From Eledone cirrhosa (taxonomy: Eukaryota), in the NCBI GenBank assembly GCA_964016885.1, contig OZ024742.1, forward strand, positions 9,362,001 to 9,426,000: a DNA stretch of 64,000 nt, in the 5' to 3' direction. A model generated the notes under the pieces. The model was given only the letters and a program-made list of their open reading frames with translations, was not told the DNA's origin and did no database searches. The translations under genes and the position numbers were made by a program. This document shows, one piece after another, positions 1 to 64,000 of the stretch (within the stretch, counting starts at the first letter, position 1; each line of letters opens with the position of its first letter).

Positions 1-160
1 TGAAAGCTTAGAAAAGTGTCTACAAATTGACATTCAAGCATGCTTTCCTCTGAGAAGATTAACAAAGTATTAGGTATTCTGTCCAGCGGCTGGCGATGTC
101 ACTCACATACTTTATTACCAAGTTTTATTGTATCTCTACTATAGACTTTTCAGCTATACA

Positions 161-161
<1 letters not shown>

Positions 162-207
<46 letters not shown>

Positions 208-400
208 ATGTATGTATTTATATATATATATATATACATATGTGCGTGTGTGTGTGTGTGTAAGAGTTTAGATAGGTTGGTACGAAAGTATGTATGTATA
301 TGCATGTATATATATATATATGTGTGTGTGTGAGTACGTATGTCTTTATGATAATCTGTGTGTATAGATGTATGCATGCACTTATGTATGTAGGATAATT

Positions 401-444
<44 letters not shown>

Positions 445-520
445 GCGTGTCTGTATGTAGTATTTGGATAGTTAGGTAGGAATGATGTGTGTATATATTC
501 TCATACGCACGCATATATGC
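162..520. repeat. Compound (TA)n/(TG)n/(TATG)n microsatellite region
   Basis: Runs of tatata, tgtgtg and tatg read directly; the ORFs here are repeat translations. Confidence 0.95.
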
Positions 521-881
521 AAGATTGGATGTGTGTATAAATTGATATACGTACGTACGTATGTAGGAAGAAATGCTTGTATATCTTTATATACGTACTT
601 ATGTATTTATGATATTCTGTGAGATATGAAGCCAATTCCTTAATAGCTATTCGCTTGATTCATTTTGTAATAATCTACGATTTTTCTATATAAATATATA
701 AAGTATTTTGGATTTCTCCTTCCCTGGGTATCGCCATAAAATAATGAATACTGTGAAACAACAGCAGCATACTACACGTGAAGCATGGTCTGTCGCAAGA
801 TATCCTAACATATGCCATTAATAAACTTGATAAATTACATCATCTTTACATCGAAACAAATAAATTACAGTCCCAATATGA

Positions 882-882
<1 letters not shown>

Positions 883-920
<38 letters not shown>

Positions 921-957
921 TATATATAATATACACGAGAGGGTTGTATGTAGGTTT

Positions 958-1016
<59 letters not shown>

Positions 1017-1017
1017 C

Positions 1018-1049
<32 letters not shown>

Positions 1050-1073
1050 ACAAGTATGTATATATAAATATGC

Positions 1074-1149
<76 letters not shown>

Positions 1150-1160
1150 ATATATATATA
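883..1160. repeat. Compound (CA)n/(TA)n/(TG)n microsatellite
   Basis: Read directly from the sequence. Confidence 0.95.
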
Positions 1161-1386
1161 TTTCTATGCACATATAAGACATATATTTATGTATTTATGT
1201 ATAATGCAAAACCAAAGAGAGAAAAACAAATGTAAAAACCTATGTCTTCGATATAATTTATGACGAAGCTCCCATGGGAATAGAACATTTAGAGTTATCA
1301 AAGTAGAAGTCATTTTCTGAAAAATGATGGAATGTTTCACAGATAAAATTGTTGGGAAATACAACAGATAAACGTTGGAAGATGCT

Positions 1387-1712
1387 ATATCATCATGATT
1401 ATAATCATCATCAGCATCATCATCAACATGATTATGATTATAATCATCATTATCATCAGGTTTATCATCATTAGTACCAAAATAATCATTATTATAATCA
1501 TCATCATCAACCTCATTATCCTCATTAATATTGTTGTCGTTGTCCTCTTCTTCTTCTTCTTCTTCTTCTTCTTCTTTTTCTTCTTCTTCTTCTTCTTCTT
1601 CTTCATCACAACTACCACCACCACCGTCATCATCCTCACCACCACCACCACCACCACACCAACACCACCATCACCATCACCACCACCGTCGTCATCATCA
1701 TCATCATCATCC
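1387..1712. repeat. Compound trinucleotide repeat (ATC)n-(TTC)n-(ACC)n
   Basis: Read directly from the sequence. Confidence 0.95.
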
Positions 1713-2002
1713 TAGCTGTAGTCGCCCTCATCAGTATTTCTACTGTTATTGTCGTTTGGTTCTTATTTCCATTATTTTGGTGTTTGACATCATTTTAACG
1801 TCAGCTGAAATTGTTACGGCATCCCCGCCCCCCCTATTTTATATCTGGTTTCAACCCCGACCCACCCCGAGAGGCAAATGTTAATTTTTATCTTTCCATT
1901 ATCGAGGAAATAAAGTACCATCAAGTGCAGGGTTCATTGCCTCTGCCTGTTACTCATCTCCCCAAATTACTGGACTTGCGCTGAAATTATATACAATTAT
2001 GA

Positions 2003-2320
2003 AGAATGGCTCTGTGGTTAGAGCATCTGGCTAGCAATGGCAAGGTTGTCATTTCCATTCTCCGACCGAATGATGCGGTATGTCCTTGAGAAAGCCACTT
2101 TATTTCACGTTGCCCCAGTTTACTTAGCTTTTGAAATGAGCTTTTTGGCTTTCCCTTAGACAACATCGGTGGTATGGAGAGCCTTGTGGACGGGGTGTTT
2201 GACTTCCGATCATAGTGTCATGGGTTTCATTCCTGAGCTGGGCTGTGTGTTGTATCCTTGAGCAAAACACTTCATTGCACGTTGCCCCAGTTTACTCAGC
2301 TGAAAATGAACAGTAGCTGG
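2003..2320 (+). mobile_element. Two adjacent diverged tRNA-derived SINE copies with a CORE-like segment
   Basis: tRNA-like head (tggctctgtggttagagcatctggct). Both copies carry t(g/a)tccttgag..aa..cactt..tt.cacgttgccccagtttact.agct (~2081-2130 and ~2253-2301). A third copy lies at 12373-12455. Confidence 0.6.
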
Positions 2321-2556
2321 GGCTTTAAACCTGCAATGGTTATTTGTTAATTTCTTCTTCAGTTTTGTTTCCATTTGGTATATATAATGTTTCTATGAAT
2401 ATCTTATATATCACATAAATATAAACATCTTATATATAATATATACTGTATATATCATTTTACTATGAATATCTTGTATATAAAATATATCACTTAAATA
2501 TGAAATCATATATATATATATATATATTTATTAAAATAACAGATTAAAGTTTAAGC

Positions 2557-2587
<31 letters not shown>

Positions 2588-4227
2588 CATATATATATCA
2601 GGCCTGTTTAACTCTCTCCGTTGGATAGAGAGATATCTCACCCTTTTGGGGTGGGTGAGAGATGTCTACTCTTCTGATAATAGGTATAGCTTCCATTATG
2701 TAAAATCTCCCCATTTTGCCTCATTTTCCCCTGTGTTTTTCATGGTACTCTTCGCTTGGGTTTCTAGAGGTTGGCAGGTTGCTATATAATGTATGATATA
2801 TCTTTACTAAGAATATCATATATCATATATATAATATATGATATATCTTTACTAAGAATATCATATATATAATATAAGATATATATTTACTATGAACATC
2901 ATATATATAATATATGATATATCTTTGTTATGAAAACCTTATAAACATTTATTACGAGCACCATATGATATCAGTCTATACGACATCCCTTAACTATAAA
3001 CATCACATGTAATATAAGCTATCACCTAATTATGGACATCATAGCGATCTGGACTTTCCTAATTTCATTCATATCTTATCCTTTCTCTATAAGCATGAGA
3101 TCTTGGTAGGCGGTGTGGATCCTTGCTGTGATAGGATAATCATTTAAGTTTATCTCACTGGGGTTCGAACTCGTAGTAGACAGAACCAGAACAAATAACT
3201 AAATTCATATTATCCGACGCCATGATGAATGTCAATTCGCCGCCTTTGTGAAACAATATGGTATATAATATGGAATATTGATATATAGTGTTTTACTTGT
3301 CAAACAACTCTATGTAGCTGGTAAATTACCACGTATAGATAAAATAGCACATTTTAAAAAACATAGCTGGAAGAAATATGATGTATGTAGCTAATTTGAA
3401 AGAGAAAGACAGATAAATTGTGTATGGGTGTGTGGTGGAGAAGAGGAAGAGAGAGTGAGATGAAGAAGGGGAAGAGAAAGTTAGGGAGAAAGAGAGAGAA
3501 AGCGAGGTATTGGCTGTCATAATGTAAACAACAATACACTCACCAAGCAAATGGCAGATGAAGTGTTCGGATCACGTTGGTGGGACTGTTTTGAGATGTT
3601 TTGGTCTTAAAATTGTGTTTAGTATGTCTATTATATTCTTACAAATTGGCAGAATCGTTAGAAAGCCTGACACAATGTCTTCCATCAATTGATACTGATC
3701 TTTGGATCATGAGTTCAAACCCCGGGATAACCTACTTGGGTGGTATACTTAATCAATCACATTGCTGGTCATCCCATCTGACCCATCAGAAAGCATTATT
3801 GGTGTTAAAAAACAAATCGATAGCTGAAGAAACAATAGTGACATACATATTTCATTAATAATGCAGGATACATAGAGAAATTGTTCTTACTATAGATAAG
3901 AGGGACGTCTCTTCATACACATACTGTAATAATATTTTACTGAAGGCTCAAGAAACATTGTATTGCAAAAGTGTGTTGCCTCACACTGTTAGCAATGACC
4001 TCTATTGGACGTGGCTGGAAAATAAAACTGATGCAATAATTTACAATAAAATACAGAATAGAATTATTGTAGCATGACGAACCAACCAGTCAGCTGGACA
4101 TTCCTTGAAAATACTATTATAGAAAACCAATAGCAGATATTAGAGACTATTTTTGCTATTATAGATATTGTAAATATGACAGTGAGATTTGTAACTACTA
4201 TTTTCTACATCTGAGAGTAATAACATA

Positions 4228-4244
4228 GTGTGGTAGCAGTAGTA

Positions 4245-4325
<81 letters not shown>

Positions 4326-4340
4326 TTGGTGATGGTGGTG

Positions 4341-4401
<61 letters not shown>
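4228..4401. repeat. (GTA)n/(GTG)n microsatellite
   Basis: Read directly from the sequence. Confidence 0.95.
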
Positions 4402-4706
4402 AAGTGATATTATAGAAAGATAGAAAAATAGTATATCATTCGATCTTTCATATATATTATATTGTATGTAAATAAAAATGAGATTTTACTGTTTAAATTT
4501 TATTCTTCTGGGCCTAAAAACTGAAACTAGCTTCGATGTATTTCTGCAATCCCTGCACAGCCACTTTACAATTATGTGGAGTTATACGTGAAAAGCAGAC
4601 AACACTTTTAAATCTAAAACATGATATAATAGAATAAAGTACAAACATAGATATTATGGCAGGTAAATATTGGTGAAGATGGTTTTATTTTCATATGTTG
4701 TTATAT

Positions 4707-4801
<95 letters not shown>

Positions 4802-5231
4802 TGACTTCATAATATGTTAGCAAAATATTTTGAAAAAACCTATTTGACGAGTCAAGCTAAATTCCAGACGAAACAATAACAGAGACAGATCAGAAAATAA
4901 AAATTTATGTCTATTCAAAAAAAAAAAAAAAAATAATAATAACAATAATAACAATAATAATAATGGTAATAATAATAATAATAATCATAAAAGTAAAAAT
5001 AAACAAAAAACTAAATATATAAAGCAGCAACCCTTCAAGTACAAATTGCACAAACTATGGAATGGGGGAAAAGAAAGCATTATGAAAAAGAGATTAGGTT
5101 TTAGAATGACACTAAATAATAAATCATAAATAGAAATATGTATTTTAAGTATTTTAAGAGCTGCAATATTGAATTAGGGACTTCATAACAAAACAGCGAT
5201 ATATTGTCATCCCAGCGGCAATGGTGATATG

Positions 5232-8200
5232 GCTGTAGATGTAGCTATATTTACTGCTGTACATGTAGGAACAATCTATAGCTGTAGATGTAGCTATCTT
5301 TAGTGTACATGTAAGAACAACATGTAACAGTAGATGTAGCTATCTTTACTGGACATGTAGGAACAATATGTAGCTGTAGTTATCTTTACTGGACATGTAG
5401 GAACAACATATAGCTGTAGCTATCATTACTGTACATGTAGGAACATTATATAGCTGTAGCTATCTTTACTGGACATGCAGGAACAATATATAGATGTAAC
5501 TATCTTTACTGGACATGTAGGAACAATATGTAGCTGTAGTTATCTTTACTGGACATGTAGGAACAATATATAGCTGTAGTTATCTTTACTGTACATATAG
5601 GAACACTATAGAGCTGTAGTTATCTTTACTGGACATGTAGGAACAATATATAGCTGTAGCTATCTTTACTGGACATGTAGGAACAATATATAGATGTAGC
5701 TATCTTTACTGTACATGTAGGAACACTATATAGCTGTAGTTATCTTTACTGTACATGTAGGAAAAATATATAGCTGTAGTTATCTTTATTGTACATGTAG
5801 GAACACTATATAGCTGTAGCTATCTTTACTGTACATGTAGGAACACTATATAGCTGTAGTTATATTTACTGTACATGTAGGAACAATATATAGCTGTAGT
5901 TATCTTTACTGTACATGTAGGAACACTATAGAGCTGTAGTTATCTTTACTGTACATGTAGGAACACTATATAGCTGTAGTTATCTTTACTGTACATGTAG
6001 GAACATTATATAGCTGTAGCTATCTTTACTGGACATGTAGGAACACTATATAGCTGTAGTTATATTTACTGTACATGTAGGAACAATATATAGCTGTAGT
6101 TATCTTTACTGTACATGTAGGAACACTATAGAGCTGTAGTTATCTTTACTGTACATGTAGGAACACTATATAGATGTAGTTATCTTTACTGTACATGTAG
6201 GAACATTATATAGCTGTAGTTATCTTTACTGGACATGTAGGAACAATATATAGCTGTAGTTATCTTTACTGTACATGTAGGAACACTATAGAGCTGTAGT
6301 TATCTTTACTGTACATGTAGGAACACTATATAGATGTAGTTATCTTTACTGTACATGTAGGAACATTATATAGCTGTAGTTATCTTTACTGGACATGTAG
6401 GAACAATATATAGCTGTAGTTATATTTACTGTACATGTAGGAACACTATATAGCTGTAGTTATCTTTACTGTACATGTAGGAACATTATATAGCTGTAGT
6501 TATCTTTACTGTACATCTAGGAACACTATAGAGCTGTAGTTATCTTTACTGGACATGTAGGAACACTATAGAGCTGTAGTTATCTTTACTGGACATGTAG
6601 GAACATTATATAGCTGTAGTTATCTTTACTGGACATGTAGGAACAATATGGAGCTGTAGTTATCTTTACTGTACATGTAGGAACACTATATAGCTGTAGC
6701 TATCTTTAGTGTACATGTTTGAACAATATATAGCTGTAGTTATTTTACTGTACATGTAGGAACACTATAGAGCTGTAGTTATCTTTACTGTACATGTAGG
6801 AACACTATATAGCTGTAGTTATATTTACTGTACATGTAGGAATAATATATAGCTTTAGTTATCTTTACTGAACATGTAGGAACAATATGTAGCTGTAGCT
6901 AACTTTACTGTACATGTAGGAAAAATATATAGATGTAGCTATCTTTACTGGACATGTAGGAACACTATATAGCTTTAGTTAACTTTACTGGACATGTAGG
7001 AACACTATATAGCTGTAGTTATCTTTACTGGACATGTAGGAACACTATAGAGCTGTTGCTATCTTTACTGTACATGTACGAACACTATACAGCTGTAGTT
7101 ATCTTTACTGGACATGTAGGAACACTATATAGCTGTAGTTATCTTTACTGTTCATGTAGGAACACTATATAGCTGTAGTTATCTTTAATCTACATGTAGG
7201 AACACTATATAGCTGTAGTTATCTTTACTGGACATGTAGAAACAATATATAGCTGTAGTTATCTTTAATGTACATGTAGGAACACTATATAGCTCTAGTT
7301 ATCTTTACTGGACATGTAGGAACACTATATAGCTGTAGTTATCTTTACTGGACATGTAGGAATACTATATAGCTGTAGCTATCTTTACTGGACATGTAGG
7401 AATATTATATAGCTGTAGCTATCTTTACTGTGCATGTAGGAACAATATATAGATGTAGCTATCTTTACTGGACATGTAGGAACACTATATAGCTGTAGTT
7501 ATCGTTACTGGACATGTAGGAACAATATATAGTTGTAGTTATCTTTACTGTACATGTAGGAATAATATATAGCTGTAGCTATCTTTACTGTGCATGTAGG
7601 AACAATATATAGATGTAGTTATCGTTACTGGACATGTAGGAACAATATATAGCTGTAGTTATCTTTACTGTACATCTAGGAACACTATAGAGCTGTAGTT
7701 ATCTTTACTGTACATGTAGGAACACTATAGAGCTGTAGTTATCTTTACTGGACATGTAGGAACATTATATAGCTGTAGTTATCTTTACTGGACATGTAGG
7801 AACAATATGGAGCTGTAGTTATCTTTACTGTACATGTAGGAACACTATATAGCTGTAGCTATCTTTAGTGTACATGTTTGAACAATATATAGCTGTAAAT
7901 ATCTTTACTGGACATGTAGGAACAATATATAGCTGTAGCTATCTTTACACTACATGTAGGAATAATATATAGCTTTAGTTATCTTTACTGAACATGTAGG
8001 AACAATATATAGCTGTAGCTAACTTTACTGTACATGTAGGAAAAATATATAGATGTAGCTATCTTTACTGGACATGTAGGAACACTATATAGCTTTAGTT
8101 AACTTTACTGGACATGTAGGAACACTATATAGCTGTAGTTATCTTTACTGGACATGTAGGAACACTATAGAGCTGTTGCTATCTTTACTGTACATGTACG

Positions 8201-9211
8201 AACACTATACAGCTGTAGTTATCTTTACTGGACATGTATGAACACTATATAGCTGTAGTTATCTTTACTGTTCATGTAGGAACACTATATAGCTGTAGTT
8301 ATCTTTAATCTACATGTAGGAACACTATATAGCTGTAGTTATCTTTACTGGACATGTAGGAACAATATATAGCTGTAGTTATCTTTAATGTACATGTAGG
8401 AACACTATATAGCTCTAGTTATCTTTACTGGACATGTAGGAACACTATATAGCTGTAGTTATCTTTACTGAACATGTAGGAATACTATATAGCTGTAGCT
8501 ATCTTTACTGGACATGTAGGAATATTATATAGCTGTAGCTATCTTTACTGTGCATGTAGGAACAATATATAGATGTAGCTATCTTTACTGGACATGTAGG
8601 AACACTATATAGCTGTAGTTATCGTTACTGGACATGTAGGAACAATATATAGTTGTAGTTATCTTTACTGTACATGTAGGAATAATATATAGCTGTAGCT
8701 ATCTTTACTGTGCATGTAGGAACAATATATAGATGTAGTTATCGTTACTGGACATGTAGGAACAATATATAGCTGTAGTTATCTTTACTGGACATGTAGA
8801 AACAATATTTAGCTGTAGCTATCTTTACTGGACATGTAGAAACAATATGTAGCTGTAGCTATCTTTACTGGACATGTAGGAACACTATATAGTTTTAGTT
8901 AACTTTACTGGACACGTAGGAACACTATATAGCTGTAGCTATCTTTACTGGACATGTAGGAACACTATATAGCTGTAGTTATCTTTACTGGACATGTGGG
9001 AACAATATATAGCTGTAGTTATCTTTACTGGACATGTAGGAATAATATATAGCTTTAGTTATCTTTACTGCACATGTAGGAACACTATATAGCTGTAGTT
9101 ATTTTTACTGGACATGTAGGAACACTATGTTGCTGTAGTTATATTTACTGGACATGTAGGAACACTATATAGCTGTAGTTATCTTTACTGGACATGTAGG
9201 AACAATATGTA
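5232..9211. repeat. 40-bp tandem satellite, roughly 100 units, consensus GCTGTAGTTATCTTTACTG(G/T)ACATGTAGGAACA(C/A)TATATA
   Basis: The register repeats every 120 nt (3 units per 2 lines). Longer, degenerate units occur at the left edge. Confidence 0.98.
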
Positions 9212-9356
9212 GACACATTTTGAGAAGAAACAAAATATGAAAAACACTCAACGTCTCTTTATACACATTGAACATCTCCCGTGCTTTCATCAAATATACA
9301 CACATCTATCTCTCTCTCTCTCTCTCTCTCTCTCACCCCTCTCTCTCTCTATCTCT

Positions 9357-9433
<77 letters not shown>

Positions 9434-9437
<4 letters not shown>

Positions 9438-9725
9438 AAAGTTTTATTTAAAATTGTTGGGTTACAACAAGTAAATATTTTATAACTGATATAAAGCACT
9501 CAACAAGTTTTGGAGTAGATATACGATATTAAACAAATGGAAACTATATTTAGAAAACCATATTTATTTCATTATACATATTTCGGGGATACCATATTAT
9601 ATTTTATATTGTATTTTATCTGAAGAAGGCATGCCATATTTTTAATATGGTATCCCCGAAATATGTATAATGAAATAAATATGGTTTTATAAATATAGTT
9701 TTATAAATATAGTTTGTTTAATATC

Positions 9726-9730
<5 letters not shown>
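9434..9730 (+). mobile_element. Non-autonomous Penelope-type (pLTR-derived) element in (TA)n with internal inverted repeat
   Basis: Homologous to 13870-14180 and 47350-47857. Inverted repeat ~9519-9597/9647-9730. Contains a hammerhead motif and is flanked by (TA)n. Confidence 0.7.
9612..9677 (+). ncRNA. Minimal type I hammerhead ribozyme motif
   Basis: tattttat-CTGAAGA-stem II (atgccatatt/aatatggtat)-GAAA-tatgta-TA^-atgaaata; stem I is 8 bp. Confidence 0.75.
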
Positions 9731-9760
<30 letters not shown>

Positions 9761-9770
9761 ATCAAACCCA

Positions 9771-9858
9771 GGACACCGACGGCTGAGCTCCGGCCGTTTC
9801 GACAGCTAGATCCGAACTCTGAGTTCTGACCTAGCCGGAGCTCAGCCGTCGGTGTCCT
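9771..9858. repeat. GC-rich inverted repeat with ~24-bp arms; related partial copy at ~10011-10062
   Basis: ggacaccgacggctgagctccggc ... gccggagctcagccgtcggtgtcc. Confidence 0.85.
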
Positions 9859-9948
9859 GACTCTTTTCCTATTACCCACTCTATCTCCCAAAGTATCGAG
9901 TACTCTGGTGCGTTATGGTCCACCTGGTTCCTTACCACAACTCCTTCG

Positions 9949-10001
<53 letters not shown>

Positions 10002-11199
10002 AGGAAAAGTGTCAGGATCCCAACGGCGGACCACCGGCCGTTTCGACACCAAGATCCGAACTAACACAGCAGTATTAGGACGGCAGGGACCTAGCTGAAC
10101 TTATCAAGGGGTACAGTCCATATATGGGCATGCAGTCAAAACAAAAAAAAGGAGAAGTATCAAATCAAACAATGCTAAGTATTTGTTGTTTTTCTTGTCT
10201 GTCACGGGGAGAGGTCAATGATTTGGGGATGTCATGTTCATGGTTAAATTCCTTCATAGCGACTGGGTGGAATGGTGAACTGGCCTGTAGAGTAAAGGGG
10301 AGGTAGTAAGATGATATTCCGACCTGTGGGTGCCAAGTCGGTCAGGCGTTTAGAGAGAAAATCTTTACAACTATCTCTAATGTGGGTAAGAAAGTAAATT
10401 CAGTATATGGGAATTAAGGAAGGTTGTTAGAGTGAAAGTATGTCAAGTGTAACACTTAGCAAGAGACAAGCAACAAGTTGATAAAGTAACTTGAGGGAAA
10501 AACCATGCTGAATCAATAAACAGACTCATTAAATGCTTAATGAACACAACCACAAGGATATTGCCCGAACGTGGAAGAGCCGAACAGTCACTGTCACCGC
10601 CTCCATCTCTCTCGCCCTCCCCACCTCTCCCTATGGTGAGCAGATGGGGTCCCACGTTCTGGGAGATGAGCAAAGCATATAGATATAAATACTAATTAAA
10701 TTCCTAATAAATAAAATTTAGTTATCAGTTACTCTAATGCACAGGGAGAGCACCGCAATACAGTAATTTCCTAATATTTTCTTTTATAATGATACACCCC
10801 AAAAACCATGGTTATGTTGTTCGGCCGCTCCTATGTATATTTAACAAGAGTGAAAATATTCCGGATTAACCTAAGGAAGAATAGAAACCGATTATAATAG
10901 TGTAGATATGCAAAGATCCACCTAAGTGTAATTAGAGTGTGTAACTAATGAAGAAAAAAAAATTCTGCTTCTACCTAAGTATGCTTGGGGTTTCCTTTAT
11001 CTTAGATTGTAAATAGGAAAGAGATACAGCCGAGGTCTACCCACCTGGATGATGAGGGGGTTTGAAGGTGCGATATGCCCTATGTATTCTGTGTTTACAC
11101 GAGGGAACAAGTTCATCCTTTTTGTTTAAGAATTGTTCCTTACCACACTTTCTTTGTTTTATATATTGCCAAATATACTATACATACATTCATATATAT

Positions 11200-11570
11200 A
11201 TATTAATAAAAGGAATTACAACTTTGTCTGATTTACTCGTTTTATTTACAATCCTTTAAAATTATAATGGTATTATAATAAAATAGTATGGAAGAATATT
11301 AAATGTTAAGTGTTAATTGAACAAGTACTTTCATGCTTTCACAATACTGTGGTGTCAGTCAAGTTTGCAATGTTCAACTGTGCAGTTGGAAATTGCAAAC
11401 TTGACTGTCACCACAGAATATGAACCTGGAGATTGCGAAACCATGAAAGTACTTGTCCAATTAACATTTAATATTCTACCATACTATTTCATGATAATAT
11501 CATTACAATTTTAAAGGATTGTAAATAAAACAAGTAAATCAGACAAAGTTGGAATTCCTTTTATTAATAC
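11200..11570. mobile_element. Long imperfect palindrome (foldback/MITE-like element)
   Basis: Outer arms tattaataaaaggaattacaactttgtctgatttact / agtaaatcagacaaagttggaattccttttattaata; inner arms ctgtggtgtcagtcaagtttgcaat / attgcaaacttgactgtcaccacag. The right arm recurs at ~56800-57110. Confidence 0.8.
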
Positions 11571-11968
11571 AATTTTCTATACACAATCATACACACCCGT
11601 ATATATTTATTTATATATATGTATGTGTGTGTGTGTGTGTGTATTTATAGTTGTATGTTGTATGTACACCCCTGTTTTCGTCGAAAGACACACATACATT
11701 TTGCTGACCATATTTCGTTGTGATATTGTCTCATATACATTATATCACTAGGACTGTTGTCTACTCTGTTACGTTACAAGAGCAATTCCCACTTCATTGC
11801 ACAAAGTTGCACCGCAGTATATGACTGAAGAGGCAGAGATACAGCTTGTCCACAAACATATACTGAGCTCGTTTGTTTTTTTCTTTCTATGGAGGTATTT
11901 AGCTTGAATGTATGATGTAGTCATATTTTACAGTGTTTAGGGAGGAGGGCTTATCAATGTCTTTTCAA

Positions 11969-12163
11969 GTGGCAGTATTGGTAGAGGGTCGGACGCCATG
12001 CTTTGGCGCATAGAGTTACGGCCCTTTCCATTCTGAGTTCAAATCTCGCCGAGGTTAGCTTTGCATTTCATCCTTACGGGGTCGATAAAATAAAGTACCA
12101 GTAATGCACTGGTTAATTGCGCCAAATTAACTGGGGCCCTGTGCCAAAAGTAGAAACACTTAT
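11969..12163 (+). mobile_element. tRNA-derived SINE (common family in this window)
   Basis: A-box-like tggcagtattgg, B-box gagttcaaatc, core ctttgc.tttcatccttacggggtcgataaaataaagtacc, tail ccctgtgccaaaagtagaaac. Confidence 0.85.
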
Positions 12164-12311
12164 ATAAAGTACAAGTCCAGTACTGTGGCCGATGCTCACA
12201 CAATGTTTCGCTGGAAGAAACCGTCTTAAAGGGCTCCGTCATGCTGGTGTTACCAAAGGGCACACACTATGACAATACAATTACAGTCCCATTGGGAACT
12301 CAGGGTCCATG

Positions 12312-12372
<61 letters not shown>

Positions 12373-12455
12373 CGTGAGGTTGTGAGTTCGATTCCTGGAC
12401 AGGACGATGTGTTATGTCCTTGAGACAGACACTTTATTTCATGTTGCCCCTACTA
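12373..12455 (+). mobile_element. CORE-like SINE fragment
   Basis: gagttcgattcc B-box followed by gtccttgagacagacactttatttcatgttgcccc, matching 2081-2116. Confidence 0.55.
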
Positions 12456-12549
12456 CCTGGAGTTGCAACCCATAGATAGTATTAGTAACTGGAAGGACCA
12501 ACGGAAATATTGTTTCCTCGGTCCGATTTGACGAAAGTCGATCAACTCC

Positions 12550-12568
12550 TATATATAAATATATATTA

Positions 12569-12652
<84 letters not shown>

Positions 12653-12656
12653 TATA

Positions 12657-12710
<54 letters not shown>

Positions 12711-12714
12711 TATA

Positions 12715-12764
<50 letters not shown>

Positions 12765-12768
12765 TATA

Positions 12769-12800
<32 letters not shown>
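12550..12800. repeat. Interrupted (TA)n array
   Basis: (TA)n with periodic TAA/TAAA interruptions. Confidence 0.95.
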
Positions 12801-12944
12801 GTAGATAAATCTACCAAGAGTTTACGGTAGTGTCCAATCCGTATGAAGAACTCAATGTATTCCGGATATCATGGAAAGAAGAGATGTAATGAAAAATCAC
12901 TTTCGGTGAAAGATAAACGGTATACAGAGTCAAGATAAAATATA

Positions 12945-13092
12945 ATTATTTCTGAAGACGGCGTATATATGTGTTGGTATGTATATTTAATCTTGATAGT
13001 TTGTATAATTTTGTATAATTTTGTACATAGATCTGTTGAATATGCATGCCAATTCTAACACATATATATCCTAGAAACGATCGTTAAATAAT
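12945..13092 (+). ncRNA. Type I hammerhead ribozyme motif with extended stem II
   Basis: attattt-CTGAAGA-long stem II (tatatatgtgttgg/ctaacacatatata)-GAA-ACGATCGT (palindromic stem III)-T^-aaataat; the segment lies between two (TA)n arrays. Confidence 0.75.
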
Positions 13093-13149
13093 GAACTTTT
13101 TTTGTTTAATATAAGGAACTGTTTCATTGTTTTATTCATTATTTGTTTA

Positions 13150-13708
<559 letters not shown>

Positions 13709-13802
13709 TATTGTTATACTTTGGGAGGGTCATGCTGCCAATAACATGATTTCAGATAAAGAATCTTGCTAAACAAATTCAGAAACGAAATATATAAATA
13801 TA

Positions 13803-13869
<67 letters not shown>

Positions 13870-13872
<3 letters not shown>

Positions 13873-14177
13873 AAAGTTCTATTTAAATTGTTGGGATACA
13901 ACAAGCAAATATTTTTATAACTGATATAAAGCACTCAAGAAGTATTTGGAGTAAACATATCCAATACTAATAATAATATAAGTAAACAACTCCACTATCC
14001 GGGAGCTTCCAACAGTAATGGTTGCATCTTTTAAGGGTATGTCAATATTTCTTTATAAAACTGATCTATATTATATTTTGTCTGATGAAAGCACACCATA
14101 ATTTAACTTGGTGTCCTTGAAATATGTATCATGAAATAAATATGGTTTTATAAATATAGTTTACATTTGTTAATATC

Positions 14178-14180
<3 letters not shown>
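13870..14180 (+). mobile_element. Non-autonomous Penelope-type (pLTR-derived) element in (TA)n
   Basis: Starts gcaaaagttctatttaaattgttgggatacaac like 9434 and ends ttaatatcgtata like 9730; contains a hammerhead motif. Confidence 0.7.
14074..14138 (+). ncRNA. Minimal type I hammerhead ribozyme motif
   Basis: tattttgt-CTGATGA-aagcacacca/tggtgtcctt-GAAA-tatgta-TC^-atgaaata. Confidence 0.75.
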
Positions 14181-14234
<54 letters not shown>

Positions 14235-14236
<2 letters not shown>

Positions 14237-15288
14237 ATCAAAAGATGATTAAAAGAGTTCCATGTATTTTATTATACGCATTTCAAAAACAAATATCATT
14301 ATGTAATGACATTTGCGTTTTCGTCAGATAAAATAGGGAGACATGATATGAAGGTTAAAAAACACTTGTGAATAGTGCAGTTTTAAATCAACATTTGAAA
14401 AGTAGTTTTAGATTGATGTGTGATATTTGGAAAAAAATTGAGGAGGGGGGGGTGGAAAGGATGAAAAAGAGGAGGAGATGAGAGTAAAAGTGGAGGGGGA
14501 GGAGTATAATAAGGAAGGATCAGATAGGAGGAGAGATGGGTGATAGAGAGAGAGAGATAGCTTTTATAACTGAGAAAATAATATATTGTTTTACATAGAG
14601 AGGTTAAAAAACCGTTGGAAGATAATATATAAATTAAAAGAATTTGAATATTAACGAAGAGAAAAATTTTAGAATAATGTTAAATTAAGGTTTGTATATT
14701 GAAGGGTTTAATAATATGTGCGATGAAAAGAAATGATTAAATGTATTGAGAATAGTATTTAAGGGTTTAATAATATGTGCGATGGAAACAAATTGTTGAT
14801 ATGTATTATTAAAAAATATAAAACATATAACAATAGTAATGTAATTAAGGATATATTGTGAAAAAAAGTAGAAGAGTGGATGAATAAGTGTAATATATAT
14901 AACTTAGATGAGCATGAAATGGAGAAAAAAGTAATGAATTGAGGATGAATAATCTAACGTCAAAAAATGTTTATGTTTACGAAGGATTTTTCAAGGTGAT
15001 ATAAAGTATTTAAAAGGGTAAGGATATATTGTGGTGAGTAATAATGAGAATTGAGAAGTATCTAGGAAGAAAAGGTACAGATTAGAGGTTAGAAATTAAA
15101 AGAAAAAGAAAAAAAGAAAAGAAAAAAGGAGAAAAGGAAAAAAAGAAAGAAAGGGAAGTGATAATAGGAGTGATATAGAATGAGTAACTGGTATTATATA
15201 ATGTATAATAAATGACATTGAAATAAGGTAGAAAGATGGGTATATTTTTAAAGAAATATATATGTATATATATATGTGCCTTTGAGAA
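14235..15288 (-). repeat. 3' pLTR of the Penelope-like element
   Basis: Reverse complement of 17133-18176 over its full length (agatcaaaagatg...gtgcctttgagaa). Confidence 0.9.
14265..14335 (-). ncRNA. Hammerhead ribozyme motif in pLTR
   Basis: Minus strand: tattttat-CTGACGA-aaacgcaaatgtcatt(acat)aatgatatttgttttt-GAAA-tgcgta-TA^-ataaaata. Confidence 0.8.
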
Positions 15289-15318
15289 AAGGATTTTAAA
15301 TTGGTAATGTATTAGATA

Positions 15319-17130
15319 TTAGCTGTATACTTTATGGAATGTTCTGTGGAATGTATACAAGCAGAGAGAAAACAAGTCAGTGCGTCTATTTATTATAGGA
15401 TCTAAATTAGATATAATGGTAAATTTCTCACATAAACATAGATTACATGTCTTGGATAGAGAACCATTCAAGTATGGAGAAGCAGAACAAACCTTCTTCC
15501 AAGAGATGTTATAGTTAATATTTTTCTCTTTAAAGGACCATATGAATTCTGAGAGTGCCGTGTTGGTTCTTTTAAGTTGCTATTTAAAAGACGAATGATG
15601 ATTATTAAGACGAGCTTTAAAGAAGGTGGAAGTGGAGCCAAAATAGGCAAAGGAATTGGTGTCAGTTATAACTTTACATTCGTAGATTAAGTTTTTTTCA
15701 AGACAATGGTTGTTGAGAGGGCATTTATTTTTAACAGGGCAATTACAATTGCGATTAGAGAAATTAACAGAGTTATTTACAAGTGATCTAGTGTTATCTA
15801 TAGAAGGAATTGGATTGGAGAAGTTATTTACGATAGGAATAATAGTTTCTTGATTTAGAATGGGATTAAGAACATTTATCGAAGTTGCGTTTGACGTCGT
15901 ATTTGAGTTTTCAGAATCTAGCCTAGAGTTAACAATGGCGTCGGGAGTACTATTACTATTATTATGATATTCAGTGTTGGAAGGAAGAGATTTAGTATTT
16001 AGTATTTTATTGTTGTGTTTATAGATAATGTTGGACATGTTGGAGGAGGTCGAATAGGAAAATTTTATAGTGTGTTTGTTAAATATTTTTCTATAGATAT
16101 GTGAGGGAGGGAAGCATTTATTTAAGGCACTAAAGAATAATTTAGGAATATTATTATTAATAGAGATGGAGAAAGGAGCATTATACCAGATTATGTTTTT
16201 GTATCTAGGTCTTTTATTAAAGTTATTGGAATGATCATGATTAATTATTCTACTGTAAGATCTTCTAGATTTTGTTTCTTTTCTATATTTGATTTCATCA
16301 GGACAACCGGCTTTAGAAAGCGCGTTATTACAGTAATTGGCGTTAGCATCAAATATGTTTTTATTAGATGATAGGTTGGATATTCTTTTTCCAACATTAC
16401 TAACTATAGCATTCTTAATATTAGTGGGGTGGTTAGATTTAAAATTAACATAATTTAGGTTCTCATTGTTTTTATGGTAAGGGCAATATAGGCCAGTGTC
16501 AAGATTAAGAGATACATCCAAGAAATTATCTAGTTTGATGCTGTTATCAAATTCAATGTTTAAGTTATGATGGTTAAAAAGATTACGTATATTGTTCTTA
16601 ATAATATTAAGGTTAACTTTGTTGCAATTTAAGATAGTAAAGAGTCCATCGTCACGATAAATTCCACCGCGAAGTTGAGGAATTTTCCGCTTCAAAGATT
16701 TCAAAATAAAGATACCAATTAAATCTGTCAATTGGGATGAATCGGATGCTCCCATTAAGATGTCAAAGTTGTTAGAGGTATCGGTTCTGGTCCAATATTC
16801 ATTGTTGAACTCTAGGATGGTTTTACGTGCGGTGAAAATGATGTGAAGTTCATCTGTGGTGATGTCTGAATATTTGTAAGCGAAAGATAGAGCATTGTTG
16901 AGAAGTGATGGCGAAATAGAAGAATAGTAGCTGGCAATATCAAATTGAATACAATTTTGTTTGTTTTTCTTATTCAATTTGTTGAACCAGCCAATCACTT
17001 CAGAAGTACCAAACCATACATTTAAGTTCAAAGAAGAGCAATTAGAACGAACCTGTGGGATAATTCTATCCAAGATGGCTTTGCTAACAACCCGCAGATC
17101 TGATTTAGAGGGGCGATTAGTCTAACAGGT
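15319..17130 (-). pseudogene. Penelope-like reverse transcriptase + GIY-YIG endonuclease, 5'-truncated, with an internal stop at 15580
   Basis: QFDIASYYSSI, MGASDSSQLTDLIG, YRDD, FLDVSLNL, SNHP, CNCPVKNKCPL (CxCx5C linker), LIYEC...YFGST...FKARLNNH. Reading continues past the TAG as TALSEFIW...CNLCLCEK...INRRTDLFSLC. Confidence 0.9.
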
Positions 17131-17132
17131 AG

Positions 17133-18176
17133 TTCTCAAAGGCACATATATATTTCTTTAAAAATATACCCATCTTTCTACCTTATTTCAATGTTATTTA
17201 TTATACATTATATAATACTAGTTACTCATTCTATATCACTCCTATTTATCACTTCCCTTTCTTTCTTTTTTTCCTTTTCTCCTTTTTTCTTTTCTTTTTT
17301 TTCTTTTTCTTTTAATTTCTAACCTCTAATCTGTACCTTTTCTTCCTAGATACTTCTCAATTCTCATTATTACTCACCACAATATATCCTTACCCTTTTA
17401 AATACTTTATATCACCTTAAAAAATCCTTCGTAAACATAAACATTTTTTGACGTTAGATTATTCATCCTCAATTCATTACTTTTTTCTCCCTTTCATGCT
17501 CATCTAACTTATACATATTAGACGTATTCATCCACTCTTCTACTTCTTTTCACAATATATCCTTAATTACATTACTATTGTTATATTTTTATATTTTTTA
17601 ATAATACATATCAACAATTTCTTTCCATCGCACATATTATTAAACCCTTAAATACTATTCTTAATACATATTAACAATTTCTTTTCATCGCACATATTAT
17701 TAAACCCTTCAATATACAAACCTTAATTTAACATTATTCTAAAATTTTTCTCTTCGTTAATATTCAAATTCTTTTAATTTATATATTATCTTCCAACGGT
17801 TTTTTAACCTCTCTATGTAAAACAATATATTATTTTCTCAGTTATAAAAGCTATCTCTCTCTCTCTATCACCCATCTCTCCTCCTATATCATCCTTCCTT
17901 ATTATACTCCTCCCCCTCCACTTTTTACTCTCATCTCCTCCTCTTTTTCATCCTTTCCACCCACCGCCTCAATTTTTTTTCCAATATCACACATTAATCT
18001 AAAACTACTTTTCATATTTTGATTTAAAACTGCACTATTCACAAGTGTTTTTTAACCTTCATATCATGTCTCCCTATTTTAACTGACGAAAACGCAAATG
18101 TCATCGCATGATGATATTTGTTTTTGAAATGCGCATAATATAATACATGGAACTCTTTTAACCATCTTTTGATCTT
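17133..18176 (+). repeat. Inverted pLTR copy at the truncated 5' end
   Basis: Reverse complement of 14235-15288. Confidence 0.9.
18075..18145 (+). ncRNA. Hammerhead ribozyme motif in inverted pLTR
   Basis: CTGACGA-gcaaatgtcatc(gcat)gatgatatttgt-GAA-ATGCGCAT-A; stem III is a perfect palindrome and stem I is weakened. Confidence 0.7.
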
Positions 18177-18268
18177 ATATATTATTTATACTCCAGTCCT
18201 ACAAACTGTAGAGTGCTACTTATCCGATATCTGCATTGCTTTATTGTACTACAATAAAACTCACCTCC

Positions 18269-18330
<62 letters not shown>

Positions 18331-18590
18331 AGTATGTATGTATGTATACGTACATACATATATGTATACAGACGTACAGTAGTATGTATATATATACATA
18401 CATGCACATATATATATATATGCACGTATCGGTTTACCGAACATTTATTATAATGCTCGGTTTTTTCGTTTGTAAACAAACAAACAGCCTGAATTACGCC
18501 GTACAGTGTTTAGGCAACCACGTCACCTTTTTGTTCAACATTTAAGTAAGTGCCGTACTAAGAGTGAGAAATGAAATGTCGTTTCATTCT

Positions 18591-18595
<5 letters not shown>

Positions 18596-18677
<82 letters not shown>

Positions 18678-18716
18678 TGTGTGTGTGAGCGTGTGTGTTT
18701 CTGTAAGGAAAGTGAG

Positions 18717-18767
<51 letters not shown>

Positions 18768-19121
18768 TTGTGAGTAACACCAAAGAAGGAAAGTGAAAGA
18801 AAAACTGTTGTTTTTTTAGTTCGTTGATAATGAATGAAATGTGAAGTCATTGAGAATGGTTTGGGTTAGAAGATAGTAAAGTGGAGAGAGGAATAACAGA
18901 GAGATGGAGAGAGAGAGGAGGGGGAGAGAAAGAGTGAGAGAGAGACAGACAGAGAGAGGATGGGCGAGAGAGAGATAGAAAGAGATGGCGAGAGAGAGGC
19001 GGGGAGGGAGAGAGAGGGAGAGGATCGAGATCTGAAGAATGAAAAGTTGAGTGAGAGAGGGAGCGAAAGACTAAATGGTTGAGAGAGAGAGTAAAACTGA
19101 GAGAGACTGAGAGACTGACAG

Positions 19122-19170
<49 letters not shown>
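18596..19170. repeat. (TA)n-(GT)n-(GA)n microsatellites and GA-rich low-complexity DNA
   Basis: Read directly from the sequence. Confidence 0.9.
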
Positions 19171-19172
<2 letters not shown>

Positions 19173-19820
19173 AATAAATAAAAAGATAGAAAAAGTGAAG
19201 TAGGAAAAAGATAAGAAGAAAGGAGAGAAAATTATGAGAGATTCTAATAATTTTGATATTCCTTTACGAAACGAATTTAATAAATCTTAAACATTAATCC
19301 ATTATAATATTGTTTTGTCTTCTGTTTTCTCTTTTTATGTTATTTTCTGAAGAAATTTCTCTAAATTTCCAGAGATAACTGCAATCAAGTTAAAATTCAA
19401 TTAAACGGCAAAGTTAAGACGAAAAACAGACGAATACGACAGGCGTCTCAATCTTGCTGCAGATTCTATAATCGATTATTGCATGTTAGAGCCAAGCCCG
19501 CAATCTATAATTTATCAATCACTCTTCATTACTGTTCTCTAACGCAATACAATTGGAGAAAGTTTCACTTTCGTAATGTTGCTTTCTAAATGACTATCTA
19601 CAATCATTTGTTTCATGGTTGGGTGTGGTGGGAATAATTCATTTAAATACCTGTTCCTTATGATATGCTTTCTAAAAGCGTCAGTTATATTTCCTAACTG
19701 TAAGTCATAACGGTACATAAGTTATTTATATCCCCCCCCCCCTCTCATCTAATTATAAGCTTTATTTTCTTTATTTGCATATTACACGTTCTCTTCTGTC
19801 TTATTTCTATCATACTTTAC

Positions 19821-19858
<38 letters not shown>

Positions 19859-19859
19859 C

Positions 19860-20355
19860 ATTGTGAAGGTGTTGAACTGGCAGAGTTGTTAGAACCTTAG
19901 ATAGAATACTTTGTGACATTCATTTCAGCTCTCTACTATCTGAGTTCAAATCCCGCTGAGATCAACTTTGCATTTCCTCCATTAGAAGTCAATAAAAATA
20001 GTATCAGCCTAGTACTTAGATCGATTGTTTCTCTATGTCTCTTTCAGACTTCCGTTCCCTCATTCTTTATCCTCTTTCAGGGAAGGATAAAGAGTGACAG
20101 GATAGAGGTGGGAAAGAGATATAGAGGAAGAATAAAACCAAATCCTAGACTGGTATTTTTTTTATTGGCCTCGAATGAATGAAAGACAACGTTGACCATG
20201 GCGGAATTTTAACTCTGAGATCAGAAAGCCAGAATAAATACCAGAAAACATTGAGGTTCACTTTGCCTTTCATCCTTACGGGGTGGATAAAATAAAGTAC
20301 CAGTAATGTACTGGACTAATTGCTGGCCTTGTGCCAAAAGTAGAAACAATTATAT
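19860..20355. mobile_element. Cluster of diverged or fragmentary copies of the common SINE, both orientations
   Basis: ctgagttcaaatcccgc...aactttgcatttc at ~19940; reverse fragment ~20145-20225; ctttgcctttcatccttacggggtggataaaataaagtacc...ggccttgtgccaaaagtagaaacaatt at ~20260-20352. Confidence 0.7.
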
Positions 20356-20641
20356 CTAAAGTTCTAACGACTCTACTAATTCACAGCCTTCACTGTCCAA
20401 ATAACTGCTGCAATTTAAACTAAATAACAATTAGTTTTTAATAGGAACAGTAACATACTTAAGTTCTATTAAGCAGAAATTGACTCCTTCCAAAGCTACT
20501 GCTTTGAATCATAATACATATTCTAATTCTATATATTATCGTGTGTTATATATTAGGGACCGTATGTCAGAAGGAATCATGCGGTGAGTGTAACTGATTT
20601 TTAGTAACAAGAAATAGAAACTTGTGTTTTTTTAAGTACTG

Positions 20642-21050
20642 CTATATGTAACCATGCGTTAAACTACAAATATCAAATATTATGGTACCGGAGAGAACCC
20701 CAGGAGATACGTTATGGTGGATATTAGATTGGCTTAGACGGAAGCCAATAAATGACAAATATATATAGGATTGTACATGTATATATGTTAAATTAAACGT
20801 TAAAGTGTTTATCAAACACGGGGATACAGCATCAGGGATATTATCTTTTTGAAACATGTCTCACCTTTTCAATTATATCGTCTTTTTCAATAGTCGGAGA
20901 GATTCGTCTATTGCCAGCATAATTTGAAATACATGCTTGATATGGATGTTTGCCATAGCTAGATGTTCTATGACAGTTTCAAATTAATAGAAAACCTATG
21001 GAACCATAAGACTGATATTCCGTCAATCGCGACGATTAATATTCAGTTGT
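20642..21050 (-). pseudogene. Possible highly decayed LINE reverse transcriptase fragment
   Basis: NVSPGVLSGTIIFDI resembles the RT GVPQGSVLGPxLF motif, preceded by IPDAVS..LINTL (AFDxV-like). The match is weak. Confidence 0.3.
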
Positions 21051-21240
21051 TCACTCAATTGAATTCTTGTTCGTGAATCTCAGATGGAAGTAGTTGATTA
21101 TTCTACAATCAGGTGTACATTTAGCCCACGTAGTAGGTCAATTAAGGGTGAAAGAATATATGACATACATGGATGTTTGAATGAGAGGTACTGAATGTGG
21201 ATAAGTGAAGATTAGAGAAAGAAAGAAAGAAAGAAAGAGA

Positions 21241-21306
<66 letters not shown>

Positions 21307-22346
21307 TGGGAGAAAGAGAGAAATATCGACCTCAATTCTGGAATGATATATTATTGTCCTTCAAATTTGGCCCTGGATTTGTTTGAATTCAGATAGCACA
21401 TTCGATTACACTAAGGTATTCTGCCCGGTGCTCAACTGGTTATTCAAATTCGTTGCTGTGGCACGTTTGATAAAATCTTATCCATTTAAAAAAATCTTAT
21501 TGATCATTTTGTCTTAAATTATACACGAGGTTTAAATGAAATTTTAGATTCAAGATTTGCTGTTATAAAATATTTTCATCATGAAGTTACCCCCCCCCCC
21601 CCCCTCCCCCGCCCAGTCAGAATGTTCGCTCAACGTTAAAGAATTCATAGCAACAGTTACCACCCTGTGATTTAAATCCCCTTCCATTGGATATCTTCAG
21701 GAGTAGAGAGCAATATGATATCTTTATTTGCGTGTAATAAAACTGTAAAATACTAAAAGTTAGGTTTAGTAATATTTCTATTCTTAGAATAATTCTCAAA
21801 CATTTATACAAATTTATTACTAACTCCTACAGAGATCCAATCAAGTATCTGTGGGTAATTAATTAAAATGAAACGTGCATCAATCCGGAAAATTAAAGTA
21901 TTAACTATAGATATTTCATGGCCTGGAAGATAGGTCCTATATTCCATAGAAGACGGAAATATGGTGTCAAGTTTATGTCTCTGCCTTGAAAGTGGATTCA
22001 AATAAAAATTGAAAATTTACTGTCATCTTATAACTTGCTTTACGGCTCTAAACGAAATAAATTGTGACATTACACATTACCACCATAAGAGCATATATGT
22101 TCTCACGAAATGTGCTAAAAAGAGCAGCCAAATCTCTCTCTCCCAAATCTCATACTTAAAATTATTTTTCATTTATTTAAATGACTTTCATGTGTGTTGC
22201 GTGAGTATGGCCTTTACATTTTTCACTGTGTGGTATGCTGAAAGGAAACTAAATATTTGGAGGGCTTAAAATCATGTTCGTGCCAACCAATTATAAGAAA
22301 AGGCTCAAGGGTAGGCAATTCTCGCACCCAAAATGCAGCCAATATG

Positions 22347-22392
<46 letters not shown>

Positions 22393-23186
22393 CGTGTGTT
22401 TGCGTATGTATGTATACATGCCTGCGTGTATATGTTCTACATGTTAAAATATAACAGGTTTTTGTTCTAATTTGAAAGCAAGATCTTATTGGTCCGTTAC
22501 ATCGATGTTTCTATGAACGGAGTCCGTTATCGTCTTCAAGTTGATAGAACCATTTAATAAATACAGCAATAATTTAACTACTTGTATTTTTCAGTAGTAT
22601 TTCTTAACTGGGTGTATATGATAGCAAACCATCTTTTTCATGCTAATAGAAATTATATCTAGCAGACAAACAGACGACAAATCCTATATCGTTCATTGCA
22701 TTCTCTTTCCATATAACAAATTCTTTGTTTTTATCGACAAAATATGCTTCCATTTTAGTAATTGTTTAAATAAAATGACTATAAGAATGAGTTCTCAATA
22801 TTAAAGTGTAAATTGATGAATATACATACGGCCCCTTCAGATATTTTGTTCTCATGGTTATTCCGAGCCTGTATTCTGCCAAATTGTATAGAATTGTAAA
22901 AGGCTGGAACAATAGAGATATGAGTCTCGCAGGTAAGGCAACAAATTAATTCGAAATTATATTAGATTAAGTGGCACGTGGCGTTTAATTAAGTAGCATG
23001 CAAGGAATGACCCCCCCCCCCCCCCTCCCTTCTCTTCAAACGTTACACCATAGAATGTTTGTGTTTGAATATTCAAATATGTTTCAGTAAACCCCACTGT
23101 TACAATATCTACCATATATTTCACTCATAATCAATATTACAATATCTGCCATATGTTTGCAAAGGACTCCAATATTTCAATATTTC

Positions 23187-23384
<198 letters not shown>

Positions 23385-23831
23385 TGAATATATCGAGTAT
23401 ATTTCACATCGGAAATTTGAAAAACATAAATATATAATTTCAAACATATTTCACATAATATCTCATCCATATATATTACTCAGGATATCTCATCCATATA
23501 TATTTCACAGGATATCTTATACACACATAACTAAATGTAAATCAATTTCTGATTTAAAATAAAGATTAAACAGAAATGTTTTTTTTCAGATTTCGAATCT
23601 CTGAAATGTGAAAAAAGAAATTGAAATGGAGATAATAAATATTAGTAAAAATAGTTAGGCTTAAAGATTTAGCTGCATATATTTACTTCACAGTGTGTAG
23701 TATATGAAGATTTGAAATATATTTAATTTACAGCTGTATTTGAATATTTCACATGTTGCTAGTCTTGTTGTTACATACGTTATATCGCACAAACTATGGT
23801 AGCATATAATACCATAAACAACGACAAAATA

Positions 23832-24018
23832 ATTAATTGTTTCTACTTTTTAGCACAAGGCCATCAATAAACCAGTGCATTACTGGTACTTTATTTTATC
23901 GACCCTCTAAGGATGAAAGGCAAAGTTAACCTCGGCGGGATTTGAACTCAGATCATAAAGGGACGTAACTCTATGCTGCAAAGCATGGTGTCCCACGCTC
24001 TACTGATACTGCCAATCC
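23832..24018 (-). mobile_element. tRNA-derived SINE, common family, reverse orientation
   Basis: Reverse complement of the 11969 and 56831 copies (ggtactttattttatcgaccc..aaggatgaaaggcaaag...gggatttgaactcag). Confidence 0.85.
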
Positions 24019-24080
24019 AAAATAATTAATGTATTTCATACATTAGCTGTTGTTGCTGTTGTTGTTGATTTTGGTGGCAG

Positions 24081-24119
<39 letters not shown>

Positions 24120-24369
24120 GGAGGAGGAGGAGGAGGAGGAGGAGGGGGGGGGGTGAAAATGATTAATGACGACGATGTTGAAGACGATAATGATCAAAAC
24201 GATGTTATTAATGATGCTGATGAGGTGACGACGATGATGATGATGATGATGAGTATGGTGGGGATGATGATGATGATGAGTATGGTGGGGATGATGATGA
24301 TGATGAGTATGGTGGGGATGATGATAGAGAAGAAGGACATATAAGGGGACAAAATGTAAACCAGAAGCC

Positions 24370-24551
24370 ATAAAGGGTTAGACGTCATGATTTGCAGCAA
24401 AGAGTTACGGCCCTTTATGGTCTGAGTTCTAATCCCATCGATTAACTTTGCCTTTCATCCTTACGGGATCTATAAGATAAAGTACCAGTAATACACTGGG
24501 ATAATTGCTGGCCTTGTGCCAAAAGTAGAAACAATTATTATTATTATTATT
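24370..24551 (+). mobile_element. tRNA-derived SINE with (ATT)n tail, forming the left boundary of the LINE block
   Basis: Same core as other copies; tail gccttgtgccaaaagtagaaaca then (att)n at 24534-24551. Confidence 0.85.
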
Positions 24552-25215
24552 CTTTGAGTCTCAGTCATTGATGTTATTTAAGTGGAAAGTTTGTTGAAAT
24601 GAATATCAAGCCGTTACCTGCAGCCTAAAATATTCAGGACGTATCGGAGGGTTCTTGCTGTTCCCAGCAAGCATGCCTTTTGAAGTGTTCCAAAAAGCGG
24701 GGCTGGATTAATTTTCTTTAATCATTCTTGGAAACTTTTTGAGATAGTACCTAGTGCGCCTATGACAATCGGGACGACTCTGACTTCATGGCTGTTCCAA
24801 ATCCTTTTAACCTCCCACTTTATGTCCTGGTATCGGTTAATTTTATCCCTCTCCTTCTCTTGCACTCTCGTGTTGAATGGGCAGGCCACATCCACAATCA
24901 GGCATGATCTTTTTTCCTTGTCCAAAACCACCAGGTCAGGTCTATTGTGTTCCAGTTTCTTGTCCGTCTGTATCCTAAAATCCCATAGCACCTTCACCTG
25001 ATCGTTTTCTATCACCGACTCATACCACTTCTCAGAGTGCGGTAAATTGTTTACTTTGCATAGGTCCCAGTGGATCACCCTGCCCATCACATCATGTCTC
25101 CAGCCTTTATAGTGAGTCTGAGTTAGGAGTTTACACTCGGATACAATGTGAGCCACAGTCTCCTCTCTCTCCACATATCCTACACAGTGGGCTAGTCTCC
25201 TCCTTGTAAATATGG
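24552..25215 (-). mobile_element. 3' fragment of an RLE-type (R4/Dong-like) non-LTR retrotransposon with (TAA)n tail
   Basis: Minus strand: SPLCRICGE/EETVAHIVSEC (CCHC, frameshifted), RHD, WDFRIQTD..NRPDLVVLD...IVDVACP...KERDK..RY (PD-(D/E)xK nuclease), PIVIGALG, LQKACLLGTARTLR, a short 3' UTR, then (TAA)n. Confidence 0.85.
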
Positions 25216-28200
25216 CAAGACATGGGAACCCCGAATGTGAAACCCACACCGTGACTTTTAAAAGGGTTCCCCCCAAAAAAAACCACCAACCATGGAGGTC
25301 GAACCACCCGACCTTCAAGACCCCGGGAGGTAAGTAAACCTTCCCTTTCTCTCTTAGCTTACCAACATGGCCATATTAAGAGTAGGAAGTTTAAATGTTC
25401 GCGCCCTGGGGTCACCCTGGAAGCAGGGTCGCCTTCTCAACGACCTCAGGTCGCTGGAAATGGATGTGATTGCCGTAAGCGAGACCAGAATTTCCGACAC
25501 GTGCACACTAGTCACCATTTGCGACGACTATCAGATCTTCGCATCTGTTAGCAGGCCGGGAATAGGGGGGGGGGGGGGTGGCAGTGCTGTTTAGGAAAGG
25601 ACTGGATCTCGAGGTAAAGTCGATCTTCCGGGACCCGGACGGTAAGTTGGTGGTCTTGGATGTGAGCAGTAGCGAAGTTGGTGCCTTTAGACTGCTGGCC
25701 GTCTACGCCTCTTCAGGGGCCGGACGACCGGAATACTTTAGGCGCCTGGAGACCTTCTGGGTACGTCTCGCCCTTTACTGTTAGCGGGGGACCGGAATGA
25801 CATTTTAGACGCACGCTAGGATTGTGTGGGAGTAGCCGATAGGAGCGTGGGGTGCAAAAGCCTCAAGCACCTACTCAGCCAGTTCCAACCGTCTGACAGG
25901 TATCGACTAGATTTCCCCAATATGCCAGTATGGACATGGACCAACCAAATGGGGTCATCTAGATCGTATATAGACAGGATCTTCATTAGGAAAATAGATA
26001 GAAATAGTGTAGGCTACTCACTTTTTAAAACGGTCGCCTATTCAGATCACACATTTGTGATCTGTACGGTGGACCTAGATAAAACGCGTAGGTTAGGACC
26101 GGGTTACTGGAAGCTGAACATTTCATTTCCGGCACGTAAGACTTACACGGACCGAGTCAACAATTTAGTTAAGCAAAAGTTGACAGGGGGGATCATCAAC
26201 AACAGATGGTGGGGGGCTCTCAAAAGAGAGATTAGAGTAACTTCCATAGAGTTCAGCAAAGAACTAGCGTTAGAGAAAAATAGAAAGGAAGGGGAGCTGG
26301 TAGATAGTTTAGACGAGGCTATTTGTAGTGGCATTGCAACTATTTCTTCAATGCGAAACACGAAGGTTGCATTGTCAGAGCTAAGGCGCGTGCGCTGAGA
26401 AATGAGAGAACCAAAGCTGTTCGATGGGCCCGCGTGGCGGAGACGCAGCGTGGTAATAAAACCATAATTCGGTCGTTAGCGAACCGAGACGGACACGAGA
26501 TAAGCGATTCCAAGCGGATGTATGAGGCCTTTCACCAGCACATTGCTCGGTTGTTCGGAGAGAGTGGCGGGTCAGAGAGAATAGAGGATTTCACTCCCTA
26601 TCTTGGCGGCTTGCCGCGCATCTCGACGGTCGACGCTGAGCGCTGCGAAAGGCCGATTACTTCAGCCGAAATTCAGGACGCCCTTGTCGGCTGCATCAGG
26701 CGCAAGTCCCCCTGTTTGGTTGGCCAGCCCTATGAGCTTTACATAAATATGCCAGACTTGTTCTCCGATCTCCTCGAAGCACTCTACTGCAACTGGAAGT
26801 AGAATGGGAGTATTCCCAGTTCTGTGAGCAGGGGAGTGGTGACGCTGATAAGGAAAGACGAGAACAAGAGGGATACATTAGACAACTTCAGGCCCATAAC
26901 TCTGCTCAACACACAGTTTAAGATTTTGGCCAAGGTGTTAGCAAAGAGATTGGCGCTTGTCGTCGAGGATTTGGTTGGGGAGGCGTAAACTTGGGCAATC
27001 CCAACCAGGTCCATACACGACAATCTCCACCTAATGCGATACATCATAGAGAGGGTAGGGTGTAAACCTGGCTTCGGTGGGGCACTGATCAATTTAGATC
27101 AATCGAAAGCATTCGATAGGGTCGACCATCGGTATCTGGAGTTTGTCCTCAAAGCAGCTGGCTTCAGCCCTGTCTTTAGAAGCTGGATCGTTGCAATGCA
27201 CAGCGGCACACGCTCGGTGGTCAAGGTTAATGGCCACCTCTCAGAAGAATTTCGGCTCTCCCGATTGGTCCGTCAAGGGTGCCTCTCTCTTCCTTTCTGT
27301 ACGTATTGACTCTCGAGCCTTTACTGCGGAAGCTGGAGCTGTTGCAGGGAATCTCCCTCGAACCGGGACGTGGAAAGGCGGTGTCGGCTTATGCGGACGA
27401 CATCACCGTGATGGTGTCGAACACCTCAGAAATCGAGGTGGTCGGCACCTTATTGAAAGAAAATGAAAGGTTGTCAGGAGCCAAACTTAACCCGGAAAAG
27501 TCGGTGGGCTTGCAGCTCGGAACCTGGAGAGGCAAGCCCATGCCGTCCAAGAGCGTCGTGGGACGCTTGACGGACGGACCAGTAGAGTTGCTTGGAGTTT
27601 GGTTCGGACCAGACCTCCAGGTGGAAAAGAATTGGGACGAGGTAACGAGCAGAGTAGCCAGTCTCACCCAAAAATGGGCTGGGAGGAAGGTATTACTGAA
27701 AGGTCGCGCGGAGGTGGCGAATGCTTACATCGCGTCCGTCATCTACTACCGCCTGACCGTCGTGCCTTGCCCCCGTCCGTGCCTCGTCAAGTTGGAACGG
27801 CTCCTCTTCAAATTCTTGTGGAGGGGACAAGATCCGTTGGTGAGGCGGTCCATCTGCTGCCAGCACCCTCTACGCGGAGTGCTGGGCATGCCGTGGCTAA
27901 TGATGCGCAGACATGCGTTGAGGCTGCGACATCTCCAGATATTCTGCCTCAACGGTGAACAGGTGTGGTCGCCGTTTATCAGACGGGCCTTTCCGCACCT
28001 CATTTCTTTGACTGAGCTGCAGTCCTGGGTCAAGAAGAGACCGAGACTGGGGGGACTGGCACCTGGAATGTTGCCAGGCACTCACTGCCCTCCACCAAGC
28101 AGGCAATGCGATCAGTGAAACTTCCACTCTCGAGTTCTATAGAGGATTAGTGGTGGGAAGTGCGATGAGGCACTCGGAGAAGCTTTGGGCCTCGACGAAG

Positions 28201-29013
28201 TCGAACTGACCAGTCTCTACCGGAGGACTTTCGAGCCGGGGACGATAGACAATTTCCAGAAATCCCTCGCGTGGCAGTGTTACCGTCGGGCACTGCTGGT
28301 TCGGGATAAACTCTACAGGCACGGAAGTGCTTTCAGACGGACCTGCCCAAGATGCGCACAGAAAGACGAAACCGTTCTGCACGCAATTGTCCAATGTCCG
28401 TGCATTACTGACTTGTGGAGTTATGTTGAATAATTACTGTCGCGTGTGGAACGAATCCGGCTATCGGCCGAGTCCATAATGAAGATCGACCCGCCGCCTT
28501 CCTTAGGTCAGGAAGAGCAGGAAATTTTCCTCTGTCTGGTGGCAGTTGCGAAAGAGGTTATATGGTGGACCAGGTAAAAAGGACTGAAGAGGCAAGTGCT
28601 GCCTTCTAGCAAGTTTGTTGAAAGGTGGGTGAATGTAGCGAGAATGGTCCGAGTTAACGGGACCGCTCTGAATATACGTCTGCTGTTTGAGAGATGGAAA
28701 AATCGAGAGAAGGCGCTTGCCCTAGTAGTCAGGGTGGCCGTGGTCTTTTGTGTGGTTTTCGCCACGAGTAACCCTCGGAGGTCCCCCCCCCCGCCCTTTG
28801 GGGAATTTTTCATTGTTTCAATTTTCATTTTTATTGTTTATATATATATGTTTCTATGTTCTTTTTTTTCTTTTCTTATATAAATAATAAAAATATTTAC
28901 AGGCACAAAACCTACATCGTACCGTCCTGTACCGTCCTTTGCCGTCTCTAATGTTTTTCTTGATGTCAGCCCTTGTGGCCAATAAAGAAATCATTATTAT
29001 TATTATTATTATT
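25216..29013 (+). mobile_element. L1/Tx1-like LINE copy A (5'-truncated, chimeric 3' end)
   Basis: 25216-25357 matches the ORF1 end of copy C. Disrupted ORF2 follows, ending aataaagaaatc(att)n at 28981-29013. Confidence 0.9.
25367..28690 (+). pseudogene. Copy A ORF2 (APE endonuclease-RT-CCHC), multiple frameshifts and stops
   Basis: SLNVRAL, SET, YIDRIF, YSDH, LDQSKAFDRVDH, VRQGC, AYADD, CPRCAQKDETVLHAIVQC. Confidence 0.9.
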
Positions 29014-29218
29014 GTTGGTGAAGCCATGCTTCTTATCGCCTCCAGTCTTTTTCAACGTTTTACCTCTTTTTCAACCGTTCTAAACCTTTTATTCAAGTTT
29101 TAAATTTGATAAAAGTTTAGAAGAAGTGACCCACCTAATAGTAAATAACACGGCACCCCTTTACGGGGTGTCGTATTCGCATTTGTGTAAACATTTTTTT
29201 TTTTTTTTAAATTTCAAC

Positions 29219-30745
29219 ATGGATAACACAAAGAGAGAGGGCGCTGTCAGACAACACAGAGAGGGGGAGACTTTATCAGCATGTCAACAAGACAGCGTTC
29301 CAGCGGAGGTAAATACAAACGAAAATATTACAAAGGAAAAAAAGATTGTTACAGATTTAAAATTAACAAATATTTCTAACACAAACAACACCAACAATAA
29401 CACCAACAACATCACCAACAACAACACCAAAAATAACAGCGGTAAAGTCGAGAACGACAATAACAAAAATAACAGCGGTAAGGTCGAGAACGATAATAAC
29501 AATGACAATAACAACAGCCACAACAACAATAATAGTAGGAACAGTATCAACAAAAACAACAATAATAACAACAGCCACAATAACAGTAACAGCAGCAACA
29601 GTATCAACGAAAGCAACACCAACAACTGTACTAGCGAAAAGAACAACAATGACACCGATACCTGTAATTGCGACCTCAGCACCACCAGTAAGACCAGTAG
29701 CGGCAGCAATAGTGGTGCTGCTGAAAAAGGGACCACTTCTTTTGCAGGTGTCGCCCGAAATATCGAGACAGTGTTAGTCACAGAGGAGGAGATGGCAGTC
29801 GCAAGGGCCATGGTGACAAGAAGCGCAAATAGAGATTCCCTGAAACCACCACCCGATTTGTTCAAGGACCAGCAGCTACGAACGGTGACTTACCGCACCG
29901 TAAGCAAAATCTCACATCGAGTGGAGAGAGCCACAGAGACTCAAATCCAAAAGGCCTTGGGGTGCGTCTGGGCACGGAAAACCCACATCACACGAGGCAG
30001 AAAGTACGCCACAGTAGACGTACTTTTCGCTATCCCCCAGGAAGCAAAGTCTCACTCTTTGGAAACCCTAAAGAGTGAGGAGTTAGTCTTGGTGCCCTCC
30101 TACTGCGGGCAGAAAATTGTGAAGGTCAAAGTGACCCAGGTCCCACCCGACGTGCCCATACCTTGGCTGGCCGCGTCTGTCCTTGCTGGAATTGAGAACA
30201 GGGCGACCCTGCTGCAAGTGGAAAAAATAGGGAGAGAGAACTGGTCAGGTATAGGCATGCAAATGCTTATACAAACTGACCAGGAATGTATCGAAACTAT
30301 CCCCGATATCATAGACTTTGAGGAAGGACTCCAACTCCCTATAAGTGTAGAAGGACGACGGCCAAAATGTTATCTCTGTGGGTCGAAAGGTCACTTCAGG
30401 GCCTTTTGCTCGCAGAAGACACCGAAGAGGGCCCCTCTCCTTCCAATACATAGTCCGCTGCTACCAAGAGCAGGACAGGCAACAAACGAAGAAGCCCCTT
30501 CCACGGTGAGTAGGAGGGTAACGTCCGTAGCACCCGTACCAAGGCCATGGATAACTAAAGCAGCAGCTTCAGTAGCGGTAACACCAATAGCTACATTTGA
30601 AATAGCTACACCAGCAACAAAATTGCCGAAGAGGGCTCCACTACCACCACCAACAGCCGTGGAGCAAATACCCCTCCCAGACGCCACAGAATCCGACATG
30701 GAGTTTGAGGCGGGAATGACGTGGCAAACAGTCTGCCACAAATAA
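29219..30745 (+). CDS. Copy B ORF1, gag-like with CCHC knuckle; originally extended to ~31115
   Basis: Asn-rich N-terminus, SFAGVA, RPKCYLCGSKGHFRAFC (CX2CX4HX4C) and a Pro/Thr-rich tail; homologous to copy D ORF1. Confidence 0.8.
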   Translation: MDNTKREGAVRQHREGETLSACQQDSVPAEVNTNENITKEKKIVTDLKLTNISNTNNTNNNTNNITNNNTKNNSGKVENDNNKNNSGKVENDNNNDNNNSHNNNNSRNSINKNNNNNNSHNNSNSSNSINESNTNNCTSEKNNNDTDTCNCDLSTTSKTSSGSNSGAAEKGTTSFAGVARNIETVLVTEEEMAVARAMVTRSANRDSLKPPPDLFKDQQLRTVTYRTVSKISHRVERATETQIQKALGCVWARKTHITRGRKYATVDVLFAIPQEAKSHSLETLKSEELVLVPSYCGQKIVKVKVTQVPPDVPIPWLAASVLAGIENRATLLQVEKIGRENWSGIGMQMLIQTDQECIETIPDIIDFEEGLQLPISVEGRRPKCYLCGSKGHFRAFCSQKTPKRAPLLPIHSPLLPRAGQATNEEAPSTVSRRVTSVAPVPRPWITKAAASVAVTPIATFEIATPATKLPKRAPLPPPTAVEQIPLPDATESDMEFEAGMTWQTVCHK

Positions 30746-31150
30746 AAAAATAATAAAAAACCCTTAGATTCACCCTTCAAAAGCGAAGGCATACAAAGAT
30801 GGGTAAAGGCAGCAAGGAAACTTGCAGCAACACCATCACAAACACCAACAACGCAAACACAACAATACACACTCACCAAACAGCAACAAGAAGATAACGG
30901 CAACAAAATCACCCCTCCCCCCAAAAAGTACACAGCCATAAACATAGCAAAAAAAGAACTCATAAAATATATAAAGCAGCACACAGACATCACGGAAAAA
31001 AATTACTACACCCCACCAACACCAAGAACTCTCCCGACAAACATAAGCATCATCGAAATCTCAATAGAACAATACAAACCTTCAATACAAAAATTTCCCA
31101 CACGAACAAGGTAAGTGACCCTTTCTCATTTGCCCCATTTCTCATCCAAC

Positions 31151-34100
31151 ATGGCTGTACTCAGAATAGGCAGTATAAATGCAGGTGGCCTGGGGGTCAT
31201 CTTGGAAGCAGGGTCACCTGCTCAATGACCTCAGGTCACTAAACATAGATGTGGTGGCCATCAGTGAAACCAGAATCTCCGAGGCACGGGCCTTCGCACC
31301 GTACCTCGGCGGCTACGATGTATACGCATCTCCCAGCGGTCCAGGATCGGGGGGAAGGGGTGACGTCCTTTTTCGGAGAGGCTTGGATCTCGCGATACCA
31401 TCTTCCTGGACCCAGAAGGTAAGTCGGTGATGCTGGACGTGACTGGCATCGAAGGCAATGCTTTCAGGCTAGTAGCCGTCTACGCCCCAACGGGGGCAGG
31501 ACGGCCAGATTTTTTCAGACGTCTAGAGACCTTTCTTGGAACGTCCCGCTCTTTAGTGTTAGTGGGCGACTGGAACGGTATCTTGGATGCACGCTGGGAT
31601 CGTGTGGGGCTAGTAGATAGGGGAGGAGGGTACAAGAGCCTCACCGACCTGCTCAGACGCTTTAAACTGTCTGACAGGTATCGACTGGATCACCAGAATG
31701 TGCCAATGTGGACATGGACAAACAGCGTCGGGTCATCCAGATCGTATCTAGATAGGGTATTCTGCAGGGAACTAGATAAGGCTAGTAAAAGTTGTCCACA
31801 ATTTAAAATAGTCGACTACACAGACCACACATTTGTGATCTGTGAGATCGACATAGACAGACTTCATAGACAAGGGCCTGGTTACTGGAACCTGAACGCG
31901 TCTTTCCCGGCGCACAAGGTTTACAGAGACCGGATAAGCGTATTAGTTAAGCGGGCGTTGACGGGAGCGGTCGTCAATAACAGGTGGTGGTTCGCCCTTA
32001 AAAGGGCAATTAAAGTAGAGTCGATTAGGTTTAGCAAAGGAGTAGTGATAGAGGAAAATAGAGTAGAGGGCGAGCTAGTCAGAAAGCTAGAAGAGGCGTT
32101 TAGGACAGGCATCGCAACCGACGTGCTTGCGGCGAGATTGGCGCTCGACCAATTCTTCAACGCAAAACACGAAGGCTGCGTTGTCAGAGCTAGAACGCGT
32201 GCTCTGAAACACGAGGGGACAAAAGCCGTCTAATTGGCCCGGGTGGCAGAGGCGCGACGTGGCAACAAGTCCACAATTCGGTCTTTGCCTGATCAAAACG
32301 GGCGCATGTTGCTCGAACCCGAGCAGATGTGTGCGGCTTTTCAGCAGCACTTTGCTGAACTGTTCGGGAGCGGCGGCGGCCCGGATCGGGACATGGACTT
32401 CAGTGCATACCTCGACGGACTTCCTCGGCTCTCGACTACCGCAGCACAGTGTTGCGAAAAGCCATATAACAGCCGGTTAAATACGGGAAGCGATGGCTAA
32501 CTGCACAAGAGGTAAATCGCCAGGTTTCGTTGGTCTGCCCTACGAGCTTTTTGCATTTATGCCAGACTTGTTCGGTGACCTCTTGGCAGACGTCTACTGC
32601 AACTGGCAGCAGAACGGGAGCATTCCCAGTTTTGTGAGCCGGAGAGCAGTGGCGCTGCTGAGAAAAGACCCGAACAAGGGGGATGTTATTGATAATTTCA
32701 GGCCCATAACCCTGCTAAACGCAGAGTTCAAGATTTTGGCCAAGATGTTAGCAACGAGGTTGGCGCTTGTTGTCAAGGGTCTGGTTGGAGAGGCGCAGAC
32801 ATGCGCCATCCCGGACAGATCCATACACGACAACCTCCACCTCATGCGATACATCATAGAGAGGGTGGTTAAGGAACCTGGCAAAGGTGTGCCCTGATCA
32901 ACTCGGATCAATCCAAAGCATTCGATAGGGTCGACCATCGGTACCTGGCGGCGGTCTTCGAGGCAGCCGGTTTCGGGCCCGTTTTCATGCGTTGGATCGC
33001 AGCAATGTACAGTGACATCTGGTCAGTTGTGAGGGTGAACAGTCACCTGTCGCAGCCGTTCAGCATCATGCGCTCAGTCCGCCATGTTTGTCCCCTCTCG
33101 TCCCTCTTGTACGTATTGGCTCTCGAGCCGTTACTGCACAAACTGAGGGCGATGAGGGGCGTCCCACGCGAACTAGGATGCGGGAAATCCGAGTCGGCTT
33201 ACGCTGACGACGTCACCGTGGTGGTGGCGAGCACCAGACACATCCAGATGCTCGGCACCGCTCTCAAGGAATACGAAGCGGTGACAGGAGCAAAGATAAA
33301 CCAGGAAAAGTCGGTGGGCTTGCAGCTAGGCACCTGGAGAGGCAAGTCCATGCCGTCCGACAGCGTCGTGGGGCGTTAGACGGACGGACCGGTTAAATTG
33401 CTCGGGGTCTGGTTCGGAGCGGACCTCGAGATGGAGAAAATCTGGAACGAGGTGACGAGCAGGGTGGCTTCTCTCACCCAGAAATGGGCTGAGAGGAAGC
33501 TATCGCTGAAAGGCCGGGCGGAAGTGGCGAATGCGTACATCGCATCCGTCATCTGCTACCGCCTCACCGTCGTCCCTTGCTCCAGCCGAATTCTCACCAA
33601 AATGGAGCGCCTCCTCTTCCGCTTTTTGTGGAAGGGACGCGCTCCCATGGTCAGACGATCCATCTACTGTCAACACCCGTTGCGTGGAGGACTTGGCATG
33701 CCATGGCTGATGATGCGCAAACATGCTTGAGGCTGCGACATCTCTGGTGCTTCCTTGCTGGTGAACGGGTGTGGTGGCCGTTCGCCAGGCACATTTTCCC
33801 ACAGCTCGTCTCCTTGACGGAGTTGCAGTCCTGGGTCAGAAAAAGTCCGAGGGTAGCGCTTGGAAACTGGAATGTCTCCAGGCGCTCACTGCCATCTCCC
33901 AGTTGGGCACCACTATCGGTGGAACATCCACCTCGGCGTTCTATAGAGGACTAGTGGAGGGGAAGAGCGACGACGTTCTCGAAGAGATCCTGGGCGTCGA
34001 AGAAGATCAGCTGCGTGCTCTCTTCCGGAGAACTTTCAGCCCGGGGCCTATGTATAACTTCCAAAGATCCCTGGCCTGGCTGTGATACCGGGGAGCGCTG

Positions 34101-34545
34101 CCGGTTCGAGATAAGCTCTACAGGCATGGAAGTGCCGTCAGCCGAGCCTGACCTAGATGCGCGCATAGCGACGAAACCGTTGTGCACGCACTCGTTCAGT
34201 GCCCGAGCATTGCTGACTTGTGGAGCTATGTCGAACAGTTTCTGTCACGTGTGGGACTGATCCGGTTGTCGACTGAGTCCATTGTGCAGATGGTCTCGCC
34301 GTCTTCCTTTGAGGAGGAAGGGCAGGTGGTTTTCATCTGCCTGGTGGCCATGGCGAAAGAGATTGTGTGGTGGACAAGGTTAAAAGGATTAAAGACAAAC
34401 ACTTTCCTCTTCGCGAATCCCTGATTAACTTTTTCAAGTTTCACTTGAAGAGGAAAATCAGGGTGGAGAGGCAAGTGCTGCTTTCTAGCAAGTTTGTTGA
34501 AAGGTGGGTGAATGTAGCGAGAATGGTCTGAATATACGTCTGTAG
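31151..34545 (+). pseudogene. Copy B ORF2 (APE-RT-CCHC), disrupted
   Basis: MAVLRIGSINA, AVYAP, GDWN, YLDRVF, TDH, RPITLLN, AYADD; many frameshifts and stops. Confidence 0.9.
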
Positions 34546-34831
34546 TTTGAGAGATGGAAAAATTGTGAGAGGGCGCTTGCCCTGGTAGTCAGGGTGGCCG
34601 TGGTCTTTTATGTGGTTTTCGCCACGAGTAACCCTCGGAGGTTTCCCCCCTATTGGGGAATTTTTCATTGTTTCAATTTTCATTTTATTGTTTATATATA
34701 TATATGTTTTATGTCTTTTTTCTTTTCTTATATAAATAATAAAAATATTTACACGCACAAAACCCACATCGTCCGTCCTGTTCCGTCTGTGATGTTTTTC
34801 TTGATGTCAGCCCTTGTGGCCAATAAAGAAA

Positions 34832-34868
<37 letters not shown>

Positions 34869-35094
34869 GGCCGCACATGTGTGAAGACAGACAAGTCTGC
34901 GGGGAAAAAGGTTCGTAGCTTTAAGCTGTTTTAAAGTATCTTTTTTTGTATTTTCTTGTCATTAACGAAACTTAAGGTACACATCTTGATTTAAAGAGAA
35001 GGATACCTCTCAATATTCGGCCTTTAAGCCCGAATATTCAGATTTATTTTTTAAAAACTTCGAAAAAAATCGCTTCCCCACCCACCAAAAAATT

Positions 35095-37045
35095 ATGGAA
35101 ATTTTCGACCTTGAAACGGTAAACAACGTTCAGGTCAAAAGTTTAAAGGCAGCCACTGTAGATTTCACCACGACTACGACGGCTACAGTCATGCCTGTCA
35201 TCCACTCTACTGAATGTTAAGGCAAAACTAAAAAGCTACCATCACAACCTTCTGCCATAGCAGCAGTATCATCTGAAAACGACATCACCACCACCGCCAC
35301 CACCAACCACAACAACAACACAGAGCAATAACGACAATAACTCCGACAGCTTCAATGTAAATAAGGATGGCGGTGTCAACAGCAAGAATGACAACAACAA
35401 CAATAAGAGCATCAGAAACACCACATTTGCTGCAGCAGCAGCAAAAACAAAGCGCTTATTGAATATTGATATTGATATTAGCGATAAAGACGAACAGTTG
35501 GCCAAAGCGTGGAGGCTAATTAAACGGGAGAAGTCTTGGGCAAACCTGACCATCCCGGACGAGGCAATAGCGGCCATGCAAAGGAGGACGGTGCTCTTTC
35601 GATGTATTTCGGTGCAGACACGAAAAGTGGAACTTGCGAGCCAAGCAGAGGTAGAGGCTGCTTTGGAGTACATCGGAAGTAACATAGAGTACAAAGCAAG
35701 AGGCAAACAGTTCGGTACCATCTCGGTACTGTTCAAAACCGAGGCCCTCTCTATTAAGCACTCGGTGACCCCCTGCAGAACGGAACGCATTATCATGAAT
35801 CCGTCCTATATGGGTAAAAGGACAGTGAAGGTACGCATTCCCAGCATCCCACCAGGAATGAACATAGGGTGGCTGTTGGGATGCGTAATCGAGGAGGGGA
35901 CAGACACCACCCTCCTGGACATCAAAAGGACAGAGAGAGAGGACTGGTCCGGAATGGATTTGGAGATTCTTCTCCAAATGAAACTGGAGGATATGAATAA
36001 CATCCCAGATTTTGCCCGCCTGCAGGACGGGACAACAGTCCAACTAATGATTGACGGAAGAAGGCCACGTTGCTTCGTTTGCGGGGAAGCAACGCATCTT
36101 CAAGCCTTCTGCCCTCAGCGGAAAAATGCAGGGGGTCGCAAACCTCCTTTGTTGCCAACGCCAATGTCAGCACGGAAAGCTGCACCACCACCACCACCAA
36201 AAACAGCATCAACAAAAACACGGACACCAACATCAAAAGCTGCCGGATCACCACCAACACCAAAACCAATCCAAGGAGAAAACGAGGAAAGCTCTCCCAC
36301 TCCCCCTACCCCCCCCCCCCAATTATACACATAGACAAAAAAAATAATAAACGCACACACAGACACAGAGACACTCACAGACACAGACCCTTTGTCTTCC
36401 AGCAGCGAAGATGAAGGAAAACCCAAAAGTGCAGAAAAACAGAGAAAACTCACAAAAAAAAAGCCCCAACAAAACACAAAAACGCACACAACAAAAAATA
36501 CAGACACCACTAACGCAAACACTTCCCCAATAACATCAGCACCATCAGCAACATCGACACCACCTCCAAAATCCCCGAAACGCAAACAACCTAAACAAAC
36601 ACAAGTACAAATAAACACACAAATACCTGAAATTGCAGATACCACACCTACAACAAACATAGACATACCCGAAACAACACCACCAAAACCATCGCCACCA
36701 CCTTCACCAAAACGAAAACAAATAAAACCACACCAACAAAATGTTAAAAACTTCGTGCTAGTCAGAAGGGCCAACGATAAACTGATGGCCCTCTTAGCGC
36801 GAAGCGAGGACATTCAAACAGAGGGGGAGATTTTTGAAATGAGCACATTTTGCGTGCCAGAAGATTTGCTTCTGGTCCGAATGTCACTCAATTCCTTCAA
36901 AGAAATTCGAGAGAGCTTTCCTCAAGACGTGGGAAACCCGAATGAGAAACCCACATCAAGACTTTTAAAGGGTTTCCCAAAAGAAACTCCACCCGACATT
37001 CACAAGACCCGGGAGGTAAGTAAACCTTCCCTCTCTCTCTCTTAG
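35095..37045 (+). pseudogene. Copy C ORF1, gag-like with CCHC knuckle, disrupted
   Basis: Track ORFs 35459-36334 and 36392-37045; RPRCFVCGEATHLQAFC; Pro/Thr-rich region. Confidence 0.8.
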
Positions 37046-37054
37046 TTTACCAAT

Positions 37055-40000
37055 ATGGACATATTAAGAGTAGGAAGTTTAAATGTTCGCGGCCTGGGGT
37101 CACCCTGGAAGCAGGGTCGCCTGCTCAACGACCTCCGGTCGCTGGAAATGGATGTGATTGCCGTAAGCGAGACCAGAATTTCCGACACGCGCGCACTAGC
37201 CCCCATTTTCGACGACTATCAGATCTTCGCATCTGTTAGCAGGCCGGGAATGGGGGTGGGGTGGCAATACTGTTTAGGAAAGGACTGGATCTCGAGGTAA
37301 GGTCGATCTTCCAGGACCCGGACGGTAAGTTGGTGGTCTTGGATGTGAGCAGTAGCAAAGGTGGTGCCTTTAGACTGCTGGCCGTCTACGCCCCTACAGG
37401 GGCTGGACAACCTGACTTCTTTAGGCGCCAGGAGACCTTTCTGGGTACGTCTCGCCCTTTATTGTTAGCGGGGGACTGGAATGGCATCTTAGATGCACGC
37501 TGGGATTGTGTGGGAGTAGCCGATAGGAGCGGGGGGTGCAAAAGCCTCAAGCACCTACTCAGCCAGTTCCAACTGTCTGACAGGTATCGACTAGATTTCC
37601 CCAATGTGCCAGTATGGACATGGACCAACCGAATGGGGTCATCTAGATCGTATATAGACAGAATCTTCATTAGGAAAATAGATAGAAATAATGTGGGCTG
37701 TCCACTTTTTAAAACGGTCGCCTATTCAGATCACAAATTTGTGATCTTTACGGTCGACCTAAATAAAACGCGTAGGTTAGGACCGGGTTACTGGAAGCTG
37801 AACATGTCATTTCCGGCACGTAAGGCTTACAGGGACCGAGTCAACAAGTTAGTTAAGCAAAAGTTGACAGGGGGGATCATCAACAACAGATGGTGGGGGG
37901 CTCTCAAAAGAGAGATTAGAGTAACTTCCATAGAGTTCAGCAAAGAACTAGCGGTAGGGGGCTGGTAGATAAGTTAGACGAGGCTATTTGTAGTGGCATC
38001 GCAACTGACGTGCTTGCGGCGAGAATGGCATTAGACCATTTCTTCAATGCCAAACACGAAGGTTGCATTGTCAGAGCTAAGGCTCGTGGGCTGAGAAACG
38101 AGGGACCTAAAGCTGTTCGATGGGCCCGCGTGGCGGAGGCGCAGCGTGGTAATAAAACCACAATTCGGTCTTTGGCGGACTGAGACGGACACGAGATAAG
38201 CGATTCCAAGCGGATGTGTGAGGCCTTTCGCCAGCACTTTGCTCGGTTGTTCAGGGAGAGTGGCGAGTCAGAGAGAGTAGCGGATTTCAGTCCCTACCTT
38301 GACGGCTTGGTGCGCATCTCGACGATCGACGCTGAGCGCTGCGAAAGGCCGATTACTTCAGCCGAAATTCAGGACGCCCTTATCGGCTGCATGAGACGCA
38401 AGTCACCCGGTTTGGATGGCCTGCCCTATGAGCTTTACGTAAATATGCCAGACTTGTTCTCCGAACTCCTCGAAGCACTCTACTGTAACTGGCAGCAGAA
38501 TGGGAGTATTCCCAGTTCTGTGAGCAGGGGAGTGGTGACGCTGATAAGGAAAGACGAGAACAAGAGGGATACATTAGACAACTTCAGGCCCATAACTCTG
38601 CTCAACACAGAGTTTAAAATTTTGGCCAAGGAGTTAGCAAAGAGATTGGCGCTTGTCATCGAGGATTTGGTTGGGGAGGCGTAAACATTCGCAATCCCAG
38701 CCAGGTCCATACACGACAATCTCCACCTCATGCGATACATCATAGAGAGGGTAGGGTGCAATCCTGGCTTCGGTGGGGCACTGATCAATTTAGATCAATC
38801 GAAAGCATTCGATAGGGTCGACCATCGGTATCTGGAGTTTGTCCTCAAAGCAGCTGGCTTCGGCCCTGTCTTTAGAAGCTGGATCGTTGCAATGCACAGC
38901 GGCACACGCTCGGTGGTCAAGGTTAATGGCCACCTCTCGGAAGCATTTCGGCTCTCCCGATCTGTCCGTCAAAGGTGCCCTCTCTCTTCCCTTCTGTACG
39001 TATTGACTCTCGAGCCTTTACTGCGGAAGCTGGAGCTGTTGCAGGGTATCCCGCTCGAACCGGGACGTGGAAAGGCGGTGTCGGCTTATGCGGACGACAT
39101 CACCGTGATTGTGTCGAACACCTCAGAAATCGAGGTGGTCGGCACCTTATTGAAGGAATATGAAAGGTTGACAGGAGCCAAACTTAACCCGGAAAAGTCG
39201 GTGGGCTTGCAGCTCGGAACCTGGAGAGGCAAGCCCATGCCGTCCAAGAGCGTCGTGGGACGCTGGACGGACGGACCAGTAGAGTTGCTTGGAGTTTGGT
39301 TCGGACCAGACCTCCAGGTGGAAAAGAATTGGGACGAGGTAACGAGCAGAGTAGCCAGTCTCACCCAAAAATGGGTTGGGAGGAAGCTATCACTGAAAGG
39401 TCGCGCGGAGGTGGCGAATGCGTACATCGCGTCCGTCATCTACTACCCGCTAACCGTCGTGCCTTGCCCCCATCCGCGCCTCGTCAAGTTGGAACGGCTC
39501 CTCTTCAAATTCTTGTGGAGAGGACAAGTTCCGTTGTTGAGGCGGTCCATCTGCTGCCAGCACCCTCTACGCGGAGGGCTGGGCATGCCGTGGCTAATGA
39601 TGCGCAGACATGCGTTGAGGCTGCGACATCTCCAGATATTCTGCCTCAATCGTGAACAGGTGTGGTCGCCGTTTATCAGACGGGCCTTTCCGCACCTCAT
39701 TTCTTTGACTGAGCTGCAGTCCTGGGTCAAGAAGAGACCGAGACTGGGTGACTGGCACCTGGACTGTTGCCAGGCACTCACTGCCCTCTACCAAGCGGGC
39801 AATGCGATCAGTGGAAATTCCACACTCGAGTTCTATAGAGGATTAGTGGTGGGCAAGTGCGATGACGCACTCGGAGAAGCTTTGGGCCTCGACGAAGTCG
39901 AACTGACCAGTCTGTACCGGAGGACCTTTGAGCCGGGGACGATGGACAATTTCCAGAAATCCCTCGCTTGGCAGTGCTACCGGGGGGCACTGCCGGTTCG

Positions 40001-40457
40001 GGATAAACTCTCCAGGCACGGAAGTGCTGTCAGACGGACCTGCCCAAGATGCGCACAGAAAGACGAAACCGTTCTGCACGCAATTGTCCAATGTCCGTGC
40101 ATTACTGACTTGTGGATTTATGTCGAACAGCTACTGTCGCGTGTGGAACGAATCCGGCTATCAGCCGAGTCCATAGTGAAGATCGAGCCGCCACCTTCCT
40201 TAGGTCAGGAAGAGCAGGATATTTTCCTCTGTCTGGTGGCAGTTGCGAAAGAGATTATATGGTGTACCAGGTTGAAATGACTAAAGACAGACACTTTTCT
40301 CCTCGGCCAATCCCTCATCAACTTCTTCAAGTTTCACCTGGAAAGGAGGGTGAGGGTGGAGAGAGAAGTGCTTCCCCCCAGTACATTTGCTAAAAGGTGG
40401 GTGAATGTGGCGAGAATGGGTCGTGTGAATGGGCCTACTCTGACCATGCGCCTATAG
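37055..40457 (+). pseudogene. Copy C ORF2 (APE-RT-CCHC), disrupted
   Basis: SLNVRGL, GDWN, YSDH, KSPGLDGL, LDQSKAFDRVDH, AYADD, CPRC..H..C; longest intact piece is 38730-40280. Confidence 0.9.
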
Positions 40458-40630
40458 GCTGGCTAACTTGAGGAGAGGGGTGCTGTCCTGGGTGCCCTAG
40501 AAGCGCAGGGTGGTTCAGGATTGGTGGGGTACCCCAATCACCCCAGGTGCCTGTTATTTGGCCCTTCGGGGTTAAATAACTGCTTATTGGGATTTTGTAC
40601 CCAATATTTATTTTAAACAAAAAAAAGAAC

Positions 40631-42737
40631 ATGGCTACGAAAAAGAAATTTCATAGGTCACTCCCACTCATTCCGTCTTCTTCTTTCTCAATCATCACTA
40701 CAGCAGAGAGAAGATTGTCTCTCTCCCTCCCTTCTTTAAATGTGTCTCTCTCCCTCCCTTCTCTTTCCCAAGCGACGAAAGAAAAGAAAAGTCTCGTGCA
40801 AAGCGTGCAAGGTTTCTCCACGACGACGACGACAGCGACGAAACAGGTGTGCGGGAAATACGAAAACCCAGTTCATTCGTCTGACGTCAGGAATAATAGC
40901 AGTAGCAGCCGTAATAACAACAGCAACAGTGACAATGAAAACAACAGTAGCAGCCGCAACAGCATCACCAGCAGCATAAACAACAACAGCATTAGCAGCA
41001 GCAAAACCAACAACAACCACAGCAACAGCGGCGGAGGCAGTAGTCGTAGTACCTGCAGCAACAACAAAAGTACCAGCATCTCTGACGACAACAACAACAA
41101 CAGCAGCAAAGAAAAACCAATCTCATTTGCAGGTATTGCGAAAAACTTGGAAACAATCTTCATAACAAATGAGGAATTAGAGGAAGCGAAGAAGATGGTG
41201 ACAAAGAATGGACACCGAGCAATCTGCAAGGCAGCGGAAACATTTTTCGAAACCCAACAGCACTGTACGGTCACGTACCGTACAGTAAGTACAAAATCCC
41301 GTAGGGTGGAAAGAGCCACAGAGGCTCAGAAACAAAAAGCCTTGGGGTCTGTGTGGCAGCGGAAAACGCACATCACCCGAGGCAAAAAATATGCCACCGT
41401 AGACGTACTTTTTGCCACACCCCAGGAGGCAAAGGCCCAATCCGTAGTGACCCTAAGGAGGGAGGAAATGGTGTTGGTGCCCTCCTACTGCGGGCAAAAA
41501 ATTGTGAGGGTCAAACTGACCCACGTCCCCCCCCCCCCCGGAATGGCCCCTTCTTAGCTGGCCGCGTCTGTCCTCGTCGGAATCGAGGACAAAACAACTG
41601 TACTGCAAGTACAGAAAAAAGTAAGAGAAGATTGGGTCGGCACCTCCATTGAGATGCTAATCCAAACCAACCAGGAGTGCATCGAAGCTATCCCGGATGT
41701 GATAGACTTCGATAACGGCACTCAACTGCCCATATGTGTTGAGGGAAAACGCCCGAAATGCTTTCGCTGTGCATCGAAGACTCACCTCAGGGCCTTCTGC
41801 AACGAGAAGACCCTGAGAAAGGAGAAAACCCCCCTCCTTCCAAAACCGGCTCCACGGCTACCAGCAACAGGACAAGCGGCAAACAGGAACGATAGGTCCG
41901 TGGCACCCATATCCACGCCACGGAAATCAAAAACAGCAGCAGCAGTGGAAATATTAACAACAACAACAGCAATACCAAATGCAGCTGCAACAGAGACTCC
42001 AGTGCAAACATCACCAACAACAACAAGTGAAAGAGTGGAGCTGGTACCCCTCCCTGACCTCACAGAATCAGACATGGAGTGTGAGGTGGGAGAGGGATGG
42101 CAAAAGGTCGTAAGAAGGCACAAACGCAGAAACAGCGCATCGTCGCCTTTGAAAAGGGAGGAAAGAAATGAGAAAAGGGTAAAGTCTACTGCAAAGAGAC
42201 CCACAGCAGCAACACCACCAACACCATCACCGCCCACACCAGCACCACCATCACCACCGGCGACAACCCTACCACCAACAACACCTTAAACACCACCACC
42301 ACAAGCACCAACATCGCAAACACAACAACAAAACACACACACCCAGTAACAACGACAAGAAAATAGCAGAACCACACCCCACCCCCAGAAAAACAAATGC
42401 AAGGCAATAAATACACACAACAAGAAACTAATTACTTACATAATTGAACACAGACATTTCACAACACGACTACATAATACCAGCACCAATCAAAACGCCA
42501 ACTAACATAAGACTGCTAAAAATAGCACAGAAACAATACACAAACATTAAAACGAAATTCCCCAACGCAGTTGGTGATTTCAGGGACCTAGGAGGAACTA
42601 TCAATCGAAAAGTATATTCAGACATTCTCTTAGAAGAGCCGACGACCAGCCGAAGGGACGATTCAACGGTCCCTTCACCAGACGATCAAGTGAAAAGAGA
42701 TGTAAAAACCATCCCTCCTCTATCAAAAGTACGGTAA
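40631..42737 (+). pseudogene. Copy D ORF1, gag-like with CCHC knuckle, interrupted by stops/frameshift
   Basis: Ser/Asn-rich N-terminus, SFAGIA, RKTHITRGKKYATVDVLFA (nearly identical in B), RPKCFRCASKTHLRAFC. Confidence 0.85.
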
Positions 42738-42772
42738 GTGGTCTTTCCCATCTTTTCCACTCTATTTTAAAC

Positions 42773-45700
42773 ATGACCTCACTCAGAATAGGCAGCGTAA
42801 ATGCGCGTGGCTTGGGGTCGTCATGGAAGCAGGGTCACCTGCTCAACGACCTCAGGTCACTAAACATAGATGTAGTGGCCATCAGCGAGACCAGAATCTC
42901 CGAAGCACGGGCCTTCGCACCGATCTTCGGCGTCTACGATGTGTACGCATCTCCCAGCCGTCCTGGATCGGGAGGAGGAGTTGCTGTGCTTTTTCGGAGA
43001 GGTTTGGATCTCGCCATACGGGCCATCTTCCTGGACCCAGAGGGTAAGCTGGTGGTGCTGGACGTGACCAGCGGAGACGGGCAAGCTTTCAGGCTAGTGG
43101 CCGTCTATGCCCCGACAGGAGCAGGGCGGCCTGATTTCTTCCGGCGTCTGGAGACCTTTCTTGGAACGTCCCGCTCTTTAGTGTTAGTGGGCGACTGGAA
43201 CGGGATCTTAGATGCACGCTGGGACTGTGTGGGATTACCGGATAGGGGTGGAGGGTGCAAGAGCCTCACCAACCTGCTCAGGCGTTTTGAAATGTCTGAC
43301 AGGTACCGATTGCATTTCCCGAATGTGCCAATGTGGACAAATCGTATAGGGTCATCCAGATCATATCTAGATAGAGTATTTTGTAGGGAAATAGATAGGT
43401 CTAGCATAGGCTGTCCACAATTCAAGATAGTCAGCTACACGGACCACAAATTCGTGATCTGTGTGCTTGACTTAGATAGGCTTCATAGACGAGGACCCGG
43501 CTACTGGAAGCTAAACGCGTCCTTACCAGCGCGCAAGGCCTACAGAGACCGGATTAGAGAACTAGTTAAGCGGGCGTTGACGGGGGCCATCGTCAACAAC
43601 AAGTGGTGGTTTGCTCTGAAAAGAGCGATTAGAATAGAATCGATTACGTAAGGCTTTAGCAATAGAGAAAAATAGAGCAGAGGGAGAACTAGTTAGAAAA
43701 TTAGACGAGGCGCTTAGCAAAGGCATTGCGACCGACGTGCTTGCGGCGAAATTGGCCCTTGACCAATTCTTCAATGCAAAGCACGAAGGTACCAATAGGC
43801 CCGAGTGGCGGAGGCGCGTCGTGGCAACAAATCCACGATCCGGTCTTTGGTGGACCACGACGGGCGCATGCTACTCGATCCCGGGCAAATGTGTGAAGCT
43901 TTTCAGCGACACTTCGCTCAGCTGTTCGGGGGCAGCGGTGGGCCGGGTCGAGGGATGGACTTTAGTGTCTACCTCGACGGACTGCCGCGGCTCTCGCCCA
44001 CTGAGGCGAAGTGTTGCGAAAAGCCGATAACAGCCGCTAAATTACGGGAGGCAATGACTAGCTGCACAAGGGGTAAATCGCCTGGTTTGGATGGTCTGCC
44101 CTATGAACTTTACGTACAGATGCCAGACTTGTTCGGAGGCCTCTTGGCGGACGTCTACTGCAACTGGCAACAGAACGGGAGAATTCCCAGTTCTGTGAGC
44201 CGAGGAGCGGTGGAACTTCTGAGAAAGGATCCGAACAAGGGGGATAACATAGATAATTTCCAGCCCATAACTCTGCTAAACACAGAGTTCAAGATTTTGG
44301 CCAAGGTGCTAGCAAAGAGGTTGGCGCTTGTCGTTGGTGGTCTGGTGGGAGAGGCGCAGACATGCGCCATTCCCGACAGATCCATCCACGACAACCTCCA
44401 CCTCATGCGATACATCGTAGAGAGGGTAGCTAAGGAACCTGGCACGGGTGGGTCCTTGATCAATTTAGATCAGTCGAAAGCTTTCGATAGGGTCGACCAT
44501 CGTTACCTAGCGGCAGTCCTGAGGGCGGCTGGCTTTGGGCCCGTCTTCAGAGGCTGGATCGCTGCCATGCACAGCGACATCTGCTCTGTGGTGAGAGTGA
44601 ACGGTCACCTTTCGGAACCGTTCAACATCATGCGCTCGGTCCGCCAAGGATGTCCCCTCTCGTCCCTCTTGTATGTATTGACTCTCGAGCCATTACTGCA
44701 CAAACTGGAGACGTTGAGGGGAGTCCCGTGCGAACTAGGATGCGGAAGATCCGTGTCAGCATATGCGGACGATGTCACCGTAGTGGTGTCGAACGCCAAA
44801 CACATCGAGGCGATCGGCACTACACTAAGAGAATACGAAGCGGTGACAGGAGCAATGATCAACCAGGAAAAGTCAGTGGGCCTGCAGCTCGGCACCTGGA
44901 GAGGCAGGTCCATGCCGTCCAACAGCGTCGTCAGACACTGGACGGACGGACCGGTTAAATTGCTAGGGGTCTGGTTCGGTCCGGACCTCCAGACAGACAA
45001 AAACTGGGACGAGGTGACGAGCAGGGTGGCTTCTCTCACCCAGAAATGGGCGGAGAGAAAGCTATCCCTGAAAGGTCGAGTGGAGGTGGCTAACGCGTAC
45101 ATTGCGCCTGTCATCTGCTACCGCCTGACCGTCGTACCTTGTCCTAAGCCTCGCCTGACTGCGCTGGAGCGTTTGCTCTTTCGCTTTTTGTGGAAGGGAC
45201 GCGCTCCGATGGTCAGGCGGTCCATCTGTTGTCAACACCCGCTACATGGAGGGCTGGGCATGCCGTGGCTGATGATGCGCAGGCACGCGCTCAGGCTACG
45301 ACATCTCCACCTCTTCCTCGACGGTGATCAGGTGTGGTCGCCGTTTGCTAGACACGTATTTCCCCAGCTCGTTTCCTTGACGGAGCTGCAGTCCTGGGTC
45401 AAGCGAAGACCGAGAGGGAGCGCCTGTAGACTGGAATGTCTTCAGGCGCTCACAGCCCTCGACCAATCGGGCAATGTGATCGGTGGAAACTCCACCTCGG
45501 CGTTCTATAGAGGATTAGTGGAGGGGAAGAGCGACGACGTACTTGGGGAAACTCTAGGCTTCGACGAAAATCAACTAGCCAATCTCTTCGGAAGAACTTT
45601 CGGGCCAGGGCCTATGGACAACTTCCAGAAATCCCTGGACTGGCAGTGCTACCGAGGAGCCTTGCCAGTTCGGGATAAACTCTACAGGCATGGAGGTTCA

Positions 45701-46129
45701 GTCAGCCGGGCATGTCCGAGATGCGCGCAGGGCAACGAAACCGTCCTGCACGCACTCGTCCAGTGTCCGAAAATTGCTGACTTGTGGGTTTATGTAGAAC
45801 ACCTGCTGTCGCGTGTAGGACGGATCCGGCTATCATCTGAGTCCATCGTGAGGATTGCCCCGCCCTCCTCCTTTAGCCAGGAAGGGCAGGCAGTTTTTAT
45901 CTGTCTGGTGGCCATGGCGAAAGAGATAGTATGGTGGACACGTTTGAAAGGGCTGAAGACGAGCACTTACCTCTTCGGTGATGCTCTGATTGACTTTTTC
46001 AAATTTCATTTGAAAAGGAAAATCAGAGTAGAGAGGGAAGTGCTCTCTTCCCAGCATTTTGTTGAAAGATGGGTGAGAGAAGCAAGAATGGCTCGAGTGA
46101 ATGGGCCTACTCTGAGTATATATCTGTAA
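42773..46129 (+). pseudogene. Copy D ORF2 (APE 42773-43651; RT-CCHC 43805-46129), split by small deletions
   Basis: GSVNARGL, SET, GDWN, YLDRVF, TDH; KSPGLDGLPYE, QPITLLN, LDQSKAFDRVDH, VRQGCPLS, AYADD, CPRCAQGNETVLHALVQC. Confidence 0.92.
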
Positions 46130-46366
46130 ATTAAAGGTGGAAAACTGGGAGAGGGCACTTGCCTTGGTGGTCAGGGTCATTGTGGCTTTTTACTGGGCTT
46201 TCTCCACAAATGTCCCTCCGAAGTCTCCCCCTATTGGGGAATTTTTCATTGTTATTTTTTGTTACATCCTCTGTTTTTGTTTTTTACACGCAGAAATGCC
46301 CATTTGTATTGTCCTGCACTGTCCTTAATGTCTACTTCATGTAAACCCTTGTGGTTAATAAAGAAA

Positions 46367-46422
<56 letters not shown>

Positions 46423-47062
46423 GATTTGTAAAATTCAACAATGTTTTGTTTCTGATATTTAAAAGAAAAATAGTAAATATCGGGAAAAGACGTAGAAAAT
46501 GATAAGAAATGCTGTGAGATGTCTCTATGTTTACAAATCACCCTAATTCTATTTTCAGGACATTCCTTTGTCTATCCTTTCTCCTAATCTATCAGTGTCT
46601 TTACAGTAGTCACTGTATTTCACATCAGTTGTACTAATACAAATGATGGATGTATACTGCCCTAATATTTTACTTTCGACAGATAAATCGATCTAACTCC
46701 TTATTGTAGCGATTGTCTTCTGTACATTATTAAAGTAATTTTACTGTTGCAACGTCCGTTACTAGTAGCCTATTGCTACATTTTCTCTTGGAAAAAATCC
46801 TGTCTGCCTTTGTATACAATAAAGCTCAACTGTATTTTTGGATTTTCCGTTTTTAAAATAGGTAGAGGTTCTTATGGCTACGACGGAAGCTTTTGTACAA
46901 GGAGATGAAGTTGAGTGAAGAGTGGCTCTCATGCTCGCTATATAACATTATCCCCAAGTGAATTTTGCATCCACGCTGTGTCAGAATTTTATTTTATACA
47001 ATCATACAGAAACACGCCCGCACTCACACACGCACTCACACACGTACACAGGCATACACAGA

Positions 47063-47120
<58 letters not shown>

Positions 47121-47153
47121 AGTAAGTATATTTTAAAACAGCGAGCTGGTTTG

Positions 47154-47315
47154 AAATTAGAAATAGAATCCTTCGCCGTATATTTGACTAAAGAAATTTT
47201 AGCCTGATAGTAAGCCGATACTCATCTTTTTCCATTTCTTACAGGGTTCTAAACACCATAATCAGTCTCAAATTTCTTTAGTCAAAAACACGGCGAAAGA
47301 TTCTATTTCTAATTT
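47154..47315. repeat. Short foldback element with ~46-bp imperfect inverted arms
   Basis: aaattagaaatagaatccttcgccgtatatttgactaaagaaattt / aaatttctttagtcaaaaacacggcgaaagattctatttctaattt. Confidence 0.85.
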
Positions 47316-47349
<34 letters not shown>

Positions 47350-47392
47350 ATACGATATTAACAAATAGAAACTATATTTATAAAACCATATT

Positions 47393-47457
47393 TATTTCAT
47401 TATACATATTTCAAGGACACCAAAGCAAATTATGGTGCGCTTTCATCAGATAAAATA
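47393..47457 (-). ncRNA. Minimal hammerhead ribozyme motif
   Basis: Near-exact reverse complement of 47660-47724. Confidence 0.75.
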
Positions 47458-47659
47458 TAATATAGATCAGTTTTATAAACAAATATTGACATTCCCTTAA
47501 AGAATGCGACCATGTTGTTTGGAAGCTCCCGGATAGTGGGGTTACTAATTTTATTATTGGTCTATTATGCAAATTAGTGTCGGAGAGGTTTAAATCCAAG
47601 TACATTTAAATTAAGCCGTTGGGTATGTCAATATTTGTTTATAAAACTGATCTATATTA

Positions 47660-47724
47660 TATTTTATCTGATGAAAGCGCACCATAATTTTCTTTGGTGT
47701 CCTTGAAATATGTATAATGAAATA
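47660..47724 (+). ncRNA. Minimal hammerhead ribozyme motif
   Basis: tattttat-CTGATGA-aagcgcacca/tggtgtcctt-GAAA-tatgta-TA^-atgaaata. Confidence 0.78.
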
Positions 47725-47852
47725 AATATGGTTTATAAATATAGTTTCCATTTGTTAATATATTGTATTTTTATTCCAATAATTTGTTGAGTGCTTTATA
47801 TCAGTTATAAAAATATTTGCTTGTTGTATCCCAACAATTTAAATAGAACTTC

Positions 47853-47895
<43 letters not shown>

Positions 47896-48077
47896 AGGGA
47901 GTGTAACTTGGAGTTACTGTAGGTTCATCCGGGTGAGCACTCGACGAGCCGCAGATTACAGAGTCTGGCTAGATCAATACAGATCGAACCTTGAGCTGAT
48001 CAGTGGTGGAACGCGCGTCACCAACCAATAAACGTAATGAAGGAGTATCCAATCGTCCTTGTTATATTTTATTTTAC

Positions 48078-48144
<67 letters not shown>

Positions 48145-48458
48145 GTGTGCGTGTGTGTGTATATATATATATAAGAAGAAAATATTGTTTTGTACAGAAT
48201 AATATAAAAAAATTAAAAAGAGAGATTGAGAAGTTAAACACAGTTGAATATAGAGTAATTCATTATAAAATCAGTACAAAAGGCTATGTATCACTCCTTT
48301 GAAAGAATGTACCGAAAACACATGTATACAAAATCCTATTCTGCTAAAAATAACAATTATACAAGAAGCAAATTATTCATTAAAATAGACATCAAATACA
48401 ATTAATACTTAAATGTTGATTTACAAACGCTTCATTCCCTTCCTGATACACACACACA

Positions 48459-48503
<45 letters not shown>

Positions 48504-48649
48504 CCACACACACTCATATATATGTATATAAACAAAAAACAAAACAAAGATTACCAGATAACTTACTTTTCGTCACCTCATCTTACAGTCCATTTTGCAT
48601 TGTCCAACCTTTTATCTCTTTCAACGTTATATATTATACACAATGATTC

Positions 48650-50620
48650 AAGCAACCTATAACATTTTATTATCCCTATGCCTGAGGCAGGCCCTGTTTG
48701 TTCCTACTAAGGAACTATTCAAACTATCAGAGAAACCTCCCAATCTCGCTTGCCAAATCAACTTTGTAAAACGTTGCCTCAAAAACAATCTAATACCCAC
48801 GCAAGTACTTACACTTACCAACATGCTTCTACTTACCAAACCTCAGGCAGCCACTAGACTACTTACGCACATTCTGCATCAAGAAAATCATTCAACACTT
48901 ACACTACCAATTCCACCAACATATACAAAAAATCTACGACACACTTCCAGAACTAACTATAACCCCAGAGTCACTACTCCAGAAAACAACCACTGCAATA
49001 AATTGATGGTGTCACAACGGCTTCAATCTCGAGAAGAAACGCCTGAAATGAAAATCCCTATGGCTTTGCAAGAAACATCACCGGAACAACACTTCTTCAC
49101 ACTCCAACAACAGATACAGTCAAGAAACTACCAACGCTGTGGTCACCAACACTTCAGACAATACCACAACTCTTGTTACAATCTTGACACACGAAGAACT
49201 TAAACTCCTCAGTCTTGGCCCAAAATTCATATTAACTCAGCGTCTAGACGACAAGATGAAACTAAATCGTGAAGTCAGCTTTTGCCGAGCTGCCTACCAA
49301 CTCAAATGGCTCTCGGTAATAAACATTACTACTGCGATGAACTACAGTAAATTTCCTATATACCACTTATACCACCCACTCTCTCCACTGCCTATCAACC
49401 GAGAGCTTGACCTCAAACTCTCTCTAGACTTAAGGAGTCTATTTTTAGCATATTACTGAAACATAAGAAGGTGTTCCCTAACCTCTCCAGGACAACAACA
49501 CCTCATTCTAAACAGGCGAGAAAAGCACCTCGTATACCTCCCTTCCGACAAAGGAAAATAATTCTGCATCATCTCGAGGGACACATACGACAGCTTGGCA
49601 TATTAGCACTTTAACAACGGTGAACTATATACAGAAGTGACAGACATAACTGCATCCCAGATTGAATATCACATCAACACCAACCGGACAGATATGTGCA
49701 GACGTAGACAACTTCGCAACAAATTTAAAAACAACGTCACCACCAGAAACAGCGGACTACCAACGTTCTACGACCTCATTAAAACCCACAGTTAATCTGC
49801 AGTGTTAATCTGCAGATTAGACCAATTGTCTCTACAGAATCTCCTGGTTCCTCTCCCAGATCCTCAAGCCTATACTTGCTACCTTTCCTGTACATGTCAG
49901 CAGCTCCGGCGAAGTCATACAAAGACTACATCATCTACAACCTAATCAACTTAAACTCAACATATATGACTTTAGTCTCGACGTTGTCTCCCTCTACACG
50001 ACAGTACCAGCTCATCCAGTGGTCAACCTTGTGGCTGACTGCATCATTTCATACAACATATACTGCTTTGATCTCACTCCACAAGACATACATTGCTTTT
50101 ACCCGTCATCGTAGGAAATACACATTCCAATGTTAACCACCACACAAACAAACAACAGGCCTACCCATGAGATCCAGTCTTTCAGACCTTCTAGCCATCA
50201 CCTATATGAGCCAACTAGAATGTCGAGCGCTGAACACCTGCCGCTCTTGTATTTTTTTCACCCGATACATTGATGATATACTTATCCTCACATCATCCCA
50301 TGAAGAGGCCGACATAATATCTACGTCATTTTCAAACACAGATAACAACATACAATGTACCAATGAACACCCCGATACAAAATGGTTCCTTGTTTCTGTT
50401 AGACTTCCAACTTAGAGTAACAGAAGAAGGTGCTATATACACCAACTTCTATAGGAAAGCTGCAGCAGAGACCTGTGTGTGCATTATAGATCAGCTCTTC
50501 CCCTTGGTATTAAAACCGGATACATAAGAAATGAACTTACGTGTATCCGGAATAAATGTAGCAAGACAGAGAACCAGATTACTCACACTGCACACTTCAT
50601 AGATGTACTGAAGACTTGGT
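48650..50620 (+). pseudogene. Decayed Penelope-like element RT of a different lineage; no endonuclease seen
   Basis: Ordered motifs across frames: INFVKRCLKNNLIP, LLSLGPKF, YLPSDKG, FYDLIKTH, RPIVS, SLDVVSLYTTVP, GLPMRSSLS..LA..YM, RYIDDIL, FYRK, HYRSALP. Confidence 0.8.
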
Positions 50621-50804
50621 AAGCTATTTAGAATGCTGGTATAACCACATTACTTCCCTCCGAAGAAGAGATATTATCTCGAAAATTAAGGATATTTAAA
50701 TAAATTTAAGGTAAAAGACTAATTGTCAACAATATCTTTTGCATTTGCATTCTTTATTCTATGTCCATACCTGCATTGTTTTGGCTTTACAAATACAAAC
50801 GTTT

Positions 50805-51067
<263 letters not shown>

Positions 51068-51068
51068 C

Positions 51069-51279
51069 TGAGTTTTTCGAATATTAATAATAATATTCGA
51101 TTCGTAATTTTTAAGGCCATGTCAGTGGAATGAGCCCTTCTTCTTGCTCCTGTGTTATATACATGCCAACACATGAGCAGGAATGAGGGGCTTATTCTAC
51201 TGGCATGCCTTTAAAAATTAGGCTTGTTTGCATAATTGCAAACGAATCGAATGTTATTATTAGTATTCGAAAAACTCTC
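51069..51279. repeat. Foldback (near-palindromic) element
   Basis: gagtttttcgaatattaataataatattcgattcgt / acgaatcgaatgttattattagtattcgaaaaactc; inner arms catgtcagtggaatgagccc / gggcttattctactggcatg. Confidence 0.85.
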
Positions 51280-51425
51280 ATTACATTTATTGTATTCACC
51301 CATATAGAGCGAAACATTTTTTTTAAAATTATATATATATATATATATAGGAGTATATATATATATATATATACTAATATATATATATGATAAAGAACAC
51401 AAGAGCGTCTACAACATCAAAAGAT

Positions 51426-51485
51426 TTTTATTGGCTTACAATGTTTCTTCCTTACGTAACCGTAGGATTCGTCAGAGCTATAAAA
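51426..51485 (-). ncRNA. Minimal hammerhead ribozyme motif
   Basis: Minus strand: ttttatagct-CTGACGA-atcctacg(gtta)cgtaaggaa-GAAA-cattg-TA^-agccaataaaa. Confidence 0.75.
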
Positions 51486-52676
51486 GGGGTTTGATTGGTG
51501 TTATGGACTCTACCAACCAAATATTCAAGAACAAAGTGTAAAGTGAGTAAAGAGCAAAAGTAGGGGACGATAAGTCTAATTTTGGTGCCGGAGGGCGGGG
51601 TGTGGGTCCTTGTTTACTAGCTGCGGTCATATTCATTCCCGGGAGTCGAGTGGTTAGCTGAACCATAGATGGGGTGGCGTCGATAGTATGGTGCAGAGGG
51701 TGTGCAGAGGCTACACAAACACAAAGGGCGTACAATATATATATATATAACGGAGGAGAAGGTACATGAGGTAATTAGAAATGGAAAAAGAGTAATAATA
51801 ATAATCTATAATTAATAATGTATAATAAGGCATGGGGAAGATTACACTATAATAAGGTATAAAAGTAAGAATAAGGTAAAATATAAAGGAGGATAAAAGT
51901 GGAAATAATAAAGATAAAAAAATATATATATATATGTAAAAAAATATATAGAGAATATATAAAGAAATATAAGCGAATATTTGGAGGGGAAAACCGATTT
52001 TTTCAAATAAAAATAAAAATATTATAATTATGGGGGGAGAAAACGGGATAGAGAAATATGATCAAATGTGATTAGTTGAGAGAATATAAGATGATAATAG
52101 TTATGTCAAGTTTATACATCTTAATAATAAATAATCTGTGTATCAGAGTTACAGAACCTTCAATTCACTTACAGGTTCAAGTCACGTGGCATAGTCCATT
52201 GTTTATCTGTGCGGTCATGCGCGTTTGCTTTTGACACCACAGCAGATGCACAAGTTTGTAAATTCCAATGCAGATAGAAATCTATTTTTGCTCACCCGGA
52301 CATTGACGGAGGATCCAATATTCCTAGTTCAATATGTGTGTGGTGTTATTTTGGTCGCACAAATCAATCACTTGGTTAAATATTATAGAGTATGGTTTTC
52401 TGGTCTTCGTAACAGTGTCAGTGGTTGTATATCTCGAAATCACAAGGATCACAGTACTCCGGTTTGGTGTGATTATAGGTCATCCAGCTATGTTGTTGGT
52501 GGTTGGATTCAATTCTATTAGCCCGAACGTTGAACTTTGGTGTCGATAGAACATTAACAAGGCAGGGTGAGATCGCATCTGTGGTACAAAACGGTACGCA
52601 AGGAAATTCTTCGTCTTCGTTTCATCCGGGTCCAGCAGTCACGTGCAAGAACCGCTACGTAGTAATTGTGGGGTTA

Positions 52677-53005
52677 ATCGGTCAAGTCAGCAACTGACCG
52701 AAAATTCTCTTAGGAATTCAGACAGGCATGACAGGCACATTTAGGTCAGCAGCATCTTTATGTGTACGTGTGTCCGACACACATAGACACACATTTATAT
52801 GTATTTCAACTCAAAAAACTCAATTGATTCACCCACTGGTACTACAATCGGTCAAGACAGCAACTGGCCGAAAATTCCCTTAGGAATTCAGACAGGCATG
52901 ACAGGTACATTTAGGTCAGCAGCTTCTTTATGTGTACGTGTGTCCGATACACACAGACACATATCCATATGTATTTCAACTCAAAAAATTCAGTTGATTC
53001 GCCTA
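52677..53005. repeat. Two-copy tandem duplication, period 170 bp
   Basis: atcggtcaag(t/a)cagcaactg...ttcaactcaaaaaa starts at both 52677 and 52847. Confidence 0.9.
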
Positions 53006-53739
53006 TTGATATTATATCTGTGTTGCTCAGATGTGCATGTTGTGGTGTTCTGGTCGTGCATAGCATTCACTGTGTTTTGCCATTACCTTGGAATGTGATG
53101 TTATGGTCATCAATAGTCCGGCAAGCGCATTTCTCTCTTATATTGCGGAGAATGGTGTTCTGGTCCTCAGTAAACATTTGGGTCAGCAGGAGGGGTGGCG
53201 GTTCTCAGTTTCAACTTCGACAATACATATGTGTTACTCTGCATATCGTGCTCCTCTCAAAGAAGAGTATTATAGGAGGAATTCGTGCCACACACCACAT
53301 ATAGAGAGGATTTCTACAGAAAAGTATACATACATATACACATATATAGACACATCATACACTCACACATACACATACACACACATACGCATACATACAT
53401 ATATTCACATACATGTCACATATACACATACACACAATATAATACGCATGCATACAATATACATATATATATATATATACAATATACATGCATACAATGC
53501 ACGCACACATGCATGCATGCACACACGCACGCACACACACATACATATGTCTGTGTGTGTGTGTGTGTGAGAGAGAAAAGGAGAATACACACACACACAC
53601 ACACATACACACACATACACACACACGCAAAAACACCAACCTTGTAGGGGACTGTACCACCCTTAGGGTACCTATCTATCTGGGTTACGGGTTTGGGGGA
53701 GGGAGAGAGCTATAGTCTAGGTGGGGGTTGCGTGATATA

Positions 53740-56206
53740 TGTTACGTCTATGTGCTAGATTTAAAATAGAAGAAGGAACTCAGGATTTTGTGTTGGCAAG
53801 AGGAGAAAATTTCCGATTTCCTGTTAAGCAGGTTCAGTTTAGAGTGTATTATGGCATGGCATTCCAGTAAACACAGGTCACAACTTCCGCTCTGCGGTCG
53901 GTATGACGTGGATCTAGTAAGCTTCCTCCATAAAAGTTTGTATGGGGTACTATTATTTTTTTAAAAGGAGATGTATACCGCCAGTGAGGTGGCATTCTTA
54001 TGTCTATCGTGTCTAAATGTGTACATATGCGCGTTAAATCTAGTTTTAAATGTATTGGACGTTGCTCCTACATATGTTTTGGTAGAGTTGTGTGTGGTTA
54101 CGTCACATGCATATACGATGTTTTTCATGAGGCAATCCCCCCTTAGGGGACAATTACTACTCCGCCTACAATTGCAACTGCGGGTTCGATTAGTTAGCGT
54201 ACCTCCCGAAGTTTGGTTACTAGCATTATCACTAGGTGCCTCTATATCATTAGATGGCTCATTGATGCTATTATGTTGCCCATTTTCTAGTGTAGTCGGT
54301 TGCTGGTGGTTAACTGCCATTTTAATTGCTTCGAAACCTTCCCTAGTTTTCCTAATGTTCGAGCGTGCTAGGTGTGATGCGAGGTTAGGTGTGGTCGAAT
54401 AGGATAATTTAATTACGTTTTTGTTAATTATGTTGCGATATCTATTGCCTGGTGGGAATTTTTTTCCAATAATGAGAAGAATACTCTGGGGAGGTTAATG
54501 AGGACCTCAGAGTTAAAAGGTAGGTTAAAATACATGTTTTTCCTTCTTCTATTTTTCTTATCTGTGGGGTGAGTCTCGCAACTGTGCGTACTATTTTGTA
54601 GGGTTCCGTTATTAACGTTAGTGGCGTTGTCTGTTTTACTTAAGCCCGGATGGTTTATATTCATGGCGTGATCATTTACTGTTTTAGAGTTGTGGTGAGG
54701 GACTCTAGTATTGTCTTTACGTGGTTTACATTTAACTGGGTTACCGCCATTAGGGTTCTTACTATTATTCTTGCCTCTAAGTTGGTTAGGCTTTGTGGCC
54801 ATACTATGTGTCATTATGTTGGTAGGTTTCACACTCATGGTTTGGGAGTCCTTATGTATATATGATAATCTACTCCCGTAACCAGATTCTGCTAGGGCCT
54901 TGTCATAATACTCTGCATTGGAGTTGAAGATACTCTCATTACAGGACAGTCTGCTAATTCTATTAGAGACCCCTTGGGAATAGCGTTTAGGACTGATTTG
55001 GGGTGGTTAGAGCTGGCGTTTACATATGTTAGTCTATCGTTAGGTTTATGGTAGGGTGCAAATGTTTTACTTTCTAGGTCAAGGGTGGCGTCTAGGAAGT
55101 TTACTGTTTTATCATTTGCATCTATGGTAATACTTAGATTAAAGTTTTTAAAGAACCTACGTAACTGTTTCCTAGTTCTTTCTATATTGCACTTTTTATA
55201 CTCGAGAGTGAGGAGGGCGTCATCACGGTATAAGCCGCCCTTCAAGTGCGGTAATGTCTCATGTAACTCCTTTAATAGGTACAATCCTACTAGGTCCGTT
55301 ACTTGTGCAGAGTCACTAGATCCCATTGTGATGTCGAAGTTATTGGGCGTATTCTTGCGGGTCCACAATTCATCCTCAAATGTGATTATCGTTTTCCGGG
55401 CCGCAAGAATGACATCAATTTGAGACCTAGTGAGGTCACTTTTCTGCATGGCCATGATTAGGGCCTTATTAAGGAGTATGGGGGAGATTGAGGTGTAGTA
55501 CGCATCGATGTCGAATTGTATAAATTTAAGGAATATATGGTTGCTAAGGCTTGAGAACCATTTCAAAACCTCTTCCGTATTCTCCCATAGCTCTAGATAT
55601 ATTTTCCTCCTGATGGTGGGTATAACGCCGTCTAAAATTTTCTTACTGATAATTCCTATATCCGACTTCGATGGGCTAATTAATCTAACAGAGGGTTTAC
55701 TAATGAAGTCAGCCTTATGGTCTTAAAGGGTGAACCTGGGTTGCCTAGGAGTATATGGTTGGGTATACTTTTCCAGACCTAGTTTATCCACTATGGCGCA
55801 TGCTTCCTTATTAATTTCATCTAAGTTTGCGCTTGTTGTCTTTTTATAGTTTCTATTTATTTCATTGTATATAAACCTACGATACGTATCATAATTTAAG
55901 CTATAAATATTTCTGGTTTTATCCGAGGTGACCAGGATATCTCTTTTATCGTTAAAGTCCTTAACTAAGGTTTCCAGTTTCATCCGGAATTTGTTGCTAT
56001 TCCCATGGGGGATTTTAAACTTAATATTCCTTACTAGTGATAGGAGGTCATTCTCAAATCCATCTAGCATGGAGTTATGGGGCGGGCTCCTATAGGTTTT
56101 AAAACCGAATTTGTTATTGGGGGACACCGTGGTTGATTTCTTATTTCTCTTATCGAAGTGGAAAGTGCGCCATCTAATACGCTTAACGAAGGAGTTGACA
56201 CTAGCT

Positions 56207-56208
<2 letters not shown>
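53740..56208 (-). pseudogene. Penelope-like RT + GIY-YIG endonuclease, disrupted
   Basis: [80 protein letters not shown] (CxCx5C), IVYAC...YVGAT...FKTRFNAH. Confidence 0.9.
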
Positions 56209-56300
<92 letters not shown>

Positions 56301-56338
56301 TAATATATATAATATATATATACATATATATATATATA

Positions 56339-56369
<31 letters not shown>

Positions 56370-56393
56370 ATATATATAATATATATATACATA

Positions 56394-56464
<71 letters not shown>

Positions 56465-56481
56465 TAATATATATATACATA

Positions 56482-56569
<88 letters not shown>

Positions 56570-56582
56570 GTATATATATACA
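56207..56582. repeat. Long interrupted (TA)n array
   Basis: Read directly from the sequence. Confidence 0.95.
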
Positions 56583-56632
56583 TATTGTTTTACTTTGGGA
56601 GGGTCATGTTGCTAGTATATATATATACATAG

Positions 56633-56664
<32 letters not shown>

Positions 56665-56830
56665 ATATACATATATATTTATATACATATATATATAAAT
56701 AATACATATATACACATATATATATATATATATATATGTATATACATAGTATGTATATATATATTACATACATGTATATACATGTATATACATCCATGTA
56801 TTAACATTTAACATTTAATATTCTACCATA

Positions 56831-56996
56831 GGTGGATTGGCAGTATCGGTAGAGATTCGGACGCCATGCTTTGAAGCATAGAGTTACGCCCGTTTATGAT
56901 CTGAGTTCAAATCCCGCCGATGTTAACTTTGCCTTTCATCCTTACGGGGTCGATAAAATAATACACTGGCCTTGTGCCGAAAGGAGAAACAATTAT
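56831..56996 (+). mobile_element. tRNA-derived SINE inserted in a half-copy of the 11200 foldback element
   Basis: ggattggcagtatcgg...gagttcaaatcccgcc...ctttgcctttcatccttacggggtcgataaaata...ggccttgtgccgaaaggagaaacaatt; the flanks match 11461-11610. Confidence 0.85.
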
Positions 56997-57124
56997 AATA
57001 TCATTATAATTTTAAAGGATTGTAAATAAAAAGTGTAAATCAGACAAAGTTGGAATTCCTTTTGTTAATATAATCTTCTATACACAATCATACACACCCG
57101 TGTATATTTATATATATATATATT

Positions 57125-57176
<52 letters not shown>

Positions 57177-57496
57177 GTAAGGTGCATTATTGGTTGTGTA
57201 AAATGGTCCACTAACTTTATTGGCAATATTAAGTTCTCCATGCTTTTGTATATCTCCAATTCCATTCGAGGGAACAGCTAGATGATGTAAAATGGAGTAT
57301 AAGTATCAAAATGAAAATCCGAAGGCAAGGTAAAATTCCAATCATTTAATCACGACACATGTTTCAATAAGAGATAGATCGATTGTGAAGCCATGATCGA
57401 TTATCACTGATCTCATCGGGTGAAAATGAATTGTCTTCAAATACCTAATGAGGGAGAAAAAATAACGATGTTCTCTCACAGATATATATATCTCAC

Positions 57497-57590
<94 letters not shown>

Positions 57591-57598
57591 ATGTGTGT

Positions 57599-57643
<45 letters not shown>

Positions 57644-57648
57644 TGTGT

Positions 57649-57697
<49 letters not shown>

Positions 57698-57959
57698 CAT
57701 CCGTAAATTTCAGTCAGTAATACCAAAGGTAAGATGACTTTCAGTATTAAGACCTCATCCTAATCATATCTATGTAAACCGACCCAAACACCACTATATA
57801 TTCACAGATTTTCTTTTCATTGACCGCTAGATGGCGCTTCAGTAAGATATAGCGGATTCAATTTGTGTATAGGATCTATCCAGGTGTGTAAATGTAGACG
57901 TTATGTCTGCCAACTATAAATATTCTGATCTTATTACCTGTATATCGTTTATCGTTGGT

Positions 57960-60585
57960 GTTGTTGGTTTGTGGTTGTGGTAGAACACTGCGTGGTTATG
58001 GTGGTGGTGGTAGAAAATTGTGTGGTTATGGTGGTGGTGGTGGTGATGGTGGATGGTGGAGGTGGTGGTCGAATACTGTGTGGTTATGGTGGTGGTGATG
58101 GTGGTGGTGATGGTGGAGGTGGTGGTGGTAGAATACTGTGTGGTTATGGTGGTGGTGGAGGTGGTGGTGGATGGTGGAGGTGGTGGTCGAATACTGTGTA
58201 TTATGGTGGTGGTGGTGGTGGTGGTGGTGGTGGTAGAATACTGTGTGGTTATGGTGGTGGTGGTGGTGGTGGTGGTGGTGATGGTAGAATACTGTGTATT
58301 ATGGTGGTGGTGGTGGTGGTGGTGGTGGTGGTAGAATACTGTGTGGTTATGGTGGTGGTGGTGGTGGTGGTGATGGTAGAATACTGTGTATTATGGTGGT
58401 GGTGGTGGTGGTAGAATACTGTGTGGTTATGGTGGTGGTGGTGGTGGTGGTGATGGTAGAATACTGTGTGGTTATGGTGGTGGTGGTGGTGGTGGTGATG
58501 GTAGAATACTGTGTGGTTATGGTGGTGGTGGTGGTGGTGATGGTAGAATACTGTGTATTATGGTGGTGGTGGTGGTGGTAGAATACTGTGTGGTTATGGT
58601 GGTGGTGGTGGTGGTGATGGTAGAATACTGTGTATTATGGTGGTGGTGGTGGTGGTAGAATACTGTGTGGTTATGGTGGTGGTGGTGGTGGTGGTGATGG
58701 TAGAATACTGTGTATTATGGTGGTGGTGGTGGTGGTGGTGGTGGTGGTAGAATACTGTGTGGTTATGGTGGTGGTGGTGGTGGTGGTGGTGGTGGTAGAA
58801 TACTGTGTGGTTATGGTGGTGGTGGTGGTGGTGATGGTAGAATACTGTGTATTATGGTGGTGGTGGTGGTGGTAGAATACTGTGTGGTTATGGTGGTGGT
58901 GGTGGTGGTGATGGTAGAATACTGTGTATTATGGTGGTGGTGGTGGTGGTAGAATACTGTGTGGTTATGGTGGTGGTGGTGGTGGTGATGGTAGAATACT
59001 GTGTATTATGGTGGTGGTGGTGGTGGTAGAATACTGTGTGGTTATGGTGGTGGTGGTGGTGGTGATGGTAGAATACTGTGTATTATGGTGGTGGTGGTGG
59101 TGGTGGTGGTGGTGGTAGAATACTGTGTGGTTATGGTGGTGGTGGTGGTGGTGATGGTAGAATACTGTGTATTATGGTGGTGGTGGTGGTGGTGGTGGTG
59201 GTGGTAGAATACTGTGTATTATGGTGGTGGTGGTGGTGGTGGTGGTGGTGGTAGAATACTGTGTGGTTATGGTGGTGGTGGTGGTGGTGATGGTAGAATA
59301 CTGTGTATTATGGTGGTGGTGGTGGTGGTGGTGGTGGTGGTAGAATACTGTGTGGTTATGGTGGTGGTGGTGGTGGTGGTGATGGTAGAATACTGTGTAT
59401 TATGGTGGTGGTGGTGGTGGTGGTGGTGGTGGTGGTGGTGGTGGTGGTGGTAGAATACTGTGTGGTTATGGTGGTGGTGGTGGTGGTGGTGATGGTAGAA
59501 TACTGTGTGGTTATGGTGGTGGTGGTGGTGGTGGTGGTGGTGGTGGTGGTGGTGATGGTAGAATACTGTGTATTATGGTGGTGGTGGTGGTGGTGGTGGT
59601 GGTAGAATACTGTGTGGTTATGGTGGTGGTGGAGGTGGTAGTGGTGGTGGATGGTGGATGGTGGTGGTGGTGGTGGTGGTGGTGGTAGAATACTGTGTGA
59701 TTATGGTGGTGGTGGAGGTGGTAGTGGTGGTGGATGGTGGATGGTGGTGGTGGTGGTGGTGGTGGTGGTAGAATACTGTGTGGTTATGGTGGTGGTGGTG
59801 GTGGTGGTGGTGGTGGTGGTGGTGGTGATGGTAGAATACTGTGTGGTTATGGTGGTGGTGGTGGTGGTGGTGGTGGTGGTGGTGGTGGTGATGGTAGAAT
59901 ACTGTGTATTATGGTGGTGGTGGTGGTGGTGGTGGTGGTAGAATACTGTGTGGTTATGGTGGTGGTGGTGGTGGTGGTGGTGGTAGAATACTGTGTGATT
60001 ATGGTGGTGGTGGTGGTGGTGGTGATGGTAGAATACTGTGTGGTTATGGTGGTGGTGGTGGTGGTGGTGGTGGTGGTGATGGTAGAATACTGTGTGGTTA
60101 TGGTGGTGGTGGTGGTGGTGGTGATGGTAGAATACTGTGTGGTTATGGTGGTGGTGGTGGTGGTGGTGGTGGTGGTGGTGGTGGTGATGGTAGAATACTG
60201 TGTATTATGGTGGTGGTGGTGGTGGTGGTGGTGGTGGTAGAATACTGTGTGGTTATGGTGGTGGTGGAGGTGGTAGTGGTGGTGGATGGTGGATGGTGGT
60301 GGTGGTGGTGGTGGTGGTGGTAGAATACTGTGTGATTATGGTGGTGGTGGAGGTGGTAGTGGTGGTGGATGGTGGATGGTCGTGGTGGTGGTGGTGGTGG
60401 TGGTAGAATACTGTGTGGTTATGGTGGTGGTGGAGGTGGTAGTGGTGGTGGATGGTGGATGGTGGTGGTGGTGGTGGTGGTGGTGGTAGAATACTGTGTG
60501 GTTATGGCAGTGGTGCTGGTGGTAGTGGTGGTGGATGGTGGATGGTGGTGGTGGTGGTGGTGGTGGTAGACTACTGTGTGTTTAT
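57960..60585. repeat. Compound satellite: AGAATACTGTGT(GG/A)TTAT cores separated by variable (GGT)n
   Basis: Dozens of near-invariant 17/18-nt cores with (GGT)n linkers. Confidence 0.97.
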
Positions 60586-60746
60586 GATCCATTGTTTCTT
60601 GTTTTTAATTTTATATTTCCATCTATATTTTTAGTTTGAGAGTGAGACACCATAATTAGATGAGATACACTGGAATTGATTTAGGGGAAACTGTAGTTGC
60701 GTTTGGGTTAATGACCTGATTTTAAATAAAACTCTAATTATTTAGG

Positions 60747-60812
<66 letters not shown>

Positions 60813-60844
60813 CGTGTGTGTGTGTGCGTATCTATGTATATGTC

Positions 60845-60885
<41 letters not shown>

Positions 60886-60898
60886 CTATGTATATGTC

Positions 60899-60951
<53 letters not shown>

Positions 60952-61114
60952 CTATGTATATGTCTATATATATATATATATATATAATTTCTATTTTACC
61001 TGAAATTTACTATTTATTGAACTGTTGTTACATTTTGTTACTGATTTCTGGTTTTATAGTAATTAACCTATCATTCGGTGGTTTTTATGTACAAACACAG
61101 TAAATACAGCAATA

Positions 61115-61505
61115 TGGTGGCAGGTTTGGTAGAGCATCCGAAAACATACTTTGTGTCGTAGAGTTACGATTTTTTAGGTTCTGAGTTCAAATCCACTGAA
61201 AGTTAGCTTTGCCTTTCGTCTTTATGGGGGTTCGGTAAAATAAAGTACCAGCAAAGCTCTTTGGTCGATATTATCGACTTTCTCCGCCCCCACCAAATTG
61301 TTGGCCTTTTGCCTAAATCTGAACCCCACTATCAGTAGAGAGTCGGACGCCCTGCTTTGAAGCAAGAGTTACGCCCCTTTATGATCTGAGTTCAAATCCC
61401 GCCGATGTTAACTTTGCCTTTTATCCTTACGGGGTCGATAAAATAAAGTACCAGTAATGTACTGGGTAATTTTTGGCCTTGTGCATAAATCTGAGTCCAT
61501 TATTA
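61115..61505 (+). mobile_element. Two tandem copies of the common SINE, followed by more diverged copies to ~61950
   Basis: ctgagttcaaatcc at ~61181 and ~61386, each followed by the core and a ggcctt(t/g)tgc tail. Confidence 0.8.
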
Positions 61506-64000
61506 TATACAATGTGGGTAGTGAATTGGCTGTCATTAAAGCCTCGAACAAAATAATTTCCCGTTTTTTGTTACGATTCTTTACATGCCACTAGGGTTGG
61601 CTTATCCTTTCTTTCCGATTATCATAAAATAGAATAGCAATGAAGATGTGGAGTCGGTATAATCAACTATTCATTCACCAGAATTCCCCGGTTTGGTGTC
61701 TTAATTAAAAAATCAATATGAATGGCGATGAAGAATAAACATTGCTTGATGGCCGGAAAAATATACCTTTGTGAAATTTGTTTCGCTCCTTTACATGCAA
61801 CATTAAACCCCACCAGAGTTTATATTTGCCTTTTCTCCTTTCCCAGTCCCTTGAAATATTGTACCAGTAGAATACTGGGGTTGGTGGAATTTACACCACC
61901 ACCCCCAACCCCAAAAGGCTGGCCTTGGGTTAGATTTAGTAACTATTATTACATACACAAAATTGAGAGGCCTGGCAACTTTGGATTTTTAGTTTAAAAG
62001 AAAAGAATTAAGTATTGGAATCGATATAATCGATTTACGGGAGCCAACTGAAATGTTCATACGTTGATAAAGATACTCTCATGGAATGACCAAATGAAGT
62101 GTATTTTTTAACATAGACCTTAGTAAGAAACAATGTAGTTATTAATAAGAAGAGTTGAAATTAATGCATGTAAGATTTCATAGCACTAGCATCACTTATT
62201 CATAGTCAACCTCTGAAATTTTTACACCACCCTTGTACACTTCCTTCCCAAATTGTTGACCTTTTGCCAACATTAGAAACCATAGATATATAAACAGTTG
62301 TCTGTTACAGGCTTCTTTAAAAGACAATGAGTCTACCTCAATGTGGCTGCTCCATCTGCAAGAAATTGCAGTCAAGTAAGGAATATATAGAATACATTGG
62401 ATTAGGGAACCCGGAGTAATCTATGTCCGAAAATATAATAACAAAATATGGGTTGACTGTGGCTGGAATCATTCGGCAATAAATAAGCTGAATACCTGAT
62501 CAAGGGCTCATCAACAACAACAACGATTAGAACAATTAGTCAATCAAGAAAGTCTTTGTAGGTACTTATTTGGGTAGAAATAGCAGCCAAACCTCACTCA
62601 AATCCTTACTGCCAATAATTTCAAAAATATATTGGATAATGAAATCGTTGCTATGCAAAAGGAAAGTGATTGTCATGGTTTGAACGACTTTAACACTATA
62701 TTTGCTCGATCAGAATTGACCAGGGTAATCAGCGACAACATAAATGTGTAGAATTTGTGTTGCTTGTTCTTCAAATGTTTATTTCAAGCACAAACCTGCT
62801 CAAGTAGAGCTATAATCAATGGTATTCTAGACGTAACAAAACCGTCTTAGATGTCTACCTCTATTCTAATCAATAATAAAACTTATCTCACACCACACGA
62901 TAACCTCTTTAAAAGAGTATTGTGTAAGTTAAGTTAGATTGTGTTGTTACTTTATAGAAAACAAAATATTCAACACATGTTGCCACGTTTCCACGACTCT
63001 GTTTTTGATCATATAGTACATACTGTGTTGTATTATACTCATAATTCTGTTGTTGTTGTTGCCATTGTTGCAAGTAAAAAGAAACATAACTTATGAAATG
63101 ATTATGTTATTACATCTGTATTTGAAGTATTATTTGTCAAACACACTTCTTTATATTAATCGTGGATATTGTCGTGGATATTGTGGCGAACAAATCTACT
63201 GGATTTTCTTTTTATGTTTGAACAATGTTGTGATTATGTCTGGCTGAGTGAAAATATATGCACGTGCCTGTGTGAGTGCGTGTTTAACTGTACATGCGTT
63301 TGTTTATACTGTCTGCATTCATCAGTGCGGCAGACGTCTGTGTTAAGAAAGAATTGATTTTGTTTGTCATCACGTTTCCCACTTGTTTATTTCATCAAAG
63401 TCTCTTTGTTTTTCTCGTAGAAAATGTTTTCCTCGTTAATGATATTGGTTCTGTCGTGACGATGTTTTTTCGATGCTGGAAGTACGGTCAAATAGGTGCA
63501 TATAGCAACACATTTAATGAACTTACGGTTCAGGTTTAATTCATTGTCTGAAGTATTTCACTTATTCTACTAACACCGTTCTATCACTGTTACAGAGGCC
63601 TTCCGAGTTATTTTTACAGGGCTTAGAAAAACTGAAGAGCCGCTGCAATAAATGTGTGAATCATAATTAACTGACCCTCCTGTATTTTCTTTTACTCAAA
63701 GTCAGGAACTTTTCAGCACCCCCTCTCTATCATGCATATCAACAATTTATGGTTTATCTAATTGTACAAAATAACAACCAAACCACCCACAAATTACACC
63801 ATACCATCAGATAAGGACTGAAACTTCAGCATCTGCAGAACTCACTCAAATGAAAGCTTCAGTGGCTCATATTTGATAAAAAGGCTTTGAATCACTTCGT
63901 ATATTAAATAGACCTGCAGTTGTGGGTATAGCATGGGTCGAGGATGTGTGGGCTTGGCATCTGGGGTATTATAAGGTTACGAAAAATCTCAGTAAGTAGG

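What the first reader, a model, noticed from the sequence alone, without database searches (positions are those of the whole stretch)
24534..46422. 22-kb (ATT)n-targeted retrotransposon train: four head-to-tail Tx1-like LINEs of two subfamilies
Seen: four LINEs lie on the same strand with no host DNA between them. B starts right after A's (ATT)n, C starts right after B's, and the whole block is bounded by (ATT)n. ORF1s differ strongly (C versus B/D), so this is not a simple tandem duplication. Established: some Tx1-clade families are microsatellite-specific (Kibi, TC repeats; Koshi, TTC repeats). Inference: this family is (ATT)n-specific and its tail recreates its own target, so self-extending arrays build up in the manner of telomeric retrotransposon trains. 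I cannot confirm whether it has already been described.
Basis: partly seen in the sequence, partly recalled or inferred. Interest (0 to 1): 0.75.

Follow-up and report, generated by a model that had tools for sequence, protein, structure and literature searches.

The report
ATT-repeat-targeting LINE train, partly trimmed
Four dead copies of an abundant jumping-gene family lie end to end here, and across this likely octopod genome the family's intact front ends sit almost always behind an ATT repeat, so chains like this one likely grow because each insertion leaves fresh ATT landing sites.

Summary
The train is real and the targeting holds genome-wide, but the local anatomy was overstated. Four same-strand APE-RT LINEs lie at 25216-46422, all with broken ORF2s, from three subfamilies. 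Only the A|B and B|C joints are (ATT)n. The left (ATT)6 is a SINE's tail, followed by 664 bp of an inverted RLE-type (likely Dong) LINE. The Dong|A and C|D joints lack ATT, and A is a C/B chimera. Genome-wide, 2,427 of 2,505 D-type 5' ends sit directly behind TTATTATT; about 14,500 exact tails exist. About 30% of intact 5' ends follow a family tail against roughly 12-20% expected, so trains are mostly a by-product of targeting, and they are interstitial, not telomeric. Added here: in 4 of 7 informative same-subfamily pairs, a young upstream copy carries the old downstream copy's first 0.7-2 kb, as if its front end was copied from the neighbour. Tx1-clade membership stayed unresolved. The scan had already reported this family, the shared Dong target and the SINE tail on other DNA of this genome. 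New member of a known kind.

The parts
24386..24533 (+). SINE (3' part). Its end shares a CTTGT-loop hairpin and ATT tail with the LINE 3' ends
   Evidence: many 84-96% matches in the window and in fetched loci; the 3' stem differs by paired changes between SINE, B and D (seen in the sequences and folds)
24534..24551 (+). (ATT)6: tail of the SINE and 3' flank of the inverted RLE LINE; not A's 5' flank
24552..25215 (-). 3' 664 bp of an RLE-type LINE, likely Dong/R4 (CCHC and PD..D-type motif, read by eye), facing away from the train
   Evidence: ORF; 87-94% matches abutting ATT tracts in many loci; other copies run on past 25215; the Dong label is inferred from target and anatomy, with no reference sequence compared
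25216..28992 (+). Unit A: 5'-truncated C-type body (to 28590) fused to a B-type 3' end (from 28591; AGA microhomology); ORF2 broken
   Evidence: 92% to C 36923-40287 and 85% to B 34464-34857; junctions; frame breaks and stops
28993..29013 (+). (ATT)7 joint A|B
29014..34833 (+). Unit B: full-length B-type copy; ORF1 from 29219 with a CCHC knuckle, ORF2 from about 31151; both broken
   Evidence: true 5' end
34834..34868 (+). (ATT)11 joint B|C
34869..40547 (+). Unit C: C-type copy with intact 5' end; lacks about the last 200 bp and its tail; ORFs broken
   Evidence: true 5' end; other C copies run on past 40547
40548..46368 (+). Unit D: D-type copy lacking the first ~130 bp, joined to C without ATT; ORF1 from 40631, ORF2 42773-46129; both broken
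46369..46422 (+). (ATT)18 tail and right boundary

Best explanation
This is a train of four dead copies of an L1/Tx1-type LINE lineage whose intact 5' ends sit behind (ATT)n genome-wide, and it likely grew by successive target-primed insertions into one ATT tract, with three joints likely trimmed by deletion. Shown: target association, same-strand polarity, (ATT)n tails, short target duplications where the tract has markers, and trains on several chromosomes. Inferred: the APE endonuclease nicks in or beside the tract; the (AUU)n RNA end pairs with the freed (AAT)n strand and primes reverse transcription; the second nick usually falls in ATT. Each insertion would thus leave ATT on both sides and add a target. 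Trains would then grow at both ends: new copies were seen downstream of old ones (3 pairs) and upstream of old ones (7 pairs). When the new copy lands upstream of a related resident, its cDNA likely often finishes by pairing with the resident's 5' end, which duplicates 0.7-2 kb and yields a full-length chimera (inferred, about 60%). The three non-ATT joints in this window would be target-site deletions at insertion or later deletions; I cannot tell which.
For: 2,427 of 2,505 D 5' ends follow TTATTATT. 90 of 90 best B/C/D 5' ends, 30 of 30 position-ordered D 5' ends and 31 of 31 intact copies among 60 tails follow ATT. 5'-truncated copies also start in ATT in 7-11 of 25 cases, so ATT is not merely part of the element's 5' end. 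Marked duplications: 16 bp in L347; ATT plus the first 8 bp of the downstream D in L342; 30-45 bp at C1:22M, 57M and 90M. Mixed-subfamily trains cannot be plain duplications. 5' copying: units identical to the old neighbour up to column 664, 1446, 1659 and about 2000, with locus-private alleles shared, and at C1:76M a 759-bp spacer duplicated with 1 difference. 10 of the first 100 D 5' ends have another D one unit-length upstream, against 2.5-4% expected. Young copies have intact ORF1 (~697 aa) and ORF2 (1139 aa).
Against: Only 2 of the 5 internal joints in this window are ATT. 14 or more of 25 truncated copies lack ATT at their 5' joint. No nicking or insertion assay exists, and no empty allele was seen. 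The null for train frequency is rough: 6 of 50 sampled tracts, or about 14,500 exact tails over about 100,000 tracts. My two position-ordered samples overlap, so the pooled p-values are too generous. 5' copying was absent in 2 of 7 informative pairs and ambiguous in 1. Unequal crossing-over with an empty allele gives the same chimeric product.
Confidence: 0.85

Rival explanations
1. Targeting comes mainly from RNA-DNA pairing, not from the endonuclease. A loosely specific nick becomes productive only where the (AUU)n tail, and possibly read-through ATT at the RNA 5' end, can anneal. This is compatible with the best explanation and changes only the source of specificity.
For: 3' joints pair with imperfect tracts and can lie outside the pure repeat (C1:57M and 90M joints). 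Intact 5' ends are almost always at ATT (97%) while truncated ones are far less often (7-11 of 25). An earlier scan note (e1-10314439) raised the same idea.
Against: Truncated copies, which lack the RNA 5' end, still often start in ATT. The literature read here attributes target choice mainly to the endonuclease (PMC4494074, PMC3812793, passages).
Confidence: 0.4
2. Trains, and the chimeric upstream units, arise mainly after insertion by unequal crossing-over or gene conversion between neighbouring copies.
For: In the 11-unit train at C4:350.7 Mb, nine D units alternate two 5' types, two differ by 2 substitutions, and alleles are mosaic. An 816-bp spacer is repeated exactly at C1:55M. An 11-unit train exceeds the longest neutral train simulated (5-10).
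Against: This window's units are 72-92% identical and of three subfamilies. Most young tandem pairs differ as much as dispersed copies do. The four clear switch points all lie in the 5' third (p about 0.015 if uniform; a post hoc test).
Confidence: 0.2
3. The family specifically prefers its own tails, making a dedicated self-extending array system as in telomeric retrotransposon trains.
For: About 30% of intact 5' ends follow a family tail (9 of 30; 30 of 90 by eye) against 12-20% expected.
Against: The excess is only about 1.5-2.5-fold. SINE tails, Dong ends and plain tracts supply about 70% of targets. Tails are more often next to Dong-like ends than to family members. Trains are interstitial (window at 9.4 Mb of a 379-Mb contig).
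Confidence: 0.1
4. The array is an assembly artefact of collapsed or mis-joined repeats.
For: Short-read contigs of four public runs did not bridge the two joints tested, which is uninformative for such repeats. Long reads were not available.
Against: The units are mutually divergent with private lesions, there is no N in the window, and the same joint types recur across many chromosomes.
Confidence: 0.04

Closest known systems
Kibi (TC)n, Koshi (TTC)n and crocodilian (TTCC/TTTC)n Tx1 families (PMC4494074, passages and section 15; PMC3812793, passages)
   Same: APE-type two-ORF LINE inserted into a microsatellite in one orientation.
   Different: Target is (ATT)n/(AAT)n; about 14,500 exact tails and many young intact copies. 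In my tree the lineage did not group with Xenopus Tx1 or the Tetraodon pol-like protein with support, so the targeting may be independent.
Dong (R4 clade), reported in TAA microsatellites (PMC3812793, passage); Dong-R4 and L1-Tx1 families listed as recently active in Octopus vulgaris (PMC13282606, Table 1 passage)
   Same: Same microsatellite target; two Dong-like families abut this family's tails in 20 of 60 cases.
   Different: Dong-like elements here have a C-terminal RLE-type domain and face the opposite way; the train family uses an N-terminal APE. The passages read from the octopus papers mention no target specificity.
HeT-A/TART/TAHRE and SART/TRAS telomeric retrotransposon arrays (search listing and abstract starts only; details recalled)
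   Same: Head-to-tail, same-strand trains of related non-LTR elements.
   Different: These trains are interstitial, mixed with SINEs and Dong, short, and there is no sign of a chromosome-end role.
L1 cDNA switching to nearby homologous DNA (SDSA-like templated insertions; bioRxiv 10.1101/2024.08.27.596794, passage; the Gilbert et al. L1 chimera work is recalled, paper not held)
   Same: A nascent cDNA pairing with local homologous DNA and duplicating a genomic segment.
   Different: The passage describes templates under 250 bp in tumours. Here the duplicated stretches are 0.7-2.5 kb, lie in the assembled genome, and restore a full-length unit upstream of a resident copy.

Membership tests
L1 group non-LTR retrotransposon (L1/Tx1) | ORF2 with N-terminal APE, RT and C-terminal zinc-binding motif; separate ORF1 | tested here: met
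   PF03372, PF00078, PF13966; best solved relative is human L1 ORF2p, E 1.5e-52, against R2 at 8e-21
Tx1 clade | RT/ORF2 phylogeny groups with Xenopus Tx1 | tested here: inconclusive
   The family plus unnamed and cephalopod relatives forms its own clade (100/100) in a polytomy with the Xenopus Tx1 group. The AU test does not reject grouping with Tx1 (p 0.41). Only one named Tx1 reference was available, and no named L1-clade reference.
Tx1 clade | ORF1 with CCHC zinc knuckle (feature recalled) | tested here: met
   CX2CX4HX4C seen in ORF1 of B, C and D; no Pfam hit for ORF1
Microsatellite-specific LINE (Kibi/Koshi kind) | Target repeat in more than 20% of flanks (criterion in PMC4494074 methods passage) | tested here: met
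   97% of 2,505 D 5' ends; 38-42 of 56 classifiable copies among 60 tails
Microsatellite-specific LINE (Kibi/Koshi kind) | Endonuclease cleaves the repeat specifically | not testable with these tools
   needs a nicking assay
Kibi/Koshi lineage | TC or TTC target and nesting with Kibi/Koshi | tested here: not met
   The target is ATT. The family does not nest with the Tetraodon pol-like protein Q76IM5; that this protein belongs to the Kibi/Koshi set is recalled, not shown.
Telomeric retrotransposon train | Confined to chromosome ends or telomeric repeats | tested here: not met
   copies and trains are spread along contigs
Dong/R4 (for the inverted fragment) | RT plus C-terminal CCHC and RLE, in TAA repeats | tested here: inconclusive
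   RT hit and motifs read by eye; ATT/TAA at both ends; no reference sequence compared

The most novel reading that the evidence does not exclude
An independently evolved ATT-specific L1-group lineage uses its own trains as repair templates. A new cDNA primed in the ATT tract upstream of a resident copy completes its 5' end by copying that neighbour. This would regenerate full-length, promoter-bearing elements from dead ones, shuffle 5' ends between lineages, and help explain why about half of all copies are 5'-intact.
Probability: 0.35. Interest if true: 0.68.

Novelty: new member of a known kind. Interest (0 to 1): 0.47.

Why it matters
It adds (ATT)n to the known targets of APE-type LINEs and shows two unrelated endonuclease types sharing one microsatellite in opposite orientations. 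The family covered 2.2% of a 400-kb random sample and has many young intact copies. That makes it a practical system for asking whether the nuclease or RNA-DNA pairing sets target choice. If 5' copying is coupled to insertion, it is a natural, repeated example of a repair route mostly described in cell and tumour data.

Tried and rejected
Read support: short-read contigs of 4 runs (at most 2 samples, 1 study) laid on the C|D and Dong|A joints showed no bridging piece among those listed. This is uninformative. No RNA holder was listed. A single genome-wide count of tail-to-5' joints was not obtained, so train frequency rests on samples of 30-100. Rfam gave 0 hits in 23000-47500. The ESM Atlas gave only unnamed RT/APE clusters. 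The first tree (47 rows) finished only as a quick tree with long branches; a second run timed out without a tree; the 18-row tree left the backbone open. Literature: seven searches listed no paper on an ATT-specific L1/Tx1 family. Repbase and Dfam were not searchable. Figure 3 and the supplements of PMC4494074, which list Tx1 targets, could not be seen and may already include ATT. Rejected: left (ATT)6 as A's flank; two subfamilies; telomeric role; simple duplication for this window. Eight further loci and three re-joined pairs added only one informative pair for 5' copying, and it was negative.
Full report
Setting. The window is G000:C3:9362001-9426000 of a 3.0-Gb genome. The closest named ORF2 relatives are from Argonauta (68%) and a cuttlefish (47%), so the host is likely an octopod (inference).

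Observation. Four same-strand LINEs occupy 25216-46422, with APE, RT and zf-RVT domains. ATT tracts lie at 24534, 28993, 34834 and 46369 only. A|B and B|C are clean (ATT)n joints, and the starts of B and C are true 5' ends. The (ATT)6 at 24534 ends a SINE. It is followed by the inverted 3' end of an RLE-type LINE (24552-25215), which joins A bluntly. A is a C-type body (92% to C) fused at 28590 through an AGA microhomology to a B-type 3' end. C stops about 200 bp before its tail and D lacks about 130 bp of its 5' end, with no ATT between them. So 2 of 5 internal joints are ATT. B, C and D are three subfamilies: ORF2 DNA 72-79% identical, ORF1 protein 31% (B/C) and 59% (B/D). All four ORF2s are broken, and the nearest fetched copies are 93-98% identical.

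Target specificity. An exact 21-mer of the D 5' end occurs 2,505 times, and 2,427 of these follow TTATTATT (97%; reversed controls 0). All 90 best-scoring 5' ends of B, C and D follow ATT (this set includes the window's own two, the D query's own locus and one duplicated locus), as do 30 of 30 position-ordered D 5' ends. Exact tails number 11,541 (B/D/E type) plus 2,926 (C type). Of the first 60 listed B/D/E tails on C1, 31 are 5'-intact and all 31 follow ATT. Two could not be chained and two look like other subfamilies. Of the remaining 25 truncated copies, 7 start in ATT by score and up to 11 by eye. Where a tract carries markers, duplications are visible: 16 bp in L347, ATT plus 8 bp of the downstream element in L342, and 30-45 bp at three C1 loci.

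How special are trains? About 30% of intact 5' ends follow a family tail (9 of 30; 9 of 31, an overlapping sample; 30 of 90 by eye). Among sampled ATT tracts, 3 of 20 in 40 evenly placed 10-kb stretches and 3 of 30 position-ordered ones are family tails. Counts give a similar figure: about 14,500 exact tails over roughly 100,000 tracts of five or more units, the latter scaled from 65,958 tracts of one end phase. In a neutral model where each insertion splits a random tract, the two fractions are equal, and 38-549 trains of four or more arise for 14,500-30,000 insertions. The observed excess is thus about 1.5-2.5-fold. Downstream of the 60 tails lie 20 inverted Dong-like 3' ends, 12 family members, 4 SINEs and 24 others. 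The ATT niche is shared, and trains are largely a by-product.

Growth in both directions and 5' copying. I fetched tandem D loci chosen from the listings and aligned 31 units. Three pairs have an old copy upstream of a young one, which is ordinary insertion into a tail. Seven same-subfamily pairs have a young copy upstream of an old one. In four (C1:57M twice, 64M, 76M) the upstream unit matches the old unit's 5' end up to column 664, 1446, about 2000 and 1659, shares its locus-private alleles, and then switches to young-type sequence. At 76M a 759-bp spacer is duplicated as well, with one difference. Two pairs show no copying (C1:87M; the E-E pair at C1:26.6M) and one is ambiguous (C4 units 8-9). 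I read this as a long target duplication made when the cDNA pairs with the resident's 5' end (inference). Unequal crossing-over with an empty allele gives the same product; the 5' clustering of switch points argues mildly against it (post hoc). Ten of the first 100 D 5' ends have another D one unit upstream, against 2.5-4% expected. The 11-unit train at C4:350.7 Mb is mosaic and probably also expanded by recombination.

Mechanism. Shown: target association, polarity, tails, duplications, mixed trains, and intact young copies. From established LINE biology: target-primed reverse transcription begun by the APE nick. Inferred: tail-to-target pairing, a second nick in ATT, 5' completion on neighbours, and deletion as the origin of this window's three non-ATT joints. 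Similar trimmed joints and internal deletions occur in other older copies.

Comparison. Microsatellite-specific APE LINEs are known: Kibi (TC), Koshi (TTC), crocodilian TTCC/TTTC families, Waldo and Mino; Dong is reported in TAA (PMC4494074, passages and section 15; PMC3812793, passages). Octopus papers list L1-Tx1 and Dong-R4 families without a target in the passages read (PMC13282606, PMC9115989). My seven searches listed no ATT-specific L1/Tx1 family, but Repbase and the figure and supplements of PMC4494074 were not visible. The family is clearly L1-group. It forms its own clade, neither grouped with nor excluded from Xenopus Tx1 (18 of the 47 rows or their cluster members were kept, long branches dropped).

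Earlier scan notes. At least eight notes on other DNA of this genome already describe the ATT targeting, the shared Dong target and the SINE tail. I reached the first two before reading them and then saw the hairpin. A second look-up showed no note on 5' copying among the eight listed.

Verdict. A real feature and a new member of a known kind. Interest 0.47.

Noticed in passing
G000:C4:350712001-350792000 (L121-L128): 11-unit, ~66-kb train (one C-like, nine D, one E). Seven of the nine D units have intact ORF1 and ORF2; two 5' types alternate.
   Followed up: partly
window 24491-24551 vs 28951-29013, 46326-46390: SINE and LINE 3' ends share a CTTGT-loop hairpin with paired stem changes, then an ATT tail; candidate LINE-SINE partnership, already noted by the scan.
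   Followed up: partly
L291-L350: 31 of 60 copies are 5'-intact, a very high share for an L1-group family; at least five 5' UTR types share near-identical 3' ends.
   Followed up: partly
G000:C2:17970001-17990000 (L138-L139): A unit with a D-type 5' end on a B-type ORF2, an inter-subfamily chimera; earlier notes e1-9881507 and e1-9871205 describe splice-joined hybrids that may be related.
   Followed up: no
L290:6194-9406: Second Dong-like family with an open 1071-aa RT-RLE frame, flanked by ATT/TAA.
   Followed up: partly
window 5331-9212: 40-bp minisatellite, 97 copies, 91% matches.
   Followed up: no
window 14219-18190: 1-kb inverted repeats (96%) around a 513-aa minus-strand frame (15580-17121) that looks Penelope-like by eye; no Pfam hit.
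   Followed up: no
window 53961-56589 (-): Second Penelope-like element in broken frames, with a weak GIY-YIG hit (E 0.009).
   Followed up: no
window 57956-60586: 2.6-kb G/T-rich degenerate tandem repeat with extreme GC skew (0.9); similar skewed repeats may occur near Dong-like 5' regions (L289).
   Followed up: no

Follow-up and report, generated by a model that had tools for sequence, protein, structure and literature searches.

A conserved donor-like sequence at the ORF1 end of (ATT)n-targeting L1/Tx1-type LINEs and its possible role in ORF2 skipping

A donor-like sequence, G/GTAAGT (the slash marks the splice position), is conserved at the end of ORF1 in the LINEs of the window (the whole analysed stretch of 64,000 nucleotides from Eledone cirrhosa) and in related subfamilies of this genome, and sequence comparison supports its reading as a splice-donor signal. 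We give roughly even chances to a model in which splicing from this donor to an AG in or immediately behind the ORF2 stop would excise ORF2 and form an mRNA that carries ORF1 only and keeps the normal 3' end. The motif had originally been predicted in four LINEs. It is present in all four, but elements A and C share 92% identity over 3.4 kb and constitute a single family, so that the window contains three lineages rather than four:

25216..29013, forward strand: element A, a LINE truncated at the 5' end whose body is of the C family (37-nt, phase-1 subtype)
29014..34868, forward strand: element B, a full-length LINE; ORF1 start at 29219, ORF2 at 31151-34545
34869..40547, forward strand: element C, ORF2 at 37055-40457; without a 3' end of its own and fused to D
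40553..46422, forward strand: element D (hybrid family D1), ORF1 at 40632-42737, ORF2 at 42773-46129; AATAAA and (ATT)18

Element A changes at about 28590 from its C-type body to a B-type 3' end with AATAAA and an (ATT)n terminus. Both ORFs of B are broken, and about 105 nt are missing upstream of the donor in its ORF1. Both ORFs of D are also broken in the window; other D1 copies are intact, encoding 698 aa (ORF1) and 1139 aa (ORF2). The elements are flanked by (ATT)n at a spacing of about 6 kb, both in the window and in the arrays fetched. ORF2 contains the domains PF03372, PF00078, and PF13966 above cut-off (N-terminal APE, RT, and C-terminal zinc finger), and its best solved relative is human L1 ORF2p (E 2e-52, versus 1e-21 for R2). 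The intact, separate ORF1 comprises 627-698 aa with a visible CCHC knuckle, the Pfam zf-CCHC match lying below cut-off (E 0.059, one of three proteins). By these sequence features, the elements are classified as (ATT)n-targeting L1/Tx1-type LINEs; the Tx1 label is our assumption from architecture and background knowledge, and the 53 homologues include no named Tx1 reference. The distant families H and I target repeats other than (ATT)n.

The motif lies at 25330, 31111, 37016, and 42734 in A to D, 37, 40, 39, and 39 nt before the ORF2 ATG, and each of the four donors is followed by a pyrimidine tract. A TTAG 9 nt before the ATG is found in A and C, as described originally. The donor sites and a second donor-like word are as follows:

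25327..25335, forward strand: donor of A, GAG/GTAAGT; the family ORF1 of this subtype ends GGT AAG TAA (phase 1); ORF2 ATG at 25367
31108..31118, forward strand: donor of B, AAG/GTAAGT; the family ORF1 ends GGT AAG TGA (phase 1)
31416..31424, forward strand: second donor-like word, located some 310 nt inside ORF2, where the family encodes Gly-Lys-Leu
37013..37045, forward strand: donor of C, GAG/GTAAGT, phase 0; ORF1 runs through the tract to the TAG at 37043-37045; ORF2 ATG at 37055
42731..42739, forward strand: donor of D, ACG/GTAAGT, phase 2; ORF1 stop TAA inside the motif

The check for conservation in the wider family came out in favor of the motif, which is retained in ten subfamilies of this genome (ORF2 identity down to 68%) and in all three ORF1 reading phases (phase 2 in D, D2, F, H, and I; phase 1 in B, X, E, and C37; phase 0 in C39). 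Among ORF2 starts chosen irrespective of the donor, 29 of 30 carried a donor-like motif, 27 of them with GTAAGT; it was also found at 14 of 17 ORF2 starts in two fetched regions and, in two distant families retrieved with a C-terminal protein query, in all 11 ORF2 copies of full length. In an ungapped alignment of six lineages around the donor, positions -2, -1, +1 to +4, and +6 are invariant, compared with only four other positions between -40 and +34. The intron-side variants GTAATT and GTAGGT are weakened, and both occur with a perfect CAG on the exon side; judged by the established U1 consensus, the family-level variants are predicted to remain U1-compatible. The comparison leaves out the 39-45% relatives P0002-P0012. 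Of 74 distant metagenomic L1/Tx1 loci (23-35% identity), 36 extend to the ORF2 start, and GGTAAG is absent from the 80 nt before ORF2 in all 36 (read by eye); the signal is thus not clade-wide. A single locus among these (L146) has G/GTGAGT at the ORF1 stop. An IMG/VR scan returned no relative.

The YAG sites originally proposed as acceptors in the 3'UTRs are present at 28969, 34810, and 46293, but only the last fits as an acceptor, and only for D; in B, joins to 28969 or 34810 would result in a non-stop message. The TAG ending ORF2 is the better candidate:

34543..34550, forward strand: TAG that terminates ORF2 in B, a candidate acceptor; phase-1 join would give TGA after one codon
40455..40466, forward strand: ORF2 stop TAG/G of C, candidate acceptor; phase-0 join would give a stop after two codons
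46262..46293, forward strand: U-rich tract with CAG, a putative acceptor in the D lineage; after a join, a stop would follow 20 codons on

At the ORF2 stop, an AG-containing TAG or CAG (mostly TAG/G) occurs in seven of ten subfamilies (B, X, C37, C39, E, H, and I). When the donor is joined to this AG in its own phase, a stop follows within one to two codons in B (3/3), X (4/4 correctly placed ends, six rows), C39 (2/2), C37 (1/1), E with a C/E-like subtype (4/4), I (1/1), and H (4/6), the exception being subtype H-b (the other two of six in H), which has no early stop there. In H-a and I, the join restores the same Arg-stop. The background for a stop within two codons is 0.032 (41,580 position-phase pairs of the 3'UTRs). 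Early stops are also found in phases that are not used (phase 1 in D, phase 0 in C37, phase 1 in C39, phase 2 in one C/E-like subtype), that is in about 4 of 18 phase cells, which may put the local null near 0.2; moreover, the ORF2-stop AG was chosen as acceptor only after the acceptor data had been examined. The tracts of the candidate acceptors are weak (9-12 of 15 pyrimidines). In the D lineage (D1, D2, and F), ORF2 ends with TAA without an AG at this place, and a U-rich CAG lies downstream. This lineage is abundant despite the loss of the ORF2-stop AG, an observation that speaks against ORF2 skipping. So does the second donor-like word, also found at 25642 and 37325 and weakened in D1 and E: it persists within ORF2 coding sequence, so codon inertia can preserve words of this kind.

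Among the three ideas put forward in the original prediction (ORF1-only RNA, U1-mediated protection, and ORF1-ORF2 fusion), an ORF1-only RNA that skips ORF2 fits best, although not with the acceptors at 28969 and 34810 in B. A fraction of the element RNA would be spliced from the donor at the ORF1 end to the AG at or just past the ORF2 stop, and ORF2 would be removed as an intron, leaving an ORF1-only mRNA with its normal 3' end. The donor may be masked by a predicted hairpin with the pyrimidine tract (in B, pairing is predicted with spacer positions +16 to +24), in which case most RNA would stay full length. In analogy to spliced gag RNA in copia elements, the short RNA might be the source of surplus ORF1p relative to ORF2p. 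D1 might go back to occasional splicing of read-through RNA into an adjacent tandem copy.

The hybrid family D1 has at least 1203 copies and carries the following junction:

42684..42698, forward strand: hybrid junction 42690/42691; the exon end of X, exactly at the X donor, is joined to D2 just past a CAG

D1 matches parent X at 89 of 100 positions before the junction and at 15 of 43 after it; it matches parent D2 at 30 of 100 positions before the junction and is 96.6% identical from -45 on. The only overlap common to both parents is AG, and a viable random join falls on this X position in 0.14-1.6% of cases. On these alignments, the junction is likely a fossil of splicing. Two points count against it: the D2 CAG has no adjoining pyrimidine tract and is not of normal acceptor strength, and 5-nt slips deleting GTAAG occur (L345 and L346). 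No second donor-joined hybrid was found in the exon ends searched (in one set, 30 of 82 matches were read). The combined reading, with the whole of ORF2 as an intron whose stops track the donor phase and with the same donor swapping ORF1 modules and founding the autonomous D1 of more than 1200 copies, is rated somewhat below even.

A retroposed copy without ORF2 was not found in the exon ends of D1, B, B/X, D2, F, C/E, and E/C37; the search left out X-to-stop, C39-to-stop, and H/I joins. None of 1203 D1 exon ends continues as a join to 46293 would. The non-consensus continuations that were read all proved to be point changes, small slips, or variants of D1, in D1 (8/8), B (22/22), and B/X (12/12) as well as in D2 (7/7), F (2/2), and C/E (9/9); the E/C37 join pattern gave no match.

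Among contigs of five runs of unrecorded kind covering element D, those of runs X5 and X4 cross the donor unspliced, and the matches listed include no joint or loose end at 42733. Both observations are evidence neither way.

The main rival, which we consider possible but distinctly less probable than ORF2 skipping, is binding of U1 without regular splicing: U1 snRNP would protect an intron-less RNA of 6 kb from premature cleavage or termination, with rare splicing as in D1. It agrees with a donor far more conserved than any acceptor, with the lack of spliced genomic copies in the exon ends searched, with the presence, in D1, X, E, and C, of AATAAA 280-330 nt before the donor, and with the role of U1 in EVD (PMC5580714). 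However, neither half of the element is enriched in AATAAA over shuffled sequences, ORF1 of B has none, and the phase-matched stops after the ORF2-stop AG are left unexplained. It is improbable that the motif has nothing to do with splicing and is instead a translation-coupling or RNA-structure element (ORF1 stop, hairpin, and ORF2 reinitiation) or a DNA-level factor site resembling a donor. Such a role would suit the position of the motif, 25-54 nt from the ORF2 ATG and including or adjoining the ORF1 stop (Arg-stop or Gly-Lys-stop), as well as the hairpins predicted in most lineages (z of -2.7 in B, -3.4 in X, and -4.3 in G), and a human L1 donor is thought to be retained for a RUNX3 site (PMC5860796). 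However, phase, spacing, and hairpin register vary around constant letters from -2 to +6, z reaches only about -1 in D1, D2, F, E, C37, and C39, and the D1 junction sits exactly at the splice position. A single conserved hairpin was rejected because the registers differ between lineages.

Neutral inheritance of an ancestral chance match is very improbable. In its favor, stop and amino-acid codons hold parts of the motif, and the 36 distant loci work without it. Yet four-fold degenerate sites are invariant at only 37 of 121 positions (seven lineages) or 54 of 136 (three window lineages); this silent-site invariance of 0.31-0.40 yields about 0.0008 for six invariant sites in seven lineages; when H and I are added, the value for five sites is 0.005. 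Furthermore, the donor flanks are unalignable between the B/D and C/E clades, and the distant families H and I keep only U1-compatible variants. The least probable reading, and one that the spacer sequences largely refute, is a mini-intron of 28-54 nt whose removal would fuse ORF1 to ORF2, foreseen originally as an intron of 28-30 nt. The ORFs of C, thought to be in frame and separated by a single TAG, are so only in the 39-nt subtype; other C-family copies, with spacings of 35-41 nt, have different frames. In-frame fusion would result in C39 from a join to TTAG and in D from a join to CTCAG in ORF2 codons 4-5. Against this, most families' spacers contain no AG (B, X, D, D2, H, I, and one C-like subfamily), spacer length (25-54 nt) and phase vary by family, the joins of E, C37, and F are out of frame, and no intron-less D1 copy was present among the eight matches (8/8) with +2 other than T. 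A length of 28-54 nt is also below the usual animal intron size.

The closest parallels to ORF2 skipping are the proven spliced gag RNA of Drosophila copia and the shGAG RNA of the Arabidopsis Ty1/copia element EVD (PMC5580714). There, too, a conserved U1-type donor ends the structural gene, acceptors are weak, full-length RNA dominates, and in copia the intron spans the enzyme gene. In contrast, copia and EVD have LTRs and one polyprotein ORF, whereas the present elements are bicistronic non-LTR LINEs known from DNA, and the candidate acceptor is ORF2's own stop codon. The Tx1-clade elements Kibi, targeting (TC)n, and Koshi, targeting (TTC)n, share two ORFs, an ORF2 with APE, RT, and zf-RVT, and tandem microsatellite insertion; the target here is (ATT)n, and no splice signal at the ORF1 end is described for them in the available part of PMC4494074. 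Human L1 SpIREs, spliced within the 5'UTR or into ORF1, are retroposed spliced LINE RNAs, as proposed for D1, and are called dead ends in PMC5860796; D1, unlike these, would combine two elements, still carry both ORFs, and have grown to at least 1203 copies. SVA_F1 (MAST2) and the chimpanzee STK40-SVA (PMC6139936) are splice-founded retrotransposon subfamilies, as proposed for D1, but combine a host exon with a non-autonomous element, whereas D1 is an ORF1 swap between autonomous LINEs. In the part of PMC13282606 that was accessible, the word "splice" is absent. Within the literature searched, no description was found of a donor where ORF1 ends in Tx1/L1 elements; one may exist in subscription papers, Repbase notes, or supplements.

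The general view is that LINEs express their two proteins from a single bicistronic RNA that is not spliced. For human L1, PMC5860796 describes splicing as harmful. The ORF2-skipping model predicts exact junctions. If it is true, the ORF1p:ORF2p ratio of a non-LTR element would be set in a copia-like manner, and read-through splicing in tandem arrays would be a concrete route to ORF1 replacement between LINE families.

The four LINEs of the window, designated A, B, C and D, cover this stretch:

25216 to 46422, one strand: four LINEs with APE, RT and zf-RVT domains

The closest solved relative of the ORF2 protein is human L1 ORF2p; the element belongs to the L1 group and probably to the Tx1 clade. 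The 3' ends carry AATAAA followed by (ATT)n, and arrays of the same LINEs with units of ~6 kb are found elsewhere in the 3.0-Gb animal genome, whose repeat make-up suggests an octopus-like host. A and C represent a single family (92% identity); from about 28590 onward, A carries the 3' end of a B-type element. In this chimera (28585-28590), a non-splice join at ~3 nt of microhomology links C-family ORF2 to the B-family 3' end, and some sequence was lost. The 3' end of C is missing, and C continues directly into D at 40547/40553; the C 3'UTR abuts the D 5'UTR without intervening (ATT)n (40547-40553), likely through a deletion between tandem copies. Neighboring copies in this window are thus also joined by routes other than splicing. 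Compared with its family, copy B lacks ~105 nt directly upstream of the donor (31098-31101). At the 3' end of D (46128-46328), contig depth was ~75x that of ORF1 in run X5 (kind unrecorded) and ~4x in run X1.

The window also contains a tandem repeat at 5331-9212 (40-bp unit, 97 copies, 91% matches) and a (TGG)n-rich array of extreme G skew at 57971-60580 (composite unit ~83 bp). Minus-strand fragments at 15580-16755 and 53961-56583, with a GIY-YIG match below the cut-off (E 0.004), resemble Penelope-type elements. A further minus-strand fragment directly upstream of A (24722-25087), free of Pfam matches, resembles the nuclease at the C terminus of a different type of LINE.

The original prediction had placed a perfect donor motif (G/GTAAGT) at the ORF1 end of all four LINEs, 37-40 nt before the ORF2 ATG; all four motifs and their spacings were recovered. 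The ORF1 frame was set from genome copies. In D, ORF1 ends with CGG TAA (698 aa), and 13 of 29 scored copies were open for 400 codons in this frame, whereas neither of the remaining frames was open in any copy. The B ORF1 closes with GGT AAG TGA (668 aa), and in C39, the C subtype with 39-nt spacing, ORF1 continues through the motif to TAG. Additional subfamilies are D2, X, E, C37 (the 37-nt C subtype), F, H, I, and one C-like family. The donor lies in phase 2 in D1 (the family of element D), D2, F, H, and I, in phase 1 in B, X, E, and C37, and in phase 0 in C39. Retrieved by a C-terminal protein query, H and I share 68% ORF2 identity with D and differ in target repeats; these young, related families (L432-L443; 68% aa) have intact ORFs, and their ends carry TATC/TA-type repeats in place of (ATT)n, so that the target site has changed inside the lineage. 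Family F (L273-L297) combines a D-type ORF2 (97% nt) with another ORF1 end and a 52-54-nt spacer and is a further ORF1 module exchange.

In donor-blind samples of ORF2 starts, the motif was present in 29/30, 14/17, and 11/11 cases. Across lineages, six or seven of its positions are invariant. Four-fold sites were invariant at 0.31-0.40 (pairwise 0.43-0.57 between main clades), giving ~0.001-0.005 for motif invariance under neutrality, an estimate that leaves out partial constraint by stop and amino-acid codons. A donor-like word persists within ORF2, too. The two intron-side changes at family level were GTAATT in F (21/25 copies) and GTAGGT in I (one copy seen), both with CAG on the exon side; CAG beside a weakened intron side is the expectation for U1 pairing. 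None of 36 distant L1/Tx1 loci carries the motif, although G/GTGAGT is present in one. In our judgement, selection maintains the motif as a genuine signal, which is very likely a U1-type donor.

A mini-intron between donor and ORF2, as considered originally, was rejected: the spacers of seven subfamilies contain no AG, spacer length varies from 25 to 54 nt, and in E, C37, and F the join would not keep the frame. All eight D1 copies with a base other than T at +2 were point mutants or carried a 1-nt deletion.

With the proposed B-type 3'UTR acceptor, 11 nt before AATAAA, the join yields no stop codon. An acceptor scan found no AG within the last 150 nt of E; in B, C, E, H, and I, it showed the ORF2 stop to be TAG. 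The exon end was joined, over linked copies and in its own phase, to the base after the ORF2-stop AG, and a stop within one or two codons was scored. Such early stops occurred in B (3/3), C39 (2/2), I (1/1), C37 (1/1, AG as CAG), E together with a C/E-like subtype (4/4), H (4/6), and X (4/4 correctly placed ends of six rows). The stop follows the AG by 1 nt in H and I (phase 2), where the join restores their Arg-stop, by 2 or 5 nt in the phase-1 families, and by 6 nt in C39 (phase 0). The 3'UTR background was 0.032 per test. Since unused phases gave early stops in about 4/18 cells, too, a cautious local null of ~0.2 was adopted, which corresponds to roughly 0.01 for three independent clades, at a site chosen in hindsight. 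ORF2 of D1, D2, and F ends with TAA, and a U-rich tract with CAG lies 73 nt before their AATAAA (46293); joining there gives a stop after 20 codons in the D lineage, and B has CAC at that place. The candidate acceptors have weak tracts, with pyrimidines at 9-12 of 15 positions, and the ORF2-stop AG is mutated in copy A.

D1 is a hybrid in which D2 sequence follows a B-like exon end (96.6% identity to D2 from -45 onward, unrelated upstream). A search for its 5' parent gave 82 matches; the 30 read comprised 24 X copies (23 with GT) and six D1 variants. Upstream of the junction, X shares 86-93% identity with D1; downstream, it resembles B. The junction, between 42690 and 42691, lies exactly at the X donor and immediately after a D2 CAG, with only AG in common; a random viable join would hit that X position in 0.14-1.6% of cases. 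Against splicing, the D2 acceptor has no pyrimidine tract, and its AG varies among older D2 copies. A similar junction could also arise from a switch at 5 nt of microhomology combined with a slip of 5 nt; slips of this kind are present in D2, but the 30 loci read included no intermediate. On balance, we regard a splice origin of the D1 junction as probable. A second donor-joined hybrid was not found among the exon ends searched.

Retroposed ORF2-less copies were detected neither for D1 (0/1203) nor for E/C37, B, D2, and F; ORF2-stop joins of X, C39, H, and I lay outside this search. An ORF1-only RNA would depend on ORF2p in trans. Human L1 shows cis preference, and even in cis, SpIREs make up ~2% of full-length copies (PMC5860796). 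The absence of ORF2-less copies is thus only moderate evidence against such an RNA.

Structure prediction paired the entire -1..+8 region of B and X with +16..+24 (p 0.99; z -2.7, -3.4), and for C, E, and the C-like family -5..+2 with +9..+15 (z -0.9 to -4.3). The donor-tract pairing predicted for D1, D2, and F was not significant. In the B and X spacers (31111-31134; L298-L327), a 9-nt segment is nearly complementary to the donor of the same element and resembles the U1 5' end; the subfamily changes seen in this segment keep the predicted pairing. Hidden by pairing with the downstream tract, the donor would be less accessible, and the predicted hairpin could limit splicing.

U1 protection without regular splicing is the main rival; we judge it rather unlikely. 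A non-splicing element ranks next and appears improbable. Among the papers listed by literature searches, none described such a LINE donor or ORF2-skipping arrangement. As the best single mechanism, judged from sequence, we favor skipping of ORF2 to yield an ORF1-only mRNA, to which we give an even chance. It would work like the subgenomic splicing of copia and EVD, LTR elements with a proven spliced gag-type RNA (PMC5580714), although the present element is not a copia element.
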